Origin: a virus
DNA: 64,000 nt
Reading direction: 5' to 3' (one strand)
Virus record (IMG/VR): IMGVR_UViG_3300036864_000108
Span: 5,755-69,754 of that record
Position numbers and translations under genes: made by a program
Shown: positions 1-64,000 of the stretch, piece after piece
Layout: the number at the start of each line of letters is the position of its first letter
How positions within the stretch are numbered: position 1 is the first letter of the stretch
Notes under the pieces: generated by a model
The model's database searches: none
Seen by the model: the letters and a program-made list of their open reading frames with translations, nothing else
Told to the model about the DNA's origin: nothing

Positions 1-1161
1 CCGTTGCATGACGATCGTCTTCTCGGCGATCGGCATGCGGTGGTCGGTGCAGTCGAGCTGGAATACCTCGTCTGTGACCTTGGTGAGCCGCCACACGGCG
101 TCGACGTCGCCGTACTTCGCGGACCCGCCACGCATCCCCTTCTCTGTGTCTTTACCTGTGTGATCCAGTCGGATGCAGGCGATCCCGGCGGCCTTCAGCT
201 TGACCCCCGTGTGCCGGTAGAAGGCGAGCCACGTGTCGTTCTCGTTCTCCTCACCCTTCACGGCCCGGGAGATGGTGTCGATGATCACGACTTCACACTC
301 GTAGACCTCGACTGCGGCCAGTAGTTCCCGCCCGCCGACGTCGGAGTCGAGGGCGGACAGCCTGGGATAAGACAGGTAGACGAGGTTGTCGAGATGGTCC
401 GGTGTGACGTCCATGTCCTGGAGTCGTTCGCGGATGTCGCCGCGTGGGTCGTTCTCAAAGTCGACGTACAGGACCCGCCTGGGCCGATCAGTGGTCACGC
501 CGAGCACTCGGAGGCCGCAGGCGATGGCGACCGCGATCTCTAGCATGAGGAGGCTCTTGCCGATCTTGGGCGGGGAGTAGAGGGCGATGAGCCGGCGGGC
601 GGGGAGGACTGGTTCGACGATCCACTCTTCTTGCGAGTCGTCGGCCCACAGGGCGTGCCAGTCGAGGCGGGGGAAGTGTTCACGAACCTTGGCTGCCAGA
701 TCTTCCATCTCGGTGTCCCCAGTTCCGTCCCCATCTGTGGGTGACGGGACGAACTGGGTCAGCACGGGGACATCGATGGGTGGCAGGTCCGGGATGACAC
801 GGGGGGTCTTGGTGCCGGCGGTGAGCCCGGAGTTGATGGTGGCCCGCGTCTCGGTGGCACCGAGCCCGCAGACCGTCCCGGCTTCGGTGAGCGCGTCGGC
901 GACAACGAAGTAATCGAGGTGCCCGGCTGCGACGAGTTGCCCCAGGTTGTACGCGGCCGTGTTCAGGGTGTGGTTTCGGGTGCCTTGTGCGGCTTCGCGG
1001 ACGTTGGTGAGTTCCCGTTCGAGGGCGACGGTGGCGTACTTGATCCGATCCTCACCGGTCGGGTGCCCGTTGGCGGACGCGGGAGGGTGTGCCGTTTCGG
1101 CGAGGGGCTTGGCCTCCCGTTCGGCTCGCAGCGCTCTAGCGCGCTCAAGGAATGTGCTCAT
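1..1161 (-). CDS. RepA/AAA_25-type replicative helicase with primase-C-terminal-like N-terminus (3' end runs off window)
   Basis: Manual translation from ATG at 1161 (ATGA overlap with prim-pol): MSTFLERARALR...GTRNHTLNTAAYNLGQL...YSPPKIGKS (Walker A)...VLYVDFEN...VVIIDTISR (Walker B)...LDHTGKD..RGGSA. Absent from the ORF track because no stop lies in the window. Confidence 0.85.
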   Translation of the reverse strand, partial: MSTFLERARALRAEREAKPLAETAHPPASANGHPTGEDRIKYATVALERELTNVREAAQGTRNHTLNTAAYNLGQLVAAGHLDYFVVADALTEAGTVCGLGATETRATINSGLTAGTKTPRVIPDLPPIDVPVLTQFVPSPTDGDGTGDTEMEDLAAKVREHFPRLDWHALWADDSQEEWIVEPVLPARRLIALYSPPKIGKSLLMLEIAVAIACGLRVLGVTTDRPRRVLYVDFENDPRGDIRERLQDMDVTPDHLDNLVYLSYPRLSALDSDVGGRELLAAVEVYECEVVIIDTISRAVKGEENENDTWLAFYRHTGVKLKAAGIACIRLDHTGKDTEKGMRGGSAKYGDVDAVWRLTKVTDEVFQLDCTDHRMPIAEKTIVMQR

Positions 1162-1814
1162 GCAGCCTGCCGGGCGGCGGTCATGTCGAGTGGACTGATC
1201 CACTCGTAAATGCGGCCATTCAGTCCGACGCTGGGTGGCAGTACGACGTATCCGCCGGCACCCCGGTAGTCGATGCCGGGGAGCACCCCGGATGTGTTGC
1301 CGTCCCCCGTGGGCTGGATGTACAGGTGTTGGCCGGGCCGGGGTGTGATGGCTTTCCCGATTACCGTGGGGATGTCCCCGCGTTCCCGCAGGTCTGCGAG
1401 GGACCGGTAGCCTTCGGGTCCGTCCACGTCGATGACGTCGAACATGTGTCCGGTGGGGGTGCCGATGTTTGATCCGGGGGTGGCCGCCCACCACCCCCGG
1501 ACGATTTCGAGGTCGGTCGTGGCGTCCTTGAACCCACGGCTTCCCTTGTACGGCTTCTTCCCGTCGATCTCGTCGTCTCCCCGGTGGTCCGGTTCGGTGC
1601 AGGGGCCGGGGGGGTGCAGCGGGAATACCGGGATGCCGTTGCCGGCGTACCACATGGCTGCGGAGGTGAGCGCCTCCGGTGCGCTGAGCCTGGCCCGCCT
1701 CGCCTCGTCTTCGGCGTCCATCCGGGCGGCTAGGCGGCGAACCGCTTCGTTGTCTCCTTGCCGGATGGCCTCGTTGTAGAGGGTGAAGGCTTCGGGGTCG
1801 CTGAGTTGGCTCAT
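1158..1814 (-). CDS. Bifunctional DNA primase/polymerase (Prim-Pol) N-terminal domain protein
   Basis: YAGNGIPVFPL, GKKP, GFKDATTD, WW...NIG..TG..FDVIDVDG, G.HLY, IDYRGAGGYVVLPPS motifs. Confidence 0.9.
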   Translation of the reverse strand: MSQLSDPEAFTLYNEAIRQGDNEAVRRLAARMDAEDEARRARLSAPEALTSAAMWYAGNGIPVFPLHPPGPCTEPDHRGDDEIDGKKPYKGSRGFKDATTDLEIVRGWWAATPGSNIGTPTGHMFDVIDVDGPEGYRSLADLRERGDIPTVIGKAITPRPGQHLYIQPTGDGNTSGVLPGIDYRGAGGYVVLPPSVGLNGRIYEWISPLDMTAARQAA

Positions 1815-1846
1815 GTGGTGCTCCCGTGGGGCGGGTTACGGGTGAG

Positions 1847-1877
1847 GTTGCCCCCGCCGCATGACGGCGGGGGCAAC
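1847..1877. terminator. GC-rich hairpin between SSB-like and prim-pol genes
   Basis: Perfect 13-bp inverted repeat GTTGCCCCCGCCG-catga-CGGCGGGGGCAAC; no clear U-tract. Confidence 0.5.
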
Positions 1878-1883
1878 GTTTGC

Positions 1884-2261
1884 CTAGAAGGGTGGGGGTG
1901 CGTGCTTGGCGAGCCACTCCTGGGCGACTTTGGCGTCCTGCTCGGTGTACTCGGCGAGCAGCCAGGGCGCGGACTGGCCGGACTTGGCGGTGCCCTTCCC
2001 GAGACGGCCGAGGACCATCCCCCCGACCTTCGGGCGGAGCTGCCCCTGCAACGCCTTCGGGAAGACGAGGGTGTCTTCACGCTTGTCCCCGGCGTTGGGT
2101 CCGTCGAGGACAACCACGGTGGATCGGACGGCGTCAGTGACACCGAATTGGGTGTTCACGTCCCTCTCAACCGAGTGGACGGTGAACAGGAGGAGTGCCC
2201 CGTTGAGGTCTTCCCAAGAGATGCCGGCCGCTGAGGCGGGTGGGCTGAATGGTGCGGTCAT
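1884..2261 (-). CDS. Putative phage single-stranded DNA-binding protein
   Basis: MTAPFSPP...LLLFTVHSVERDVNTQFG..DAVRSTVVVLDG...MVLGRLGKGTAKSGQSAPWLL..PPPF; lies between exonuclease and primase; ATGA coupling. Confidence 0.6.
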   Translation of the reverse strand: MTAPFSPPASAAGISWEDLNGALLLFTVHSVERDVNTQFGVTDAVRSTVVVLDGPNAGDKREDTLVFPKALQGQLRPKVGGMVLGRLGKGTAKSGQSAPWLLAEYTEQDAKVAQEWLAKHAPPPF

Positions 2262-2509
2262 GCTGTGCTCCTTCTCTGGCTTGTGCTCGTGCGGTCGCGC
2301 GTGCACTGGTGGGTGACGTGGATGGGCCATCCACGGAATCCGAGGGGCGCGTTGATCCACCCCCAGGTGGGGTGGTGCTCCCACAACCGGTGGCGGTCCG
2401 GCTGGTCAGCGAGGGGCGACAGGGGTTCGACCTCGACGAGTTCGGTGAGGCCGACGTCGTCAACGAATCGGAGGACGGGGGTGGCGCAGTCGCGGCAGCG
2501 TGCAGTCAT
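2258..2509 (-). CDS. Hypothetical protein with CxxC / HxC possible zinc ligands
   Basis: MTARCRDC...HQC; ATGA-coupled at both ends. Confidence 0.55.
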   Translation of the reverse strand: MTARCRDCATPVLRFVDDVGLTELVEVEPLSPLADQPDRHRLWEHHPTWGWINAPLGFRGWPIHVTHQCTRDRTSTSQRRSTA

Positions 2510-3462
2510 GAGGCGAGCCCGCCGAGGATGAGGTTCTTCTTCGCCGTGGCCAGTGCGGTGTGCTCGCTCGTCCATGCCCCGTTGCTGGTCCGCCACAGGT
2601 CGGTGAGCTCGGCGACGGTGGACGCGGCGGCGATCCGATCAGTTAGCGGATCGGCTGCTTGCTCGGGTGCGGCGGTGAACGGCTCTGACAGCCCTTTGCG
2701 TTTCCGCCATGCGTGGACTGCTGTGGCTAGCCGGTGGGCGGTGTCCCATCCGGCGGCCACGTCCACCCAGTGCAACTGGCAGGTGCCGGTGCCGGCGGGC
2801 AGGTGAACGATGATCCCACGATCCTGGTCGACGTCGAGTGGGGTCCGCTGGTTACTCTTGTGGTCGTACGCGTGGCAGCGGGAGTAGACGCCGAGTTGCA
2901 TGGCGATCTTCCCCATGCCGTACTCGATGGAGCCCGTCTTCGTGTCCCCGATGTAGTTGTGCCCCTGGTACCGGTATATCCGGTCCCACGTCCCGGCGAC
3001 CTTCAGATCATCGAGCACACCGAACTGCTCGATGGCGACCACATCCAGGTTCTGGGTCGCCTGGTCGTACGCCTCGATGTCCGGTCGGTACGCGGCGGGC
3101 ACCTTCTGCAGGTCGAGGGTGCCCCGGTCGTGTTGGTCGACGAGGGAGTGCAGGGCGGTCCCGGTGGTGGCTGCGGCGTGCGCTTTTGCGGCTTCGCAGG
3201 CGTCCTCGCACACCTGGTTCAGTTTGTCCTTGTCGTGCCTGTGCGCAGCGGCAGCGAGAAGGAGATCTTCACGGTCGACGAGGCCGAGGGCGACCATCCG
3301 CATCTGCCAGCGGGCAAGGTTGTATGTGTCTTCCAGCACGCCCACGAACGTGGTGACTCGCTGGTACGGGATCTGCTTCCCGCCCCCCGGTGGGGTGACC
3401 ATCGGCCTGCCCCAGCGGTCACGGGGGATGTGTGTCTCCGGGGCCGTGAACTGCTCTTTCAT
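2506..3462 (-). CDS. PD-(D/E)XK exonuclease (Cas4/RecE-like)
   Basis: RDRWGRP, YQRVTT, GTALH, IEQF, VAGTWDRI, IGDTKTG, QLGVYS motifs. Confidence 0.85.
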   Translation of the reverse strand: MKEQFTAPETHIPRDRWGRPMVTPPGGGKQIPYQRVTTFVGVLEDTYNLARWQMRMVALGLVDREDLLLAAAAHRHDKDKLNQVCEDACEAAKAHAAATTGTALHSLVDQHDRGTLDLQKVPAAYRPDIEAYDQATQNLDVVAIEQFGVLDDLKVAGTWDRIYRYQGHNYIGDTKTGSIEYGMGKIAMQLGVYSRCHAYDHKSNQRTPLDVDQDRGIIVHLPAGTGTCQLHWVDVAAGWDTAHRLATAVHAWRKRKGLSEPFTAAPEQAADPLTDRIAAASTVAELTDLWRTSNGAWTSEHTALATAKKNLILGGLAS

Positions 3463-3472
3463 GATCCCTCCC

Positions 3473-3491
3473 GGAGTAAGTGACTTACTCC
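3473..3491. promoter_or_regulatory. Palindromic operator-like site between exonuclease and divergent HTH gene
   Basis: Perfect GGAGTAAGT-g-ACTTACTCC inverted repeat abutting the exonuclease RBS. Confidence 0.55.
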
Positions 3492-3533
3492 AAGCGTAGC
3501 ATGGGTAAGGTTAGGTCGGTTACCCTTCAACTC

Positions 3534-3716
3534 ATGAGGGTCGAGTTGAGTAGTGACGAAGCCGCAGAGCACCTGGGCATCACGCGACAGACGTTGTGGA
3601 ACTTCGCTCGCCGCTATGACGATTTCCCCGAACCGCGCCGCGTGGGCCGCACGCTGATGTGGTCGCAGGCGAAGCTGGACGCGTGGCGTCGGAAGCATCC
3701 AGCCCGCAAGCGCTGA
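3534..3716 (+). CDS. AlpA/excisionase-like helix-turn-helix protein
   Basis: LSSDEAAEHLGITRQTLWNF...FPEPRRVGRTLMW...LDAW; start could be 3501 or 3534. Confidence 0.8.
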   Translation: MRVELSSDEAAEHLGITRQTLWNFARRYDDFPEPRRVGRTLMWSQAKLDAWRRKHPARKR

Positions 3717-3721
3717 TCTCG

Positions 3722-4006
3722 TCATGACGCGCCGTCCGGTAGCGGAGGGATCACCGTGCCGTCTGGTCGTATCCACCACGGCCGCCCGGAAGGCTCATGT
3801 GGCTCGACGTGTCCGGCGAGTTTGGCTGGGGTGTGTTCGGGGCAGCGCCAGCCGTACAGGTACGGCCTGACGTCCGTGGCGCCGCAGGAGCAGGGTTGGA
3901 CGCGTTCCCGCATCGGGTAGGCCGCCGGCTCGCCGCACTTGGGGCAGTGCCACCACGGGCGTCCTTCGACCTTCGGGGGGCAGCCACAGTTACTCAGGGC
4001 GGTCAT
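3722..4006 (-). CDS. Cys-rich hypothetical protein
   Basis: MTALSNCGC..HCPKC..CSCGA..RPY..GWRCPEHTPA; ATGA coupling. Confidence 0.55.
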   Translation of the reverse strand: MTALSNCGCPPKVEGRPWWHCPKCGEPAAYPMRERVQPCSCGATDVRPYLYGWRCPEHTPAKLAGHVEPHEPSGRPWWIRPDGTVIPPLPDGAS

Positions 4007-4545
4007 GTCCCGGTCCCGTGTTCGGTGTCGTCGCCGGTGGCCCATACGGGTGCGGGTACGCGCAGGTGGCGGGCTGCCCGCGGGGGTGGGGTGGCAATGG
4101 CGGGTGTGATTTGTGGTGCTTGGCCGCAGGTGGGGCATGCGTGGCCGCGGTCGTGCCTGTTCACACACAACGGACAGGCGGCGACATCACTGCGGGTGGC
4201 GGGGGCAGCGTCGGGTGGCCGGTGTTTCCGGGCCGGCGTACGGCTGGCGCCGGGTTGGGTGAGTTGTTGGGTGAGTTCTGTGACGGCTGCGGTGACTTCT
4301 TCGTCGCCGACCTTGAGGGCACGCCGTATGACCCGGTCGTAGGTGGTGACGGTGGAGTGGTCGCGGCCCATGCGGGCACCCAACTGCGGGGCGGACATGT
4401 GGGGGGCGTGTTGCCGGGCCAAATGGGCGGCGATGCGGCGGGCCAGCAGGGCGTCGCGGCTGTGTCCGGCGAGCAGTTCCGCTTCGCCGATCCAAAAGTA
4501 TTGGGCGACCGCCCGAATGATCCCGTCGACAGAATGCGCGGTCAT
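4003..4545 (-). CDS. DnaA C-terminal (domain IV)-like HTH protein with C-terminal zinc finger
   Basis: IIRAVAQYF.I...L...SR....ARRIAAHLAR...S.PQLG..MGRDHSTV matches the DnaA domain IV signature (GGRDHTTV); CxxC...CxxC follows. Confidence 0.75.
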   Translation of the reverse strand: MTAHSVDGIIRAVAQYFWIGEAELLAGHSRDALLARRIAAHLARQHAPHMSAPQLGARMGRDHSTVTTYDRVIRRALKVGDEEVTAAVTELTQQLTQPGASRTPARKHRPPDAAPATRSDVAACPLCVNRHDRGHACPTCGQAPQITPAIATPPPRAARHLRVPAPVWATGDDTEHGTGT

Positions 4546-5138
4546 GGTGTCGCCTCGCATGCTGCCCACAGTCCGCGGTGGGCTTGTTGTGCGAGGCGTT
4601 CAGCTTCGGTGTAGGCGACCCGGTTCGGGTGGTTGGGGACGACACGTTTGCCTGCCCGGGTTTCGCGGTACTGCCGGGCGTATCCCATGCGGATGGCGCG
4701 TTGCCCGTAGTCCCCGTCGCCGTCTCTGACATAGGCGAGGGTGCGGCCGTACCGGTCGAGGCGCCGCGGTCCGTAGGTGAGGGTCACCTGTTCGTTGGCT
4801 GCGAGCTGGCGAGCTGCGTAGGCGGACGCTTCTTTCCCGTAGCACTGCGGGTGGGTCTTGTACTTGCCGGCGGACTCGGGGGTGTCGATTCCGATGAGGC
4901 GGGTGATGACGGTGAGGGTGCCTTGCCAGACGATGATGGTGTCGCCGTCGATGGTACGGTCGACAGTCCATGGCCTGTCTGTGGGTGTGATTGTTGGTTG
5001 GGTCGGGGTTACTGTGACCACGGGCGTGGGGTCGGGTCCGGGGAGGATGGGGAGGATTCCGTTGGCGACGCCGACGCCGATGAGAAAGGCGGCGGTGGCG
5101 ACGGCGGTCGCGGACACGGCGATGCGGCGGGTGTTCAT
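4542..5138 (-). CDS. Secreted or membrane-anchored thermonuclease (SNase family)
   Basis: N-terminal hydrophobic signal; IDGDTI, RLIGIDTPE, DRYGRTLAYV, GYAR, E..A....RGLW motifs. Confidence 0.9.
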   Translation of the reverse strand: MNTRRIAVSATAVATAAFLIGVGVANGILPILPGPDPTPVVTVTPTQPTITPTDRPWTVDRTIDGDTIIVWQGTLTVITRLIGIDTPESAGKYKTHPQCYGKEASAYAARQLAANEQVTLTYGPRRLDRYGRTLAYVRDGDGDYGQRAIRMGYARQYRETRAGKRVVPNHPNRVAYTEAERLAQQAHRGLWAACEATP

Positions 5139-5431
5139 GGGGTGCCGCCTATGCTCCGGGCGGCGAGCGCAGCGCGTTGCAGTCCCCCGTTGATACCGAG
5201 TCGAAACGAGTCAGACGGAATGACTTCTATGGCCAGAATCGCGTTAGCGATTCGTTCCTGCTCGGCTCTCACCGCTGCGCGTTTCTCAGCATCAATGTGA
5301 GGTCGCAGCGCGGCGACGATTGTGACCGCATCGTCATAGCAGGCACCATCGATGGTGCAGTTGGACCAGTCGGGGTGACCGTGGAGTGCTTTAGCTGCGA
5401 ACGGAACCAACGGGTCGTCGTGAGTGCTCAT
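5135..5431 (-). CDS. Hypothetical protein
   Basis: ATGA-coupled ORF; shares LRPHIDAEKR with 5604..5948. Confidence 0.5.
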   Translation of the reverse strand: MSTHDDPLVPFAAKALHGHPDWSNCTIDGACYDDAVTIVAALRPHIDAEKRAAVRAEQERIANAILAIEVIPSDSFRLGINGGLQRAALAARSIGGTP

Positions 5432-5607
5432 TCGGCACTGCCCGCTGCGACTGGTGCGGCACGCGTCTCGCCGTTCGGGCACCACGGACTGTCCTGGTAC
5501 TTCACATGGTCAAAGTGCAGCCAAGTCCCGTCGTCGTCACGCCAGATGAACCTGCCGCAGTGGATGCAGGGAATCCGATGAGGTGGGGGCAAGGTGATCC
5601 GGCTCAC
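5428..5607 (-). CDS. Small CxxC hypothetical protein
   Basis: Manual translation MSRITLPPPHRIPCIHCGRFIWRDDDGTWLH...WCP; overlaps both neighbours by 4 nt. Confidence 0.5.
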   Translation of the reverse strand: MSRITLPPPHRIPCIHCGRFIWRDDDGTWLHFDHVKYQDSPWCPNGETRAAPVAAGSAE

Positions 5608-5948
5608 GTCTTGTCTCCTGCCGGGTCGGTGGGGGGGCGGCCGCCACCCGCTGCGGCCTCAATGTTCTCCGAGTTGATAATGTCCCGGATTTCATCGAGC
5701 CAGCCGTTCCACTCGCCGTGCTCGGTGTGGTGTTGGCAGATGGTGGCGATGGCAGTTAGCGCATCCCGCAGGCGCCGCTTCTCGGCGTCGATGTGGGGGC
5801 GCAGTACGGCGACCAGATCGTTCACCAGTCGTTGGACCTGGGAGTCGCCGAGGTTCCCCGGCCACACGTTGGCGTCCACGAGTACGTCGAGGATGACGTC
5901 GCGTAGCGGGTCGTCGTGGGTGTCGCCCGCTGCGGGTGGGGTGGTCAT
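5604..5948 (-). CDS. Hypothetical protein
   Basis: Coupled ORF in the early operon. Confidence 0.5.
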   Translation of the reverse strand: MTTPPAAGDTHDDPLRDVILDVLVDANVWPGNLGDSQVQRLVNDLVAVLRPHIDAEKRRLRDALTAIATICQHHTEHGEWNGWLDEIRDIINSENIEAAAGGGRPPTDPAGDKT

Positions 5949-6175
5949 GACGGGTCCCGCTGTGTGTCGAGGAGCGCCGTGGGTATAACGACCAGGGTCA
6001 AGCCGAGGATGTTGCACCAAGCGCGCAAACGGGACAGCGTGATATCCGACCTGCCTGATTCCAGATTCGCTACCTGGGGTCGCCCCGTCCCGATGGCGTC
6101 AGCGACTGTCTGCTGTGTGATCCCACGATTCCTCCGGGTTTCCGTCAGCAGCCGGATCAGTGGGTCGCTCATCAC
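5945..6175 (-). CDS. XRE-family HTH protein
   Basis: RRNRGITQQTVADAIGTGRPQVANLESGRSDITL. Confidence 0.85.
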   Translation of the reverse strand: MMSDPLIRLLTETRRNRGITQQTVADAIGTGRPQVANLESGRSDITLSRLRAWCNILGLTLVVIPTALLDTQRDPS

Positions 6176-7236
6176 GTACCTCCGGTTTCGCCTGCTGCGG
6201 GTGGGTTGTCGTGGTGGGTGGGGTCGGGCGGCGCGGCCAGGGCGACGCGCAATTCACAAGAACTCACTTTCGGCATGGGTTGATCGTCTAACGCCTCGGA
6301 CTCCGCCTCGTCGCACAGCGCCAGTACCGCTGCCCGCTGCGCTTCCAGCTCGGCGACACGGGCCTCCAGCCGCTCTATTTCGGCCTCGGCGTTCCGCAGC
6401 CGCCCGAATGGCAGGTAGCCTCGCTGGTCGAGGACCATTTTGGCTACGATGGCTGCGGATACATTCAGAACATCCTCGTCCAGGTCAGACTCGGCGATCC
6501 GAGCGAGGGTGTCCCCGTAGGCGTCGCGTTCCTCGCTGAGTTCTGCGACACGGGCCAGCAACGGGGCGATGGCGTAGTGGATGACATCATCAGCGCATCC
6601 CTCGGCTTGCCGCCAGGATAATCTCGCCTGCAGCAGCGCCGCGATCCGCTCACGCCATTCGGTGTCAGCCGTACTCCGATTCCGGTCAGCCAATTCCGCG
6701 CGTAAGGCGTCTATCTCCTGATGGGCTGTACGGCTCGCAGTCCGCTCGGTCGCCAACTGGTCGAGCGCAGTTTTCTCGACTAGGCGCAACCGCTCGTTGT
6801 CGGTTTCCAGTTCTGCGACACGGGCCAGCGCGGCGTCCCGCCCGTTCTCGATCGCCCCGAGTTTCCCGCCGATCTCACTGGTCCACTCGTACGCCTGCTC
6901 ACAGGAGACGGCACCGGTTGCGAGGCGGAACCGTTCGGCCCAAGCTGCCCCGGTCTCACTCTCGGCGACACGGGCGAGCGCGGCGTCACGCTCCTCGATG
7001 ATTGCAGTTACATGTTCGACGGCTCCGCGTAGCGCCGATCGTTGCCGCTCAATCTCAGCGTGGAGCTGGCCTCGCTCATTCACCGAGCGGGTGATCCACC
7101 CTTTTCGAGTCGAGAGTTCCGCGTTGGCGTCTTTCAACTCGATGCGCAGCCGCTGGATTTCTTCGCCGAGCGCGGCCCGGGTGGCAGTGCGCCAGTCGAG
7201 GCCAAGCGGGGGGTCGGGGGGTTGGGGGACGGTCAT
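6172..7236 (-). CDS. Coiled-coil hypothetical protein
   Basis: Repeated RDAALARVAE(L) segments; ATGA coupling. Confidence 0.6.
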   Translation of the reverse strand: MTVPQPPDPPLGLDWRTATRAALGEEIQRLRIELKDANAELSTRKGWITRSVNERGQLHAEIERQRSALRGAVEHVTAIIEERDAALARVAESETGAAWAERFRLATGAVSCEQAYEWTSEIGGKLGAIENGRDAALARVAELETDNERLRLVEKTALDQLATERTASRTAHQEIDALRAELADRNRSTADTEWRERIAALLQARLSWRQAEGCADDVIHYAIAPLLARVAELSEERDAYGDTLARIAESDLDEDVLNVSAAIVAKMVLDQRGYLPFGRLRNAEAEIERLEARVAELEAQRAAVLALCDEAESEALDDQPMPKVSSCELRVALAAPPDPTHHDNPPAAGETGGT

Positions 7237-7841
7237 GCGGCACCTCCGGTGGTCGGGTTCCCGTATCCGGCGGCGGTGAGCAGCGCGCACAACTGCGCCA
7301 AATGCAGGCGGACTGGGGCGTCATGCCAGGGCAGCGCGTCGCCGTGCAAGCCGAGCAGGTCGGAGATCCACACGATGGCCCACCAGCGCCCGCAGTTGGC
7401 GGGGCCGAATCCTTTGCGTTGGACGACGAGGATGCCGATGCGGGCGTCGACGTTGTCGCGGATTTCGTCGGTTCGTTCAAGCCATTTGCGGACCAACTCG
7501 TCGGACGCCATTCTCGCCGCGTCACCCCCTTTTATTGACCATGCCAGTCCGGGTGTGCTGGTTATGTCACCTGGGTCGGCTTGGCCGCGGAGGCGACGGC
7601 GTTCCGCTAGGGGCCAGCCGTGGGTTTGCAGGTACCGGACGACAGCCGTCTCCGTTTTCGTGCCGATCTCCCCGGACTTGTTGCGGCGCCGGGTGGCGGC
7701 CCCCTCCCCCGGGGGGAAAGCGGGGGAGGGGGCCTGGTCGGCGGCCACGGGGGGGTGATGGCTCGCCGACTTCGAACCCGCGGCGGCCGGCGACACCGTG
7801 GTCTGCCGGCGGCTGCGGGGCTTAGGGGAGATGGTGGTCAT
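7233..7841 (-). CDS. Holliday junction resolvase (PD-(D/E)XK type)
   Basis: GTKTETAVVRYLQTHGWPLAERRRLRGQADPGDI...WSIKGG...GILVVQRKG. Confidence 0.75.
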   Translation of the reverse strand: MTTISPKPRSRRQTTVSPAAAGSKSASHHPPVAADQAPSPAFPPGEGAATRRRNKSGEIGTKTETAVVRYLQTHGWPLAERRRLRGQADPGDITSTPGLAWSIKGGDAARMASDELVRKWLERTDEIRDNVDARIGILVVQRKGFGPANCGRWWAIVWISDLLGLHGDALPWHDAPVRLHLAQLCALLTAAGYGNPTTGGAA

Positions 7842-9439
7842 GTGGCACCGCCGAAAATGTCGGGTTGGATCGGCTTGGTGATCCGCTGCCGGATCATGGC
7901 CAGGTAGTCGGGGCAGCCGTGCCCGGCGCACTGCCCGCACGGTTCCCGCTCGATCAGGATGGCGCGCATCCCTTCGATGACGGCGGCCTCACCAACGGGA
8001 CCGGACCCAGCGAACAGGTCCAGCACGGTCCCGCCGGGCGGGGTTACCAGGCGAACCAGCCACCGCATCAGGTCCAGCGGTTTCACGGTTGGGTGGGCTT
8101 CCCCGGTGCCGTCGGCGCGTTGGACTTTGGGGCGTTCGTGCGCCGGGGCCTTTGGCTCATAGCGGAAGACGGGGTAGAAGCGCGAGGCGCCGCCGCAGGT
8201 TGCCTCGTACACGCCCTCTCGCGGCCCCTCGTATCTCCAACCCTCACTGTTCGCCGCGGTGATCCGGGACCGATCTAGGCGTCCGCTGGTCAGCACGCCG
8301 CTCTGCCGGTCGAGTTCGTCGGCAGCATCCTCGCCGAGCACCAGGTTCGACGGCCAGCGGCCGTTCGGCTTGTATGTGCTAATGATGTCGCCGGGCTTCG
8401 CGCCGCCGATCCGGAGCGGGGGGCTGGATTGTTGCCGTTGTAAGGCTGAAAGGTCGACGTCGCTGCCGTGAGGGATACGGCAGGCGTCGATGTTCAGCGC
8501 CCCCGTGCCGTGTGTGAGCACGTTGTGCGCGACCGTGCCAGCAAGGGGTTTACGGGCGACCACGATCGGCTCCCAGGCCGGTTTTAGTGCCGTGCCCCAA
8601 CCGTTCCAGCGACGGGCGTCATCGGTGGCCGGGGCGGTCAGGTCGTAGGCCCCGTCACTCGGCCCGGCGATCTGAACCATAGACGGGCGGCGGACCCGGT
8701 ATCCCTGACCAGTGATTTGCCGCTCGTACGCTGCTTCCTCGTCATCGGAGACGTTGAGGGCCGCCTTCGCTAGCAGCCAGTTCGCGCGGCTTGGCGTGTG
8801 TCCGCCTTCCTCCCAGTCCCAGACGGTCTTCGCCGCATCAGCGAAGCCACACGCCTGCCCGAGTCGTTCACGGGTCCAGCCCCGCTGTTCGCGAAAGTGG
8901 CTGACCTTCGCCCGTACGAACTCGCCATGCTTGGCCCGGTCGATCGCTTTCCCCACGTCCAGCGATTTGGGAAACCCGGACCCATATGTCCACATGAGTC
9001 CTGGCGCGTCCCGGCCGGTCAAGTCGGCGACCGAGTCGCGGATCTCGAACCCGGCGTCCTCGATGCCACAGGCCAAGCGGTGCCAAGTGCGGGTCCCCCC
9101 GAACGCGAGCATGTACCCGCCCGGTTTGAGGACGCGCAGGCATTCGCGTGCCCACTGCTCGCACCAGGCTTGGAACGACTTCCCCGCGACGTACTCCGGC
9201 GAAGTGCGGGACGCGCGGCCAAACGCATTATCGCGACCCGCATCGGCCGTGTTGCGTGAGCGCCGGAACCCGTCCCCCGTCTTCCAGGGCGCGTCCCAGT
9301 CCTTGCCCATGAACTCCAGGCCGTACGGCGGATCCGTGACGACCGAGTCGATGGAGGCGTCGGGCATTTCGGCGACCACGGCCAGGCAATCGCCGTGATA
9401 CAGAGTGACCGCGTCGTCCTGGTAGTAGGGCGCGGTCAT
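7838..9439 (-). CDS. Beta-class N6A/N4C DNA methyltransferase with inserted XRE HTH
   Basis: LYHGDCL, VVTDPPYGL, RVLKPGG, HPTVKP..LM, VLDLFAGSG; HTH insert around 8740-8930. Confidence 0.9.
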   Translation of the reverse strand: MTAPYYQDDAVTLYHGDCLAVVAEMPDASIDSVVTDPPYGLEFMGKDWDAPWKTGDGFRRSRNTADAGRDNAFGRASRTSPEYVAGKSFQAWCEQWARECLRVLKPGGYMLAFGGTRTWHRLACGIEDAGFEIRDSVADLTGRDAPGLMWTYGSGFPKSLDVGKAIDRAKHGEFVRAKVSHFREQRGWTRERLGQACGFADAAKTVWDWEEGGHTPSRANWLLAKAALNVSDDEEAAYERQITGQGYRVRRPSMVQIAGPSDGAYDLTAPATDDARRWNGWGTALKPAWEPIVVARKPLAGTVAHNVLTHGTGALNIDACRIPHGSDVDLSALQRQQSSPPLRIGGAKPGDIISTYKPNGRWPSNLVLGEDAADELDRQSGVLTSGRLDRSRITAANSEGWRYEGPREGVYEATCGGASRFYPVFRYEPKAPAHERPKVQRADGTGEAHPTVKPLDLMRWLVRLVTPPGGTVLDLFAGSGPVGEAAVIEGMRAILIEREPCGQCAGHGCPDYLAMIRQRITKPIQPDIFGGAT

Positions 9440-9693
9440 GATGCCTCGTCGAACAGTGATGCCTGCCCTTGCGGGACGGGCGGCGGTTTGGGGACTTGCA
9501 AGGCTTTGGCCCGTTCACCCGGGTCGGTGGTGCGCCACACGCCAAGCCGGCAGTAGTCGTGTGACAGGTCGACGCCGATGCCGATGCGGCCCAGCATCGA
9601 CGCGACGAACGCGACAGTTCCCGTTCCCGAGAAGGGGTCCAGGATCGCAGCGGGTCGGGTGGGGGCGGGCCCGCGGACGATGAGTGCGCTCAT
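9436..9693 (-). CDS. Stand-alone C-terminal (SAM-binding motif I) fragment of a beta-class DNA methyltransferase
   Basis: ILDPFSGTGTV..VA..LGR.GIGVDLS..YC; no DPPY motif; ATGA-coupled on both sides. Confidence 0.7.
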   Translation of the reverse strand: MSALIVRGPAPTRPAAILDPFSGTGTVAFVASMLGRIGIGVDLSHDYCRLGVWRTTDPGERAKALQVPKPPPVPQGQASLFDEAS

Positions 9694-9902
9694 GACTTCT
9701 TCGCCATAAGAGTCTCGCATCTCTTGCAACGCTGACGAGTATCAGATTCGTTATCTTCGTCAGTTCTACGACGATCTACGTATCTACCGCATGCGCTATA
9801 GATTCTGTCTCCTACAACTGCGTGTAGTTTCTGTCCGTAGGTGCTGAGAAACCATTGTGCGTTCAGCTCGGCCGCCTGCCGTAGTGTCTTGACGGCGTTC
9901 AT
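9690..9902 (-). CDS. Small Cys/His hypothetical protein (AT-richer DNA)
   Basis: KLHAV..RIYSACGR...CKRC; coupled. Confidence 0.5.
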   Translation of the reverse strand: MNAVKTLRQAAELNAQWFLSTYGQKLHAVVGDRIYSACGRYVDRRRTDEDNESDTRQRCKRCETLMAKKS

Positions 9903-10138
9903 CGGACACCGTCCTCTACCCCGCACAAGTAAGCCCGGGCGACGGCCAGGGCGTAGTCGAGTGCTGAACCGACCATTCCGGGTGATGACACATCGAGAAT
10001 GTTGGCTGTATATTCCAGCCAGTCGGCGACAGTCAGAGCAATGCCTGAGTCCCATGAATGCCGCATCAGCGTCGCAGCCTCGCGCAAGATCTTGGAGTCG
10101 TCGTGGGTGGCGTCACTCGCTGCTGGTAAGGCGGTCAT
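9899..10138 (-). CDS. Hypothetical protein
   Basis: LREAATLMR...VADWLE...ALAVARAYL; coupled. Confidence 0.55.
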   Translation of the reverse strand: MTALPAASDATHDDSKILREAATLMRHSWDSGIALTVADWLEYTANILDVSSPGMVGSALDYALAVARAYLCGVEDGVR

Positions 10139-10410
10139 GATGCGCCCCCGTTTTGTTGCCGCAGGATGTGGCGGACTTCGTTGATGTGCCGTATCAGCGC
10201 GTCGCATTGGGTGGGTACGGCCCGCAGCCGCGGCCGGTCGGCCTGTTCGGTTTGCTGCCGGAAGTGTTCGCCGTACGTGAACCAGTACCGGGCTTCATCT
10301 TCGGCGAGCCGCAGTTCGGTGCGCAAACACCGCCATGTGTGCCACGCCCAGGCGGCTGCGGCGATGGTGGTGAGGGTGAGTGCGGCGTGGGCGAGCCGGC
10401 GGCGGGTCAT
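10135..10410 (-). CDS. Hypothetical membrane-anchored protein
   Basis: N-terminal hydrophobic stretch; coupled. Confidence 0.5.
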   Translation of the reverse strand: MTRRRLAHAALTLTTIAAAAWAWHTWRCLRTELRLAEDEARYWFTYGEHFRQQTEQADRPRLRAVPTQCDALIRHINEVRHILRQQNGGAS

Positions 10411-10628
10411 GACGTGCCGCGATTCACGAATGGTCGCAGGTCGAACACAGCCCATTGGTCGATCTGTGACATGCCGCGTGAACCGATGTGTTTCTCGGCA
10501 TGATCGTAGCAGCGCGGACCGAGTGCTTCGGGTGGGAACAGTTTCCCCCAAAGGATGAACTCGGCATGATGGATCGGGTCGCGGCCTTCGTCTCGGCACT
10601 CGCGGCAGAACTCCAGACGGTCACTCAC
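10407..10628 (-). CDS. Hypothetical protein
   Basis: MSDRLEFCREC...LWGKLFPPEALGPRCYDH. Confidence 0.5.
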   Translation of the reverse strand: MSDRLEFCRECRDEGRDPIHHAEFILWGKLFPPEALGPRCYDHAEKHIGSRGMSQIDQWAVFDLRPFVNRGTS

Positions 10629-10680
10629 CCGGCACCTCCCGCGGTGATCTGCAGTAGTGGCCGGCGTCGAGGAGCCGGGT

Positions 10681-10935
10681 TCACGGCGCACCCGCCTGCA
10701 TGCGCGCCAGTTCCAGGTCACGCATCGTGGACTGGAATGCGTGTGCGGCGTGGACGACGTCCTGGAGGTGCGCCAACTCGGTGTGATCGTGGGGGTTGCC
10801 GGGTTCGGTGATGGCGTTGAACTGGTGGCGCGTGTCGAGTGCCTCCACCATGCCGTCGAAGTCGACGTCGTCGAGGAGGATGATCGCGGTGATGATGTGC
10901 GCCAGATGTTCGTTTGCCTGTTCGCGGGTCATCAT
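10681..10935 (-). CDS. Hypothetical protein
   Basis: MMTREQANEHL...; coupled to upstream ORF. Confidence 0.5.
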   Translation of the reverse strand: MMTREQANEHLAHIITAIILLDDVDFDGMVEALDTRHQFNAITEPGNPHDHTELAHLQDVVHAAHAFQSTMRDLELARMQAGAP

Positions 10936-11123
10936 GATGTTTTCCCCCACTCTTTGCGGCGTTCCTCTTGGTACAGGCGCCGATATTCGGCCTGGTATTT
11001 GTATGCGAGGTTGAGGAGTGCGCGTTGCCGGGCGCGACCGTCGCGGCGCTGCCGTTCCGCGTAGTCGGGGTTCCGTTGCCGGTATTCCCGCATGTATTCG
11101 GCCTTGTCCGACGGCGCGGTCAT
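10932..11123 (-). CDS. Small basic hypothetical protein
   Basis: AEYMREYRQRNP...RARQRAL..LA..Y..EY..LY.EE. Confidence 0.55.
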   Translation of the reverse strand: MTAPSDKAEYMREYRQRNPDYAERQRRDGRARQRALLNLAYKYQAEYRRLYQEERRKEWGKTS

Positions 11124-11262
11124 CAGTCGCTGCTCCCGTTCGTGAAGTCGTAGGCGACACGGACGAGGGAGTTTTCTCGGTGCCAGGGGCATTCGTCGGC
11201 GGGCAGGTCGTACCAGGGGCATGACTCGTCGTGTTGCCCGCACGCGGCGGTGAGGACGGTCA

Positions 11263-11610
11263 TCACCCGTTCCTCCGCCCATACAACAAAGGCCGCAGCG
11301 CGAAATCCACGTCCTCGCAGATTCGGTGCAGGGCGGCCTCGTAGCCGTGGTCGTTGTCCGGGTACCGTTCGTCCACGTCGCATGGCGCGAGGTACCCGCA
11401 TTCCAAATCGCGGCGGCGTTCCACGGCTTCGGCGAGCGCCGCGAATTGGATGCCGGGTTCGTCCAAGGTGGGGTGGGCGATGATTCGGACGGCGGCTTGC
11501 AGGTCTTTCGGCTGCCAGTGTTCCCGCGTCTCGGCGAGGCCCAGCAGAGCACTTTCGGCCATGGCGGCGGGGAGGGCGGGCAGGGCGTTGGTGTGCCCGA
11601 CAGCGGTCAC
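11263..11610 (-). CDS. Hypothetical protein
   Basis: GTGA-coupled ORF. Confidence 0.45.
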   Translation of the reverse strand: MTAVGHTNALPALPAAMAESALLGLAETREHWQPKDLQAAVRIIAHPTLDEPGIQFAALAEAVERRRDLECGYLAPCDVDERYPDNDHGYEAALHRICEDVDFALRPLLYGRRNG

Positions 11611-12032
11611 GGCGTGCCGTCTTTCTCGGCTACCCATTCGTAGCCCGGCTGGATTCCCTGGCTGTTGCTGACGAACGACGGTGCCCACCCGGCGTTCACG
11701 AGCCGCAGCGCGGCCGCACGGTCAGAGAACATGCGGAGTCGTCCGACGAGGAAGTCAGCCAACTCCTCGGGCGTTGCGAACGATGGGGAGAGCGGCGTGC
11801 CCTCGGTGACGGTCTCGTACAGCTGGTAGCCGAGCGGCGTGCCCTCCGGCCATTTCGGCATGTACTCGGAGGGCTCGTCGTCGATGTCTTCCATGTACTC
11901 CCGTGGCAGCAGCGGCTCGAAGTGTCGGCCCTGCCCTGTCCAATCCCATTCGTTCGGCGGCCGCGCAGGATTGGGATGCAGGTCCAGTGGGTGTTCCCAT
12001 CCGACGGGGATGCGGCGAATCTCTCGTCCCAT
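11607..12032 (-). CDS. Hypothetical phage protein
   Basis: MGREIRRIPVGWEHP...YMPKWP....GYQLYETVTEGTPLSPSFATPEELA; RBS upstream. Confidence 0.65.
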   Translation of the reverse strand: MGREIRRIPVGWEHPLDLHPNPARPPNEWDWTGQGRHFEPLLPREYMEDIDDEPSEYMPKWPEGTPLGYQLYETVTEGTPLSPSFATPEELADFLVGRLRMFSDRAAALRLVNAGWAPSFVSNSQGIQPGYEWVAEKDGTP

Positions 12033-12033
12033 G

Positions 12034-12357
12034 TCAGTTGCCCCCATCCTGGTCGCGTCGTTGCATGAGTGGTCGTGTGGTGGCTCGGTCGATGAGTTCG
12101 CGGGCCTGCCGCTGGTGCGGTGACAGCGCCATCTGTGTGGTGAGCGCCCACCGCTGCGCAGCGTCGCGGGCCTCGGCGGCCTCAACGTGCCGAACGATGT
12201 GGTCGGCGATGGTCTGCGGTGGGTGCCCGGCGAGTACAGCGGCGGCAGCCAGGGTGGCGGCGAAGTCCCGGTCTGTGGCTGCGGCGACCGCGGCGAGCAC
12301 GTCGGGGGTGCGGCCGACGGCGCGGAGCAGCTGGTAGCCGGAAAGTTCGGCGGTCAC
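12034..12357 (-). CDS. Hypothetical protein
   Basis: Coupled ORF. Confidence 0.45.
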   Translation of the reverse strand: MTAELSGYQLLRAVGRTPDVLAAVAAATDRDFAATLAAAAVLAGHPPQTIADHIVRHVEAAEARDAAQRWALTTQMALSPHQRQARELIDRATTRPLMQRRDQDGGN

Positions 12358-12605
12358 GGCGCACCTGCCGTCCTGTAGTGGCTGTGTGTCGCGTCGTAGA
12401 ACTGCCCGGCCGCGTTGATGATCTGCGCGGCGATCTGCAGTTGCTCTTCTACGGGCAGGTCCTCGTCGATGCTGATGTTGATCCACACGCCGGGGGAGTT
12501 CCGGAAGGTGAGGATGGGGGGGCGTTGCGGGTAGGTGTCGCATTCCGCGGCGTCGCCGTGTTCGGGGTTGAGGATCATTCCTGTGTTGAGGATCGCGGTC
12601 ATCAT
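12354..12605 (-). CDS. Hypothetical protein
   Basis: Coupled ORF. Confidence 0.5.
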   Translation of the reverse strand: MMTAILNTGMILNPEHGDAAECDTYPQRPPILTFRNSPGVWINISIDEDLPVEEQLQIAAQIINAAGQFYDATHSHYRTAGAP

Positions 12606-12675
12606 TCGCCCTCGTTCCATGCGAGATCGTTGAGCAGGTCGTGGATGGTTTGCTCGAATCGGGCTTCGACGGCGG

Positions 12676-12852
12676 TCATCGGAGCGTCCACATCACGAAG
12701 GTGATGGCGGCGGCGACGACGGCGATGAGTGCGGCGTCGAGGGCGAGGGCGGTGAGGATGCCGGCGCAGCCGCTGCCCTCCGCGTCAGGGTCGGGCTTCT
12801 CAGTGAGCCACTGCTCGTAGATTTCTCGGCCGGTGTTCGGTTCGTGTGTCAT
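12676..12852 (-). CDS. Small membrane protein
   Basis: C-terminal hydrophobic helix; strong RBS (AAAGGGAG). Confidence 0.6.
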   Translation of the reverse strand: MTHEPNTGREIYEQWLTEKPDPDAEGSGCAGILTALALDAALIAVVAAAITFVMWTLR

Positions 12853-12908
12853 GGGGTCCGCTCCCTTTCTGTTGTGGTTCACTTGCGGGTTGTGGGATCG
12901 CTCCCACC

Positions 12909-12942
12909 GCCCCGCCCCCCGTCTCGACCCGAGGGGCGGGGC
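12909..12942. terminator. GC hairpin downstream of the DGQHR gene
   Basis: GCCCCGCCCC...GGGGCGGGGC inverted repeat. Confidence 0.45.
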
Positions 12943-12951
12943 TTCCTTGGG

Positions 12952-13779
12952 TTAGAGCCGAATCCGCTTCGCCGAGTCGGCAGGTAGCCCACGGTTGTAC
13001 TGCTCCGCTACGACCTCGACGGCAGCCCGCACCGTTGAGACGCCGCGGGTGACGCTCAGCTCGACCTTCCGCTGCGCAGCCATAGCAGTGATCTGCTGCG
13101 CGGGAAGACCGCGGAGCTTGTCGTACAGCCGGTCCTCATCGACCTCGGACTTGCTGACGAAAACCTTGCTGAGCGCCTTCAGGAGCACGCTCTCCGGCCG
13201 CTCCTGATTGCCGTAGGCGCGCGCGTAGAATGTGAAGACGCGGGACAGGTGCTCCGGACCGCTGATCTCCACGTACTTGCGGCGTTCCGCGTCGCGCATG
13301 ATGGCGACACCTGCGGTGCGGTCCCGGAACGTGGAGTCTTCGGCGCGGTCGGCGACGAAGATGAACCCAGCGGACTGGGCGGCCATCTGAACATCGAGAG
13401 TGGCCTGGTCACCGGACGTCGCAAGGTTGCGGTCCCGATCGACTGCCGCCACACCAGCTCGGTCGTTGCGGCCCATGAACAGCCGCGCCTCGTCAGCCTT
13501 CGACAATCCCGCAAAGATCTCGCAGGTCACGGTGGAGACACCGTTGCCGTTAGCCCTCTTGGTGGCTTCGAGCCGATGCTGGCCGTCCAAGATGTACAGC
13601 CCGTCCTGACGCTCGGAGACGAGCAGTTCGCCGAGCAGGACGGGGGCGAAGTTGCCGATCAGCTTCCGCAGCCTCGCCGGGACGATCGCCCGCTGAACGG
13701 CGAGGTCCACCTTGACGTCGCTGACCGCGACATCAACCCCGTACTTGTGTTCCGTGTACTCGATGGGCTCCATGCCCAT
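12952..13779 (-). CDS. DGQHR-motif ParB-like protein (DUF6551-like)
   Basis: VDLAVQR...F...LLGELLVSER.DG.YILDGQHRLEA...GLS..DEA.LF...N. Confidence 0.75.
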   Translation of the reverse strand: MGMEPIEYTEHKYGVDVAVSDVKVDLAVQRAIVPARLRKLIGNFAPVLLGELLVSERQDGLYILDGQHRLEATKRANGNGVSTVTCEIFAGLSKADEARLFMGRNDRAGVAAVDRDRNLATSGDQATLDVQMAAQSAGFIFVADRAEDSTFRDRTAGVAIMRDAERRKYVEISGPEHLSRVFTFYARAYGNQERPESVLLKALSKVFVSKSEVDEDRLYDKLRGLPAQQITAMAAQRKVELSVTRGVSTVRAAVEVVAEQYNRGLPADSAKRIRL

Positions 13780-13787
13780 CTCCTCTC

Positions 13788-14696
13788 TTATTGCTGCTCC
13801 CTGACGGGAGATCCCCGCACTATGCGGGAAGCTTTCTCGGCGTCTTCAAGCTCTTTGAGCTTGGCGCCGAATTCTGCGACGAGGCCCCTCAGCTTTTTGA
13901 GGACAGATGGGAGCCGGAAGTCTGGGGCGATCAGTTTCTCGGCGCGGATAAGGTCCGCGTCCATGCCGGGGTCTTGCAGCGCCCGCGTGAGGGCGAGGAT
14001 GCATTCGCTCAGAGCCGCTTTGACGCGGTCTTGTGTCGCCAGGACTCGGGCGGGTGGCCTGGACACTTCGCGTACGGAGCCGCCGATGGCCTCATGCGAA
14101 GCGCGCCATACGGCTTCTTCGGCCTTCTGTTCGGCGCGTTTCGCGGCCTGCTTCGGCGCCGCCTTCGCGCGTTGCTTGGCGAGTTCCTCTTGTCGCTTGA
14201 TTTCTGGATCTGGCCGCAGCATGGGGGGCTTCGTCTTGGGCTTCCTAGCCTGATACGTCCTGCCATCCTCGCCAGTCCTGACGGAGTGTTGGGGAATTTC
14301 CCCAACACTCTCCATCTGGATTCGGACACGGCCGACGGTCTTATGATCACAGCCCACTAACCGGCCCACATGTCCGTCGGTGGCATCCGGCCGACGTAGC
14401 AGGTAACGCCTGATCGTTGCGCGCTTCTGGTCATTGGTTTGATGACGGCCGATGAGATTGAGCGCGAGGCTGGCGTCGAGCTTTTCGGCCTCGCTGAGTC
14501 CCGCAGGTAGTTGATGGATCGGGTATTCCGCCCCCGACTCTTCCGCGATCTGCTTGCGATGGTGTCCGTCGATCACCTCGCCGAACTCGTCCACGATCAC
14601 CGGCTGCAACACGCCGCGTTCGGCGATGTCCTCGCGGAGATCCGCATACTGCTGCTCGGTCAGCGGATCGAGGAGTTGGTACTTTGGCGCGTTCAT
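13788..14696 (-). CDS. ParB N-terminal domain protein with HTH
   Basis: PLTEQQYADLREDIAERGVLQPVIVDE...IDGHHR...N..GRH...IGRLVGCDHKTVGRVR-type HTH. Confidence 0.8.
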   Translation of the reverse strand: MNAPKYQLLDPLTEQQYADLREDIAERGVLQPVIVDEFGEVIDGHHRKQIAEESGAEYPIHQLPAGLSEAEKLDASLALNLIGRHQTNDQKRATIRRYLLRRPDATDGHVGRLVGCDHKTVGRVRIQMESVGEIPQHSVRTGEDGRTYQARKPKTKPPMLRPDPEIKRQEELAKQRAKAAPKQAAKRAEQKAEEAVWRASHEAIGGSVREVSRPPARVLATQDRVKAALSECILALTRALQDPGMDADLIRAEKLIAPDFRLPSVLKKLRGLVAEFGAKLKELEDAEKASRIVRGSPVREQQ

Positions 14697-14821
14697 GCCT
14701 TCGCCGCCTTCCTGGCTTCTCGGAAAGCCGGACCCAAGGTCAGCGCCAGTCGGTCGGCTTGCTCGGGGGTGAACGGAGGGGCGGCGTCAACGATCTGCTT
14801 GATGTACTCATCGCCGGTCAT
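14693..14821 (-). CDS. 42-aa protein (APPFTPEQ motif)
   Basis: Manual translation MTGDEYIKQIVDAAPPFTPEQADRLALTLG...; ATGA-coupled. Confidence 0.55.
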   Translation of the reverse strand: MTGDEYIKQIVDAAPPFTPEQADRLALTLGPAFREARKAAKA

Positions 14822-14946
14822 GCCGCGCCTCCTTGCTGCTCGTTGTCGAATAAGCGCCGCAGCAACGCGAGCTGCGCGGCGGTGGGCGGCGGCGCCTGCG
14901 CGAGCTGCTCACGGAGCCACTGGCTTGAGATCTGCTCCGGGGTCAT
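14818..14946 (-). CDS. 42-aa protein (APPPTAAQ motif)
   Basis: Manual translation MTPEQISSQWLREQLAQAPPPTAAQLALLRRLF...; ATGA-coupled. Confidence 0.55.
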   Translation of the reverse strand: MTPEQISSQWLREQLAQAPPPTAAQLALLRRLFDNEQQGGAA

Positions 14947-15152
14947 GACGCGGGCTCGATTTCGTCGGGGCGCAACGCGATGTCGACCGGGTTGTCTGCG
15001 GTGGTGACCCTGACGACGACCCAGTCCTCGATGGCGCCACGCAGGAAGCCGGAGTAGACCGTGCCTCGTTCGCCTCGCCAGGAACGACCGGCGATCATCC
15101 GGTCAGAGGTCACAAACACGGTGTCGCCCTCCTCGACTTGCTCTTCATCCAC
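14943..15152 (-). CDS. Small beta-barrel-like hypothetical protein
   Basis: Directly follows the cro-like gene; GD.V.V...GERGTV pattern. Confidence 0.55.
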   Translation of the reverse strand: MDEEQVEEGDTVFVTSDRMIAGRSWRGERGTVYSGFLRGAIEDWVVVRVTTADNPVDIALRPDEIEPAS

Positions 15153-15395
15153 CTACGCCACGGCCTCGCCCGAGTCGTCGGTGATGCCGTACGCGATGAG
15201 TCCCTGGTCGACGGCGACAAGGAGCCAGTCGACGATGCGGCGGGCGATCGCGGGGGACGGCTGCTTCAGCCCTGTCTCGATGTGGGATAGGTAGCTCGCG
15301 GCGATGTCGACGCCGTCGGCAAGCTCAGCCCGACTGATCTGGAGGATTTCTCGGATGGCTCGGACCTTGGGTCCGTTGAGCCTTGTGGCGTCCAT
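15153..15395 (-). CDS. Cro-like XRE HTH regulator (probably leaderless)
   Basis: LNGPKVRAIREILQISRAELADGVDIAASYLSHIETGLKQPS; divergent from the repressor. Confidence 0.85.
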   Translation of the reverse strand: MDATRLNGPKVRAIREILQISRAELADGVDIAASYLSHIETGLKQPSPAIARRIVDWLLVAVDQGLIAYGITDDSGEAVA

Positions 15396-15551
15396 GTCGG
15401 CAAGAGTAGGCAAGGTTCGGCAGGAGTGTCAACAGGAATCTTCGTGTACAAGCTAGAGTCGGCAGGAATCTGGCAACATCTGCCGACAGTGACCCGCCGA
15501 CTTACGGCAAGGGTTGCGGAAGTTGACGACTCTTCTGCCATCATGTGCTTC
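15396..15551. promoter_or_regulatory. Genetic switch: leftward promoter and repeated operator half-sites
   Basis: Minus strand TTGACA-N18-TACTCT-N7-ATG(cro); repeated (TC)GGCA(A/G)G units about 10-11 bp apart; inverted repeat GTCGGCAG..CTGCCGAC at 15458-15487. Confidence 0.75.
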
Positions 15552-15992
15552 GTGACTGACCGTGACGTGACGCAGGTGGGCGCGCTTGTAGCCACTCGGC
15601 GCGGTGAACTGGGTTTGACTCAGCAGGAGCTAGCCGACGCAGCGAACGTCGCTGTCGGCACCGTGGTCGCTCTCGAGAGTGGACGTCGCTGGCCTCAGGC
15701 CGCGAAACGGTCCGCGATCGAACGGGCGCTGCGCTGGGCGAGCGGTGACCTGGTGCGGCTCCGGAACGGCGGTACCGCAACATCACTACCGCAGCGGGTC
15801 GACCTGGGGCACGGCATCACGGTCGACGTGGACGAGGAGACCGACCCGGAAGCGTTGCGCCGGTCGCTTGCGCTGGCGCTGAACGAGGACATCACCTGGG
15901 AAGACGCAATGGACAAACTGGACGCGATCGCGGATCTGCATGGGGAGCTGCGGGCGATCCTGCGGAAGCTGCGTCCCCCGAACGGCGGTTGA
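15552..15992 (+). CDS. Immunity repressor (XRE HTH)
   Basis: RRGELGLTQQELADAANVAVGTVVALESGRRWP....RSAIERALRW; start GTG at 15552 is inferred. Confidence 0.85.
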   Translation: MTDRDVTQVGALVATRRGELGLTQQELADAANVAVGTVVALESGRRWPQAAKRSAIERALRWASGDLVRLRNGGTATSLPQRVDLGHGITVDVDEETDPEALRRSLALALNEDITWEDAMDKLDAIADLHGELRAILRKLRPPNGG

Positions 15993-16046
15993 CAGGTAAA
16001 GAAGTTTGCGAACCTGTAACGCGGGGGTCACTGCGCACGGTAGACA

Positions 16047-16294
16047 TGGAGCAGACGCGCCGTAACTCGCGGGCGACGCGACGGGGGCCCGCCATCGCAC
16101 CACCACGGTCGTCGAGCCGGGCAACACCAGCTCGAAGATGGAGGGTTCTCACGGTGATCGTCACAACCGCGCCCATCCGCGACGCCGCTGTTTTGGTCCA
16201 CCGGGAAACCGGAAAGATCCTGGTGTTCCGGGACGACGGGACGGTCAGCGAGAAGATCGTGATCCTGCTGGGCAGGCTCCTCCGCCGGATCTAA
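16047..16294 (+). CDS. Hypothetical protein downstream of repressor
   Basis: Open frame; start uncertain. Confidence 0.4.
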
Positions 16295-16295
16295 C

Positions 16296-16670
16296 TCACG
16301 GGCACAACGGGTGGCCAGGGTTGCCTACGCAGAACTGGCCGGGGTTCGCCGTGTAGTCCTGCAACTCGGCGTCGGTGTAGTCGCCCGCGTTCGGGTCGAT
16401 ACCGCTGTCCGATGGGACCGTGTCGGGGATGGTCGTGTCCGTGGTAGGTGTCTGTATCGCTTCGTTCACGGAGTTGAAGAGGCTCACCCCGGCGATGACG
16501 GCGAGGAAGCCGAGGATCAACGCGGCGGTCATGAGGATGATCGCTTCGCTGAGGGCGATGATGCTGAGTGCGCGTAGCCACTTGTCGGCGCGGGTCCGCT
16601 GCTCGGGGATGCGTTCGACGACGGGCGTGAGGATCTGGGGGGACTGGTCGGTGATGGTCGTGTCGGTCAT
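16296..16670 (-). CDS. Membrane protein
   Basis: Long hydrophobic segment followed by a Thr/Asp-rich tail with C..C. Confidence 0.65.
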   Translation of the reverse strand: MTDTTITDQSPQILTPVVERIPEQRTRADKWLRALSIIALSEAIILMTAALILGFLAVIAGVSLFNSVNEAIQTPTTDTTIPDTVPSDSGIDPNAGDYTDAELQDYTANPGQFCVGNPGHPLCP

Positions 16671-16741
16671 GGCGGGGGGTCCTTATTCAGTTGTGGTGCT
16701 CGGGTTGTGTGCGGCGAGGTACTGGTCGATGGCTTGACGGA

Positions 16742-16981
16742 TCACGTCGGACCGTTTGACGCGGGCTGCGGGCTCTTCTTCCTTGGTCGTCCGCCGCCGG
16801 CGCCGCGCCCCGGTCTAGACGCTTGCCACGCCTTGATGGTGTGCGGGTGCCAGCCGGGGGACCGGCCTAACGTGATGTCGGGGGGCGGGAACGTGGGGTC
16901 GCGGACCCGGTAGCGGGACACGCTGCGCGGGTCGACGCCGAGCATGTGGGCGACGGCGGCCATGTCCAGATAGGCGGTCAT
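16742..16981 (-). CDS. AlpA-like HTH protein
   Basis: YLDMAAVAHMLGVDPRSVSRYR....FPPPDITLGRSPGW...TI..W...RPGRGAGGGRPRK. Confidence 0.8.
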   Translation of the reverse strand: MTAYLDMAAVAHMLGVDPRSVSRYRVRDPTFPPPDITLGRSPGWHPHTIKAWQASRPGRGAGGGRPRKKSPQPASNGPT

Positions 16982-17241
16982 CTGGTTGTGACGTCCACGA
17001 AGACTTCATCGTCATCGACGCCGTAGGTCTTGCCGTACGCCTGCCGCGCAATCCGCTTTGCATCTGCGGCGTTGTCGGCTGCGATCCAGTACTCGTGGCG
17101 CGGGTAGTCCCAACCGGAGCAAACGGCGTGGTAGTTGCCGTTCAGGTCCATGCGGGGTGTGTCAAGCGTGGTGGCCATGGGGCCGCCTCCTTCCTTGGGG
17201 TTGTGGCTGGGGGTGACGACGGCCTCGATGTGCAGGTTCAT
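16978..17241 (-). CDS. Hypothetical protein (alternative start 17178, MATTLDT)
   Basis: Coupled ATG at 17241 plus an internal strong RBS and ATG. Confidence 0.55.
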   Translation of the reverse strand: MNLHIEAVVTPSHNPKEGGGPMATTLDTPRMDLNGNYHAVCSGWDYPRHEYWIAADNAADAKRIARQAYGKTYGVDDDEVFVDVTTR

Positions 17242-17381
17242 GAGATGACCTCCTGGATCAAGTGATCGCAGTGGCAGGCATCTAGCTTTTGGACGCCTGC
17301 GAGCCAGTGCTCAGCGGCATCTCGTGTGGGGAATGGGCGGGACGTGTAGTCGTCGCAGACGACTACGTACCGGGCGCTCAT
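17238..17381 (-). CDS. 47-aa Cys-containing protein
   Basis: Manual translation MSARYVVVCDDYTSRPFPTRDAAEHWL...CHCDH; ATGA-coupled both sides. Confidence 0.55.
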   Translation of the reverse strand: MSARYVVVCDDYTSRPFPTRDAAEHWLAGVQKLDACHCDHLIQEVIS

Positions 17382-17659
17382 GAGAGCGCCCGGGTGGTCT
17401 CAAGAACCGTCCCGTACTGAGAGACGATACGGACGGACCGGAAGATGGTCGCCTCGTCGGCGGCCACGTTGCGCAGCCACTCGGGGGTGGTGCCGCTGGC
17501 GACGGAGGTCCAGCGCCCGTCCTGGCGGACCTGCACGTAGGCGGTGAAGGGCAGGACACCGGAGACGGTGTGGGTGTCGAGTGTGGTGGCCATGGGGCCA
17601 CCCCCTTTCGGGGTTGTGGCCGGGGCGGTTCCCCGGCCAGGGTATGTTGTCTGCGTCAT
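17378..17659 (-). CDS. Hypothetical protein (leaderless start 17659; alternative start 17593, MATTLDT)
   Basis: ATG 7 nt after the -10 box; internal RBS and ATG. Confidence 0.55.
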   Translation of the reverse strand: MTQTTYPGRGTAPATTPKGGGPMATTLDTHTVSGVLPFTAYVQVRQDGRWTSVASGTTPEWLRNVAADEATIFRSVRIVSQYGTVLETTRALS

Positions 17660-17666
17660 GTAGACA

Positions 17667-17695
17667 ACGATAGGGCACCCAGCCACCCCTGTCAA
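17667..17695 (-). promoter_or_regulatory. Housekeeping-sigma promoter
   Basis: TTGACA-N17-TATCGT-N7-ATG. Confidence 0.8.
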
Positions 17696-17713
17696 GACTC
17701 GGCGACAAAGTTT

Positions 17714-19129
17714 CTAACGCCAGTCGACCTGGAGTCGGTGCGGGTTGAACCTGCGCGGCCCCTCGTGTGGTCGCACCCTGATCGCGGCGAACAGGCCGCG
17801 GGCAGCGATCCGCTTCTGCTCCGCCGTGAACCGGTCCCACCGCGCGGCGATGTCGTCACCTTCAAGGTTGCGGAGCAGCCTGGGCGGGTGGGCCAACTTC
17901 CGGCGCGCCACCGCCAACCTGCCCTCGATCGGGCGGCGGGCCTCGATCCACTCGGCGAACCCAATCAGCCGCTCCCCGTGCGCCCGGGCCAGGTCGCGGA
18001 GCTGTCGCTCGTCAGCGGCCATCTCCGCGCGCACAGCCTCGATGGCCGGGTCGGGGGTGGTGTCGCGGAGCCGCTGCCACGCCGCCGGGTCCGACGCCCA
18101 CGCGACGATCAACCGACCCACATGCTCATGCACCGGCTCAGCGTTGATCGCGATCCGCCCGCACCCGCCGAGATGCTTGGCGCATACGTAGCGTCGCTTC
18201 CCTTCGCGGGCCTGACCGGCGGAGAAGCCTTTCAGGGCGTGCCGGCACAGCCCGCAGCGGAGCGTCCCGGACAGCCAGTAGACGAGCCCGATGCGGTCGC
18301 TGCTCGCACGGTCGGCGAGGACCGCGCACAGCTCCTCCCACACGTCCCGGTCCAGGATGGCGGGCCACACAGCCTGCCCGATGATCCGCTTCTGGTGGGT
18401 GCGCAGCCCGGCGACCCTCGGCTTCGTCACGGCCGCCTTCAGCGCCCGGTCGGTCCACGGGCCGCCCTGCACCGTGGGGACTCCACGCTGGTTGAGATCC
18501 TTGACGATCCGGTAGAGGGGGTCACCGGCGAGGATCTTCGTGGCGGACTCAAGGATCACCTGCGCCTCACTGTCGTCGACGGTGACCCGGTCGTTCTTGT
18601 ATCCGTAGGGGCGGATGCCGCCGCCGCCGTACTTCCCTTCGGCGGCGAGATCCTCGTGTTTGCGTCGCACCCGCCTCGCCGTGTCACGGCTGGACTTGTT
18701 GTTCATGGCGGTGACGACCCTGGCCATCGCCACGCCCGCGTCGGTCGACAGATCGAGGCTGCCAGTGACCGCACGGTTGGGGATCAAATGCTGCTCCACC
18801 ACGTCGATCAGGTCCTCAAGGTCCCGCATGTCGCGGACGCACCGGTCAATGTCGTAGACGATCAGACCGTCGCGGTGACCGGAGTCAAGGTCGTCCAGTA
18901 GCCGCCGGAACTCGGGGCGGACCACACGTTTCGCCTTGCGACCGTCCGGGAGGACGATTTGGCGGCGCCGGTAGGCGGACACGTTCTGCTCGACGTACAC
19001 CTCGGCGATGCCCCAGCCGATGGCGGCGCCGAGTGACCGGCCGTCTTTCTCCTGCCGGTCCACACCCGCCAGGTCGTCGTCGCGGGCGTCGGACATGCGG
19101 ACGAGCAGTGCGGCGCGTCGCGGGGTCAC
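17714..19129 (-). CDS. int: Large serine recombinase (integrase)
   Basis: ALLVRMSD, GV.RQ, E.NVSA, RPEF..LL, YDIDR..R, PYGY, recombinase domain, LSG.LRCGLC zinc ribbon, coiled coil. Confidence 0.95.
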   Translation of the reverse strand: MTPRRAALLVRMSDARDDDLAGVDRQEKDGRSLGAAIGWGIAEVYVEQNVSAYRRRQIVLPDGRKAKRVVRPEFRRLLDDLDSGHRDGLIVYDIDRCVRDMRDLEDLIDVVEQHLIPNRAVTGSLDLSTDAGVAMARVVTAMNNKSSRDTARRVRRKHEDLAAEGKYGGGGIRPYGYKNDRVTVDDSEAQVILESATKILAGDPLYRIVKDLNQRGVPTVQGGPWTDRALKAAVTKPRVAGLRTHQKRIIGQAVWPAILDRDVWEELCAVLADRASSDRIGLVYWLSGTLRCGLCRHALKGFSAGQAREGKRRYVCAKHLGGCGRIAINAEPVHEHVGRLIVAWASDPAAWQRLRDTTPDPAIEAVRAEMAADERQLRDLARAHGERLIGFAEWIEARRPIEGRLAVARRKLAHPPRLLRNLEGDDIAARWDRFTAEQKRIAARGLFAAIRVRPHEGPRRFNPHRLQVDWR

Positions 19130-19201
19130 GCTCCGCTATGGTAGTCGTAACGTAGCGTCGGGCCGCGTACTCCACTGATGGCATACACAGGGTTGGCATA
19201 T
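19130..19201. other. Candidate attP / divergent promoter region
   Basis: AT-richer gap 5' of int with only weak dyad symmetry (catacac..atatatg); call is mainly positional. Confidence 0.3.
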
Positions 19202-19996
19202 ATGAGTCCAAGACGGACAACGGGACTGGTCGCCGCCGCCCGTGTCGTCATCACGACGGTCGCCGCGGTCGCCGCGATCATCGCCTCGTTTGTGTTCCTC
19301 CGCGGTCTGGCCGCCAGCACGGGTTGGCCTGGGTGGACTGGGTTGCTGTTACCGATGTCGGTGGATGCGCTCGCCGCGTCAGCGTGGCTCACCTACTGGA
19401 TCAGCGAGCCGGGGCAGCGTCGGTTCGCTGGGTGGGTGGGTGCGGCCGCCACCACCGCGAGCCTGGCTGGTAACGCCTTGTCGCATCTGCTTGTGACCGG
19501 GCAAGTCCACGCCGGATGGTTCCTGGTCGCCGTTGTGGGTTCGGTCCCAGCAGTGTCGCTGGCGCTGGTCGTGAAGATGGCGGTACCGGATCAGCCTGGC
19601 CCGGTATCACTGCGAGTGGAGGGTAGTACCAAACTCGCTACAAACTCGGCGCCGCGGGTTGGGCCCGGCGGTTCCGGGGCCGCAGCGGATGGACCGGATC
19701 GCACTGTGGGGGTCGACGGGTCCGGGACCGCCGGTACCAGCAACAGTGACAGCCCGGACCTGGTGCCGGTCAAGACCCCCGGTCAGCCGGTACCAGTACC
19801 CGTCGAGGTCCCCCCGCCTCCGAGTGCTGGTACCGGCGCCAGTGAGGCGGCGCTGTTGAACCGGTTCCTGGCCTCCGGGCGGGTACCGACGGTCGCGAAC
19901 GTGCAGGACGTGTGCGAGGTGTCCCGCCGTCAGGCCCTCAAGTTGGCCCCCCAGTTCAAGACCGTCATCGGTTCCGGTAACGGTCACGGCGAGTAG
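19202..19996 (+). CDS. DUF2637 / Spd-like membrane protein with C-terminal HTH
   Basis: Four TM helices: A.IASF..L..LA...G....LLP.SVD....SLAGNA.SH....VGSVPAVSL; Pro-rich linker; C-terminal PTVANVQDVCEVSRRQA. Confidence 0.8.
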   Translation: MSPRRTTGLVAAARVVITTVAAVAAIIASFVFLRGLAASTGWPGWTGLLLPMSVDALAASAWLTYWISEPGQRRFAGWVGAAATTASLAGNALSHLLVTGQVHAGWFLVAVVGSVPAVSLALVVKMAVPDQPGPVSLRVEGSTKLATNSAPRVGPGGSGAAADGPDRTVGVDGSGTAGTSNSDSPDLVPVKTPGQPVPVPVEVPPPPSAGTGASEAALLNRFLASGRVPTVANVQDVCEVSRRQALKLAPQFKTVIGSGNGHGE

Positions 19997-20010
19997 GGAG
20001 GGCGGACGAC

Positions 20011-20199
20011 ATGCCGTTCGGGTTCCGCAAATCGTGGCGGTTCGGGTCCCGCAACCTGCACCTGCGGTTGAACGCGTCCAGGAGCGGCGCGTCCTGGACG
20101 CTGAAGGTGGGGCCGTGGTCGTGGAACACAAGGCAGCGTCGGCACCGGGTTGATCTGCCGGGTCCCGCGTACTGGCAGTCACGGGGGCGTCGGCGGTGA
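20011..20199 (+). CDS. DUF4236-like small basic protein
   Basis: MPFGFRKS.RFG...RLNASRSGASW..KVGP..WN.......DLPGP.YW. Confidence 0.75.
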   Translation: MPFGFRKSWRFGSRNLHLRLNASRSGASWTLKVGPWSWNTRQRRHRVDLPGPAYWQSRGRRR

Positions 20200-20672
20200 C
20201 CGTGCTCACGTCGCGGCGTCACCGGCTGCCCAAGGGTGTGACCGTCGATGACCTGGACTTGCGTTGGCTGATCCCGCGTCACCGTGACCAGTTGGCAGCG
20301 GGGAAATTGCGGGTCCCGGATCAGGCGAACCACTTCCGGGACGGACACCCGGCCACGTTGGTCAGCGTCCCGGACGGGTTCGGTTGCCCCGTCGCGTGGA
20401 TCGACGTGGAGATCGCCGAGCTGATCTGGCGGCTGAACCGGGTTGGTGTCGACACTTTGGAGTGCTGCCAGGGAGGCGGGTACGACGTTTGGGGTGGTCG
20501 CGGTTCGGCGTACATCGCGTTCCCCGGTCCCACCCAGTGCAACCGCTTCCTCGCCCTCGCCGAGGATGCGCTGCGCGGTGAGGAAGTCGAACGCAGCTAT
20601 GGCCGGTCCCGTGTCGTCCGGTTCCCACACTCGCAGGTGCGCCGGATCACCCGGACAGTGAGGAACGCCTAG
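20196..20672 (+). CDS. Hypothetical protein
   Basis: IDVEIAELIWRLNRVGVDTLECCQG....AYIAF; coupled. Confidence 0.6.
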   Translation: MTVLTSRRHRLPKGVTVDDLDLRWLIPRHRDQLAAGKLRVPDQANHFRDGHPATLVSVPDGFGCPVAWIDVEIAELIWRLNRVGVDTLECCQGGGYDVWGGRGSAYIAFPGPTQCNRFLALAEDALRGEEVERSYGRSRVVRFPHSQVRRITRTVRNA

Positions 20673-20675
20673 CCG

Positions 20676-22658
20676 ATGGCCCGCCGCCTGGGTACCACGG
20701 TGCGCCGCGCCTCCACCGACGCGCGCACCGGCAGACATCCGCGCCCCTCACCGGAGGTGGGCCCGTTCGTCGCCCTCGCCGTGCTGGCGGTCCCCGCCGG
20801 GTTTGGGCTGCACTACGCGTGGGGCCGGACCCTGCCTGACGCGGCGGTCGCGGCGTCCGCGGTCAGCTTGGCCACCGTCGGCTTGTTCACGTTGACGGCG
20901 GTGCATGCGAGGCCCCGCCCGACGGTGCAACGTTGGCAGGCCGCCGGGTCAGTTGGGGTGTCGGGGGCTGTGTTGCTGCTGCTGCTGATCGTCGGCTGGT
21001 CGTGGTCCGCCCTGTCCGTCGCCGGGTTCGCGGTGGCGGTGAACACGGCCGCGTGGCTGCTGTTCCGGTCCAACGTGGTCCGCGGCGACGGTACCGACGA
21101 GCAGGAGGCGGGGGAGGACCGCACCGCCGTGGCGCTCGGTATCGAGGGGGCGAAGGCGCGGAAGGTCCACGAGGACGACGACAAGGTCGTCACGAAGATT
21201 CGGCCCGCGCTCGGCCAGTCACACAAGGACGTGCAGAAGATCGCGGAACCGTTGGCGACAGCCACACATGCGCCGGTCGGCGGGGTCCGGGTCCCCGTCA
21301 ACCCGGCCGACGCGGGGGACATCACCGTCGTCCGCATGAAACGCGACGTGCTCCACGACACCATCCTGTGGCCCGGCCCATCCAACCTTGGCGGCACGTT
21401 CGCCGATCCGCTGGAGGTGGGGCGGCGGGAGGATGGCACGGTCGCCCGCCTATGGTTCCCCGGCCGGCACACACGTTCCGGCACCCACCTGCTGATCATG
21501 GGCATGTCCGGGTCGGGTAAAGGCGAGTCGTTCCGGGTCACCGCCGCTGAGATCATGACCCGCCGGGATGTCCTTTTTTGGCTGATCGACTATGCGAAAC
21601 CGTGGCAGACCGCCCGCGGCATCGTCGGCGGGCTCGACCTGTTCGCCACCAGCAAAGCGGACGCCGGCCAGGTGATCGCGCATCTGCGGAAGTTCATCCC
21701 GTACCGGTCCCGGAAGCTGGGGCAGGCCGGGTGGGACCAGTGGGACGAGGACTGCCCCGTCCCCGCGATCGTCGTGTGGATCGAGGAGGCCGCGGAACTG
21801 TTCGCCGCCGACGAGCAGTGGGTGGAGCATCTGCCGCGGCTGGCTGAGCAGTGCCGTTCGGTGGGCGTGTTCCTCGTCTACTCGATTCAGCGGGCGCACT
21901 CCGCGAACATGGACACGAACGTCCGCGCCCAGCTCGGCGCCGGCTGGTGTTTCGGCGTCGATGGTGGCCGGGACGCCGAGTTCTGCCTGTCCCCCGTCAC
22001 CCTCGCGGCTGGCGCGGACCCGTCGTGGGGTAACAAGCGGGTCGGGTACGCCTACCTTGAGGCCCCGGGTATTGACGAGCAGGACTGGTCGCAGAAGATG
22101 CGCGGCTACCTCGCCAAACATGAGCAGCTAGTGGAGACGGTCGCGTCGGCTACTGACATCCGCTGCCCCGGTCTGCCCCCCGACGAGGCGGCGTTCTGGG
22201 GTGACATCTACACACGGTTGCACACCATCCAGTCCAATCCATCGGAGGCCCTGGTGCCCATCGAAGACCTCGCTGACGAGGACGGCTACGACGACACGAT
22301 CGTCCCGGTCGACCCGGAGTTGAAAGACGAAATCGACCCGTCGGAGCCGATCCTCCCGTATGACCCGGCGCGGGACGGCCCGGACATCGAGTTCCCGGAG
22401 CTCGTGTTCGACCCGAAGGAGTTGACGGCGGAGGAGGTGCGGGACGAGTTCGACAAGATGCTGCGGAAGTTGGCCGAGGAGGGGATCACCACAGTCAACA
22501 CGGTACTGCTGATGGAGCGGTGGCCGTACCGGAAACGCCCGTGGATTTCCAAGCAGATGAAGCGGCTGGAGAAGGCCGGTCAGGTGGAGCGGTACCAGGA
22601 ACGCCCGTTCGCGGAGGCTGAGTGGCGGCTGGTAGCCCTAGTGAGCGCCGCGCAGTGA
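20676..22658 (+). CDS. traB: TraB-type FtsK/SpoIIIE conjugative dsDNA translocase
   Basis: N-terminal TM helices; HLLIMGMSGSGKG (Walker A); IVVWIEEA (Walker B); RSVGV.LV.S.QRA; AGADPSWGNKRVGYAYL..PG; C-terminal wHTH RKRPWISKQMKRL as in Streptomyces plasmid TraB. Confidence 0.9.
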   Translation: MARRLGTTVRRASTDARTGRHPRPSPEVGPFVALAVLAVPAGFGLHYAWGRTLPDAAVAASAVSLATVGLFTLTAVHARPRPTVQRWQAAGSVGVSGAVLLLLLIVGWSWSALSVAGFAVAVNTAAWLLFRSNVVRGDGTDEQEAGEDRTAVALGIEGAKARKVHEDDDKVVTKIRPALGQSHKDVQKIAEPLATATHAPVGGVRVPVNPADAGDITVVRMKRDVLHDTILWPGPSNLGGTFADPLEVGRREDGTVARLWFPGRHTRSGTHLLIMGMSGSGKGESFRVTAAEIMTRRDVLFWLIDYAKPWQTARGIVGGLDLFATSKADAGQVIAHLRKFIPYRSRKLGQAGWDQWDEDCPVPAIVVWIEEAAELFAADEQWVEHLPRLAEQCRSVGVFLVYSIQRAHSANMDTNVRAQLGAGWCFGVDGGRDAEFCLSPVTLAAGADPSWGNKRVGYAYLEAPGIDEQDWSQKMRGYLAKHEQLVETVASATDIRCPGLPPDEAAFWGDIYTRLHTIQSNPSEALVPIEDLADEDGYDDTIVPVDPELKDEIDPSEPILPYDPARDGPDIEFPELVFDPKELTAEEVRDEFDKMLRKLAEEGITTVNTVLLMERWPYRKRPWISKQMKRLEKAGQVERYQERPFAEAEWRLVALVSAAQ

Positions 22659-22700
22659 GGGGCTGGGGAGGTTTCTACGTCCCCGTAGGGGACGGGGGGC

Positions 22701-22788
22701 GGAACACGGGGCGGAACACGGTGCGGAATACGAGGGGAACGCGGGCCGGAACGCGACGGAACACGGTAAGGAACACGGACGGAACACG
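22701..22788 (+). repeat. Array of eight 8-bp direct repeats, putative clt / TraB recognition sequences
   Basis: GGAACACG at 22701, 22713, 22758, 22770, 22781; GGAATACG at 22725; GGAACGCG at 22736, 22748; spacing 10-12 bp; just 3' of traB. Confidence 0.85.
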
Positions 22789-22803
22789 ACGACAGGAGAG
22801 GTC

Positions 22804-23151
22804 ATGACCGACGTTTCGATCTTCGACACCGAATTGAAGCGCACCTCGGACTACCTGGAGTACTTGGAGAAGCTGCGGCATCACGGGAAGGACTTGGCGG
22901 ATGCGATCAACACGACGGCGGGGCTGCTGGAGTTGAAGCTGCGGGCGCATGTCCGTGCGAACTCGGGCAGGTACGGCGGCGCGAACGCGTACAACACGGC
23001 CCGGCTGGCGATGAAGCCGGTGAAGCATGCGGGCGGGTCGGCGCAGGAGATCGCGAATTCGGCGCGCGCCGCGTTGATCATCTATCAGCGTCGGATCGTG
23101 ACCCCGTACATGGAGGAGCCGGTCAAGTCACCATTCGACGTCGAACACTGA
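22804..23151 (+). CDS. TraA-like plasmid transfer accessory protein
   Basis: Helical 115 aa, A..TARLAMKPVKHA......A; position next to traB; RBS CAGGAGAGG. Confidence 0.55.
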   Translation: MTDVSIFDTELKRTSDYLEYLEKLRHHGKDLADAINTTAGLLELKLRAHVRANSGRYGGANAYNTARLAMKPVKHAGGSAQEIANSARAALIIYQRRIVTPYMEEPVKSPFDVEH

Positions 23152-23195
23152 CGTAGCCGTCTGTGTCTGGCGCGTGTCATGCTGGAGACTGAACT

Positions 23196-23501
23196 GTGAG
23201 CGAGGACAAGACCATGGACGTGCAAGCCGAGTGGGACGGCCAGCCCTTCGCCGACCTGCGCACCACTGGCCTGTTGTGGCTGATCAACGCCAGCGTGTTC
23301 CACCCCCGCGGCTACGCCTTGGCGTTGCATTCCGACGAATCCGGGGACTGCGTCGGCTGGTCACTGCTAGGCGACGGGTCCGAACCGTGGACGTTCCCGG
23401 ATGACTGCGACGCCGAGTTCACTGCCGCGTCCCGCCTATTCGCAGGCCCTGAACCGGGGACCGCTGCGACGTCGAAGCCCGCGGGTTCCTCGCCGAGTTG
23501 A
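23196..23501 (+). CDS. Hypothetical protein
   Basis: LRTTGLLWLINASVFHPRGYALAL......GW.LLGDG.EPW.F. Confidence 0.65.
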   Translation: MSEDKTMDVQAEWDGQPFADLRTTGLLWLINASVFHPRGYALALHSDESGDCVGWSLLGDGSEPWTFPDDCDAEFTAASRLFAGPEPGTAATSKPAGSSPS

Positions 23502-23525
23502 CCAACCGCAGGTGGGAGGTTCGCT

Positions 23526-23876
23526 GTGCGTGAGTTGGAGCGGGAGCACGCCCGCCTGTCGGCTGCCCGGGCGTTGGGGGAACGGCATCCGCATTGGTAT
23601 CTGCATCGCGGCATGGTGTGGTGGGTCGTGTTCAGCGCGGCGGTGATCGGCGCTGTGTTGTGGGCGGGACGTGAGGGCGCCGCGGTGCTGGCCCGGGTGG
23701 ACGCCCCGTCGATGCCCCGCCTGTCGCTGCCGGACTTGCCGGGTGTGCCGTGGCTGACCGTGGCCTGGGTAGTCGCGGTGCTTGCGGTGGTCGGGCTGGC
23801 GGTGTGGTTGTGGCACCGCCGGTCCTACGGGTTGCCGTGGCGGTACCGGCTGCGACGCCTGTTCCGGCGGTACTGA
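23526..23876 (+). CDS. Two-TM membrane protein
   Basis: Two hydrophobic helices, basic C-terminus, RBS GGAGG. Confidence 0.6.
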   Translation: MRELEREHARLSAARALGERHPHWYLHRGMVWWVVFSAAVIGAVLWAGREGAAVLARVDAPSMPRLSLPDLPGVPWLTVAWVVAVLAVVGLAVWLWHRRSYGLPWRYRLRRLFRRY

Positions 23877-23888
23877 CCCCCAGACACG

Positions 23889-23927
23889 AAAAACGCCGCC
23901 GCTCCCCCCGAGGGGAGCGGCGGCGTA
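23889..23927 (-). terminator. Intrinsic (likely bidirectional) terminator between converging transfer and lysis units
   Basis: ACGCCGCCGCTCCCC-ccga-GGGGAGCGGCGGCGT with a T-run on the minus strand. Confidence 0.85.
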
Positions 23928-23955
23928 ATGACCCGCCAGAAGGGCGTGGCCGAGT

Positions 23956-24252
23956 CTAGCGGGGCGGCGGCCCAGGGTCGTCGATGACCCCACCCAAGTC
24001 GCGGACGCCTTTTTCGAACCGGCCGATCCGGTGCGGCGGCAGCGTCGGCGGCGCGTTGCTTTTCGTCAGGTACCCGGCTGCCCATGCCACCGCACCGACC
24101 AGGGCGGCGGCCAGCGCCGGGTCCAGTGTGTAGCCGAGCGCGTCGGCGACGAGGACGAGGATGGTGGCGGCGACACCGGTGATCCCGGTGGCGGCCATTT
24201 TGCGGGTGGGCGCGGCCGACGGCTGACTCACCTTCCGGTGGGTGCTCACCAC
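23956..24252 (-). CDS. Holin
   Basis: QPSAAPTRKMAA, two TM helices, ..AGYLTK; last gene of the lysis unit. Confidence 0.7.
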   Translation of the reverse strand: MVSTHRKVSQPSAAPTRKMAATGITGVAATILVLVADALGYTLDPALAAALVGAVAWAAGYLTKSNAPPTLPPHRIGRFEKGVRDLGGVIDDPGPPPR

Positions 24253-24422
24253 GTTGTCAGCCGAAGTCGCATATTGGGGCTGTGCGTCACGTCGGGGCCG
24301 TGAACGCAGCCGGCGTGCGGGGGCCGGTCGTCGAACTGGACGGGTTGGCCTTCGTCGATCACCCGGTCGATGTTCTCATCGGGGGTGTCGGGCTCGTCAA
24401 ACTCGTCGGTCGGCCCGGTCAT
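24246..24422 (-). CDS. Small acidic protein in lysis cassette
   Basis: Manual translation MTGPTDEFDEPDTPDENIDRVIDEG...; coupled both sides. Confidence 0.45.
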   Translation of the reverse strand: MTGPTDEFDEPDTPDENIDRVIDEGQPVQFDDRPPHAGCVHGPDVTHSPNMRLRLTTW

Positions 24423-24916
24423 GCGACGCCTCGTCTCGCCGCCTCGTCGTTTGTCGCCACCGAGATGCGGGCAACGTCAGCGTCGGACAGCCCAGCCAGC
24501 CCCTTGTCGAGGAGAGCCTGCGCCAACGCGGCCTCGTCCACGTCCCCGGCCGGCTGGGCGGCGAGCGCGTCCAGTTTCGCGCCGAGGCCAGTCAGGTCCG
24601 GCGCGCCCGCCTTGACGATCGCAGCTGCGGACGTCTTCAGTGCGTCGAGCTCGGCCTGGGTGATCTGGGTGGTGGTGTCGTGCGCGATGTGCGCCTTCCG
24701 TAGCGCGTTCAGGACGGCCATGCTGGACAGGCCGTACACCAGTCCGGGGCCGACGAGGTACTGGTTGGCGTTGCCGGTGACTTGCACGCAGGCCAACCTG
24801 GGGCCGTGGGTTGCTGCCACGATTTCCCTCCTGATCGCCGCGACGAGGGTGGTGAGCATCCACTGCTGGTCGGCCGTGTTGAGGGTCATGGGCGTGATTG
24901 CTTCGGGTGCCGTCAA
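24419..24916 (-). CDS. Non-catalytic endolysin C-terminal-like / scaffold subunit
   Basis: N-terminal TLNTADQQWML helix; helical C-terminus DVDEAALAQAL....LSDADVARI..A..DE.ARR resembling actinophage lysin tails. Confidence 0.6.
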   Translation of the reverse strand: MTAPEAITPMTLNTADQQWMLTTLVAAIRREIVAATHGPRLACVQVTGNANQYLVGPGLVYGLSSMAVLNALRKAHIAHDTTTQITQAELDALKTSAAAIVKAGAPDLTGLGAKLDALAAQPAGDVDEAALAQALLDKGLAGLSDADVARISVATNDEAARRGVA

Positions 24917-24929
24917 CGTGTGCCTCCTG

Positions 24930-25448
24930 TCAGGTGACTGCGGTGGGGGCGAACGTGCCGGTCAGCCACGCCTTGTCGGCGCCGGTCAGCGACCGGGGCG
25001 GCGGGGTGAACGGGAACCGTGCCCACGAGGGGCGGGGATGGTAGTCGCGGCCCATGCGGGCGAGCCCGTCGTAACCGGCGTCGTAGAACTGCACCTGTTC
25101 CTGCGCCGCACCGGCGAGACCGGGTTCGTCGCGGACGATCACATGGATGTGGGGGTCGAACCCGCCGTGCGCAGCGTCGCGGTACCAGGCGGGGCCGCCG
25201 CAGCGGCGACGCAGCTCCACAACGAGCGGTTCGATTTTGGCGGCGGGGAGGTTCCAGGTGCGCAGGTCCGCGGCCCCGCCACCGGAGTGTGTGCCGGCGC
25301 TCGCCGAACCGGAAGCCCAGGAGCCTTGGACGACGACGATGACGGCCGGGTCGATTCCGGCTGCGGCGGCTGCGGCGTCGATGATCGCGTTCACCCGGCG
25401 GGTGACGGTCCCCAGGTTGCGGGTGACCCGCTCACCGGCCCAGGTCAT
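24930..25448 (-). CDS. Endolysin catalytic subunit, M15-like zinc peptidase
   Basis: QGSW....SAGTHSGGGAADL...AWYR.....FDPHIH; Q...YDAGYDGL. Confidence 0.8.
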   Translation of the reverse strand: MTWAGERVTRNLGTVTRRVNAIIDAAAAAAGIDPAVIVVVQGSWASGSASAGTHSGGGAADLRTWNLPAAKIEPLVVELRRRCGGPAWYRDAAHGGFDPHIHVIVRDEPGLAGAAQEQVQFYDAGYDGLARMGRDYHPRPSWARFPFTPPPRSLTGADKAWLTGTFAPTAVT

Positions 25449-32896: not shown

Positions 32897-35800
32897 TCAG
32901 CCGGCCTTCGGTAGGCGACGCTGCCTGCGCAGGTCCTCAAGCGCCCTCACCAGGTCGTTCTTGTCCCCGACGTAGTTGTCGAAGTGGTAGTGGTGATGCA
33001 CGGTCGCACCGGTGCCGCCTCGGTTCTTGTGGGCGGGGATGACAGCCTCACCACGGTGCAACTGGTACATGCCGGTGCGGGGCACGAATGGGGTGCCGCG
33101 TTGGAAGCTGCTCCTGACCAGGGTGTAATCCTCAACCCACTTGAAGCCTCGTGGTGCCCCCGGTAGGCCATGTGTGCGGGCGTATGCGAACCGTTTCGAG
33201 TCCGGTTCGAGGTTGGAGATCTGCCATGCGCTCAACCGTCGCGGCGCTGCGGGACGCACCCTGGTCGCGGGACGCGGTGGCGCCTTCCGCCGCTTCGGGT
33301 AGAGACGACGCAGATTAGCCTGATCGAACCCAGTCGGGTAAGAGAACCCTTGGTAACGCGGGTACATGATCGAGTCACGGCGTCCCGTGTGATTCAACCC
33401 GAGCACATGCCCCAATTCGTGCATCGCGGCCATGCGGCGGTGCCTACCGGACAGGCGTTTGCCGCTGTTCAACGCGACCTGGCTGCCGTTGGTGATTCCC
33501 ACCCAACCGGCGGCCGGCTTGTTGACAACCTCCACGGTGACCTGACTACGCAACGGCCCCCGACCGCCCAGGAACCGGACGTCGGCGATCCTGCTCCAGG
33601 CGCGTATCGCTTCCGGGACACTCCAGTTGCGCCACAGACCGTACACCCACGCCCGGCGGGTTTTCCGTAGGCGACCCAGCCAGCCGAGCGGGTCCCGCGT
33701 CTGCGCACGCTCCGCGACATTCGACACTTGGGCGACGGTGAGAGCACGTCCTCTGTCGAGGACGGAGACGAGCCGCTCGAACGCCCCCGTTTGCCGCGGC
33801 GACAGGACCCGCTCCGGTTCAGGTGTGCGCTTCGGGATGTCACCCTGACCGCGTGCAACACCGCCCTTGTCGTACCAGTGCGGTGACCGGTTCCGCCACG
33901 CCCCGTAAGCGTTACCCGGGTTGCCGTACCGGTCGGAGATGTACCGCAGACCGGCCCAAATCTGCCTGCCCGCGTCAGGTTCCCGCGCCCCGATACCGTA
34001 CGCCCGCGCCGTGGATGCCAGGAACTGGGGGATGCCCCAAGCCGTGGACGTGGGATTGTCGGCGCGGGGGTTCCACCCTGATTCGCCCTGCCACAGGGCG
34101 TACAACGCTTGCCATTGGGCGCCGGTCCAGCCGCGGGCGGCAGCCATCTGCCGGCCCAACGCCACCGCGCCGCCGCGGGACATCGCGGCCGCGTCCGGCG
34201 ACCCGGCGAACGAGATCGCGTTCGCGGCATTGGTCTTCGCGTCCTGCCCGCGCAGCCACTCCAACACCTGGTTGATCGCCTTACCGCCCATGCCCGACAG
34301 GACGCCGCGGAACCCGCCCGTGCCGATCGTCTTCGCGAGAAGCCGCTTCAACGGGCCCAGCACCAGCCCCGCCGCCCCCGCCACCGCGGATCGGATGAAC
34401 TGCCCGAGACGCCCCGCGTTCGACACCGTCCCCGCGCCGCTAAGCCACGACAACGGATTCACGGAGGCGCCCCTGCCGGTGGTCACCTCGAAATGAAGGT
34501 GCGGCCCGGTGGTGTTCCCGGTGTTCCCGGACCAGCCGATCCGGTTCCCGGCGTCCAGCCGCTGCCCGATCTTGGCGAGGAACCCGTTCAGGTGCGCGTA
34601 CAGGGTGTTGTAGCCGTCGTGGGACATGCGGATGTGTTTGCCGTACGAGTCACGCATCGACCGAATGGAGGACACGACCCCGGCCATCGCAGCCCGCACC
34701 GGTGTCCCCACGGGGACACCCCAGTCGACCGCCGGGTGCCCAGAGCTGTAGCCCTGCGTGACCGGTGCGCGGCCCACCGGGTACACCCGGCCACCAACGG
34801 CGAACCGTTGCGCCCCACGGTTCAGGTCTTCCATGAAGTCGTAGCCGAACTGCTGCGCCTTCTTCTTTCGGATCACGAACTCGCCCGGCTCCAACAACGC
34901 TGGTACCCGGTCGCCGACACCCTGACCCGGGACTTTTCCGCCGCGGGCGAACTTTATGGGAATCTCATCGACGAGATTCTTCCCGCCGGTGAACGGGCGG
35001 GCGAACCTGTTGACGTTCCCGATGATGTGATTGTTGATGAACTTCAGAAAACCGCGGACCACATTCATGATCGGGGCGACGACACGGGCATTGACGAACC
35101 CGCCCAGCCCACGGCCCACCGCACCAATCCCGTCCGCGAGGCCGTGGACGATGTTCCGCCCAGCTTGGACCAGCCACCTGCCGGCGGTGCGGAACGGTGA
35201 CGTGACCGTGGAGATCACCCGACCAGCGATCCGCGCCGCCGACCCGAGCATGCTGCCGACACCCCGGACCAGCCCAGACACGGTTTGGACACCCCGACCG
35301 ACCAGCCACGACACGGCGGTACGGAACGGCAACGTCAAGACAGAGATCACCCGGGCAGCAATACGCACAACTGTGCCGAGCACACCGTTGATGCCCCGCA
35401 CCAGACCGGCCACGAACTGGACGCCACGGCCGATGAGCCACCCCGCGGCGCGGGCGAACGGCTTCAACATCTTCGCGATCAGCTCACCGATCCTCGCGAC
35501 GACAGCGCCGATACGTGAGGCGATCGCCGTGGCGAGGCCCTGCATCATCTTCAGCGCACGCGCCCGGATCTCCAACGCGATCAGACCCAGCCGCGTCGGC
35601 AGTATCGACAGTTCCTCTGCGAAACGCTTGCCGATGCCGGGGAAGACGCGGCGGAACCCTTCGAGGAACGCCTTCCCAAGGAACCCGAGGGCCCGGCCGA
35701 CCATGCCGACCAGACCGTTGGCGAACTTCTTGAACGCCAGCAGCGCCCAGGCGAGCAGCGGCCCGACGAGCGGGATCTTCGCGAACAGTCTGGCGACGGC

Positions 35801-37516
35801 GCCGATCACCTTCCCGGGGGTGAACGCGATCGCCAACACGGCGAACAGGGCTTCCTGCCAGTGGGACGCCAGCCCCTTGATCAAGCCGAACAGGTCGAAG
35901 TTCAGCAGACCCAAAGCGATGCCGACGAGGAACGGGACCGCCAACTTGCCGACCTTGATGCCCAGCCCGAGCCAATCCACTTTGCCGAGCAGGTCCCCGA
36001 TCTTCACGGCGATTTTTCCGATGAACGACCCAGCCGACTCGATGGCACCAGCGATACCTGATCCGATCGACTTGCCGAGCCCAGACCAGTCCCCCGTGTC
36101 AATACCAGTCCTGACACCGGCAATAATGTTGACGCCCCAACCCTTGGCGACCTTCGCGAGGTCACCACCCCAAACCTTCGCCTTCTCGACAAGCGTGCGC
36201 CCAATCTTGCCGACCTGCTCGCCGATCTTCTGGCCGAACGACTTGGTGGCCTTCCCCTCAACCGCGACGAGATCCTTACCGGCCTGCTCAACCTCCCGCT
36301 GCGCCTGCTCCAGCTGCTTCGCGAACTCCGTCTTACTGACCGTACGGGTAACCGTCTTCGTTACCACACCCTTCGGCGCCTTCCCGCCATAGAACGACAG
36401 CGGCACCCACGACCCGTCCTCCGCTTGAACGAGAGTCTCCTTCTTGGTGAGACCCTTCGTGCCGATACCCTTCGCGGCCTGATCCTGCAAAGCAGCGAGC
36501 CGCTTCTTCGCCTCATCCAGACGTCCGGCAGCGGTCTGCACGTCCTTGCTGCGGCCGAAGAACCCGCCCAGCACGTCGGTCACAAACTGGACGGCTGGAC
36601 GGATGCGACGGAACCCTGCCTCCGCCTTGTCCAACGCCTTCGGCAAGAAAGTGCCGAGCCAGTTCGCGGCCTTCTCCACGATCGGCAGCAGCACAGTTCC
36701 GACTCGCTCCGCGAGGTTCAGTGCGATGACCTTGAGCCGCTGGATCGGATCAGCGGCGGCCTTCGCCGCTCCACCGACTTGGAACGCCACCTCCTGCATG
36801 ATGATCTTCTGGGCAGCGAGAACGTTCCCCGACTCAACCAGCGTTTTGATCTGCTTCTTCTGGCTATCCGTGAACGTAACACCGGCCCGGCCCAGCGCGG
36901 TGAGCCCCTTCAGCGGATCGTTGAGCGCCTTGCCGAGCATCTTCGACGCGGACTCGACCGACCCGAACCCGGCCGCTGACAAGTCCAACGCCGCCTCAGT
37001 GGCGCGGTTGAAAATGTCGTTGCCCTTACCGACCTCGTTGCGCACATTCTTGAACGTCAACAGCAGATTCGACGCCGCCTGAACCTGCTCATCGTCGATC
37101 GCTGTCTTGTTTGACAACGTGTCCGCGAGCTTCCCCACCTGGACCGCAGTGATATTCGCCGCGCCACCGGTCGACTTGATGACCTGCGCGGTAATCCGGC
37201 CGATCTTCGCGGACTCGCGGGCCTCCGTGATAAACGTGCCGAACACCTTCACCGCGGACACAGCCGCGAACGCACCCGCCATCAAACCGGCTATACCCTT
37301 CAACGGCCCACCGATGCCGACCCGCATCCCGGAACCGATGTTCTTACCGACGAACCCGCCGAGCCGGTGCGCGTCCACACCCTTACGGATGTTGTCGCCG
37401 ATGTTCTTCCCGAACACCTTCGACTTCCGCCCGAACGCGTCGAAATCCTTACCGGCCTGCTTCAGGCCCTTGTCGTCGTACTTGGTGAGAATGTTGAACG
37501 CGAGAGGAAGGGCCAC
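32897..37516 (-). CDS. Tape measure protein with M23 peptidase, lytic transglycosylase and M10/matrixin-like domains
   Basis: 1539 aa Ala/Gly helical; LGKALNDP; H...D and TTGPHLHFEV (M23); GESGWNP.A.NP.STAWGIPQ..Y...RYG (SLT-like); HELGHVLGLNH..SIMYP. Confidence 0.95.
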   Translation of the reverse strand: MALPLAFNILTKYDDKGLKQAGKDFDAFGRKSKVFGKNIGDNIRKGVDAHRLGGFVGKNIGSGMRVGIGGPLKGIAGLMAGAFAAVSAVKVFGTFITEARESAKIGRITAQVIKSTGGAANITAVQVGKLADTLSNKTAIDDEQVQAASNLLLTFKNVRNEVGKGNDIFNRATEAALDLSAAGFGSVESASKMLGKALNDPLKGLTALGRAGVTFTDSQKKQIKTLVESGNVLAAQKIIMQEVAFQVGGAAKAAADPIQRLKVIALNLAERVGTVLLPIVEKAANWLGTFLPKALDKAEAGFRRIRPAVQFVTDVLGGFFGRSKDVQTAAGRLDEAKKRLAALQDQAAKGIGTKGLTKKETLVQAEDGSWVPLSFYGGKAPKGVVTKTVTRTVSKTEFAKQLEQAQREVEQAGKDLVAVEGKATKSFGQKIGEQVGKIGRTLVEKAKVWGGDLAKVAKGWGVNIIAGVRTGIDTGDWSGLGKSIGSGIAGAIESAGSFIGKIAVKIGDLLGKVDWLGLGIKVGKLAVPFLVGIALGLLNFDLFGLIKGLASHWQEALFAVLAIAFTPGKVIGAVARLFAKIPLVGPLLAWALLAFKKFANGLVGMVGRALGFLGKAFLEGFRRVFPGIGKRFAEELSILPTRLGLIALEIRARALKMMQGLATAIASRIGAVVARIGELIAKMLKPFARAAGWLIGRGVQFVAGLVRGINGVLGTVVRIAARVISVLTLPFRTAVSWLVGRGVQTVSGLVRGVGSMLGSAARIAGRVISTVTSPFRTAGRWLVQAGRNIVHGLADGIGAVGRGLGGFVNARVVAPIMNVVRGFLKFINNHIIGNVNRFARPFTGGKNLVDEIPIKFARGGKVPGQGVGDRVPALLEPGEFVIRKKKAQQFGYDFMEDLNRGAQRFAVGGRVYPVGRAPVTQGYSSGHPAVDWGVPVGTPVRAAMAGVVSSIRSMRDSYGKHIRMSHDGYNTLYAHLNGFLAKIGQRLDAGNRIGWSGNTGNTTGPHLHFEVTTGRGASVNPLSWLSGAGTVSNAGRLGQFIRSAVAGAAGLVLGPLKRLLAKTIGTGGFRGVLSGMGGKAINQVLEWLRGQDAKTNAANAISFAGSPDAAAMSRGGAVALGRQMAAARGWTGAQWQALYALWQGESGWNPRADNPTSTAWGIPQFLASTARAYGIGAREPDAGRQIWAGLRYISDRYGNPGNAYGAWRNRSPHWYDKGGVARGQGDIPKRTPEPERVLSPRQTGAFERLVSVLDRGRALTVAQVSNVAERAQTRDPLGWLGRLRKTRRAWVYGLWRNWSVPEAIRAWSRIADVRFLGGRGPLRSQVTVEVVNKPAAGWVGITNGSQVALNSGKRLSGRHRRMAAMHELGHVLGLNHTGRRDSIMYPRYQGFSYPTGFDQANLRRLYPKRRKAPPRPATRVRPAAPRRLSAWQISNLEPDSKRFAYARTHGLPGAPRGFKWVEDYTLVRSSFQRGTPFVPRTGMYQLHRGEAVIPAHKNRGGTGATVHHHYHFDNYVGDKNDLVRALEDLRRQRRLPKAG

Positions 37517-37517
37517 G

Positions 37518-37900
37518 TCACTCCCCCTCGTTCATCTCTTCCAGCAAATCCACATACGTTTCGAGGATGCGTTCGTCCAAGTCGGCGAGCTGCTCGAACG
37601 GGATGCGGGTGGCGATACTCAGGGAGACGAGGTATCGGATGTAGGAACCGTAGGAGTAGGGTCCGGCGGCTCGTTCTCAACCTCATCCACATCAGTGATC
37701 GCGTCGAGGAACGTGTCGAAGTCCGCTGGTTCCTGACCGGAGCGGTTCAGCGACGCCCACGCCAGGTAGTACGTCTGCTCGATCCGCTTCGCGTCCGGGG
37801 TGCCCGAGAAGTGCTGTTCCGCCATGACCTGTGCCCGCGGCGACGCCAGCACGGTCACCTCACGGCCGTCCAGATAGGTGACTTTCAGCTTGACTGCCAT
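37518..37900 (-). CDS. Tail assembly chaperone with programmed -1 frameshift
   Basis: Short form 37619..37900 (MAVKLKV...PPDPT); -1 frame from GGACCCT (37658-37664) gives PYSYGSYIRYLVSLSIATRIP...EGE* ending 2 nt before the tape measure start. Confidence 0.8.
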
Positions 37901-37997
37901 GCCTTGACCTTCCTGACCTATCCTGACCGGTAGTGAGACACCCGGAGCGGCCCGGTCAGGGAAGCCACCCCGGGTGGTATGAGAGGGACTAGGTGCT

Positions 37998-38318
37998 ATG
38001 ACTACTGAGATGGAAAAGCCCGACAGAATCGGCCTCCGAGTGGCCGCCCTCATCGTTCTCATCGCCTGGGTGAGCGTCACCGTCCGGTACTGGGATGAGG
38101 CACCACAGGGCCTGGTGCTGGGGTGGGTCATCATCGGCGCGGTTCTGTGGCGCCTCGGCAAACCAGACCGGGAACGCGAAGTGCTCCGCGCACAGATACC
38201 CGAGGAACAAGCGCGACTACTCGCCGAATCCCGTAGCCGCGATGAAACGCGGCGACAGGAACTCCTCGGCCGGCTGGCCGCCGACATGCGCACCGTCACA
38301 GAACGCCACGTCAGCTAG
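37998..38318 (+). CDS. Antisense two-TM membrane protein (moron)
   Basis: Two hydrophobic helices plus coiled coil; opposite strand inside the tail operon. Confidence 0.65.
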   Translation: MTTEMEKPDRIGLRVAALIVLIAWVSVTVRYWDEAPQGLVLGWVIIGAVLWRLGKPDREREVLRAQIPEEQARLLAESRSRDETRRQELLGRLAADMRTVTERHVS

Positions 38319-38767
38319 CGTCGCGACAGCTTCCGCTCCACCACCGTCAACGCCAACACCAACTCGCGGCGCACCCGCGGCGCACCCCGCAACATCGGCT
38401 CCGAAAACCAGCCCGGCTCCACCCGCTGCAACACCGACCCGCGGCCGAACACCGGATGCCGCACCATTCCGCGATCGATCCGCCGCGGATCCTTCACCGC
38501 GTTCCGCTGAGCCACCAACGACAAGCCCGGGTTACGGCCCGTGCGGCGCCGCGCCGTGATCCGGGTCCGCGCCACACGCGCCGCCAACCCACCCGACTGC
38601 GGCAAGCTGGCGGCAGCGTTCCGCTTCGCGTCCTGACTGAGCGGCTTCACCCGACGATTGATCGCCTTGTAAAGCTCCGCACGCAACTCCTTGTCGCCGG
38701 CCTCCCGAAGAGCGCGGGCCACCCGCTTGAACTGGTCCGCGCCCCGCGTCTCAACAGTGAAAGGCAC
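38315..38767 (-). CDS. Tail completion protein (HK97 gp10-like)
   Basis: Basic; G..RHPVFG......Q.V.PGWF..P; position. Confidence 0.75.
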   Translation of the reverse strand: MPFTVETRGADQFKRVARALREAGDKELRAELYKAINRRVKPLSQDAKRNAAASLPQSGGLAARVARTRITARRRTGRNPGLSLVAQRNAVKDPRRIDRGMVRHPVFGRGSVLQRVEPGWFSEPMLRGAPRVRRELVLALTVVERKLSRR

Positions 38768-39166
38768 TCAGAAGCTGCGGTTGATCGGCCCGGCCGCGTT
38801 CCAGGATGCGCTGAGTTCCGTAGCTCCCCCGACACTGGCATTGGCCGAAAAGTCTGGAAAGACAGTTCCATACCAGTACTTGCTTGTCTGCGTCCTATCG
38901 ACGTATAGGTACATCTTGCGAGCTACGCCATCAACTGCAGCGGTATACGTCTGTGCGGTCCCATCGTCCAGGAATCCACTGAATTCACCGGATGAGTCCG
39001 GCAATCCTGCGACATAACTCTTATTGGCGTCGCCGAATGCCGTGACCTCTGCCTTCTCGGACGATGCCGAGATGGACCATGAGGCGAGGAACGGCACCTG
39101 CGATGCCTCAGCGCCGCTGGCGATGGCGAGATAGACGGTGGCATTTCTGCCGTGGATGCGTGCCAA
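38768..39166 (-). CDS. Major tail (tube) protein
   Basis: RIHGRN..VY...SWS.....EVTAFGD.NK.YVAGLPD.SG..SG..D. Confidence 0.85.
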   Translation of the reverse strand: MARIHGRNATVYLAIASGAEASQVPFLASWSISASSEKAEVTAFGDANKSYVAGLPDSSGEFSGFLDDGTAQTYTAAVDGVARKMYLYVDRTQTSKYWYGTVFPDFSANASVGGATELSASWNAAGPINRSF

Positions 39167-39170
39167 GGCC

Positions 39171-40220
39171 CTACTCCTTTGTCTCTAGCAGCCGAAGCAG
39201 ATGCTTGGCGTGCGCTGTAAACGTGCGGTCGGCGACCGCTTCGCGTGCTTGCTGCGCGGCCTTGTGCCGCTCTTCCGGCTTGTCGAGCCAGTACCGGAGC
39301 AGCCACGTCGCCTCCTCGGGTGAGGAGAACACGGGCAGCATGTGAAGCAGGTGATCGCCCTCCGGGCGGGGGTCGCGGAGGAAAAACAGCCCGCAGGCCG
39401 CCATCTCGATCTCCCGCGGTGAGATCGACCACCCGCCGACAACTTGATCATCATCGGCTTCGCGGCGATACAGGTTGATCCCAACCTTCGCGGACTGGTA
39501 GATCCGCACCGTTTCCGCGTTGTCGACGCACTTCTCAGGGTCGCCGGAGGCCAAGTACTGCCACAGCGGCGAGTTCTCGGTGACCCCGTTCCAGTTGCCG
39601 GCGAGCAGCACATCGAGACCTTTGAGGTCCATGTGCTCGAAGAACCAGCGGCGGGAGCCGAACCCGGTGCCGACGAACGCCAGGTCGGCGGCGAGTTTCG
39701 GGTCAGGCTCGCCGGGCTTGTGCAAACCTGGCCGGTAGGCGTGGGGGCAGTACCAGGTTGGCGCGACGGCGCGGAACTTCTCGATGTGCGTCGGGTCGTT
39801 GATCAGGTTCGCATCGGCGTGCGTGGCGAGCGCCAGTTCCCGCTCCAGCTCGTACGGCTGCTCCGTGTGGACGACGACGATGCGGGTGCCTTGCCGACGG
39901 GCATGGTCGAGCATGTCGTGGGGGACGAAGAACCCGGAGATGATGAGCAGGTAGTCGGGGCGGATCTTCCACAGTGCGGCGGCGAGCCCGTTCAACGCCA
40001 GCTCGTATACCCCGTCAGCGTCGAGGGCCTTCCGGAGTTTCAGGCGCCCGTCGGGTAGTTCCTCGCCGATGTCGATCAGCGCATGGTCGTAGAAGGCAAG
40101 CCTGTCATCCAAATTGAACCGGTAGACGTCCTGACCGAGTTCGGTGAGGGCTTCGCACCAGCCTTCGTAGACGTCGAACACGGACCATGCGGGGCCAGGT
40201 GCGGCGACGAGCCATCTCAC
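39171..40220 (-). CDS. Glycosyltransferase, GT-B (CgeB / Glyco_trans_1_2-like)
   Basis: HTEQPYE, Y.PHAY, DLAFVGT...R, Y.SAKVGINL.R, PR..EMAACG. Confidence 0.85.
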   Translation of the reverse strand: MRWLVAAPGPAWSVFDVYEGWCEALTELGQDVYRFNLDDRLAFYDHALIDIGEELPDGRLKLRKALDADGVYELALNGLAAALWKIRPDYLLIISGFFVPHDMLDHARRQGTRIVVVHTEQPYELERELALATHADANLINDPTHIEKFRAVAPTWYCPHAYRPGLHKPGEPDPKLAADLAFVGTGFGSRRWFFEHMDLKGLDVLLAGNWNGVTENSPLWQYLASGDPEKCVDNAETVRIYQSAKVGINLYRREADDDQVVGGWSISPREIEMAACGLFFLRDPRPEGDHLLHMLPVFSSPEEATWLLRYWLDKPEERHKAAQQAREAVADRTFTAHAKHLLRLLETKE

Positions 40221-40342
40221 TCGTCGTCTTCGTCTTCCGGCTCAGGCTCCTGCTCAACGTCCTCGACCGCTTCTGCAGCCGTCTTGGCTGCTTCTTCCGC
40301 GGCCACGTCGGCGGGCTGCCGCGGGTCCCCAGGTACCGTCAT
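40217..40342 (-). CDS. 41-aa acidic protein
   Basis: Manual translation MTVPGDPRQPADVAAEEAAK...EDEDDE; RBS GGAGG; coupled. Confidence 0.5.
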   Translation of the reverse strand: MTVPGDPRQPADVAAEEAAKTAAEAVEDVEQEPEPEDEDDE

Positions 40343-41397
40343 CGTTCCTCCCGTTTTCTGATGATGGCCAAGCCGTACCGGTATTCGACGGATTCGACCT
40401 GGCTGTCCAGCCGGTCCAACGCGTGCAGGAACGATTCAGCTAACCGGAGCATCGAGTTGTCGTAGCCGTCCCATGTGTCGAATCCGACCATCCAGTCTTC
40501 GAGGATGTACCAGCCGCCGGGGGCGACGAGTGGCCACAACAGTTTCCATGTGCGTTGGGACAATTGGCCGATGTGGGAGGCGTCGTCGACGATCAGGTCG
40601 TAGGCGGGCATCACCTCGGCGAGGCGTGCCGGTAGGTTCTCGTCGTCTTGCTCCGCAACGATCCGGTGGGTGCCGTCCGGCCACCTTGCTTTCGGGTCGT
40701 TGTCGACGCCGACGATCAGCCCGTCGGGGAACAGGGCTTGCCACATGCGCAGCGAGTCGCCGTGTTGGACGCCGATCTCGCAGATCCGGCCTGTAGTGCC
40801 GATGTGGGAGGCGAGGCGTAGGTAGGTGGGGAGGTAGCCGTGTGTGGTGGCCTTGTCGGTGGTGAACCGGGCGGGGAAGTTCAGTCGTGGTTCCGGTGCC
40901 GGCTCGCCGTGGCCTTTGGTCCCGACGGCGTATAGGTCGGCGGGTCCGGCGGCGTAGGTGACGGTCACGTCGTCGAGTTCGGCGAGCCAGTCTTCGAGCT
41001 CGTTGGGGAGGATGTTGGCGTAGTGCTCGTCGGGGCGAACGAGCATGCCGTCGTGCCCGGAGTGGGGGGCGCGTCCGGGGCCGGCGCAGGAGAGGACGAG
41101 TAGCCCGCCGGGGGCGAGGTAGGAGATGCACGTTTTGACGACACCGGCCGGGTCGGGGGCGTGCTCGAGAACTTCGGCGCACAGTACGGCGTCGACTGGT
41201 TCGGGTGGCGTCCAGTCGCGGCAGTCGGTGACCACGTCCACGCCGGGGCCGGGTTCCAGGTCGAGCCCTGTGTACTCGTCGCAGGTAAACAGGTCCCTGA
41301 CACCACCGTTGACTTTGCGGCTACCTACCTCAATAACCGCATGGAAGTGCCGGCCTTCGAGGATCGATGCGTGGAAGGCGCGGGCCTCGGGGTGCAA
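40339..41397 (-). CDS. Tandem class I SAM-dependent methyltransferase (two domains)
   Basis: Domain 1 VIEVGS...NG..R....Y.GLD..PG.GVD..EVLEH; domain 2 TDK...HGY...Y..EIGV..G.SL..W..D.IVDDASH..PGG.YI.ED (sugar O-methyltransferase-like). Confidence 0.85.
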   Translation of the reverse strand: MHPEARAFHASILEGRHFHAVIEVGSRKVNGGVRDLFTCDEYTGLDLEPGPGVDVVTDCRDWTPPEPVDAVLCAEVLEHAPDPAGVVKTCISYLAPGGLLVLSCAGPGRAPHSGHDGMLVRPDEHYANILPNELEDWLAELDDVTVTYAAGPADLYAVGTKGHGEPAPEPRLNFPARFTTDKATTHGYLPTYLRLASHIGTTGRICEIGVQHGDSLRMWQALFPDGLIVGVDNDPKARWPDGTHRIVAEQDDENLPARLAEVMPAYDLIVDDASHIGQLSQRTWKLLWPLVAPGGWYILEDWMVGFDTWDGYDNSMLRLAESFLHALDRLDSQVESVEYRYGLAIIRKREER

Positions 41398-41424
41398 CAG
41401 GTCTCCCTCCCAGTCGTACGCTGG

Positions 41425-41446
41425 GGTTACCCGCAGGCGGGTAACC
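41425..41446. promoter_or_regulatory. Perfect palindrome
   Basis: GGTTACCCGC-ag-GCGGGTAACC. Confidence 0.5.
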
Positions 41447-41573
41447 GAGTCGGCCTAGCGCCCAGGGTCGGCGAACTGAAAGTGAAAGCCTTGTCGTTGG
41501 TAGCGCTACTGACGAAGGAACTCACAAGTAAGTGACCTGCGGGCACATCTGTCTCTAGGCGTACGCTGGCTGG

Positions 41574-41759
41574 ATGGACCCGATACCGTTCAACTTGAAC
41601 CACATCGACGTGGGCGACGATCCAGAGCATCAGGCCATCATCGAGCGCTTCACGTCCGGATTGCCTGATTTTGAGGGCGAGTTCACGGGTCACTACGCGG
41701 CGGAGTCGATCACCGTCGAGGAGATGCTGATCGTCGAGTCGAACGAGAGCCCGAACTGA
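41574..41759 (+). CDS. Small acidic hypothetical protein (antisense island)
   Basis: ORF after AT-richer intergenic DNA. Confidence 0.45.
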   Translation: MDPIPFNLNHIDVGDDPEHQAIIERFTSGLPDFEGEFTGHYAAESITVEEMLIVESNESPN

Positions 41760-41777
41760 TCGGCTCTTTGCACGACG

Positions 41778-41963
41778 ATGATGAGATTGCTCACCTGGCT
41801 GCTGCGTCGCCACGTCTGCGCCTACTGCGCGGGGGAGGGCACCTACTTCGGCTACTCACCGTTGGATGATCTGCGCACCTTCCGGCATGCCCGCGTCCTC
41901 ACCTGCCGATGGTGCGGTGGGAGTGGACTGGAGCCGAAGCGTTCTGCGGCTACGGCCCGGTGA
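41778..41963 (+). CDS. Small DnaJ-like zinc-finger protein
   Basis: CAYCAGEG...CRWCGGSG. Confidence 0.55.
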   Translation: MMRLLTWLLRRHVCAYCAGEGTYFGYSPLDDLRTFRHARVLTCRWCGGSGLEPKRSAATAR

Positions 41964-42210
41964 TCTCGGCGATCCGGTCCCGGACCCACTGCTCGCTGTC
42001 GCCACCCCCGCCGTTCACGACGGCGATGACGTGCCGCATGACCTCGTCAGGGTCGAGCCCGGAGCCGTGGTGGGCGAGCGCGTTGGTGAGAGTCCCGACG
42101 AGGTTGTACTTCTCTGTGAGAGGGACGGCAAGCGCCATGTAGAGGAGGCGCCGCGTCTCATCCTGGTCCCTACTCTTGTCTGCCTTGACCATGTCGGAAT
42201 TATCCCTCAA
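41950..42210 (-). CDS. Hypothetical protein
   Basis: Open frame following the tail terminator. Confidence 0.4.
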   Translation of the reverse strand: MRDNSDMVKADKSRDQDETRRLLYMALAVPLTEKYNLVGTLTNALAHHGSGLDPDEVMRHVIAVVNGGGGDSEQWVRDRIAEITGP

Positions 42211-42665
42211 CTTTGGTACGCCGTGTAGCGGTAGGTGAACACGCGGCGGACAAATGAGCCATTCGCGTTCCGGCCTTGGTGGAGGGTGATCGTGTCGATC
42301 CCGCCGGCGGCGACGACCCCCGCCAGGTTCTCAGTCGTGCGCAGCGCGGTCTCTATGGACACCATCAGCGTCTTGGATGCGGCCCGCCTCGCGGCGAGGT
42401 CGTCGTCACCGGATTGGGAGATGACCGCACAGGTGACGGTACCTTCTTCGGCGCGAGACCCGAGTTCGAACGTCGCCCAGTCTTGCGTGCTCGTGGCTGC
42501 GGGTTCCCCGACGGTTTCGACGGCCCCGTCGTCACCGACGAGCACGAACTCGGTGTCCGCCGCGGAAGTGGCCGGTAGCCCGTCGTACACCGGCACAGTG
42601 AGAGCGGTGTCCAACGCTGTGAGAAGCGCGGCGATGACGTCGTCGACGGCGGAGACCTGTGCCAT
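42207..42665 (-). CDS. Tail terminator protein
   Basis: MAQVSAVDDVIAALL...VYDG.P.....VLVG....Q.WA....R.E.G.V.C..; TGATG coupling. Confidence 0.75.
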   Translation of the reverse strand: MAQVSAVDDVIAALLTALDTALTVPVYDGLPATSAADTEFVLVGDDGAVETVGEPAATSTQDWATFELGSRAEEGTVTCAVISQSGDDDLAARRAASKTLMVSIETALRTTENLAGVVAAGGIDTITLHQGRNANGSFVRRVFTYRYTAYQS

Positions 42666-43489
42666 CAGGCGACCGCGGGTGCCCGCATGTACGGCGCCAA
42701 CAGTTCGCGGACCCCATTGGGAAGGGCGAACGGCAGGGTGGGGACGTACACGTCTTCCCCGCCTTGCAGGGGGAGCCCGGTGGCGCCGCGCTGCGACCGC
42801 CACAGATGCCTGACGAGCTCTTTGGTGGCGAGTGTGATGGGGGCGGGGATGATGACCCGGCCGGCGACGTAGGTCCACAGGTACAGGCCGGCGGGGAACC
42901 GGGTGTATCCGTCTTTGTATGTGATCCTGCCGTCCGGGTCGACGTCCAGGTCGGCGACGGTGACGGTGGTGCCGCCGGTGGCGACGGAGGTGACGGTGGT
43001 CACGGAGATGACCGGTGCTTGGTGGAGCCATATGGTGGCCCGCCCGTACTCGTGGCGTTGCCGCTCACTTGTGACGGTGCGGCGGGCGACTGGCCCCACC
43101 TCGTATTCGATCCTGGCGCAGGCGGCTTGCAGGAAGTGTTCGAGCTCAACGTCGTTGGTGGTGATTCCCGCCGCGTTCAAATGCGTCTTTGCCTCGGCCA
43201 GTCGGACGAAGGTGCCGGAGTCGGCGGGGGCGACTACGAACTCTTCCTCGTACCCGCCGGCGTTCGCGCCGGTCGCCTGCCAGTACCCGTGGTAGCGGCC
43301 GGCCTGCGTGCTCGTGACGTCCTTGTCGTACAGGCCGGTGGACGTGGGTGTGACGGTGAACGGGGAACCGACGGCTGCGGTGCCGTCGGGGAGGGTGACG
43401 GTGAGGGTCATGGTGCCGGCGTTCGCCAATACCCCTGCGGCGTCTTTCACGGTGGCGGCGAACGGCAACACGTCACCGATGGTGAACAT
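42665..43489 (-). CDS. Head-tail adaptor with an N-terminal Ig/BppU-like extra domain
   Basis: N-terminal GD....A.VKD..G.L......LTVT.PDG....TG.Y.......AG.....W.ATG; C-terminal V.LAEAK.HLN...D.EL..F..AA...TYVAG...P..I.LA...L..HLW..Q...V.ELL.PY. Confidence 0.85.
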   Translation of the reverse strand: MFTIGDVLPFAATVKDAAGVLANAGTMTLTVTLPDGTAAVGSPFTVTPTSTGLYDKDVTSTQAGRYHGYWQATGANAGGYEEEFVVAPADSGTFVRLAEAKTHLNAAGITTNDVELEHFLQAACARIEYEVGPVARRTVTSERQRHEYGRATIWLHQAPVISVTTVTSVATGGTTVTVADLDVDPDGRITYKDGYTRFPAGLYLWTYVAGRVIIPAPITLATKELVRHLWRSQRGATGLPLQGGEDVYVPTLPFALPNGVRELLAPYMRAPAVA

Positions 43490-43492
43490 CGC

Positions 43493-44887
43493 TTAGCCTC
43501 CTCCGACTCCTGCCATGGCCCGTTCCCGGGCCTCCACGCGGCCCACGTCGCGCGCGCGGGTACCGACGGTGGTGGGGGTGCGGTCCCTGGCGGTGACCCC
43601 TGCTGGTGCCCGTGTGCGGGCGTTGACGCCGGCCACAGCCCGGTCCCTGGCCTGTACTTGCCCGCGGGTGGTCGGTGGGGTTGATGTCGCGGCTGCGGTG
43701 AGGCTGCCCGCACCGGTCAGCGACGCGGTCACCCGTTGCACGACGGCGGCGGTGAGTGTTCCCGCGCCCGTGAGGGTTGTCGTGGCGGGGGTCAGGACAA
43801 CGGGTGCGGTTAGGGTGCCGGCGCCGGTGAGGGTGGCGGTGGCGAACCGGATGACCGTCGCGGATGCGGTGAGTGTTCCGCTGCCGGTCAGTGTCCCGGT
43901 GCCGCTGATGACTCCGGCTGCGGTGACCGTGCCCGCACCGGTGAGGGTGGCTGGGGCGCGTTGCGTGACCGGAGCTGTGAGGGTGCCGGCACCGACCAGT
44001 GCGGCGGTGCCGTTGACGACGCCGACGCTGCTGGCTGTCAGGGTGCCCGCGCCGGTCAGTGTCGCGGTGGCCTGCTGGGTTTGGGTGGCGGTCGCGGTGA
44101 CCGTGCCCGCGCCAGCCAAGGTGGCTGTTACGGCCTGCGTGACCGTCGCCGTGAGACTGCCGGCGCCGGCGAGGGTGGCGGTTCCTTGGACTATCCCGCC
44201 GCTTGTCGCGGCCAGTGTGCCCGCACCTGTGAGGGTGGCGGTTGCGGCCTGGGTGACAGTCGCGGTGAGGGTGCCGGCCCCGATGAGCGCGGCGGTTGCG
44301 GCTTGAGTGGCGTTGGCAGTCAGCGTCCCCGCGCCGACCAGAGTGGCCCCGGCGACCTGCGTTGCTGTCGCCGTGACAGTGCCGGCGCCAGTGAGGGTGG
44401 CAGTGGGACCGGATGCTTGCGTGGTGGCTGTGACCGTGGACCCGGCGGACAGTACCCTGCCTGCCGCTGTGACCGTGCCGGCACCGGTGAGGGTGGCGGT
44501 GCCGTTGACGGCGCCGCTGACCTCTGACCCGGACGCGGTCAGGGTTCCCGCGCCCGTCAGGGTGGCGACCGCACGTTGGGTAACTGTGGCGGTGACCGTC
44601 CCCGCGGCGGTGAGGGTAGCGACCGCCCGCTGGGTGACAGTTGCGGTGACCGTACCCGCGCCGGTCAGACTCGCGGGCGCCTGCTGGGCAGCAGTAGCAG
44701 TCAGCGTCCCCGCACCCGTCAGGGTGGCGGGCGCCCGCTGGGTTTGAGTGGCAGTAGCGGTCAGGGTCCCCGCGCCGGTAAGGGTGGCAGTGCCCTGGAC
44801 GACACCCCCGCCGGCTGGGGCCAGCGGGTAGACGATGCGGCGTGGGCGGCGAACTACTGGCCGGCGGAAAACGGCCGCGCGGCCCAC
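43493..44887 (-). CDS. Long Thr/Gly/Ala repeat fibre (stalk) protein
   Basis: About 17 copies of ATL(T/A)GAGT(L/V)TA; Arg-rich N- and C-termini. Confidence 0.75.
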   Translation of the reverse strand: MGRAAVFRRPVVRRPRRIVYPLAPAGGGVVQGTATLTGAGTLTATATQTQRAPATLTGAGTLTATAAQQAPASLTGAGTVTATVTQRAVATLTAAGTVTATVTQRAVATLTGAGTLTASGSEVSGAVNGTATLTGAGTVTAAGRVLSAGSTVTATTQASGPTATLTGAGTVTATATQVAGATLVGAGTLTANATQAATAALIGAGTLTATVTQAATATLTGAGTLAATSGGIVQGTATLAGAGSLTATVTQAVTATLAGAGTVTATATQTQQATATLTGAGTLTASSVGVVNGTAALVGAGTLTAPVTQRAPATLTGAGTVTAAGVISGTGTLTGSGTLTASATVIRFATATLTGAGTLTAPVVLTPATTTLTGAGTLTAAVVQRVTASLTGAGSLTAAATSTPPTTRGQVQARDRAVAGVNARTRAPAGVTARDRTPTTVGTRARDVGRVEARERAMAGVGGG

Positions 44888-44890
44888 GTG

Positions 44891-45367
44891 CTAACCGATC
44901 TCGTGGACTGTGATGTTGAACGCGTAGTTACCGGCCGGTGGGGCGACGTTCGATTTGATGCCGAACCCGTTCGCCGTCCCCGCCGGGACCACAATGTACT
45001 CCTCCGGGGTGGGCGCCCAGTCGAACCCGAACGACGAGTTCCAACCGCGTTCGATGAAGTCGCCGTCGGTGCCCTCACCGGTGGCGGTGTGCCCGGCGGT
45101 GAACGAGGCGTCCGAGTCCGTCGGGTCATGGTTGAGGAACGTGGTCGCGGCGATTGAGGTCGTGCCAGTTGGGGCGGCGGTTTTCCGGATCAAGCGGACG
45201 CGGGCGTTCGCCGTCGTGGGGATGGTGGCCTGCGCCAGTTCGATGAGCACCCGGACGACCACGAACGGTTTCGTCGCCGCGGCCTGCAGATTCAGGTTGG
45301 TGACCGCACCCGGGTTCGTGATGACGGCCGACACGGTGTACATGCGCGCCGGGATGAGGACCGCCAC
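44891..45367 (-). CDS. Beta-rich virion appendage protein
   Basis: 158 aa, similar to 49562..50053. Confidence 0.6.
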   Translation of the reverse strand: MAVLIPARMYTVSAVITNPGAVTNLNLQAAATKPFVVVRVLIELAQATIPTTANARVRLIRKTAAPTGTTSIAATTFLNHDPTDSDASFTAGHTATGEGTDGDFIERGWNSSFGFDWAPTPEEYIVVPAGTANGFGIKSNVAPPAGNYAFNITVHEIG

Positions 45368-45370
45368 CAG

Positions 45371-46093
45371 TCACCTCCGGTAGTTCGGGTTGAACCTGCG
45401 CGGCATGCGGGGCGGCGTAGGCGCCGCGACCGCACCGGGCAGCGCCATGCAGAACCGGGCCTGCGTGTTCGCGGTGACCAAGGTCGCCGTGGTTGCCGGC
45501 ACCGTCCCCGCGGCCGCCTTCTCGCCGGTGGCCGCTCCGATGCCGCCGCCGGTGCCGTTGGACGTCCAGTTGTCGACTCGTTCCAGCACGTTGGCGAGGC
45601 CGGTGTTCGCCCACGTGCCCACGTTCGTGGTGGAGGCTGTGTCCTGGCCGGTGGTGACTGCCGCCAAGATGAGGCAGTCGGCGAGCGTCGTGGTCAACCC
45701 GTCGATGGACACGAACCCCGACGATGCGGCCACCGACGCTGCGGTTTGGTTCCACGGGTTGCCGGTGGTGACCACGCCGCGGACCCCGATGATCCGGGCG
45801 ATGTGGTGGTTCGTCACCGCTGGGCAGGTGATTGTCCCCGACTCGGGGCCGGTGGCGCGGTGCCAGCGGACCGTCAACCGGGTCGGCAAACCGGCTGTCT
45901 GCGACGACGGGGACAAGTTCACGTCCGCGTAGCCGGTGACCGCGCCGAGCGCCGCCGCGTTCAGGACCGGGTCCATCTCGTGCAGCAGGATCAGCACGTC
46001 GTCGGTATCGGTGCCTGTGGGGATACCGGGGGTGATTGCCGCCCCGGTGGAGTTGGCGGCGATCCCGACCGCGTACACGGTGGGCATCGCCAC
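45371..46093 (-). CDS. Beta-rich putative adhesin domain with Arg-rich C-terminal tail
   Basis: P.G....DVLIL..W.RA...; ends PTPPRMPRRFNPNYRR. Confidence 0.65.
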   Translation of the reverse strand: MAMPTVYAVGIAANSTGAAITPGIPTGTDTDDVLILLHEMDPVLNAAALGAVTGYADVNLSPSSQTAGLPTRLTVRWHRATGPESGTITCPAVTNHHIARIIGVRGVVTTGNPWNQTAASVAASSGFVSIDGLTTTLADCLILAAVTTGQDTASTTNVGTWANTGLANVLERVDNWTSNGTGGGIGAATGEKAAAGTVPATTATLVTANTQARFCMALPGAVAAPTPPRMPRRFNPNYRR

Positions 46094-46096
46094 GAC

Positions 46097-48166
46097 TCAG
46101 CCCTCGTTCTCGGAGACAACCTCAACGTAGGCGACGTCCTCGGTAGAGAACGTCTGCGTGTACGAAGACGCAGCGGCCACCACCTGGGAACCTGGGACGC
46201 CGCCGGCCTCCCAGTTCAAGGTCACCCCCCGCTCAACGGGGGTGTTCACGGTACACCCGATCAAACCTTGCGAGTTCGGATCACGCTGCGTTTCCGCGTA
46301 TACGCTGGCCGATTCCCCGAACAGCGCGGCGGTTTCCGTCTTCTGGACTGCCACCTCAGCGTAGATGGCGTGAATGCCGATGTCCAGCGCTGCGTCGCTG
46401 CTGAACCCAACCCGGAACGCGAGTGCATCGAGTTTTGCTTGCGTCCACCCGCCCGTTGGTTTGAACATGACACATGCCCACGCCGGGGTGCTTGTGTTGT
46501 CGAACTGGGGGTCAGTCGTCCCGAACATTAGCGTTTGCTCTGCGACGCCATCCCAGCCCCGGATCCCCAATGTGGCCGCTGTGGCACTAGCCGCCCACCC
46601 ACACGCGAGCATCCGCACGGCACGGATCACACCGGTCGGGGCGGCCGTGTACGTTTCCATGGGAATCTCAACGTAGTCAGCGGTAGCGGTAGCAGTTTGA
46701 GCAAACCCGTCCGCACTCACCCCGACGACGGGTGGTACTTCGTCGATAGCACCCCGCGCGGTAGTCGCGTTCCAATTGGCCATCGTCCCGTTCGCTGTGA
46801 ACGTATCAAAATTGGATGTAGATCCGGACACGGTAAGGGTGCCTGCCGGGTCGACCTTGAGAAGCACCACACTGTGATCGCCGAGTGGATAGTTCAACTT
46901 GATGGTGGTCAGCACGATGTCGTCGTAGCGGACCGTCGCGGTCGCTGCCGTGTTCCACCCGAATCGGACCGTGGAGAACGAGGACGCCCCTGTATGCGTG
47001 TAGGTTGCCTGCGCCTGGTCGATGCCGTCCAACTGCCAGTCGGCTGTGAACACCGCAGCACTCACGTTATAGCGAATGTCTAAGGCATACCAGGTGTCCG
47101 CGGCGACGGTGGCGGTACTTAGCTGCTCAGCTCCGGTGCCGAGTTGGACCCCGATCTTCTGGCTTCCCGACCGGTAGCGAGCGAACAGGCCACCGACTGT
47201 CGGCTCGATGCTGAACAAGTCGACGTCTGCTGCCGGCAAGGACCCCACAAATCGGAACGGCACTCGGGTGACCAGGATGTTGGTGGCGGAGATCGTCTCT
47301 ACGACGTTCTCGGCAGCGGCCGTGCTCGACAGTTCAAGACAGTACGAACCGCTGCGCGGTGTTGACGACACAATGGCTGGCGCGCCGGTCTGGCCGCTGA
47401 ACAGGGACGCTGCCGGAGAGTACGCGGTGGTGAGCCCAACCACAGTGCCCCACTCGAAACCCCAGTGGAGCAGAATATCCGGCAGTCTTCGAGAGCCTGC
47501 GGCGATGTAGCCGACCATCGTCGCGGCCAACGGTCCCGCAGATGCAAGCGAACTGGTCGCAGTGATCGAACCGATGCTGGTGGTGTTGCTGGGCGACCAG
47601 GACGTGGACAAGCCCACCGACACCCCAGTGCCGCTTGCGCCCTGATCATGTGTCTCAACGAAATCCCCGCCCGGTCCGCTGTGCCCACTCCACGTCGGCG
47701 CGGTTGCACTCGTTGAATCGTAGGCGCTATGCGCGGCGATGTAGATCACGTCGTAGTAGAGCCCCGTCGCCGGGATTCCGGTACCCACGCTGGTCGCGGT
47801 CGCCGTCGTGTGCGGACTTACGCTGTTCACGGGCGCGACTATTAGATCAGTCAGAATGCCTGAAAGTTCGTAGACCACCCAGGCGCATGGGGCGGCAGTA
47901 CCGAGCGTAAGCGTCCACGATGTTGATCCAGCCGGGAGGGCTCCCGCCCCGAACGCACTGAAGATATATACCTTCTGGGTCGCCGCCCCCGGATCGGTCG
48001 AGTCGCGGGTGAGCCCGGCCGGGGCGGTGATCGTCGTGTTGTACGTCGATGCGATTATGACGAGCGCATTGCCTGCCGTCGTTCCTGTGGGCAGGGTGAC
48101 GCTGCCGCTGGCGGCGTTGAACTCGCCGCTGTTCGACTGGACGAAGTTGTCAACGGTCAGCGGCAC
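46097..48166 (-). CDS. Multi-domain lectin-like virion protein
   Basis: VQSNSG..SVTLP...TAGN.L; WGFE.G..PRSG.Y.L...DTWY..D...W..DG..RFG.....YDDI (ConA-like pattern). Confidence 0.65.
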   Translation of the reverse strand: MPLTVDNFVQSNSGEFNAASGSVTLPTGTTAGNALVIIASTYNTTITAPAGLTRDSTDPGAATQKVYIFSAFGAGALPAGSTSWTLTLGTAAPCAWVVYELSGILTDLIVAPVNSVSPHTTATATSVGTGIPATGLYYDVIYIAAHSAYDSTSATAPTWSGHSGPGGDFVETHDQGASGTGVSVGLSTSWSPSNTTSIGSITATSSLASAGPLAATMVGYIAAGSRRLPDILLHWGFEWGTVVGLTTAYSPAASLFSGQTGAPAIVSSTPRSGSYCLELSSTAAAENVVETISATNILVTRVPFRFVGSLPAADVDLFSIEPTVGGLFARYRSGSQKIGVQLGTGAEQLSTATVAADTWYALDIRYNVSAAVFTADWQLDGIDQAQATYTHTGASSFSTVRFGWNTAATATVRYDDIVLTTIKLNYPLGDHSVVLLKVDPAGTLTVSGSTSNFDTFTANGTMANWNATTARGAIDEVPPVVGVSADGFAQTATATADYVEIPMETYTAAPTGVIRAVRMLACGWAASATAATLGIRGWDGVAEQTLMFGTTDPQFDNTSTPAWACVMFKPTGGWTQAKLDALAFRVGFSSDAALDIGIHAIYAEVAVQKTETAALFGESASVYAETQRDPNSQGLIGCTVNTPVERGVTLNWEAGGVPGSQVVAAASSYTQTFSTEDVAYVEVVSENEG

Positions 48167-48202
48167 GACCCATAACCCCCCCTCGGCTCTCGGGGGAGTG
48201 CC

Positions 48203-48613
48203 CTAATATCCACTGGCATCCACCGTGATTCCCGCCGCCGCGATCTGGAACGTGTTGCCGTTAGCCACAGAGATCGGCTGGCCGGTGAAGGAGCCGAAGA
48301 ACCAGCGGATCGGTGTACCGGCCTGATCCCAAATGTTCAACCCGACGATCGACCAGGAACCACCGGAACCATTAGTCCACGACAACGCCGACGTGGGGCC
48401 GGTGGCCTGCCCCGACGCGGCGGCGTTGAAGTCGCAGACGGTGCCGCCGGCCGTATAACCGGTGCCGGTCAACTCGGTGCCCGTCGCCGACTGGGACGGC
48501 GCTGTCGAGGTGAGCGACACCTTCGGCTGGGTGCCTGTGAACAAGGTGGGCACAGCAGTGCCGAGCAGCGTGTCCAGCACCTTGTTGATCTGCAAGGTGA
48601 CCATCATCGCCAT
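48203..48613 (-). CDS. Small virion structural / fibre subunit
   Basis: NKVLD..LG....L....P....TGTE..G.GY......F.AA.....W....G..IWD.......F.G......V..G.TF.I.AG.I; a pattern recurring in phage fibre clusters. Confidence 0.7.
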   Translation of the reverse strand: MAMMVTLQINKVLDTLLGTAVPTLFTGTQPKVSLTSTAPSQSATGTELTGTGYTAGGTVCDFNAAASGQATGPTSALSWTNGSGGSWSIVGLNIWDQAGTPIRWFFGSFTGQPISVANGNTFQIAAAGITVDASGY

Positions 48614-48741
48614 TACTGGTTCTCCTCGCTGATGCCGCCGACACCCTGGACGACGATGCCAGTACCGGACTCGACGACGTTGCCGTCGGGATCTACTACT
48701 TGCCAGCCGACCTCGACCAGCTCAGGTGTTTGTTCAGACAT
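48613..48741 (-). CDS. 42-aa protein
   Basis: Manual translation MSEQTPELVEVGWQVVDPDGNVVESGTGIVV...; TAATG coupling. Confidence 0.55.
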   Translation of the reverse strand: MSEQTPELVEVGWQVVDPDGNVVESGTGIVVQGVGGISEENQ

Positions 48742-49558
48742 GCACGCTTCTCACTTCCATGTCGTATTCAGTAGACGGATTGAGCCCGGTCATCGAGTAC
48801 GACGTTGAAGTCACATCCCGGGTAATCTCCGCGCCCTCCAGGTACACGTCGTACCCGGATGCGTCGGGGGTCGCCGCCCACGACAAGTCGATCTGTGTGG
48901 ACGAGATGACGACCGCGGTCAGGTTCGCGGGCGGCCCGAACCCCGCATTCACCGCCGACAAGCTGCCAACACCAGTGAGGGCAGCGAGGACCCGCTGGAC
49001 GGTTGGTGCGGTGAGTGTTCCCGCGCCGGTGATGGTGGCGGGCGCTGACTGGCGGACGGGTGCGGCGAGAGTACCCGTCCCCGCCAACGCGGCTGGTGCC
49101 TGCTGGGTTACAGCTGCCGCGAGAGTCCCCGCGCCGGTGAGGGCAGCGGTCCCCTGAACGGTGCCCCCGGCGGCGGCGGTCAAGGTACCGACGCCGGTCA
49201 GGGCGGCGGGCGCCGACTGGACAGCGGGAACTGCGAGGGTGCCAGCGCCAGTCAGGCTGACAGTTGCCTGCTGGGTGACCGTCGCGGCGACCGTGCCGGC
49301 GCCCGTCAGGGCTGCGGGTACCTGCTGGACGACAGGCGCCGCGAGACTACCCGCACCTGCTAGTGCGGATGGAGCCTGTTGGGTGACCGTTGCGGCAACT
49401 GTGCCGGTGCCAGCCAGAGTCGCGACCGCCTGCTGGACAACGGGCGCCGTGACCGTACCAGCGCCAGCCAGCGCCGCGGTCCCATTGACGACGACCGGGA
49501 CATCGGCAGCTACCGGGACGCGGGCGCGGTGAACGTTAGCTACGAGCCCGCGGCCCAT
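48734..49558 (-). CDS. Thr/Gly/Ala repeat fibre protein ending in a fibronectin type III domain
   Basis: About 9 AAL(T/A)G(A/T)GTL repeats; PPANLTA...SSTQIDLSW....ASGYDVY.....TSY..TGL.PSTEY...VRS. Confidence 0.8.
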   Translation of the reverse strand: MGRGLVANVHRARVPVAADVPVVVNGTAALAGAGTVTAPVVQQAVATLAGTGTVAATVTQQAPSALAGAGSLAAPVVQQVPAALTGAGTVAATVTQQATVSLTGAGTLAVPAVQSAPAALTGVGTLTAAAGGTVQGTAALTGAGTLAAAVTQQAPAALAGTGTLAAPVRQSAPATITGAGTLTAPTVQRVLAALTGVGSLSAVNAGFGPPANLTAVVISSTQIDLSWAATPDASGYDVYLEGAEITRDVTSTSYSMTGLNPSTEYDMEVRSVHV

Positions 49559-49561
49559 GAT

Positions 49562-50053
49562 CTACGCAGGTTCTTCCCACACGCACCATGGGATGCAGTT
49601 GATGTCCACATCGAATGTGGTGCGAATACGCAAGGAACGTGACGCCTTCGCTTTAGGCCGGCGACCCTCCGGGAACCACACACCGTAACCGGTCTGCGGG
49701 TGAACCGCCTGCGCGTCGAGGAACCGTGACGCTGTGATGGTGCCCTCCGCCGCGAACCCGTATCCGGTGGCACCTGTCCCACCGACGCACAACGACGATG
49801 GAGCATCGTCGCTCTCCCACTTGTCCGGGGTCAATGACGTCCCAGTGGTGGCGGCCACATCCACATCAACGAGGACCACGTTCCCCGGTTCCGCTGTTGC
49901 CGAGATCCCCTTGAACGAGATACCCCACCCGTGGACCCGGATGTCCGTGGTCGACGGGGTGAGGATTTGCAGCACCGTTTTCACAGCGGCGGACGTGGCA
50001 ACCTCGGTGATCGCATTGGATGTCTTCGGAGTGGCGATATATAACGTGCCCAC
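49562..50053 (-). CDS. Beta-rich virion appendage protein
   Basis: KTVLQ....T..IRV..WGISF.G.....P..V.L; AEGT; H.PQ.GY..WFP. Confidence 0.65.
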   Translation of the reverse strand: MGTLYIATPKTSNAITEVATSAAVKTVLQILTPSTTDIRVHGWGISFKGISATAEPGNVVLVDVDVAATTGTSLTPDKWESDDAPSSLCVGGTGATGYGFAAEGTITASRFLDAQAVHPQTGYGVWFPEGRRPKAKASRSLRIRTTFDVDINCIPWCVWEEPA

Positions 50054-50067
50054 AATCGACCCTCTCC

Positions 50068-50820
50068 TCAGACGAACCTTGCTCGCGACGCCGACACCTG
50101 ACGGCCACGCGGCTCGCGGCGCTGCAACGGCCGGTCACCAGCGGCGACAACGACAGCCTTGATCTCAACAGCGATGCCACCCGGGCGGTTCGACGTCGTC
50201 CACGATGCGTCAACCGTCAGATCCTCCCCAAGCCGCCACTCAGTCTGCAGGCACAGGCTTTTCCCGCCGCTGCCCGTGGCGACGTCAGCCAGTTCCGTGA
50301 ACCCCGACCCGGGGGTCGTCGCCTCGTTATTTTGATGCGAGAACGCGCCGTACGCAGCATTGTTGGCCGCGTCCCCGAATGCGCCCGGCAGGGTCACAAC
50401 CAGGCTTGTCGCCGCAATAGTCGAGTTCGTTGTCGGCTGGATCACGGCCCCGGAGCCGTTCGTCCCCGAGGTGTCCACCCCGTCGAACTCGGCCAACGCC
50501 CACGCGGCGTTCGCGAGCGTCACCGACGTGGTCCAGTCGATCGTGATGACCCCCGACGACGGGGCTGCCCCCATCGAACGGAACAGGAACAACGTGGCAC
50601 GGTCGGTTGTGCCCGACGCGTCGTAGTTGACCGACCCGACCTGCACCCAGGTCAGGCCGTTGCCGGTGACCGTCGGGGTTATCGGGTTGGTGCCACCCGC
50701 AGTGCCGGCGACGCACGCCAGTAATAGGAGCCTGTTAGCGCCGGGAGAGACGCTGGCAGTGTTGTACGACTGGGCGGTGAACCCGGTGCTGGCGGTGAGG
50801 TTGACCGCGGTGATCGCCAC
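50068..50820 (-). CDS. Beta-rich putative adhesin domain with Arg-rich C-terminal tail
   Basis: Paralogous to 29126..30019; ends RPLQRREPRGRQVSASRARFV. Confidence 0.65.
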   Translation of the reverse strand: MAITAVNLTASTGFTAQSYNTASVSPGANRLLLLACVAGTAGGTNPITPTVTGNGLTWVQVGSVNYDASGTTDRATLFLFRSMGAAPSSGVITIDWTTSVTLANAAWALAEFDGVDTSGTNGSGAVIQPTTNSTIAATSLVVTLPGAFGDAANNAAYGAFSHQNNEATTPGSGFTELADVATGSGGKSLCLQTEWRLGEDLTVDASWTTSNRPGGIAVEIKAVVVAAGDRPLQRREPRGRQVSASRARFV

Positions 50821-50839
50821 AAGTCACCCCCGACGGCGT

Positions 50840-53482
50840 CTAGTGGTATTCGACGTGGAGCAGCGCCGCCGAGGCGGCCTGCCCGTCGACCGCCCACGAG
50901 TTCCGCGTCCCCGTGCCGGTGACGAGCAGGGCGACTGCGTTACCGGACACCCAGCCGGGGCGGGCGACCACTTCTTGGACGACTGGGGCCAGGTTCGGTG
51001 TGGTGAACGTCCCGCCGACGGTCCACGCCCCAGGCGACCAGGAAGCGGACGCGGCGCCCGACGCGCGGGACGTGATGTTGTTCGTGGTAGCGGCGAACGT
51101 GGGGGCGTTGTCGACGGCCTGCGCCTTGAACGTCAACACGTCCGCTGCGGACCCGGCGTCCCGGGCGACGAACGTGACCGTCGCGTTCGTAACCGTCGCG
51201 CCCTGCGGGATGGTCAGGCTGGGGAACCGCAGCCCAACCTTCTGGCCCACACTCCCGTCGTTCGTCAGCTCGATGTCCGCTGACGTGGTGATGACGGTGC
51301 CCACCTGGTAGTTCGCGGTGTACTCCTCCGCGTCGTCCGTGGAAACGGTGATCCGCTTCTCAACGACCGTCGAACTCGGCGTCGGCGTCGGCGTCGGGGT
51401 GGTCGAAGTGGGCGTCGGGGTTGGTGTCGGAGTTGGCGTTGGGGTGGGTTCCGCGGTCACGCAGGCATCCGTGAACGGCGGGGCCCACGGCGCCCGCCGG
51501 TTCCCGCCACCGCCGACCGCCAGCGGACCGTTGTTGTCGATGATCTGCAACGCCGGGTACAGGGCCTGCAGATCGGCCATCGTCGCCGGGTCGGAGGTCC
51601 CACCCGCCGGGACAGCACCCCCATGCCACTCGCCCAACGCCGCCGCGTCCACCGCGAACGCGTAGTAGTCCCCGCCGGTCTCGTCGACCACGTACGCGCC
51701 GTAGTCCTTCAACGCCTGCGCGACCTTCCGGGCCTGCGCCGTCGACAGTGCGGCCACATCGAACGACGGCGGCAACGCCAACAAGGCGCCCATCTTCAGC
51801 TTCGGATTCGTGCCGCCGTACCTCGTCGCTGACACCGGGTCGTCCTCAGTCACCGCCGGCCAGCGATGCGACTGCCCGACACCCGCGTAGAAGCAGTACT
51901 GCGCGCAGTCGATGTTCATCTTCAACGCGTGCCGGATCGGCTCATCGTTGACGAGTTCACCTGGCCGCAGCGTCCCACCCACGGTGGACAACCCCGAACC
52001 GCCGTGCGCCCCCAACCGGCCGTCATCCTGCGACAAGCTGACCGGGTACGCCTTGTCCAGGTAAGCGAAGTCGTCGTAGTGCGGCTGCGTCATATCCCAC
52101 GACGGGTTACCGCCCGCCGTCAACGTGAGCGGCTGACCCTGCCACACGCTGTCGCCGTCTCCGCGGAGGAACGCGGCACCGCCGTTCCACGACCCGTCCC
52201 ATGCCATCCCGGCCGAGACATGGACCTGCCCGAGCGGCCCGTCGTCAGCGGATGTAAGCGTCTTCAACGGGTCCGCGGCGTTGAGCCCCAGGAACTCCTC
52301 GTCCGGCTGCGTTCCCGCACTCGCCGACGTCTGCAGTCCGGCTGCCGCGTACACGGCCTTCGACCCGAGCGGCGTGTTCCAGATCGAGTCGCGGGTGAAC
52401 GGCCACGTCAGCTTCGACCGGGACGTGGGGAACGCCGGTGCCGTGGGCGTCGGAGTTGGGGTTGGGGTTGGGGTTGGCGTGGGCGTCGCCGTTTCCGTGG
52501 CCGTCGGGGTCGGGCTCGGCGTCACCGCCGTGTTGGTCACCTCCGTACCCGAATCCAGCACCACACCCGTCTTCGCCGGGCAGTCCACCGACGTGGACCC
52601 GTTCCAGCAGCGACCCGAACCCAGGAACTGCCAATCGTACGAGTCGGTGTGCAACGTCAGCTTGATCACACCGAAGTCGGTGCCGTCCACGAACTGCGAC
52701 CCAGCGTGGACCGGGGAGCCGGGAGCATACAACTGGTTGCCGCCCGTCCCAACCACAATCTCCCGAATACCAGCAGCCGCCGTGGCACCCGCGCAGTCCA
52801 TCTTCGCGAACCGCTCATAGTGATGCTCATGCCCGACGAGGACCAGGTCCGCGCCGACCGCCTGCAGCTCGTTCCACATCGGGCACACGCTGGTCGTGTC
52901 CCCATGAACGCTCCCCGACACGTACCTCGGGTGATGCGTGTACGCCAAGTAATGCATTCCCGGGTGCGCCGCCAGATCGGCGTGCAGCCATGTGATCTGC
53001 GCTGAGCCGGCACTCGTCGACGTTTCCGTGTTCAACGCGTACGCCCGCCACCCGTTCCCCACATCCCACGCGTACCATGCCTGCACCGGATCGTTGTTCT
53101 GCGTCACCGCAGCCTGCCCGAAGTAGCCCAGGTACCCGGCGGGCGGGTTCGCGTGATACTCGTGGTTCCCCGGCGTCGGCCTCGTCTTCGCCTTGAAACT
53201 GCCCCACGTCGGGTCGTACTTCGAGCTGTAGTCCGTGGCGGACCCGTCCGGGTACGCGTTGTCCCCGGCCGTGAACACCCAGTTGGGGTTCCCGGAACGG
53301 ATCAGGTCCCCGGTGGCCGTCGCGTTGACCATGATGTCGCCCGAGTCGACGATGTCCCCCGCACCCATCAGAGTCACCGGAGTGTCGACCGCCGCCGCCA
53401 CCCGGGTCAGCATCACCAGCGACCCGACCAGCAGTATGACCGCAGCGGGAATCACAGCACGACGCACAGAGGCACCCTTCAC
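50840..53482 (-). CDS. Secreted metallophosphoesterase (purple acid phosphatase-like) with PT linkers, central unknown domain and C-terminal DNRLRE/CBM96-like domain
   Basis: Signal peptide; AGD, GDNAY, PGNHEY, HHP, GHEHHYER, VGTGG; DDAEE..GLRF..L.IPQGA.VTNA. Confidence 0.85.
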   Translation of the reverse strand: MKGASVRRAVIPAAVILLVGSLVMLTRVAAAVDTPVTLMGAGDIVDSGDIMVNATATGDLIRSGNPNWVFTAGDNAYPDGSATDYSSKYDPTWGSFKAKTRPTPGNHEYHANPPAGYLGYFGQAAVTQNNDPVQAWYAWDVGNGWRAYALNTETSTSAGSAQITWLHADLAAHPGMHYLAYTHHPRYVSGSVHGDTTSVCPMWNELQAVGADLVLVGHEHHYERFAKMDCAGATAAAGIREIVVGTGGNQLYAPGSPVHAGSQFVDGTDFGVIKLTLHTDSYDWQFLGSGRCWNGSTSVDCPAKTGVVLDSGTEVTNTAVTPSPTPTATETATPTPTPTPTPTPTPTAPAFPTSRSKLTWPFTRDSIWNTPLGSKAVYAAAGLQTSASAGTQPDEEFLGLNAADPLKTLTSADDGPLGQVHVSAGMAWDGSWNGGAAFLRGDGDSVWQGQPLTLTAGGNPSWDMTQPHYDDFAYLDKAYPVSLSQDDGRLGAHGGSGLSTVGGTLRPGELVNDEPIRHALKMNIDCAQYCFYAGVGQSHRWPAVTEDDPVSATRYGGTNPKLKMGALLALPPSFDVAALSTAQARKVAQALKDYGAYVVDETGGDYYAFAVDAAALGEWHGGAVPAGGTSDPATMADLQALYPALQIIDNNGPLAVGGGGNRRAPWAPPFTDACVTAEPTPTPTPTPTPTPTSTTPTPTPTPSSTVVEKRITVSTDDAEEYTANYQVGTVITTSADIELTNDGSVGQKVGLRFPSLTIPQGATVTNATVTFVARDAGSAADVLTFKAQAVDNAPTFAATTNNITSRASGAASASWSPGAWTVGGTFTTPNLAPVVQEVVARPGWVSGNAVALLVTGTGTRNSWAVDGQAASAALLHVEYH

Positions 53483-53928
53483 CAGTGGAGATAAGCCCAG
53501 CCGGCGCTGCCAACGATGTTGCAGTACGAATAGCCCCCGCGTTTCATCGCCACATACACCACCGGTGAATACGGGCCAGAAGAGTCGACCCAGTATTCTT
53601 CGGCACCGTCGAAAACCCAGTCCCTAGTCGACGACGAGTGCCCATACCTGTCGAACACTTTGCGACGATATGAGTCGCCGATCCACACCCGCCAGTCGAA
53701 CGGGCCGCCCAGAGACTCCATCTGAACAAGCATGACCTGCCCATACGTGGGGCCGATGTTCTGATAATGACCCCACGAGACCCACCGGTTCATGGCCCAA
53801 CCACCGGACGTGCAAGCATCGGGGCCGTCAGTGAGTTGATGCGCGTACGCGGGCGTCACCGTAAAACTGAGCACCGACAAGGCTGTGAGGAGAACCGTCA
53901 CGCAGAATCGGCGCAGCCAACCGCGCAT
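53479..53928 (-). CDS. Secreted hypothetical protein
   Basis: Signal peptide ending PAYA; aromatic-rich; two mature Cys. Confidence 0.7.
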   Translation of the reverse strand: MRGWLRRFCVTVLLTALSVLSFTVTPAYAHQLTDGPDACTSGGWAMNRWVSWGHYQNIGPTYGQVMLVQMESLGGPFDWRVWIGDSYRRKVFDRYGHSSSTRDWVFDGAEEYWVDSSGPYSPVVYVAMKRGGYSYCNIVGSAGWAYLHW

Positions 53929-53973
53929 GAGCCACCTCCCGGGACATGGTGTGAGGGCGGGGCGACCGGTCAG

Positions 53974-55599
53974 CTAGGGGTCTGTCGCGATCGCGGTGAC
54001 ATACTCCACTGTCCCCGGGTCGCCGTAGCGAATCCAATAACAGGTCACGTTCTGGTCAGCAGGTCCGTCCGAAAATGCAGCCCGACACGTATCCTCTGTC
54101 GGCTGCACCTTCGCCACCGACCCCGGCCCCGAATTCTCATAAGCAACGTCGAACCCGTTCGCGTCAGCTAGGTCATCAAGGATCGCGTTCGTCGTGTTCG
54201 GGTTATTCGCCCACGTCCCCCACACCGCGACCTCGGTGCCGTCCGGCACCCCGTCGATCTGGCGGGCGAACATATGACCGCGCGGGAACTTCCCATCGTT
54301 CTCCGGGATCGTGCCCGAGCACAAGTTCCCGGCCACCACTTGGTCGACCTCAGCCTCGGTCATGTTGTTCCCCGGGTACAGCGGTGCCGGCAAGCCCGGG
54401 TCCGCATGCGTCGCCGGGAACGCCTTCGCGGCATTGACCGCGCTGATCTGCCAGTTCTGGAACTCGACTACCCGATTGAGCATCCAGTCGGTGAACGCCC
54501 GCGCCTGCGACGACGATCCTGAGCAGGGCCGGTACGACGGCACGGGGTTGTCCGTGGCAAGCGCGTTGAACACCCAGTACGTGTCGGTGCCGTCCGGCAG
54601 GACCGACCGGTTGGGGTAGCCCAGCTCACCCAGTGTGGTCCCGCCGACCCGGGTATGAAGGAAATCACGGGTCGGGCCGAACTCGGCAAACACTCGCAAC
54701 GCATACTCCTCAGCTTCCGCGCGCAACGTCTTGTTCGACAGCAAATCCACCTCGTCGGATCCCGTATAGACGTTGCCCGCCTGGTCGATGAACTTCGCGT
54801 TCGGCGTGTTCTCGATGAACGTCGGCGGGTGATGCATCCCCCAGTTCAGTGACACCTGGCAGCCGGCCGCCTGATATGCGTCATATTTGGCCCGCTGCGT
54901 GTCGAAGTAGCTCGCCGACCAGGCGTCGTCGGTCGGTTCGGCGGACTGCCAACTCATCTCCACCACCGCGACGGTTACGTTATTCGTGGAGCAGTACCCG
55001 GCTGGGACCGGAGCGGTAGGGACGTTGAACATCCCCCACCTCAACTGCTTCACCAGCGGGTCCGTCCAGGTAACGGCGAGTTGCGGGCGCCGCGCCGCAT
55101 TGGTGGACTCGCGGCTGTCCCACGAGTACTGCGTCGACGGTGTCGTCTGCAGCACGTAACATACCGGGCCGTTGGCGGCGCTGCCGACCGGAAAAGACAC
55201 CGTCTGCGTGTTGACCCAACTCGCGGCGGTGGCCAACTGCACACCCGGCGCTGGTTTGTTGTTCCACGTCAGGCTGGATTCCGCCCACCCGCATGGTGCC
55301 GCCAGCACCTTCGCGCCCGTCCCGGCGTTCTGCGCCGTCACCTTCAACGTCGCCGCCGCATCGGTGGCCCCAGCCGGGATACCGGACACGTCGAATCGCA
55401 GGTACGCCCATCGGCTGCCCGACCCCGAGTTCGTCTTCAATGCCCCACCCGCGTGTGTCGCATTCGGGTTGCCCTGCGACACGTACGCGTCACCTGTCGC
55501 CGTGAATGCACCAGATCCAGCCACCGCGGGAGATAGCAACATTGCGAACCAACCGGCGACAAGAACCACCACAACGGACAAGATTGACCTGCGTGACAC
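53974..55599 (-). CDS. Secreted DNRLRE/CBM96-like domain plus clan GH-A (GH42-like) glycoside hydrolase
   Basis: Signal peptide; DAYV..NP...AYLRFDVSG...W.E..LTWNNKP...SRE....RPQL; SW...EP....W...YF, HHPP, RVGG...GEL.YP, YENSG. Confidence 0.75.
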   Translation of the reverse strand: MSRRSILSVVVVLVAGWFAMLLSPAVAGSGAFTATGDAYVSQGNPNATHAGGALKTNSGSGSRWAYLRFDVSGIPAGATDAAATLKVTAQNAGTGAKVLAAPCGWAESSLTWNNKPAPGVQLATAASWVNTQTVSFPVGSAANGPVCYVLQTTPSTQYSWDSRESTNAARRPQLAVTWTDPLVKQLRWGMFNVPTAPVPAGYCSTNNVTVAVVEMSWQSAEPTDDAWSASYFDTQRAKYDAYQAAGCQVSLNWGMHHPPTFIENTPNAKFIDQAGNVYTGSDEVDLLSNKTLRAEAEEYALRVFAEFGPTRDFLHTRVGGTTLGELGYPNRSVLPDGTDTYWVFNALATDNPVPSYRPCSGSSSQARAFTDWMLNRVVEFQNWQISAVNAAKAFPATHADPGLPAPLYPGNNMTEAEVDQVVAGNLCSGTIPENDGKFPRGHMFARQIDGVPDGTEVAVWGTWANNPNTTNAILDDLADANGFDVAYENSGPGSVAKVQPTEDTCRAAFSDGPADQNVTCYWIRYGDPGTVEYVTAIATDP

Positions 55600-55675
55600 A
55601 AATGTCTCCTGTGGGGCATGGGGAGGGCGGGGCAACCGGTCAGCTATGCGGCCACCCCACCCAGAACGAGGGGGA

Positions 55676-56170
55676 CTAGCGTGTCGCGGCGCAGCGGACA
55701 TCCGAAGGATTCAGTTGCCGGTCAACGACGATGTCCCGCCAACCCACCTGCTCCAACACCGCGCGTAGCCGCTCCGGGCGGATATTCGCATAGTGCTCCC
55801 CCGGGCGCAGCCATGGGCCGCCGTCCACCCCGGAATGCACCGGCCGGCCCGGCGCCGCCGTGGTCGCCACGAACAGGCCACCCGGGGCGCATGCCTTGAA
55901 CGCCGTGGCGCAGATCGCTGGCCACGAGCCGGTGTGCTCGAACAGTTCGCAGGCGAGGACGACGTCGTACTCCCGGTCAGGGGTCCACGAAGCGGCGTCC
56001 GCGACGATGTCGACGTTCTCGCCGGCCGCGATGTCGAGCACCCTGTAAACGACGGCGTTCGGGAACAGGTCGCGGGGGCTCCCGTTGATGAATCTTCCAC
56101 CAAGGTCCAGGACCGTCACGGGGTCGTCCGTGGTATACCGGGCCACCCACGCGTACGCCTCAGGATGCAA
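55676..56170 (-). CDS. Class I SAM-dependent methyltransferase
   Basis: MHPEA...VLDLGGR.INGS.R...Y..LD......VD..DA..W.P...D.V...E.FEH; paralog of domain 1 of 40339..41397. Confidence 0.85.
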   Translation of the reverse strand: MHPEAYAWVARYTTDDPVTVLDLGGRFINGSPRDLFPNAVVYRVLDIAAGENVDIVADAASWTPDREYDVVLACELFEHTGSWPAICATAFKACAPGGLFVATTAAPGRPVHSGVDGGPWLRPGEHYANIRPERLRAVLEQVGWRDIVVDRQLNPSDVRCAATR

Positions 56171-57824
56171 AGGTCCGGGACCGTTCCTCGAACAATGCCC
56201 GATCCTTCTCGGCGTGGGACTGGCCGAGCTCGTACACATCGTCCGTCTCGGCCTTCCCCCAGGCGGGATGCATGTGCTCGACGATCGACCCTGGGGCCAT
56301 CACCCACGTCCCGCGTTGCTTCGCCACCGCAACGACCTCATCGTCCACGAACCAGTGGCCATACGACTCATGCGCGACAATCTTCGGACCATCCCATGAT
56401 GCGCCCTGCTCATCCACATACGACCGGCGGATGAGCAGGTGCGTGGCGTGTCCCCCGCTGGTGACCCGCGGGTTCCCAAGATCATTCGTGCCGACCACAT
56501 CAGCACCATCGCGGGCGGCAGCCTGCGCGTGATCCAACCAGCCCGGGTGAAACCGCACGTCATCACCGACGAGAAACAGCCACGGCTGCATGGTATTGGC
56601 GTACCCGAGATTCACCTTCTCCGCGAACGTCACAGCCTCATCGACGATCAACTGCGCGCCGGCAGCCTTCCATGCCTGCCGCGTCTCGTGATCCTCACGA
56701 TGTACGACCGCGTACACGTCCGCCAACCCAGTGGACGCCAACAGCGACGCCATGAACGGTGCCGCGTTCTGCGGGCGCCGCATCACCGGGACGATCACCG
56801 CGACCCGCTCCGTCGCCGGCTGAACAGGTGACACGGGCAAGGCCATCTTCGCCAGCGCGACCTCCCCGAAGTAGTCGTCCTCGGCCAGCCACACCGTTTT
56901 CTCATGCGACGTCTTCACACCCGTGTGCACATGCACCGGAATGTTCATCGCCCCCGCGCGGAGGCAGAACGACAGGTCCTCCGACACAACCTGACCCATC
57001 GTCGTGTTCGGCACCCGGTCATACCACACAGGCCCGAACTTGGCCTCCAACCGCTCAAACACGCTGCGGTGGATCAGGATGCAAGCCGAGCCGGTGCCCG
57101 CGCAGCGCACCAGCGTGTCCCGCGGGTAGTCCCAGCGGACCGCGAACCCCATCTGCCCGTCGTCCAACTTCAACCAGTCGAACACTGTCGGCGTGGCCCG
57201 GCACCGCCACCCGCCTATCCCGTCCGACTTCTCTTCCCGCTGCGAGAATGCGAGCCCGCCGACGATCGGCCGTTCCACCGGATCGGCAGCCTCAAGGAGC
57301 CGATCCACCGTGTCCGACGCGAACCCCATGTCCGTGTCCACCCAGAACAGCCACTCGGCCTGGTGTTCCTCAAGGAACACCTTCACGGCCTTGTTCCGGG
57401 CGTCGACGAGGCCGTCGGTGCCGTACTTCCATGCGATCCAGCCGCCGCGCATCACCCGCGCGTCATGCTCGATGTCCCAGCCGAGCATCTGAATGACCGA
57501 GTGGTGCCACGAGTAGGTGACGGTCTTGGAGTACACGTAGGCGACCGTCACCGCATCCGGCTCAACCTCAGGCTTCGGCTCGGCATCCGGAGACATCTGC
57601 TCGGCCACTCGGGTGCCCTGGCGCGCGTAGGCGAACCAGCCACGACGCGCGTCATCCGCCTCCGCGCGCGCGAGACCACCTAGCACAGACTGCCGGTCGC
57701 CCTCCTCGATGACTTGGCGCGCCCGAGCCTCCGGCAGACCGATCGCGAGCAGCCGATGCAAGAGATCGGCCTGCTCCGCCTCATCCGCCTCGTCCGTGCT
57801 TGGCAGCTCCGCGTCGTCAGCCAC
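56160..57824 (-). CDS. Double GT-A (GT2-like) glycosyltransferase
   Basis: ARN......EWLFWVDTDMGF...G.ACILIHRSV..SEDLSFC.R..H.K; second domain VIVPV..RP..FAEKVN.G..LFLVGDDV.F..HWFVDDE..VEHMHP. Confidence 0.85.
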   Translation of the reverse strand: MADDAELPSTDEADEAEQADLLHRLLAIGLPEARARQVIEEGDRQSVLGGLARAEADDARRGWFAYARQGTRVAEQMSPDAEPKPEVEPDAVTVAYVYSKTVTYSWHHSVIQMLGWDIEHDARVMRGGWIAWKYGTDGLVDARNKAVKVFLEEHQAEWLFWVDTDMGFASDTVDRLLEAADPVERPIVGGLAFSQREEKSDGIGGWRCRATPTVFDWLKLDDGQMGFAVRWDYPRDTLVRCAGTGSACILIHRSVFERLEAKFGPVWYDRVPNTTMGQVVSEDLSFCLRAGAMNIPVHVHTGVKTSHEKTVWLAEDDYFGEVALAKMALPVSPVQPATERVAVIVPVMRRPQNAAPFMASLLASTGLADVYAVVHREDHETRQAWKAAGAQLIVDEAVTFAEKVNLGYANTMQPWLFLVGDDVRFHPGWLDHAQAAARDGADVVGTNDLGNPRVTSGGHATHLLIRRSYVDEQGASWDGPKIVAHESYGHWFVDDEVVAVAKQRGTWVMAPGSIVEHMHPAWGKAETDDVYELGQSHAEKDRALFEERSRTFAS

Positions 57825-58065
57825 GCCGAACGTTCCGCTTCTCCCCAGGCGCCGCCGTCGCCTGCTCCACCGGCGGCTCAGACATTTCCGGCGGCGGCGG
57901 CCCCGTCCACGACAGGCCGTACCGCGGGTCCGCCGCGAACACCCCCGGATACGCCCGCACCAGCGGGTCATCCGCTGACCAGTGTGTGCCCTTCCGCACC
58001 AGCACCGACGAGCCGTCCGGTGACGTCAACGACGCCGTCTCCGTCGCGAACACAACATCCATCAC
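57817..58065 (-). CDS. Small capsid-associated protein
   Basis: G.HW.ADDPLVR.YP..F...VEQATAAPGEKR. Confidence 0.7.
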   Translation of the reverse strand: MMDVVFATETASLTSPDGSSVLVRKGTHWSADDPLVRAYPGVFAADPRYGLSWTGPPPPEMSEPPVEQATAAPGEKRNVRRG

Positions 58066-58307
58066 ACATCGACCCCGAGTTCGTGCAAGCGGGCCACAGC
58101 CTTCTTCGCGCCGTCCTTGTCGCCCACTCGCTCATACGTCTCCAGGTCGGCGAGCGCCGAGTGAACGGCCGGGTCGGATGACTCCCCGGCCCGACCCAGC
58201 ACCGGGGCCGCCTTGTGCTCGGCGACCTTGTGCTCCGGCTTCGGATCGGGGGTCTTCGATTCGGACACGTCGGTCTCCCTCAGGTGCGGAACGTCCGATA
58301 ACTTCAC
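58062..58307 (-). CDS. Small hypothetical protein
   Basis: L.RAGESSDPAVH..LA; start uncertain. Confidence 0.55.
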   Translation of the reverse strand: MKLSDVPHLRETDVSESKTPDPKPEHKVAEHKAAPVLGRAGESSDPAVHSALADLETYERVGDKDGAKKAVARLHELGVDV

Positions 58308-58327
58308 GGGCTTCGACCTCCGTGAGC

Positions 58328-58370
58328 CGCACCCGACGGGGAGGGTTCAACGGCCTCCCCGTCAGGTGCG
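58328..58370. terminator. Hairpin after the major capsid gene
   Basis: CGCACCcGACGGGGAGG...CCTCCCCGTCaGGTGCG. Confidence 0.6.
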
Positions 58371-58377
58371 AGATCAA

Positions 58378-59841
58378 CTAACCGTGCACAAGCAGGCGGA
58401 AAGCCCCAGCGTTGGCCACATCAGACCCGATCCGGGCATATGCGAACCAACCGCGCTGTCCGGTTGGCATGCCCACCCCGGCGCCGGCGGTCTGCTGCTG
58501 GAACAGCGTCGGCACCAGTTCCACCGACATGCCGCCGTTCCGGGCGATCACAAAGTTGTTCCAGTCGCCGACGATCGCCTGACCTTCAGCGGTGGTCGTC
58601 CACGTCGTCGTATTCGGCATATACGGCGACTCGTACACAGCCGAGTTGAACAGCTGGTCGGCCCAACCCTCCGGCAGGTTCACGGTGTAGCCGTGGAACA
58701 CGTTCGCCGCGCCGATCTGCCGGATCGCGTTGTTCACGCCCACCGACATGAGCCACGCCGCGTTCCGCCGGAACCGCTGCGGAAGGGCCTGCCACAGCTT
58801 GTACGGGTCGGGTGCGCCGATGGTCCCGGCGGTGGTGACCGTCACCCTCGAACCGGCGGTCGCCGAGATCGCGGTCAAAATCCCCTTCGGCTCACCTGTG
58901 CCGGACCCGCGGGTGAACTTGTCGACCAGCAGCTCGTCGTAGCCCTCCGCGAGCAGCGTCGACATTTCCGACGCGAACTGCGGGTAGTCCTGCCCAACCT
59001 CGATCGAGTAGGGGATGAATCCGCGGGCCATGTGCACCGACACGGTCGGCTGCGCCAGAGTCGGCGAGTTGTCCGTCGCCGCCGCCGCTTCCGTCTGGAA
59101 CGCCCACGTCACACCAGCCGACGAGACACCCTTCCAAGTGTTCGTGTTGATGGTGACCTGTCGGGCCAGGGTCAGGAACGGGTTCCCGGAGCCCTGCGCC
59201 GTCATGATGATCGACGGGTCAATGAAAACGGGAATCCCGAACCCGCCCGCGGTGGTCGTCACCTCACCCATCGCCCGAAACTCGGACCACGCCTGCATGG
59301 CGCGGGACTCCTCCTGGGTGAGGAACGGGTGCGGGTCCGTGACCATCTTCATCCACGCCGACCGGTAGTCATCGTTCTCGGTGACAAGGATGCGGCGGGC
59401 GAGAGTCGAATCACGGCGAAGCGACCGCGCGACCTGATCCTTCTGGTCGGCGGTCAGGTGCATCGTGGCCTCACGGTTGTCCAGGACCCGCAGCGCACGG
59501 TCCCGGGCCTCCGGGTTGTGCAACCGACGCACATCGGAGTACGGGTCGTCGGGCTGACCACCCAGACGGCTGTACTCGATCGACTTCGGCTGTCGGCGAA
59601 GCACCTCGTTGATCGCGCGGTGCTCCTCGTACATCTCCTCGGCACGCTCATGCACGGCGATGAGGTGCTGCAGCGCCGTCTTCTCCGCGTCGGTGAGCTG
59701 GCGGAGTTCACCGTTCTCGGTCTGGTGCAGTTCACGGATCTGCGCCTTGGTGACGGCGATGATGTTGGCGATCTCCTCCGGGGTCCTTCCCCGCAGGTCA
59801 TCGAGCGAATACTGCCGCTCTTCCTTCTTGTCGTCTGGCAT
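58378..59841 (-). CDS. Major capsid protein (HK97 fold, with delta domain)
   Basis: AGGF.IPV.IDP.II, W..EA, S.E...D, GSG..EPKGI, A.WLM, GD...F.I..R.G. Confidence 0.95.
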   Translation of the reverse strand: MPDDKKEERQYSLDDLRGRTPEEIANIIAVTKAQIRELHQTENGELRQLTDAEKTALQHLIAVHERAEEMYEEHRAINEVLRRQPKSIEYSRLGGQPDDPYSDVRRLHNPEARDRALRVLDNREATMHLTADQKDQVARSLRRDSTLARRILVTENDDYRSAWMKMVTDPHPFLTQEESRAMQAWSEFRAMGEVTTTAGGFGIPVFIDPSIIMTAQGSGNPFLTLARQVTINTNTWKGVSSAGVTWAFQTEAAAATDNSPTLAQPTVSVHMARGFIPYSIEVGQDYPQFASEMSTLLAEGYDELLVDKFTRGSGTGEPKGILTAISATAGSRVTVTTAGTIGAPDPYKLWQALPQRFRRNAAWLMSVGVNNAIRQIGAANVFHGYTVNLPEGWADQLFNSAVYESPYMPNTTTWTTTAEGQAIVGDWNNFVIARNGGMSVELVPTLFQQQTAGAGVGMPTGQRGWFAYARIGSDVANAGAFRLLVHG

Positions 59842-60776
59842 TACAGCGCTCCTAGCGCGCGGAGGACACCCTGACGGATGTCGTCGTCGAAAGCGGTCTG
59901 TGACACGGCGCCGTTCCCTGGGCCCGCGTCTTCCTGCTCACCGCCACCCGCGCTCCGCGCGTCGGGCCGCCCGGTGAAATCCGTTGGTTGCCGGCCAGCG
60001 GCGCGGCAGGCAGCCTCGAAAGCGCCCGTGTCACGCTGCCGCAGCCGCTCATAAAACTCGTCGGTGGCGGACCGCACACCAGCGGTCGCCTCAGGGTTCG
60101 CGGGGAACGTCACCGGCCCGAACTCCATCGTCTTCGTCCGGGTGATCGTCCGCTCCGGGATGCCCTTCGGGTTACGATCCGACGTCTCCGGTTCGTCGTC
60201 CCACGAGTCGGCGAGGACCCGCATCCGGAAACTGGCGCCGTACACACCAGCTTTCAGGCCGGGCAGCAGGTCACGGTTGTAGGCCGTGTCGAACAGCGGC
60301 ACCTCGTAGTAGGGGCCGGTGTCGTCCTCACGCAGATCCTCGATCGGGCCCAGTACCTTGTTCCCGACACTCACGTCGTGACCGTGGTCGAACAGGACAC
60401 GCATCGCGTCGCGGTCCTCCGAGATGGTCTGCGTGAACGCGCCAGGCGCGACCCGCTCCAGGAAGTCACCCTCCCACAGCGAATGCACCTCGTACCATGT
60501 GTCGAACGTGGAGAAATGCCCGGCGAGAGTACCCAAGCTGTCGTCCTTGGATGCTGCGCGGAGTTCGGGGGCGACGCTGAGCGCCCGCACCACATCAACG
60601 TCAGGGGCGAACACAGAACCGGCCATCTTCGCCTCCTTGGCGTACAGCAACTTCACCTGCGCCTCGGCCTTCGCCTTCGTGGCGTGGCAGGCGACCTTCT
60701 CACCAGTAGTCGTCTTCATGACAGCCCACGGTTTCGTATCTGAACAGCCATGCCCTTTCTCCACAGACCAGGGCAC
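59841..60776 (-). CDS. HK97-family prohead protease
   Basis: L.GHFS.F..WY...F.E...PGAF, LFDHG, L.ED..G, GASFR, EFGPVTFPA. Confidence 0.95.
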   Translation of the reverse strand: MPWSVEKGHGCSDTKPWAVMKTTTGEKVACHATKAKAEAQVKLLYAKEAKMAGSVFAPDVDVVRALSVAPELRAASKDDSLGTLAGHFSTFDTWYEVHSLWEGDFLERVAPGAFTQTISEDRDAMRVLFDHGHDVSVGNKVLGPIEDLREDDTGPYYEVPLFDTAYNRDLLPGLKAGVYGASFRMRVLADSWDDEPETSDRNPKGIPERTITRTKTMEFGPVTFPANPEATAGVRSATDEFYERLRQRDTGAFEAACRAAGRQPTDFTGRPDARSAGGGEQEDAGPGNGAVSQTAFDDDIRQGVLRALGAL

Positions 60777-62165
60777 CTACGACGCCTTCCCTGCAGGCAA
60801 TGCCGGCGGCTTCGACCCGTTCGGTAACGCCGCCGCGCCAGGTGGCTGCAACTGCACCGACACCAACCCGGAATGACGCAGAAGGGTCACGTCCTGCCCC
60901 TTCACCGCCGCGATCGCCGACTCCGGGGTGAACCCCTCCTTCACCAGCCCCCCCACAGTCGCCGCCTCAATCTGTGTGATCTCCGCGGCGTCCTTCGCGT
61001 CCTCCCGCAGCAGCGGGATATCCCCCACATCCGTCCACAGCTCGGCGTCCGCGGGAACGTTCACCAGCGGCGCCAGCGACGCCGCGATGTCCTGCAACGT
61101 CGGATACACCCATGTGTCCGCGAACATGCGCCGCGCCATCCCGAAATTACCGGCGTTCAGGCTCGACCCGGCCAAACCCTCCGAGATGCCGAGCAGCGGC
61201 GCCGGCACCCGCGACAAGACGGCGATGCGGGTCTCCCCAGCGCCCTGCGTCGCCTTGAAATCGAGCTGCTTCAAGTCAGAACCGACCACCGTCGCATCCG
61301 CCCCGGCCGTCAGATACAGGGTGCGGTACGCGTTCGACAGGCCGGTGTGCCGATCCTCCAGCATGTCCACGTACTTCGTGAACTCGTCAACGTTCATCGC
61401 CGGGATGCCCTTCACGACCATGTTGGCCGTGGCGCCGTTCTCGAAGAACTTCAGCTTGTGCTCGGTGGCCGCCCGGTCCCCCCGAATGTCCCGCACAGCC
61501 GGGGTGATCCACGACATGCCCAACACCGGGGACTCCGGGTCCGGCAACGGCGACCAGTGCGCCACCTCACCCGGCAACAAGGTTTGCGGCGGGTTCCCCG
61601 AGTGGAAACCACCGTTGACGTAGATGTAGCCGACCAGTTCCCGGTCCAACGCCCCCACCGGATCATCCGGGTCCAACTGCGACCCGTGAACAACCGCCGT
61701 CCAGTCCGGGCGCAGCACCCGCAACTGCCCGCCCCGCCGGGTCACGAACGCGTTCCCCGCCAACCCCGCGCACCACTCCATCCGGGCCAGCAGCTCACCC
61801 GTCGTCGCGTTCTCCCACGGCCGCTCCAAGATGCCCAACTCGGCCGTGCCGAACGTGCGTCGCGGCGTCTTCGGATGCCACGGCGGATTCCGGAACGTGA
61901 ACCGGGCCTGCGACAAGACAAGCGCCCTCACCATCTGCGCGGCGAACGCCGGCGGGCACGACCGCAACGCCGCCGAATAACCAGGCAGCGTCCCCGTGAT
62001 CTCCTGCGTACGAGTCCCCGCCAACGTCTGATTCAAACCCAGCGGATACGTGGTCCCGCCGAAACTGAACTGCGAGGGGATCAGATAGTCGGCGAGCCAC
62101 TGATCAACGCTGAACCGCTGCTCAACCTCACTGCGGCGGGTGATGCGACGGAGCAGACTTGCCAC
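60777..62165 (-). CDS. Portal protein
   Basis: L..P....T..EL......GNAF, LRPD, GMS, FF.NGA, RIA...RVP..LLG. Confidence 0.95.
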   Translation of the reverse strand: MASLLRRITRRSEVEQRFSVDQWLADYLIPSQFSFGGTTYPLGLNQTLAGTRTQEITGTLPGYSAALRSCPPAFAAQMVRALVLSQARFTFRNPPWHPKTPRRTFGTAELGILERPWENATTGELLARMEWCAGLAGNAFVTRRGGQLRVLRPDWTAVVHGSQLDPDDPVGALDRELVGYIYVNGGFHSGNPPQTLLPGEVAHWSPLPDPESPVLGMSWITPAVRDIRGDRAATEHKLKFFENGATANMVVKGIPAMNVDEFTKYVDMLEDRHTGLSNAYRTLYLTAGADATVVGSDLKQLDFKATQGAGETRIAVLSRVPAPLLGISEGLAGSSLNAGNFGMARRMFADTWVYPTLQDIAASLAPLVNVPADAELWTDVGDIPLLREDAKDAAEITQIEAATVGGLVKEGFTPESAIAAVKGQDVTLLRHSGLVSVQLQPPGAAALPNGSKPPALPAGKAS

Positions 62166-62307
62166 GCGGCGCCTCCCAGTCGATCAGCAACCCCGCCGCA
62201 AGGCACGCCACGCTGATCGGGAGCACCACCAGCGGTGGCCACACAAGCCACCCGAACACCGAAAGACCCACCACACCCGCCACGACCAGGACAGCGGCGA
62301 CGGTCAC
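62128..62307 (-). CDS. Small membrane protein between terminase and portal
   Basis: Manual translation MTVAAVLVVAGVVGLSVFGWLVWPPLVVLP... Confidence 0.55.
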   Translation of the reverse strand: MTVAAVLVVAGVVGLSVFGWLVWPPLVVLPISVACLAAGLLIDWEAPRGKSAPSHHPPQ

Positions 62308-62308
62308 G

Positions 62309-63760
62309 TCACCGGTACGCCGCGAAAAACGGCTGCCCAGTCAGATGCGCCCTGGTCGCATGCCCCCACGCCGCCAACGTCACAGCCTCCAACGGGGACA
62401 CATCAACCGGACCCTTACGCGCCCACGTCCACGCATCCCCCAACGGCCGCTTCTGCACCGCCGCCAACGCCCCCGACAACTCCGACTGGTCGTAATGCCG
62501 CACGTATGGCTCGTCACCCGCCACACCCGAGTAGAACTGGCCCGCCGCCTGCGCGACCTCCCGCATCGACGGTTTCACCAACTCCACCCCCGCCGCCTCC
62601 AAATCCGCGATCAGCCGGCCCGCAGGCCCACCCGGGTCCACCACGAACGCGCACGGCCCGTGAGCCTGCAACTCGACCGCTCGGTCCACCATCCACGACG
62701 TCCCCGGACGGTGATCCGCAACCTGGACCAGCAACTCCCCGCCACGGCGACCCGCCACAGCGATCGACCCGAACTCCGCGTCCGGCCACGCAACCGCCAA
62801 CGCGAACGCCACCGGCACGTCCGGGACACCCGCAGCGCCCGTGCGTGCCAGCCACGCCTTCTCCGGGATGATGTTCCACTCGTCGGCGATCTGGTCCTGC
62901 CACTGATTCAGATACGCCCGCCGGAACTCCCGCAGATCCATCGACTCCAACTCGGCGCGCATAGCCGCCTCAGGCTGCGTATGCCCAAGCGCCGGCATGC
63001 AATCCCACCACGTAGCCGGATCGACCGGATCAGCGTCCAACGGCGCCGACCACTCGAAATAGGCGACCGAACCGTCCAAATCCACGTCGCGGCGTGCCCG
63101 ACCCGCCTCGATCTTTCCCCACAAGTAAGCCGACTTTGTGCGGCTCCTGCCGGCAGTCGACACGACCCACAGTTGCGCACCCGGGCGGGTGATCATCGCC
63201 GGTCGCATCGCCTGCTCCAGCCGAGCGTCCTCCTGCGCGAACGCCTCGTCAATGACACCCAAGTCGATCGTGTTCCCGTGACCGGCCGTCTCCGTCGACG
63301 ACTCGATCCCGTAAATCGACCCGTTGTGCCAGACGATGCGTTCCTCACCCCGCTGGAACACCGGATCGAACATGCCGGACAGCGGAGACGCCTGCAACGT
63401 CGGGATGTGGTCGTACTGCCACTTCTCCCGGGCCGCCAAACGGGTCTGCGCCGTGTACGTCACCCGCTGCGCCGTGCCGAACCCCAACGACCGATGCACC
63501 ATCAGACACAAAACCTGGATGGTCTTCCCCGACTGGCGCGGCACCGTGACCACCACCTGGCGGTACACCAGATGCCCAGTATCCGGGTCCACCTCAAGAG
63601 CCACATCCAAGACGTGCTGCTGCCACGGCATCAGCCACTTACCCAGTAGCGCCGCCACCTCGCCGGCGCGGGGGCCAAGCGTTGGACGCTCCAGGCGCCT
63701 CGGAGTCCCCCACCGCGGAGGACAGGCGAGCGAGGAGCTCTGTAGCGCGACCGCCGTCAT
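62309..63760 (-). CDS. Terminase large subunit
   Basis: LMPWQ, VPRQSGKT (Walker A), GVIDEAF (Walker B), STAG, EWSA, PALG, F.R.YLN.W. Confidence 0.95.
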   Translation of the reverse strand: MTAVALQSSSLACPPRWGTPRRLERPTLGPRAGEVAALLGKWLMPWQQHVLDVALEVDPDTGHLVYRQVVVTVPRQSGKTIQVLCLMVHRSLGFGTAQRVTYTAQTRLAAREKWQYDHIPTLQASPLSGMFDPVFQRGEERIVWHNGSIYGIESSTETAGHGNTIDLGVIDEAFAQEDARLEQAMRPAMITRPGAQLWVVSTAGRSRTKSAYLWGKIEAGRARRDVDLDGSVAYFEWSAPLDADPVDPATWWDCMPALGHTQPEAAMRAELESMDLREFRRAYLNQWQDQIADEWNIIPEKAWLARTGAAGVPDVPVAFALAVAWPDAEFGSIAVAGRRGGELLVQVADHRPGTSWMVDRAVELQAHGPCAFVVDPGGPAGRLIADLEAAGVELVKPSMREVAQAAGQFYSGVAGDEPYVRHYDQSELSGALAAVQKRPLGDAWTWARKGPVDVSPLEAVTLAAWGHATRAHLTGQPFFAAYR

Positions 63761-63986
63761 CGCCCGCTCCCATCAACACCTGCAACGTCGCCCGCAACTC
63801 ACGCGCCACAGCAGCCGTCGCCATCCCCGCATCCTCATCAAGAGTCCGCGCGAGCCGGAACGCCAACTCGGCAAGCGACTGCTGGACACCGGCCTTGGTG
63901 TCGATCTGCCGGACATCCGCCCGGACCCTCCGCTCAATCGGCCCCTGCGATCTTGCTGCCACGCCGCCCCCCGGGGGTCCGAACAC
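63639..63986 (-). CDS. Terminase small subunit
   Basis: LA..LAR.LD.......AA.ARELRATL..L; upstream of terL; start uncertain. Confidence 0.7.
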   Translation of the reverse strand: MFGPPGGGVAARSQGPIERRVRADVRQIDTKAGVQQSLAELAFRLARTLDEDAGMATAAVARELRATLQVLMGAGDDGGRATELLARLSSAVGDSEAPGASNAWPPRRRGGGATG

Positions 63987-64000
63987 ACACGGCGGATGAC

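Follow-up and report, generated by a model that had tools for sequence, protein, structure and literature searches.

A putative TraB-plus-clt-type transfer unit in the genome of a temperate soil phage

Results

Layout of the locus and integrity of the contig

IMG/VR record IMGVR_UViG_3300036864_000108 is a 69.7-kb phage contig from a soil metagenome, with an estimated completeness of 87% and no terminal repeats. The window analysed here is a stretch of 64,000 nucleotides (positions 5,755 to 69,754 of that record), which comprises most of the genome of a temperate siphovirus whose candidate host is a filamentous soil actinomycete. Between its serine integrase and the terminator of its late operon lies a seven-gene unit on the + strand, with the order DUF2637 protein, DUF4236 protein, hypothetical protein, 660-aa TraB, octamer array, weakly TraA-like gene and two small ORFs (Table 1). 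All seven of the ORFs are open and have phage-like codon bias. Family and ORF searches recovered each feature of this island where a first-pass annotation, made from the sequence alone, had placed it.

Table 1. Features of the window, in window coordinates.
Feature	Position	Strand	Match or remark
Replication genes	1-1814	-	AAA_25 helicase-like gene (extends past window start) and Prim-Pol
AAA_25 helicase-like gene	starts window	-	PF13481, 1.8e-27
Prim-Pol	1158-1814	-	PF09250, 2.3e-31
HTH_3 repressor-like gene	15543-15992	+	PF01381, 2.9e-8; divergent from - strand early genes
Large serine recombinase (integrase)	17714-19129	-	start at 19096 (ATG) or 19129 (GTG)
DUF2637 membrane protein, first gene of unit	19178-19996	+	PF10935, 25.5 bits (cut-off 22.8)
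DUF4236 small basic protein	20011-20199	+	PF14020, 34.5 bits (cut-off 27)
158-aa hypothetical protein	20196-20672	+	no family in Pfam, NCBIfam, PHROGs
TraB, FtsK-like membrane dsDNA translocase, 660 aa	20676-22658	+	NCBIfam plasmid_TraB NF041214
clt-like array, eight direct octamers	22700-22788	+	spacing 10-12 nt; offsets 42-122 after traB stop
115-aa helical protein, weakly TraA-like	22804-23151	+	
101-aa hypothetical protein	23196-23501	+	phrog_3954 (unknown function), 2.2e-6; coding-like GC3
116-aa protein, last gene of unit	23526-23876	+	two hydrophobic segments (hydropathy); coding-like GC3
Perfect 15-bp stem-loop	23893-23926		T-run on - strand; between convergent + unit and - lysis/late operon
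Lysis cluster	23956-26053	-	holin-like gene to endolysin
Holin-like gene	23956-24252	-	phrog_9284, 1.5e-6
Endolysin	25445-26053	-	phrog_13480, 4.9e-28
Tape measure protein with peptidase and transglycosylase domains	32897-37516	-	several tape-measure PHROGs, e.g. phrog_27166, 9e-30
Head and packaging gene block	58378-63658	-	
Major capsid	58378-59841	-	phrog_10, 1.6e-37
Prohead protease	59841-60719	-	phrog_80, 6.2e-33
Portal	60777-62165	-	phrog_12, 1.4e-25
Large terminase	62309-63658	-	phrog_9, 1.5e-53

The terminase, portal, protease, capsid, tape-measure, endolysin and holin-like genes are all intact ORFs with PHROG matches, in agreement with the earlier statement that the virion and lysis genes are uninterrupted. 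The integrase matches the Pfam families Resolvase (3e-18), Recombinase (4.3e-11) and Zn_ribbon_recom (8.8e-6) as well as the PHROG integrase family phrog_95 (3.4e-79). It is the sole integrase of the record: the whole record holds one PF07508 match and, in the search for a tyrosine integrase, no PF00589 match. Direct repeats flanking the island were also sought, and nothing above chance-size matches was found. Given that there is a single integrase and no att-like pair, the island is not an independent nested element, and the first-pass annotation was right in seeing neither a second integrase nor an internal att pair. Its further remark that no replication initiator is visible holds in part: Rep_1, Rep_trans and RepAM have no match in the record (for two of these families the controls are matchless as well), but a Prim-Pol and an AAA_25 helicase-like gene are present at the start of the window. 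No AAA_31/ParA match was found in the 69.7-kb record (~87% complete), hence nothing points to stable maintenance as a plasmid that could serve as the starting point for conjugation; a ParB_N-like match is weak (18.9 bits, under the cut-off).

The junctions at ~19.2 and ~23.9 kb, which had been singled out for checking, proved sound. A 42,569-nt contig from an independent second assembler covers 13465-30000 with 0 differences and crosses both edges of the island, while read depth stays at 18-27 across 30/30 bins. The GC, GC3 and tetranucleotide composition of the island match those of the phage (GC3 0.850 versus 0.821 +/- 0.053, z = -0.2). Given the spanning contig, the even depth and the matching composition, we conclude that the TraB island is not an assembly chimera.

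A full-length but divergent TraB

Residues 25-643 of the 660-aa protein align to positions 7-627 of the 639 in the plasmid_TraB model (E 1.7e-114), whereas the FtsK model gives only 0.0028. By its sequence, the protein thus belongs to the TraB family of actinomycete plasmids, as a full-length yet divergent representative; since its score of 383.7 bits falls below the NCBI equivalog cut-off of 800, it counts under the NCBI rule as a divergent homologue and not as an equivalog. It is 26-35% identical to the plasmid TraBs in 51-55 plasmid records, among them those of the experimentally studied plasmids pSN22, pJV1 and pWTY27.

The first-pass annotation had described a TraB complete with transmembrane segments, Walker A and B motifs and a winged helix, and most of this description stands. 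Besides the near-complete span on the family model, a simple Kyte-Doolittle hydropathy scan places hydrophobic segments between residues 27 and 130, and the Walker B residues E370 and E371 and the QR motif (Q405, R406) are invariant in alignments A1-A3. The C-terminal 109 residues (552-660) are predicted by AF2 (pLDDT 84.2) to fold as a winged helix with the order H-E-H-H-E-E; the top Foldseek matches are all DNA-binding winged helices (ArsR, MarR, LexA, DtxR and ScpA), with a best E of 1.7e-3 and none at or below 1e-3. The exception is the Walker A motif, which reads GSGKG and not the canonical GxxGxGK[S/T]. The Ser/Thr residue of this motif normally helps Mg-ATP binding. At this position S/T occurs in 97/118 rows of the tree alignment and G in 2, the query and its nearest homologue P0001, with 19/118 rows outside the search pattern. 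P0001 is 51% identical, has the same length and keeps all motifs including GKG, and the GKG variant is found in 5/155 representatives of the TraB family. Its retention in P0001 and in these representatives points to a tolerated variant under selection, not to decay. The protein library also holds a 98%-identical TraB fragment, P0008.

A FastTree phylogeny of 118 rows, with actinomycete chromosomal FtsK left out of the set, separates all 112 actinomycete TraB rows, pSN22 TraB among them, as one monophyletic group from the 6 rows of distant FtsK-like outgroups (support 100); the query falls within a 29-row clade (support 99). In this sequence comparison, the profile search and phylogeny proposed earlier place the protein within the conjugative TraB family, apart from the distant FtsK-like outgroups.

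The clt-like octamer array

Starting 42 nt downstream of the traB stop, direct octamers with the consensus CGGAACAC / GGAACACG form an array of 7 copies with at most one mismatch, all on the + strand (22700-22787), and one further copy with 2 mismatches. The repeat array that had been noticed by eye is well above background: in a shifted register it counts 8 copies, whereas none of 30 random 280-nt control segments had more than 5, and 4 of the 8 exact octamer copies in the 64 kb lie inside 88 nt. Comparable arrays directly after traB are found in pSN22 (8 copies), in pRL1 (7) and next to several phage-linked TraBs. The clt regions of Streptomyces plasmids are reported to contain 8-bp direct repeats to which the cognate TraB binds (PMC4447253; PMC3583192). 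Judged by gene and repeat content, the module is a genuine TraB-plus-clt-type unit, and the octamer GGAACACG, previously undescribed, is a new candidate TraB recognition sequence. The placement of the array on the phage itself, right after traB, looks like a signature of self-transfer.

Small genes of the unit

The first gene of the unit has a second in-frame ATG at 19202, where the first-pass annotation had it begin, and its start was taken at 19178. Its DUF2637 product has two long hydrophobic segments by hydropathy (residues 14-49 and 110-137) and may act as an Spd-type partner in spread or pore formation, a role that we infer. The family is present in 6/12 TraB-bearing IMG/VR records, and a 251-aa ORF after traB in pSN22 gives a sub-threshold DUF2637 match of 12.3 bits. 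In a comparison that did not include pSVH1 SpdB2, homology between the helper genes and characterised Spd proteins could not be demonstrated. A DUF4236 gene stands beside TraB in 0/5 comparison records. The last gene of the unit has no family match in Pfam, NCBIfam or PHROGs, and an Spd-like role for its product is a guess.

The 158-aa hypothetical protein fills the slot that TraA occupies in pSN22, pRL1, pFP3 and pFP4; as a TraA candidate it was rejected, with an hhalign probability of 0.2% against a TraA alignment, and its best atlas score is 0.89, with no named family above 0.83. The gene that had earlier been called TraA-like, downstream of the array, earns the name weakly. Its 115-aa product has atlas feature scores of 0.93, 0.91 and 0.90 to clusters with PF28214 TraA-like members, a structural TM of 0.72 by query to such clusters, and an hhalign probability of 24% (E 8e-4, 105 columns) against a 4-sequence TraA alignment; but BLASTP against pSN22 TraA and the NCBIfam search gave no match.

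No GntR match, the mark of the usual TraR/Kor regulator, was found in the whole record. Such a regulator is present in pSN22, pFP3 and pFP4, and is over the cut-off in 2/12 TraB-bearing IMG/VR records. Unregulated traB is reported to be toxic (PMC4447253).

Distribution among phages

On the co-occurrence of traB and terL, for which a survey had been suggested, 8/12 TraB-bearing IMG/VR records also carry a TerL or capsid gene. In one distant relative, the provirus G008 (TerL 45% identical), TraB occupies the same place in the circular gene order. TraB is absent, however, from all 17 IMG/VR records with the head module of this phage (0/17), including 4 of 64-100% completeness; these 17 relatives have only head genes in common with it. 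Since TraB is missing from the head-module relatives, the module is accessory and not part of the lineage core. The isolated phages of INPHARED gave no TraB match, in a search that may have masked the record of the window itself.

Discussion

Relation to known systems

The combination of virion genes and a TraB unit is not new, as Streptomyces plasmid-phages with the same layout have been studied in the laboratory; the first-pass annotation overstated its novelty in this respect. The plasmid-phages pFP4 (NC_017833.1, 40,949 bp) and pFP3 (NC_023067.1, 34,083 bp), both smaller than the ~70-kb record, likewise have a full tailed-phage structural module, an integrase, and a + strand unit DUF2637-x-x-TraB-x convergent with the end of the virion operon; pFP4 also shares Prim-Pol replication genes with the window. 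Between pFP3 and the window, TerL is 41%, TerS 43% and TraB ~30% identical. pFP4 is cited as conjugating as an episome and as forming infective particles (PMC4170104). Nevertheless, the phage described here differs in four ways: its integrase is a serine recombinase where pFP3 and pFP4 have a tyrosine integrase, it has no ParA, it has no GntR-type TraR, and its TraB, with the GKG Walker A, belongs to a different major clade and is followed by a different octamer motif. It also lacks the WhiB upstream genes of pFP3 and pFP4, which, unlike the window, have TraA upstream of traB.

A second system of this kind is the plasmid-phage pZL12 (phage ZL12), a 90-kb autonomous Streptomyces plasmid with par genes for which Zhong et al. 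(2010, J Bacteriol 192:3747) reportedly described both the release of phage particles and a transfer locus. Compared by description only, it differs from the window, which has integration genes and no par genes. One source presents pZL12 as a well-characterised plasmid that encodes ParA/ParB alongside genes for phage particles (PMC4487206).

With the Streptomyces plasmids pSN22, pSVH1, pJV1, pWTY27 and pIJ101 the window shares the TraB family and its domain order, a direct-repeat array immediately 3' of the translocase gene with a spacing of about one helical turn, and small membrane-protein genes in the traB operon. In these plasmids, TraB alone is reported to suffice for transfer, with spd genes driving intramycelial spread (PMC4447253; PMC3583192). 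In contrast, the window TraB is only 27-30% identical to theirs, there is no TraR, the accessory genes are not recognisably homologous, and the carrier is a virion-forming phage of ~70 kb in place of a plasmid of 10-15 kb.

As in AICEs, defined by Ghinet et al. (2011) by Int, Rep (RepSA, RepAM or Prim-Pol) and an FtsK/SpoIIIE Tra (PMC3218068), a serine Int, a Prim-Pol and an FtsK/SpoIIIE Tra lie on one molecule. However, the window integrase (17.7-19.1 kb) has Prim-Pol (1.2-1.8 kb) on one side and traB (20.7 kb) on the other, and that study excluded arrangements of this type (PMC3218068). Moreover, the window carries ~40 kb of virion and lysis genes outside the AICE definition, and is several times larger than model AICEs, given in a review as 10.9-17.3 kb. 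Phage-plasmids such as P1, VP882 and others also join phage and plasmid traits in one element (PMC12282955). Plasmid-like maintenance is their defining trait, and they travel as particles, whereas in the window the plasmid-derived trait is transfer machinery and maintenance looks integrative.

Proposed function and alternatives

The gene content, the family membership, the repeat array, the contiguity with the phage and the architecture common to pFP4 and pFP3 are established. On this basis, our main reading, to which we give a probability of roughly 0.55, is that a transfer unit of the Streptomyces plasmid/AICE kind has been built into a phage and moves the phage genome between hyphae; for its expression, DNA binding, ATPase activity despite GKG and transfer itself, we infer the following course. 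The unit would be transcribed independently and opposite to all lytic genes. TraB would enter the membrane via its N-terminal segments and form a ring, its C-terminal winged helix docking on the eight phased octamers that follow the traB gene, and its ATPase would pump circular unintegrated or excised phage dsDNA through hyphal walls and septal cross-walls, with DUF2637 and the small membrane proteins possibly serving as spread partners. Through this pumping, the phage genome would enter adjacent hyphae or compartments independently of particles, and the serine integrase would insert it there.

The same module could instead function as lysogenic-conversion cargo, mobilising host chromosomal or plasmid DNA via clt-like sites, or excluding or interfering with incoming plasmids, AICEs or phages of the same route. 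Genes expressed from a prophage typically lie near the integrase and are oriented against the lytic genes, as this unit is; mobilisation of chromosomal markers has been reported for TraB-type plasmids (PMC3218068); and among phages that share the head genes the module is an accessory trait. Nevertheless, we regard this as unlikely: the cognate repeats lie on the phage itself right after traB, as for self-transfer, searches of Pfam, NCBIfam and PHROGs found no defence family in the unit, and pFP4, which has the same layout, is cited as self-conjugating (PMC4170104). That the unit is a captured plasmid or AICE fragment, inactive or decaying as mosaic cargo, with the altered Walker A reflecting a lost ATPase, we hold to be quite unlikely. 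None of the seven ORFs is interrupted and their codon bias is phage-like, the eight repeats are intact and phased, GKG is kept in P0001 alongside the other conserved motifs and recurs in the family, and a 98%-identical TraB fragment exists, even if the GKG motif itself, the lack of TraR, helper genes without Spd or TraA homology recognisable by BLAST, the missing TraB in head-module relatives and a score under the curated cut-off would all fit decay. Finally, a metagenome assembly without terminal repeats, with the record found in one run only (possibly the source sample), could in principle have fused a phage contig with a piece of an AICE or plasmid. Such an artefact is highly improbable in view of the single second-assembler contig that crosses both edges without difference at flat depth, the uniform composition, the one terminator hairpin that the convergent gene ends have in common, and the same layout in the complete plasmids pFP3 and pFP4.

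Within the main reading of a phage-borne transfer unit, a more specific form is put forward tentatively. The element may be a conjugative prophage, at once a temperate phage that forms virions and integrates into the chromosome and a self-transmissible AICE. Its ~70-kb circle would be pumped between hyphae, after excision by the serine integrase or before integration, by its own TraB, reading GGAACACG, with a GKG P-loop and without TraR kil-kor control. In the absence of classical kil-kor control, transfer would then be governed by the lysogeny circuit of the phage.

Implications

Published precedents for its design limit the value of the finding. What the window adds is an example that is integrative, uses a serine integrase and lacks both ParA and TraR, with a TraB from a divergent clade and a new candidate octamer. 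It opens the specificity of TraB for its repeats, and the question whether the Walker A serine is needed, to direct testing. If the module works, phage and conjugative element would be less sharply separated in filamentous actinomycetes, and not just in the two plasmid-phages known from the laboratory. A single genome would then have two independent ways from host to host, receptor-dependent particles and a contact-dependent, receptor-independent TraB, with effects on host range, spread in compartmented mycelium, gene flow among antibiotic producers and the classification of "viral" contigs. A conjugative prophage, if this is what the element is, would be able to colonise receptor-resistant or walled-off mycelium.

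Gene content of the phage record

The window comprises bases 5755-69754 of one 69,754-bp contig, a linear record of the IMG/VR virus class with a CheckV completeness of 87% and a GC content of ~66%, in which no terminal direct or inverted repeats and no tRNA genes were found. Codon-bias gene calling yielded 99 genes, almost all of them on the − strand; an HTH_3 repressor-like gene in the left part lies on the opposite strand, and a tyrosine integrase is absent from the record. The seven-gene + strand unit starts just upstream of the serine integrase, from which it diverges, and is terminated by a perfect 15-bp hairpin that it has in common with the convergent lysis genes. Gene calls and profile matches confirmed what the first-pass annotation had seen at 19202-23876, namely such an island beside intact virion genes.

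Features of the window and of one related IMG/VR record (G005)
Feature	Position	Strand	Remarks
Early/replication region	left part		AAA_25 helicase-like gene, Prim-Pol, nucleases, methylase, ParB-like proteins
Two small neighbouring ORFs	16978-17241; 17378-17593	−	3' of integrase; 85%-identical 54-nt start region and common N-terminal peptide; a local duplication
Large serine recombinase (integrase)	17714-19129		sole integrase in record
TraB unit	19202-23876	+	in order: DUF2637 membrane protein, DUF4236 protein, 158-aa hypothetical, 660-aa TraB, repeat array, 115-aa, 101-aa and 116-aa ORFs (the last with two hydrophobic segments)
118-aa ORF	26175-26531	+	between endolysin and tail genes; by eye looks like an Lsr2-type nucleoid protein
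Siphovirus late region	right 40 kb		large terminase, portal, prohead protease, HK97-type capsid, head-tail adaptor, 1539-aa tape measure, endolysin, holin-like gene
Glycosyltransferase and methyltransferase genes	39171-41397; 55676-57824		inside structural operon; phrog_34859, phrog_14945, phrog_21658, phrog_32762
Internally repetitive stretches	43686-44824; 48962-49479	−	in two tail/neck-region ORFs; 64-74% mutual identity; probably Gly-rich fibre repeats
Capsid	58378-59841
Large terminase (TerL)	62309-63658		phrog_9 at 1.5e-53; closest isolated-phage terminases 32-35% identical, from very small actinophages (14-17 kb) that infect Gordonia, Rhodococcus and Arthrobacter
G005 (1-16955), TraB	7421-9283	−
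G005, phrog_9 terminase	12228-13757
G005, 1003-aa ORF			Phage_portal and prohead-protease domains

The TraB protein

TraB matches the NCBIfam plasmid_TraB model from end to end (1.7e-114; 383.7 bits, under the curated cut-off of 800) and the chromosomal FtsK model at only 0.0028, and it is 26-35% identical to TraB/Tra proteins encoded on 51-55 plasmids of actinomycetes, pSN22, pJV1 and pWTY27 among them. A library-wide HMMER search returned 678 TraB cluster representatives, the nearest full-length one being 40% identical, and a word search found one relative at 51% identity (the library protein P0001). A single-protein scan of viral contigs gave no close relatives, a genome scan nothing above 36% identity, and a metagenome scan distant FtsK-like pieces only. 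For phylogeny, the first 69 representatives, of 560-820 aa, were taken, fragments and chromosomal actinomycete FtsK proteins being left out. In the resulting FastTree phylogeny of 118 rows, 112 actinomycete TraBs, that of the window included, are split from six distant FtsK-like outgroups with a support of 100, in agreement with the family assignment made in the first-pass annotation. The window TraB pairs with P0001 in a 29-row clade (support 99) made up of metagenome proteins and one IMG/VR element, with the pSN22 TraB in the sister group.

Full length had been claimed for this protein together with Walker A, Walker B and winged-helix motifs. The Walker B pair and the QR motif are invariant in the TraB alignments, and the last 109 residues form a predicted winged helix (pLDDT 84.2), whose top Foldseek matches are all winged-helix DNA binders, none of them reaching E 0.001. 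The Walker A motif, however, reads G-S-G-K-G (within residues 276-285). Among the 118 tree rows, Gly directly after the Lys is found in the window TraB and P0001 only, while Ser/Thr is found in 97 and 19 lie outside the search pattern. The GKG form is present in 5 of 155 library representatives (P0001, P0084, P0093, P0106 and P0107) and may represent a second type of P-loop that the TraB family tolerates.

The octamer array and the accessory genes

The 8-bp repeat array noted earlier after traB was borne out: it consists of eight octamers, all on the + strand, the first of them 42 nt past the traB stop, at a spacing of 10-12 nt. If one mismatch is allowed, seven copies lie inside 88 nt, against a background of ~1 per kilobase on both strands. 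The total of exact copies in the 64 kb (8, four of them in the array and the other four scattered) is that expected by chance (4.75 ± 2.1). In the same scan, traB of pSN22 (8 copies), of pRL1 (7) and at many further loci proved to be followed closely by a comparable array, each with a motif of its own. In passages of PMC4447253 and PMC3583192, clt is described as direct 8-bp repeats recognised by the cognate TraB; the position and repeats of the window array fit this description, which makes it a candidate clt-type array.

In pSN22, pRL1 and the Streptomyces plasmid-phages pFP3 and pFP4, a TraA homologue lies directly upstream of traB. The 158-aa ORF in that slot of the window was considered as TraA and rejected, as it is unrelated to TraA by sequence comparison. 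The gene called TraA-like in the first-pass annotation is the 115-aa ORF 3' of the array, and for it the methods disagree: a protein-cluster comparison scores it at 0.93, 0.91 and 0.90 to TraA-like clusters, and hhalign aligns it over 105 columns with a TraA alignment (probability 24%, E 8e-4), but BLASTP gives no TraA match, NCBIfam no match and a word-based homologue search the protein itself only. At most, it appears weakly TraA-like. A DUF2637 protein is encoded together with TraB in both pFP3 and pFP4, and the family occurs in 6 of the 12 other TraB-bearing IMG/VR records; its link to characterised Spd proteins is tentative. When the six accessory proteins of the island were compared by BLAST with pSN22, pRL1, pFP3, pFP4 and the 12 IMG/VR loci, nothing significant emerged save a weak DUF2637 match in one locus (L012). 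A sigma-70 promoter scan of the unit returned 0 sites, with a model that is uninformative for high-GC actinomycetes.

Relatives among plasmid-phages and viral records

The best plasmid matches of the window TerL are Streptomyces plasmids, among them pFP3 (NC_023067.1), which also has a TraB match. Its annotation lists tail, tape-measure, capsid, protease, portal and terminase genes, a tyrosine integrase, ParA, DnaB and GntR, and a + strand run (WhiB ... DUF2637, ORF, ORF, FtsK/SpoIIIE (TraB), ORF) converges on the tail genes at their end. The circular pFP4 (NC_017833.1) has the same plan, plus Prim-Pol and DUF927. In a passage of PMC4170104, pFP4 is credited both with conjugation as an episome and with the formation of infective particles. 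Like both, the window pairs a virion module with a DUF2637-x-x-TraB unit that converges on the late genes. Unlike pFP3, it has a serine integrase, which none of the 12 other IMG/VR TraB records has, and its record lacks ParA; its genome is larger than those of pFP3 and pFP4, and its TraB stands apart in clade, P-loop and octamer. It also lacks the GntR regulator present in pSN22, pFP3 and pFP4. A GntR-type regulator above cut-off was found in 2 of the 12 phage-linked TraB records versus 3 of 4 reference plasmids; most of the former are thus without one, and phage-borne TraB may be under some other control.

Because phrog_9 terminase is present in 6 of these 12 records and phrog_10 capsid in 5, 8 of the 12 carry a terminase or capsid. 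The phage-linked records occupy at least five separate places on the TraB tree. TerL (45% identity), TerS, the adaptor and two early genes of the window recur in one provirus (G008), whose circular gene order is also the same (TraB, tail, adaptor, capsid, TerL, TerS, early genes). TraB stands at the edge of this provirus, but it comes from another clade and is only 28.5% identical to that of the window, which suggests a conserved slot with swapped TraB modules. At 16,955 bp and with direct repeats at its termini, G005 resembles a phage-like circle in miniature that carries a conjugation pump; the TraB it encodes belongs to the same 29-row clade as that of the window.

The capsid has >2000 homologues at E≤1e-10, many of them 70-79% identical on soil contigs of 45-108 kb. 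Among 17 IMG/VR records whose capsid is 55-95% identical to that of the window, including four at 64-100% completeness, none has TraB; hence, the transfer module is not a lineage trait of the head genes. These records have the head module and a few tail genes in common with the window, their other genes being unrelated, so that no insertion boundary can be derived from them. A Streptosporangiaceae MAG is given as the source of one capsid relative (73% identity); this label and the Streptomyces plasmid matches of TerL were judged insufficient for naming a host.

Origin and possible function of the unit

One soil-metagenome run contains all sampled words of the region and may be the source sample. 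The Logan assembly of that run, made independently, has one contig of 42,569 nt that spans 13465-30000 without any mismatch or gap, and the depth is 18-27 across all 30 bins. Short joints in the read mapping, with sides of ~20 letters, were treated as stray matches from other organisms. The composition of the island is that of the phage (GC 0.680 versus 0.663; GC3 0.850 versus 0.821 ± 0.053; tetranucleotide distance, z = -0.2). Contig, depth and composition all speak against chimeric island edges, and an assembly artefact can practically be dismissed. The earlier view that the island is no independent element also held, as only chance-size direct repeats (≤23 nt at 75-88% identity) flank it in the manner of att sites, and no second integrase, RCR Rep or RepAM was found to mark a nested element.

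The sequence contains the parts of a transfer unit, whose activity we infer from knowledge of the family. Much as in pFP4, the unit would most likely be a working, self-directed device that both transfers and spreads the phage genome (probability roughly 0.55). The deviant P-loop weighs on this reading, as does the absence of Kor-type control, since unregulated traB is reported to be toxic in a passage of PMC4447253; moreover, there is no sign in the sequence of a stable circular state that would permit donor transfer without lysis. That the unit instead serves in lysogen benefit or exclusion is unlikely, and that it is an inactive captured fragment is slightly less likely still. The first-pass interpretation of a phage-AICE hybrid with dual spread is partly supported.

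Searching the island DNA and proteins against 50,697 deposited phage records gave nothing, which is weak evidence of rarity. We found no paper on a chromosome-integrating phage with TraB/clt; AICEs that carry phage genes may be listed in the supplementary files to PMC3218068 and PMC9513070. The combination of phage and TraB is already known, though little-known, and the window adds one more case.

Follow-up and report, generated by a model that had tools for sequence, protein, structure and literature searches.

TraB and its clt locus make up a one-protein system for conjugation of double-stranded DNA, found in Streptomyces plasmids and AICEs. Every TraB recognizes an 8-bp word specific to it, and experiments have defined few of these words. 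In FtsK, the gamma domain, a C-terminal winged helix, reads polar 8-bp KOPS on the chromosome and so sets loading and direction. The locus described here lies in a stretch of 64,000 nucleotides (the window) from the virus record IMGVR_UViG_3300036864_000108. It resembles FtsK gamma and KOPS in pairing a predicted winged helix at the C terminus of an FtsK-type motor with an oriented 8-bp word, but KOPS are spread over the chromosome, whereas the words in the window form one tight local array. The recognition word of pSVH1 is presumably unrelated to that of the window. pSVH1 TraB and its 8-bp TraB recognition sequences were reportedly the subject of a 2011 study by Vogelmann et al. in EMBO J, and the Streptomyces plasmid-phage pZL12, or phiZL12, is said to have been described by Zhong et al. 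in J Bacteriol in 2010.

TraB forms a hexameric pore, and helix alpha-3 of its C-terminal wHTH binds repeated 8-bp motifs, according to section 2.2.2 of PMC10191066 and to PMC4447253. For pSVH1, a membrane-associated FtsK-like hexameric pump is described, with alpha-3 reading the 8-bp words of clt (PMC3583192, PMC4170104, PMC10191066). This protein served as the mechanistic model for the TraB of the window, which, unlike it, has a GKG Walker A motif and is encoded by a phage. The clt repeats of pJV1 are reported to be of the CCGCACA type (PMC3583192; also PMC4447253). Like the window, pJV1 has eight to nine direct repeats a few bases past the traB stop and on the traB strand, spaced by 12, 12, 11, and 13, and its TraB helix is the closest in type (WVSKQMSRM in pJV1 versus WISKQMKRL). 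The two words are unequal (CGGAACAC versus CCGCACAC), with six of eight positions in common when aligned on ACAC. Unlike the window, the pJV1 clt has an additional, tighter group of four copies at 8 to 10 bp; its carrier is an 11-kb plasmid rather than a tailed phage of roughly 70 kb, and the two TraBs are about 30% identical. For pWTY27, Wang et al. (2012) described TGACACC repeats that are footprinted by TraA and required in cis for transfer, and a truncated translocase was reported to bind and footprint them (PMC3583192). As in the window, these repeats adjoin traB, spanning the 3' end of the tra gene and about 160 bp beyond it, but the word is another one, the helix is SRPWVSARLKD, the repeats are fewer and less regular, and the carrier is a plasmid.

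In the window, eight direct copies of GGAAYRCG follow a traB-like ORF on the same strand (Table 1), the first beginning 43 bp past the last base of the stop codon. A pattern scan of the window placed the copies at 22701, 22713, 22725, 22736, 22748, 22758, 22770, and 22781, giving start-to-start spacings of 12, 12, 11, 12, 10, 12, and 11 bp with a mean of 11.4 bp. The variant GGAACACG accounts for five copies, GGAACGCG for two, and GGAATACG for one. A sequence-only reading of this DNA had given the same number of copies, variants, spacings, and distance from the stop, and the pattern scan and the ORF list agree with it exactly. In six of the eight copies the preceding base is C, and the 9-base form CGGAACACG is therefore a better spelling of the word. 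Judged from the sequence comparisons below, the array is probably the clt that belongs to this divergent TraB, and its word was found beside no other lineage's TraB among the fetched loci. The word is new, the kind of site is known, and the unusual part is the vehicle, a temperate tailed phage.

The array is not a product of chance. Tandem Repeats Finder reported a period of 12 with 8.1 copies and a score of 81. The 64-kb window contains 33 matches to GGAAYRCG, compared with a mean of 16.9 and a maximum of 29 in shuffled sequences, and the 25 matches outside the array are spread across both strands. From the match counts, about 0.017 matches are expected per 88 bp of single strand, which puts the chance of eight at the order of 1e-19. 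Likewise, the most frequent 8-mer (one mismatch or less) in a 250-bp stretch reached 8 copies, compared with maxima of 5 in one set of 40 shuffles and 6 in another of 30. No second cluster was found across the 69,754-bp contig with a position matrix built from the eight copies.

Table 1. Features of the locus and its surroundings, with positions in the window
Feature	Position	Strand	Basis or remark
Divergent HTH_3 pair: 86 aa on the - strand (Cro-like), 188 aa on the + strand (CI-like)	15153..15992		
Large serine integrase, diverging from the transfer block	17714..19129	-	Pfam Resolvase, Recombinase, Zn_ribbon_recom; phrog_95, 3.4e-79
DUF2637 membrane protein, candidate spread/transfer partner, first gene of the block	19178..19996	+	Pfam PF10935, 1.4e-5; two hydrophobic segments
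158-aa ORF without family match, ending 4 nt before traB	20196..20672	+	Place held by traA in pJV1 and pWTY27
TraB-family FtsK/SpoIIIE-like dsDNA translocase, 660 aa (P0001)	20676..22658	+	NF041214, PHROG, hydropathy
Predicted TraB helix 3, RPWISKQMKRLEKA, residues 621 to 634	22536..22577	+	AlphaFold model of residues 561 to 660
Hairpin CGTCCCC GTA GGGGACG, 7-bp stem, 3-nt loop	22678..22694	+	Minimum-energy and centroid folds
Octamer array, candidate clt / TraB recognition repeats	22701..22788	+	Eight direct GGAAYRCG, consensus CGGAACACG, spacing 10 to 12 bp
115-aa soluble helical protein, no family assigned	22804..23151	+	Ribosome-binding site AGGAGAGG 5 nt past the last octamer
101-aa ORF, phrog_3954 (function not known)	23196..23501	+	PHROG match; missing from L030
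116-aa protein, two hydrophobic segments, last gene of the block; Spd-like by position only	23526..23876	+	82% identical in L030
Strong terminator-like hairpin, 15-bp stem	23893..23926		Closes the + block against converging - strand genes

The protein encoded ahead of the array, P0001, has four hydrophobic N-terminal segments by hydropathy (residues 27 to 129), a motor domain, and a modelled C-terminal winged helix. It matched NCBIfam plasmid_TraB (NF041214) with an E value of 1.7e-114 and 383.7 bits over residues 25 to 643 of 660 and model positions 7 to 627 of 639. This score is below the equivalog cut-off of 800 bits, and the protein was therefore filed as a divergent TraB-family relative rather than a plasmid-TraB equivalog. 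It also matched phrog_24831 (2.5e-74) and FtsK/SpoIIIE-like PHROGs; the match to Pfam FtsK_SpoIIIE was weak, and the solved structures matched by its sequence were FtsK motors, at weak E values only (0.29 to 0.58). Identity to the TraBs of 51 plasmid records, pJV1 and pWTY27 included, did not exceed 34%, while the closest full-length relative in the protein collections (P0002) was 51% identical. A representative library held 678 relatives at an E value of 0.001 or lower. Single-protein locus searches returned nothing, and alignment-based searches had to be used instead; one relative is a metagenome fragment, L030, carrying a TraB 98% identical to P0001.

The Walker B region of P0001, VVWIEEA, is conserved. 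Its Walker A motif is GMSGSGKG (window positions 21477 to 21500, residues about 268 to 283), with G where GK(S/T) is usual. Among 115 homologues in which the motif was matched, the position after the lysine was S or T in 109 and G in 6. As the G is common to P0001 and P0002, it appears to be a conserved trait of the lineage and not a fresh lesion, although the GKG motif may mean that the ATPase activity of P0001 is altered. Compared with L030, traB showed 53 synonymous and 7 non-synonymous codon differences in 294 codons; by this measure the gene is under strong purifying selection, and its ORF is intact. The suggestion that the module is still functional fits the 53:7 ratio, and the unusual Walker A motif is a caveat to it.

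An AlphaFold model of residues 561 to 660, built on a 36-row alignment, predicted a winged helix with the order H-E-H-H-E-E and a core pLDDT of about 90. The structural matches listed for it were all winged-helix DNA binders, with Foldseek E values of 1e-3 to 3e-2 and a best VIA match of Z 9.2 (rmsd 1.8 Å over 71 residues). FtsK gamma was absent from the Foldseek and VIA matches listed, and P0001 had no match to Pfam FtsK_gamma (PF09397) at an E value of 0.01 or lower. The C terminus would work like a gamma domain but is not classed as PF09397. In P0007, a 774-aa TraB relative, a precomputed Pfam match places FtsK_gamma (PF09397) ahead of the protein's own C-terminal winged helix, and this relative may have two DNA-reading domains.

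Evidence on what is conserved in the array came from L030, which forms one lineage with the window. L030 retains all eight octamers and every spacing. Substitutions between the two were found at 2 of 64 octamer positions and at 6 of 24 spacer positions (Fisher p = 0.0046), and both octamer differences fall in the third copy, which was already deviant. The rate of change in the spacers is close to the share of traB codons with a synonymous difference (53/294). The spacers thus change roughly as fast as synonymous sites and the words are retained, which shows that selection acts on the word itself. In addition, a 1-nt deletion immediately upstream of the array in L030 shifts every ORF that overlaps it. 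The sequence-only reading had argued that the spacing preserves no reading frame and that selection is on DNA, and had held that conservation of a peptide instead of the octamer in homologous loci would speak against a clt. In the homologous locus it is the DNA octamer that is kept and the frames that are shifted, so both points came out in favor of that argument.

The position of the array was then compared across TraB loci. Thirty-four loci were included, comprising the window, 1 genome locus, 11 viral contigs, 4 plasmids, and 17 metagenome contigs; L008, L040, and L053 had been dropped as duplicates, L034, L051, and L049 because they had no downstream DNA, and L055 to L108 as weak motor-only matches; L041, L042, and L052 were also left out. 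Between -20 and +230 of the traB stop, an array was called where the copies exceeded those of every one of 30 shuffles. As a benchmark, the same motif finder returned nine CCGCACA-type repeats directly after pJV1 traB, with the spacing 12, 12, 11, 13, and, in pWTY27, the TGACACC repeats where traB ends. The traB stop was followed by a significant array in 17 of the 34 loci, whereas of 156 control windows placed elsewhere in these loci only 6 had one. With the other 17 loci lacking a significant array after the stop, the position is common rather than universal.

The spacings in these arrays were most often 12 bp (24 times), followed by 11 (15 times), 10 (12 times), and 13 (11 times). Among the 68 spacings no longer than 15 bp, 62 fell between 10 and 13 bp. 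With a mode of 12, the spacing in the window is the family norm and not helical-repeat phasing. The original description of the array as roughly helically phased is imprecise, in that the mean of 11.4 bp is not 10.5 bp and corresponds to the norm of about 12 bp in the TraB family.

The word was also found to vary with the helix. Over 15 loci with significant arrays, the similarity of helices and the similarity of words were correlated with a Mantel r of 0.37, a value reached by 7 of 5,000 permutations, with kinship not removed; L007, which has no helix anchor, and L030 were left out. The three helices nearest to that of the window, those of L046, L009, and pJV1, also belong to the three nearest words. 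Covariation of helix and octamer in homologues, proposed from the sequence alone as a check, was thus observed, with shared ancestry still contained in the correlation. Taken together, the position after traB, the 17 of 34 loci, the conservation in L030, the covariation, and the winged-helix model support the array as a candidate cognate clt for the helix RPWISKQMKRLEKA, as had been proposed.

Two loci of this survey differ in other respects. In L031 (3616 to 3760), the word after traB, GGTGTGCGC, resembles the pJV1-type word only on the opposite strand, so the orientation of the array relative to traB is not universal. In L006 (IMGVR_UViG_3300030515_000009, 9923 to 12035), a viral contig of 35% G+C, a TraB relative with 27% identity is followed past its stop by seven TTGTCACC-type repeats; the layout of TraB plus array may therefore reach beyond high-GC actinomycetes.

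The transfer block of the window extends from 19178 to 23876 and consists of the DUF2637 protein, the 158-aa ORF, TraB, the array, and three small ORFs. It is the only long block on the + strand, a strand that it has in common with the CI-like gene. Homologues of the DUF2637 protein are encoded directly upstream of traB in L032 and L011. GC across the module was 0.64 to 0.71, compared with 0.664 for the contig; a nested AICE or recent foreign insert was considered, and base composition shows no sign of one. In L030 the genes for the 115-aa and 116-aa proteins are adjacent, which amounts to a one-gene indel (the 101-aa ORF) inside the block. Just ahead of the array is a short hairpin. In L030 two of its stem pairs differ in both partners, one being A-T instead of G-C and the other C-G instead of T-A. 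The hairpin may be a terminator without a U-tract or an inverted-repeat part of clt; published clt loci are reported to have an inverted-repeat element as well (PMC3583192, discussion). The region from 22650 to 22810 folded no better than shuffles (z = -0.43), with the short hairpin alone standing out, and no structured RNA was found there.

The array could instead be an operator or leader for the genes at 22804 to 23876, read by a regulator other than TraB, for example the 115-aa protein as an autoregulator or a repressor of the Kor type. The layout favors such a role, in that 5 nt separate the last octamer from the ribosome-binding site of the 115-aa ORF and the 108 bp from the hairpin to this gene are occupied by the array, and SpdA2 of pIJ101 is reported to bind a site near traB (PMC4170104). 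However, a homologue of the 115-aa protein was found only in L030 among 116 fetched loci (the two genes differ by 13 synonymous and 4 non-synonymous codons), yet arrays follow traB in 17 of 34 loci, and the word tracks the TraB helix. Nor was a GntR- or Kor-type regulator detected among the module ORFs with Pfam and NCBIfam, or a sigma-70-like promoter between 19000 and 24500 in a scan that excludes actinomycete promoter types, and eight direct, non-palindromic copies would be unusual for a dimeric repressor. An operator read by another protein is therefore considered unlikely. Because the entire leader of the gene that follows is taken up by the array, regulatory and loading roles are inseparable here.

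Still less probable is that the array represents replication iterons or a partition centromere for the ParB-like proteins of the phage, with the adjacency of traB being incidental. Direct repeats 10 to 12 bp apart are typical of iterons, the RepA protein of pWTY27 is reported to bind 8-bp iterons (PMC3583192), and the phage encodes two ParB-like proteins and a primase/polymerase. The same octamer also occurs in iteron-like arrays without TraB. When viral contigs and 401 actinomycete-class genomes were probed with a triple-octamer pattern, it was found in 11 unrelated viral contigs (L019 to L029) and in 5 of the 401 genomes (L110 to L114), while a reversed control pattern gave 0 in the genomes. 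These loci contain tandem GGAACACG arrays with 10- to 12-bp spacing in unrelated elements of 0.31 to 0.69 G+C. Some of the arrays come after a terminator or a tRNA-like stretch, and two of the five genome matches resemble 12-bp coding repeats. No TraB relative was found within the 1.5 to 2 kb fetched around the 11 contig and 5 genome arrays, and hence no second lineage with both the word and TraB among them. The TraB-less arrays are probably sites of other DNA-binding proteins, and word and spacing alone are therefore not TraB-specific. Against iterons or a centromere in the window, however, the ParB-like genes are about 8 kb away from the array and the primase/polymerase gene about 21 kb, the layout accompanies traB on such different backbones as pJV1, pWTY27, the linear plasmid pRL1, and phage contigs, and the word co-varies with the TraB helix.

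A neutral tandem duplication by 12-bp slippage, or part of a small repeat-peptide gene, would fit the 12-bp period from Tandem Repeats Finder and the ORFs of 61 to 117 aa that overlap the array on both strands, but is scarcely credible with the octamers held while the spacers change at about the synonymous rate, equal copy number in both relatives, an RNA fold no better than shuffles, and the frames shifted by the upstream deletion in L030. The peptide reading was rejected, as the spacings of 10, 11, and 12 break every frame.

The candidate clt is carried by a virus record of 69,754 bp, probably from a soil metagenome. Among sequencing runs, one DNA run, probably of the source sample, was listed as containing this sequence, and no RNA run was. 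By PHROGs and Pfam, its virion genes include a large terminase, portal, head protease, major head protein, head-tail adaptor, and a 1,539-aa tape measure. Further genes encode a peptidase, an Lsr2-like protein, an HNH endonuclease, and the two ParB-like proteins (12952 to 14696), and those for replication and modification comprise DNA methyltransferases, an exonuclease, and a primase/polymerase. Judged by gene content, the carrier is a complete-looking temperate tailed phage rather than a plasmid or AICE, a context that the sequence-only reading had missed. Its terminase shares no more than 36% identity with its counterparts in Gordonia, Rhodococcus, and Arthrobacter phages, which points to an actinomycete as the host. 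In 50,697 GenBank phage records, tblastn gave no match to TraB at an E value of 1e-5 or lower, and megablast gave no match to window positions 17000 to 27000; records near the window were perhaps excluded from both searches. Within the tape measure (32897 to 37516, - strand), peptidase (residues about 919 to 1030) and transglycosylase-like (about 1119 to 1215) segments were observed.

An AICE is defined by integrase, replication, and Tra functions without virion genes. The element in the window has an integrase and TraB, but virion genes are present, which makes it a phage carrying an AICE-like module. A plasmid-phage of the pZL12 type is defined by tailed-phage genes plus a tra gene of the Streptomyces type, and this combination was found here. 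pZL12 is reported to combine tailed-phage particle genes with transfer through a major tra gene and adjacent genes (PMC3583192; also cited in PMC5431353) and to be kept as a plasmid with ParA/ParB (PMC4487206), and is thus a published precedent for a phage with Streptomyces-type tra. Unlike pZL12, a plasmid with ParA/ParB, the window element has a serine integrase and a CI/Cro pair, which suggests integration. No account of a repeat-array clt in pZL12 was found in the passages that cite it.

If the array is the docking site of the phage TraB, the phage genome could move between cells like a conjugative plasmid. We infer that TraB binds the word, loads as a ring, and transfers the phage genome between cells. 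In this mechanism, the C-terminal winged helix of TraB would read CGGAACACG through helix 3 (RPWISKQMKRLEKA), and the eight copies in the same direction, about 12 bp apart, would allow several TraB subunits to load next to one another. Their motor domains, anchored in the membrane, would then close as a ring around the phage DNA and pump it directionally across the membrane into a neighboring cell or hyphal compartment, with the DUF2637 and 116-aa membrane proteins perhaps assisting. Given a docking site on the phage genome, the cargo would be phage DNA, excised or replicating, or DNA beside the prophage. More tentatively, the phage may have two routes of spread, one through virions and one through virion-free transfer of double-stranded DNA (its genome or host DNA adjacent to the prophage) by its own TraB at a private CGGAACACG array. 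Transcription together with the CI-like repressor would make the module active in lysogens; considering the recurrence in unrelated viral contigs, this might be a general strategy of actinomycete phages, but as a whole we hold this proposal to be somewhat less probable than not.

FtsK-like genes have been described in Cluster J mycobacteriophages and in Streptomyces phages, with their role given as not known (PMC3706429, PMC13587820). A docking array beside such a gene provides a concrete hypothesis, namely the virion-independent spread of phage DNA. The locus also adds a clean pair of helix and word, RPWISKQMKRLEKA and CGGAACACG, in which natural variation shows selection on the word. No description of a phage-borne TraB/clt was found in the open-access main texts searched, beyond the citations of pZL12.

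TraB relatives located about 5 to 6 kb or less from terminase, portal, or head genes were found on the viral contigs L003, L004, L005, and L008, and significant arrays were found in L004, L005, and L007, the last being identical to L008 across the stretch. In L008 (187 to 3198, - strand), one 1,003-aa ORF matched PHROGs for portal (53 to 396), head maturation protease (426 to 581), and major head protein (420 to 910), and represents either a fused portal-protease-capsid gene or an artefact of assembly or ORF calling. The RefSeq record of pWTY27 (L014, NC_013667.2) contains at 3710 to 4083 a gene annotated as "phage major capsid protein," about 0.8 kb downstream of traB and clt. This annotation is either a misannotation or a hint of phage-plasmid mixing in a classical conjugative plasmid.
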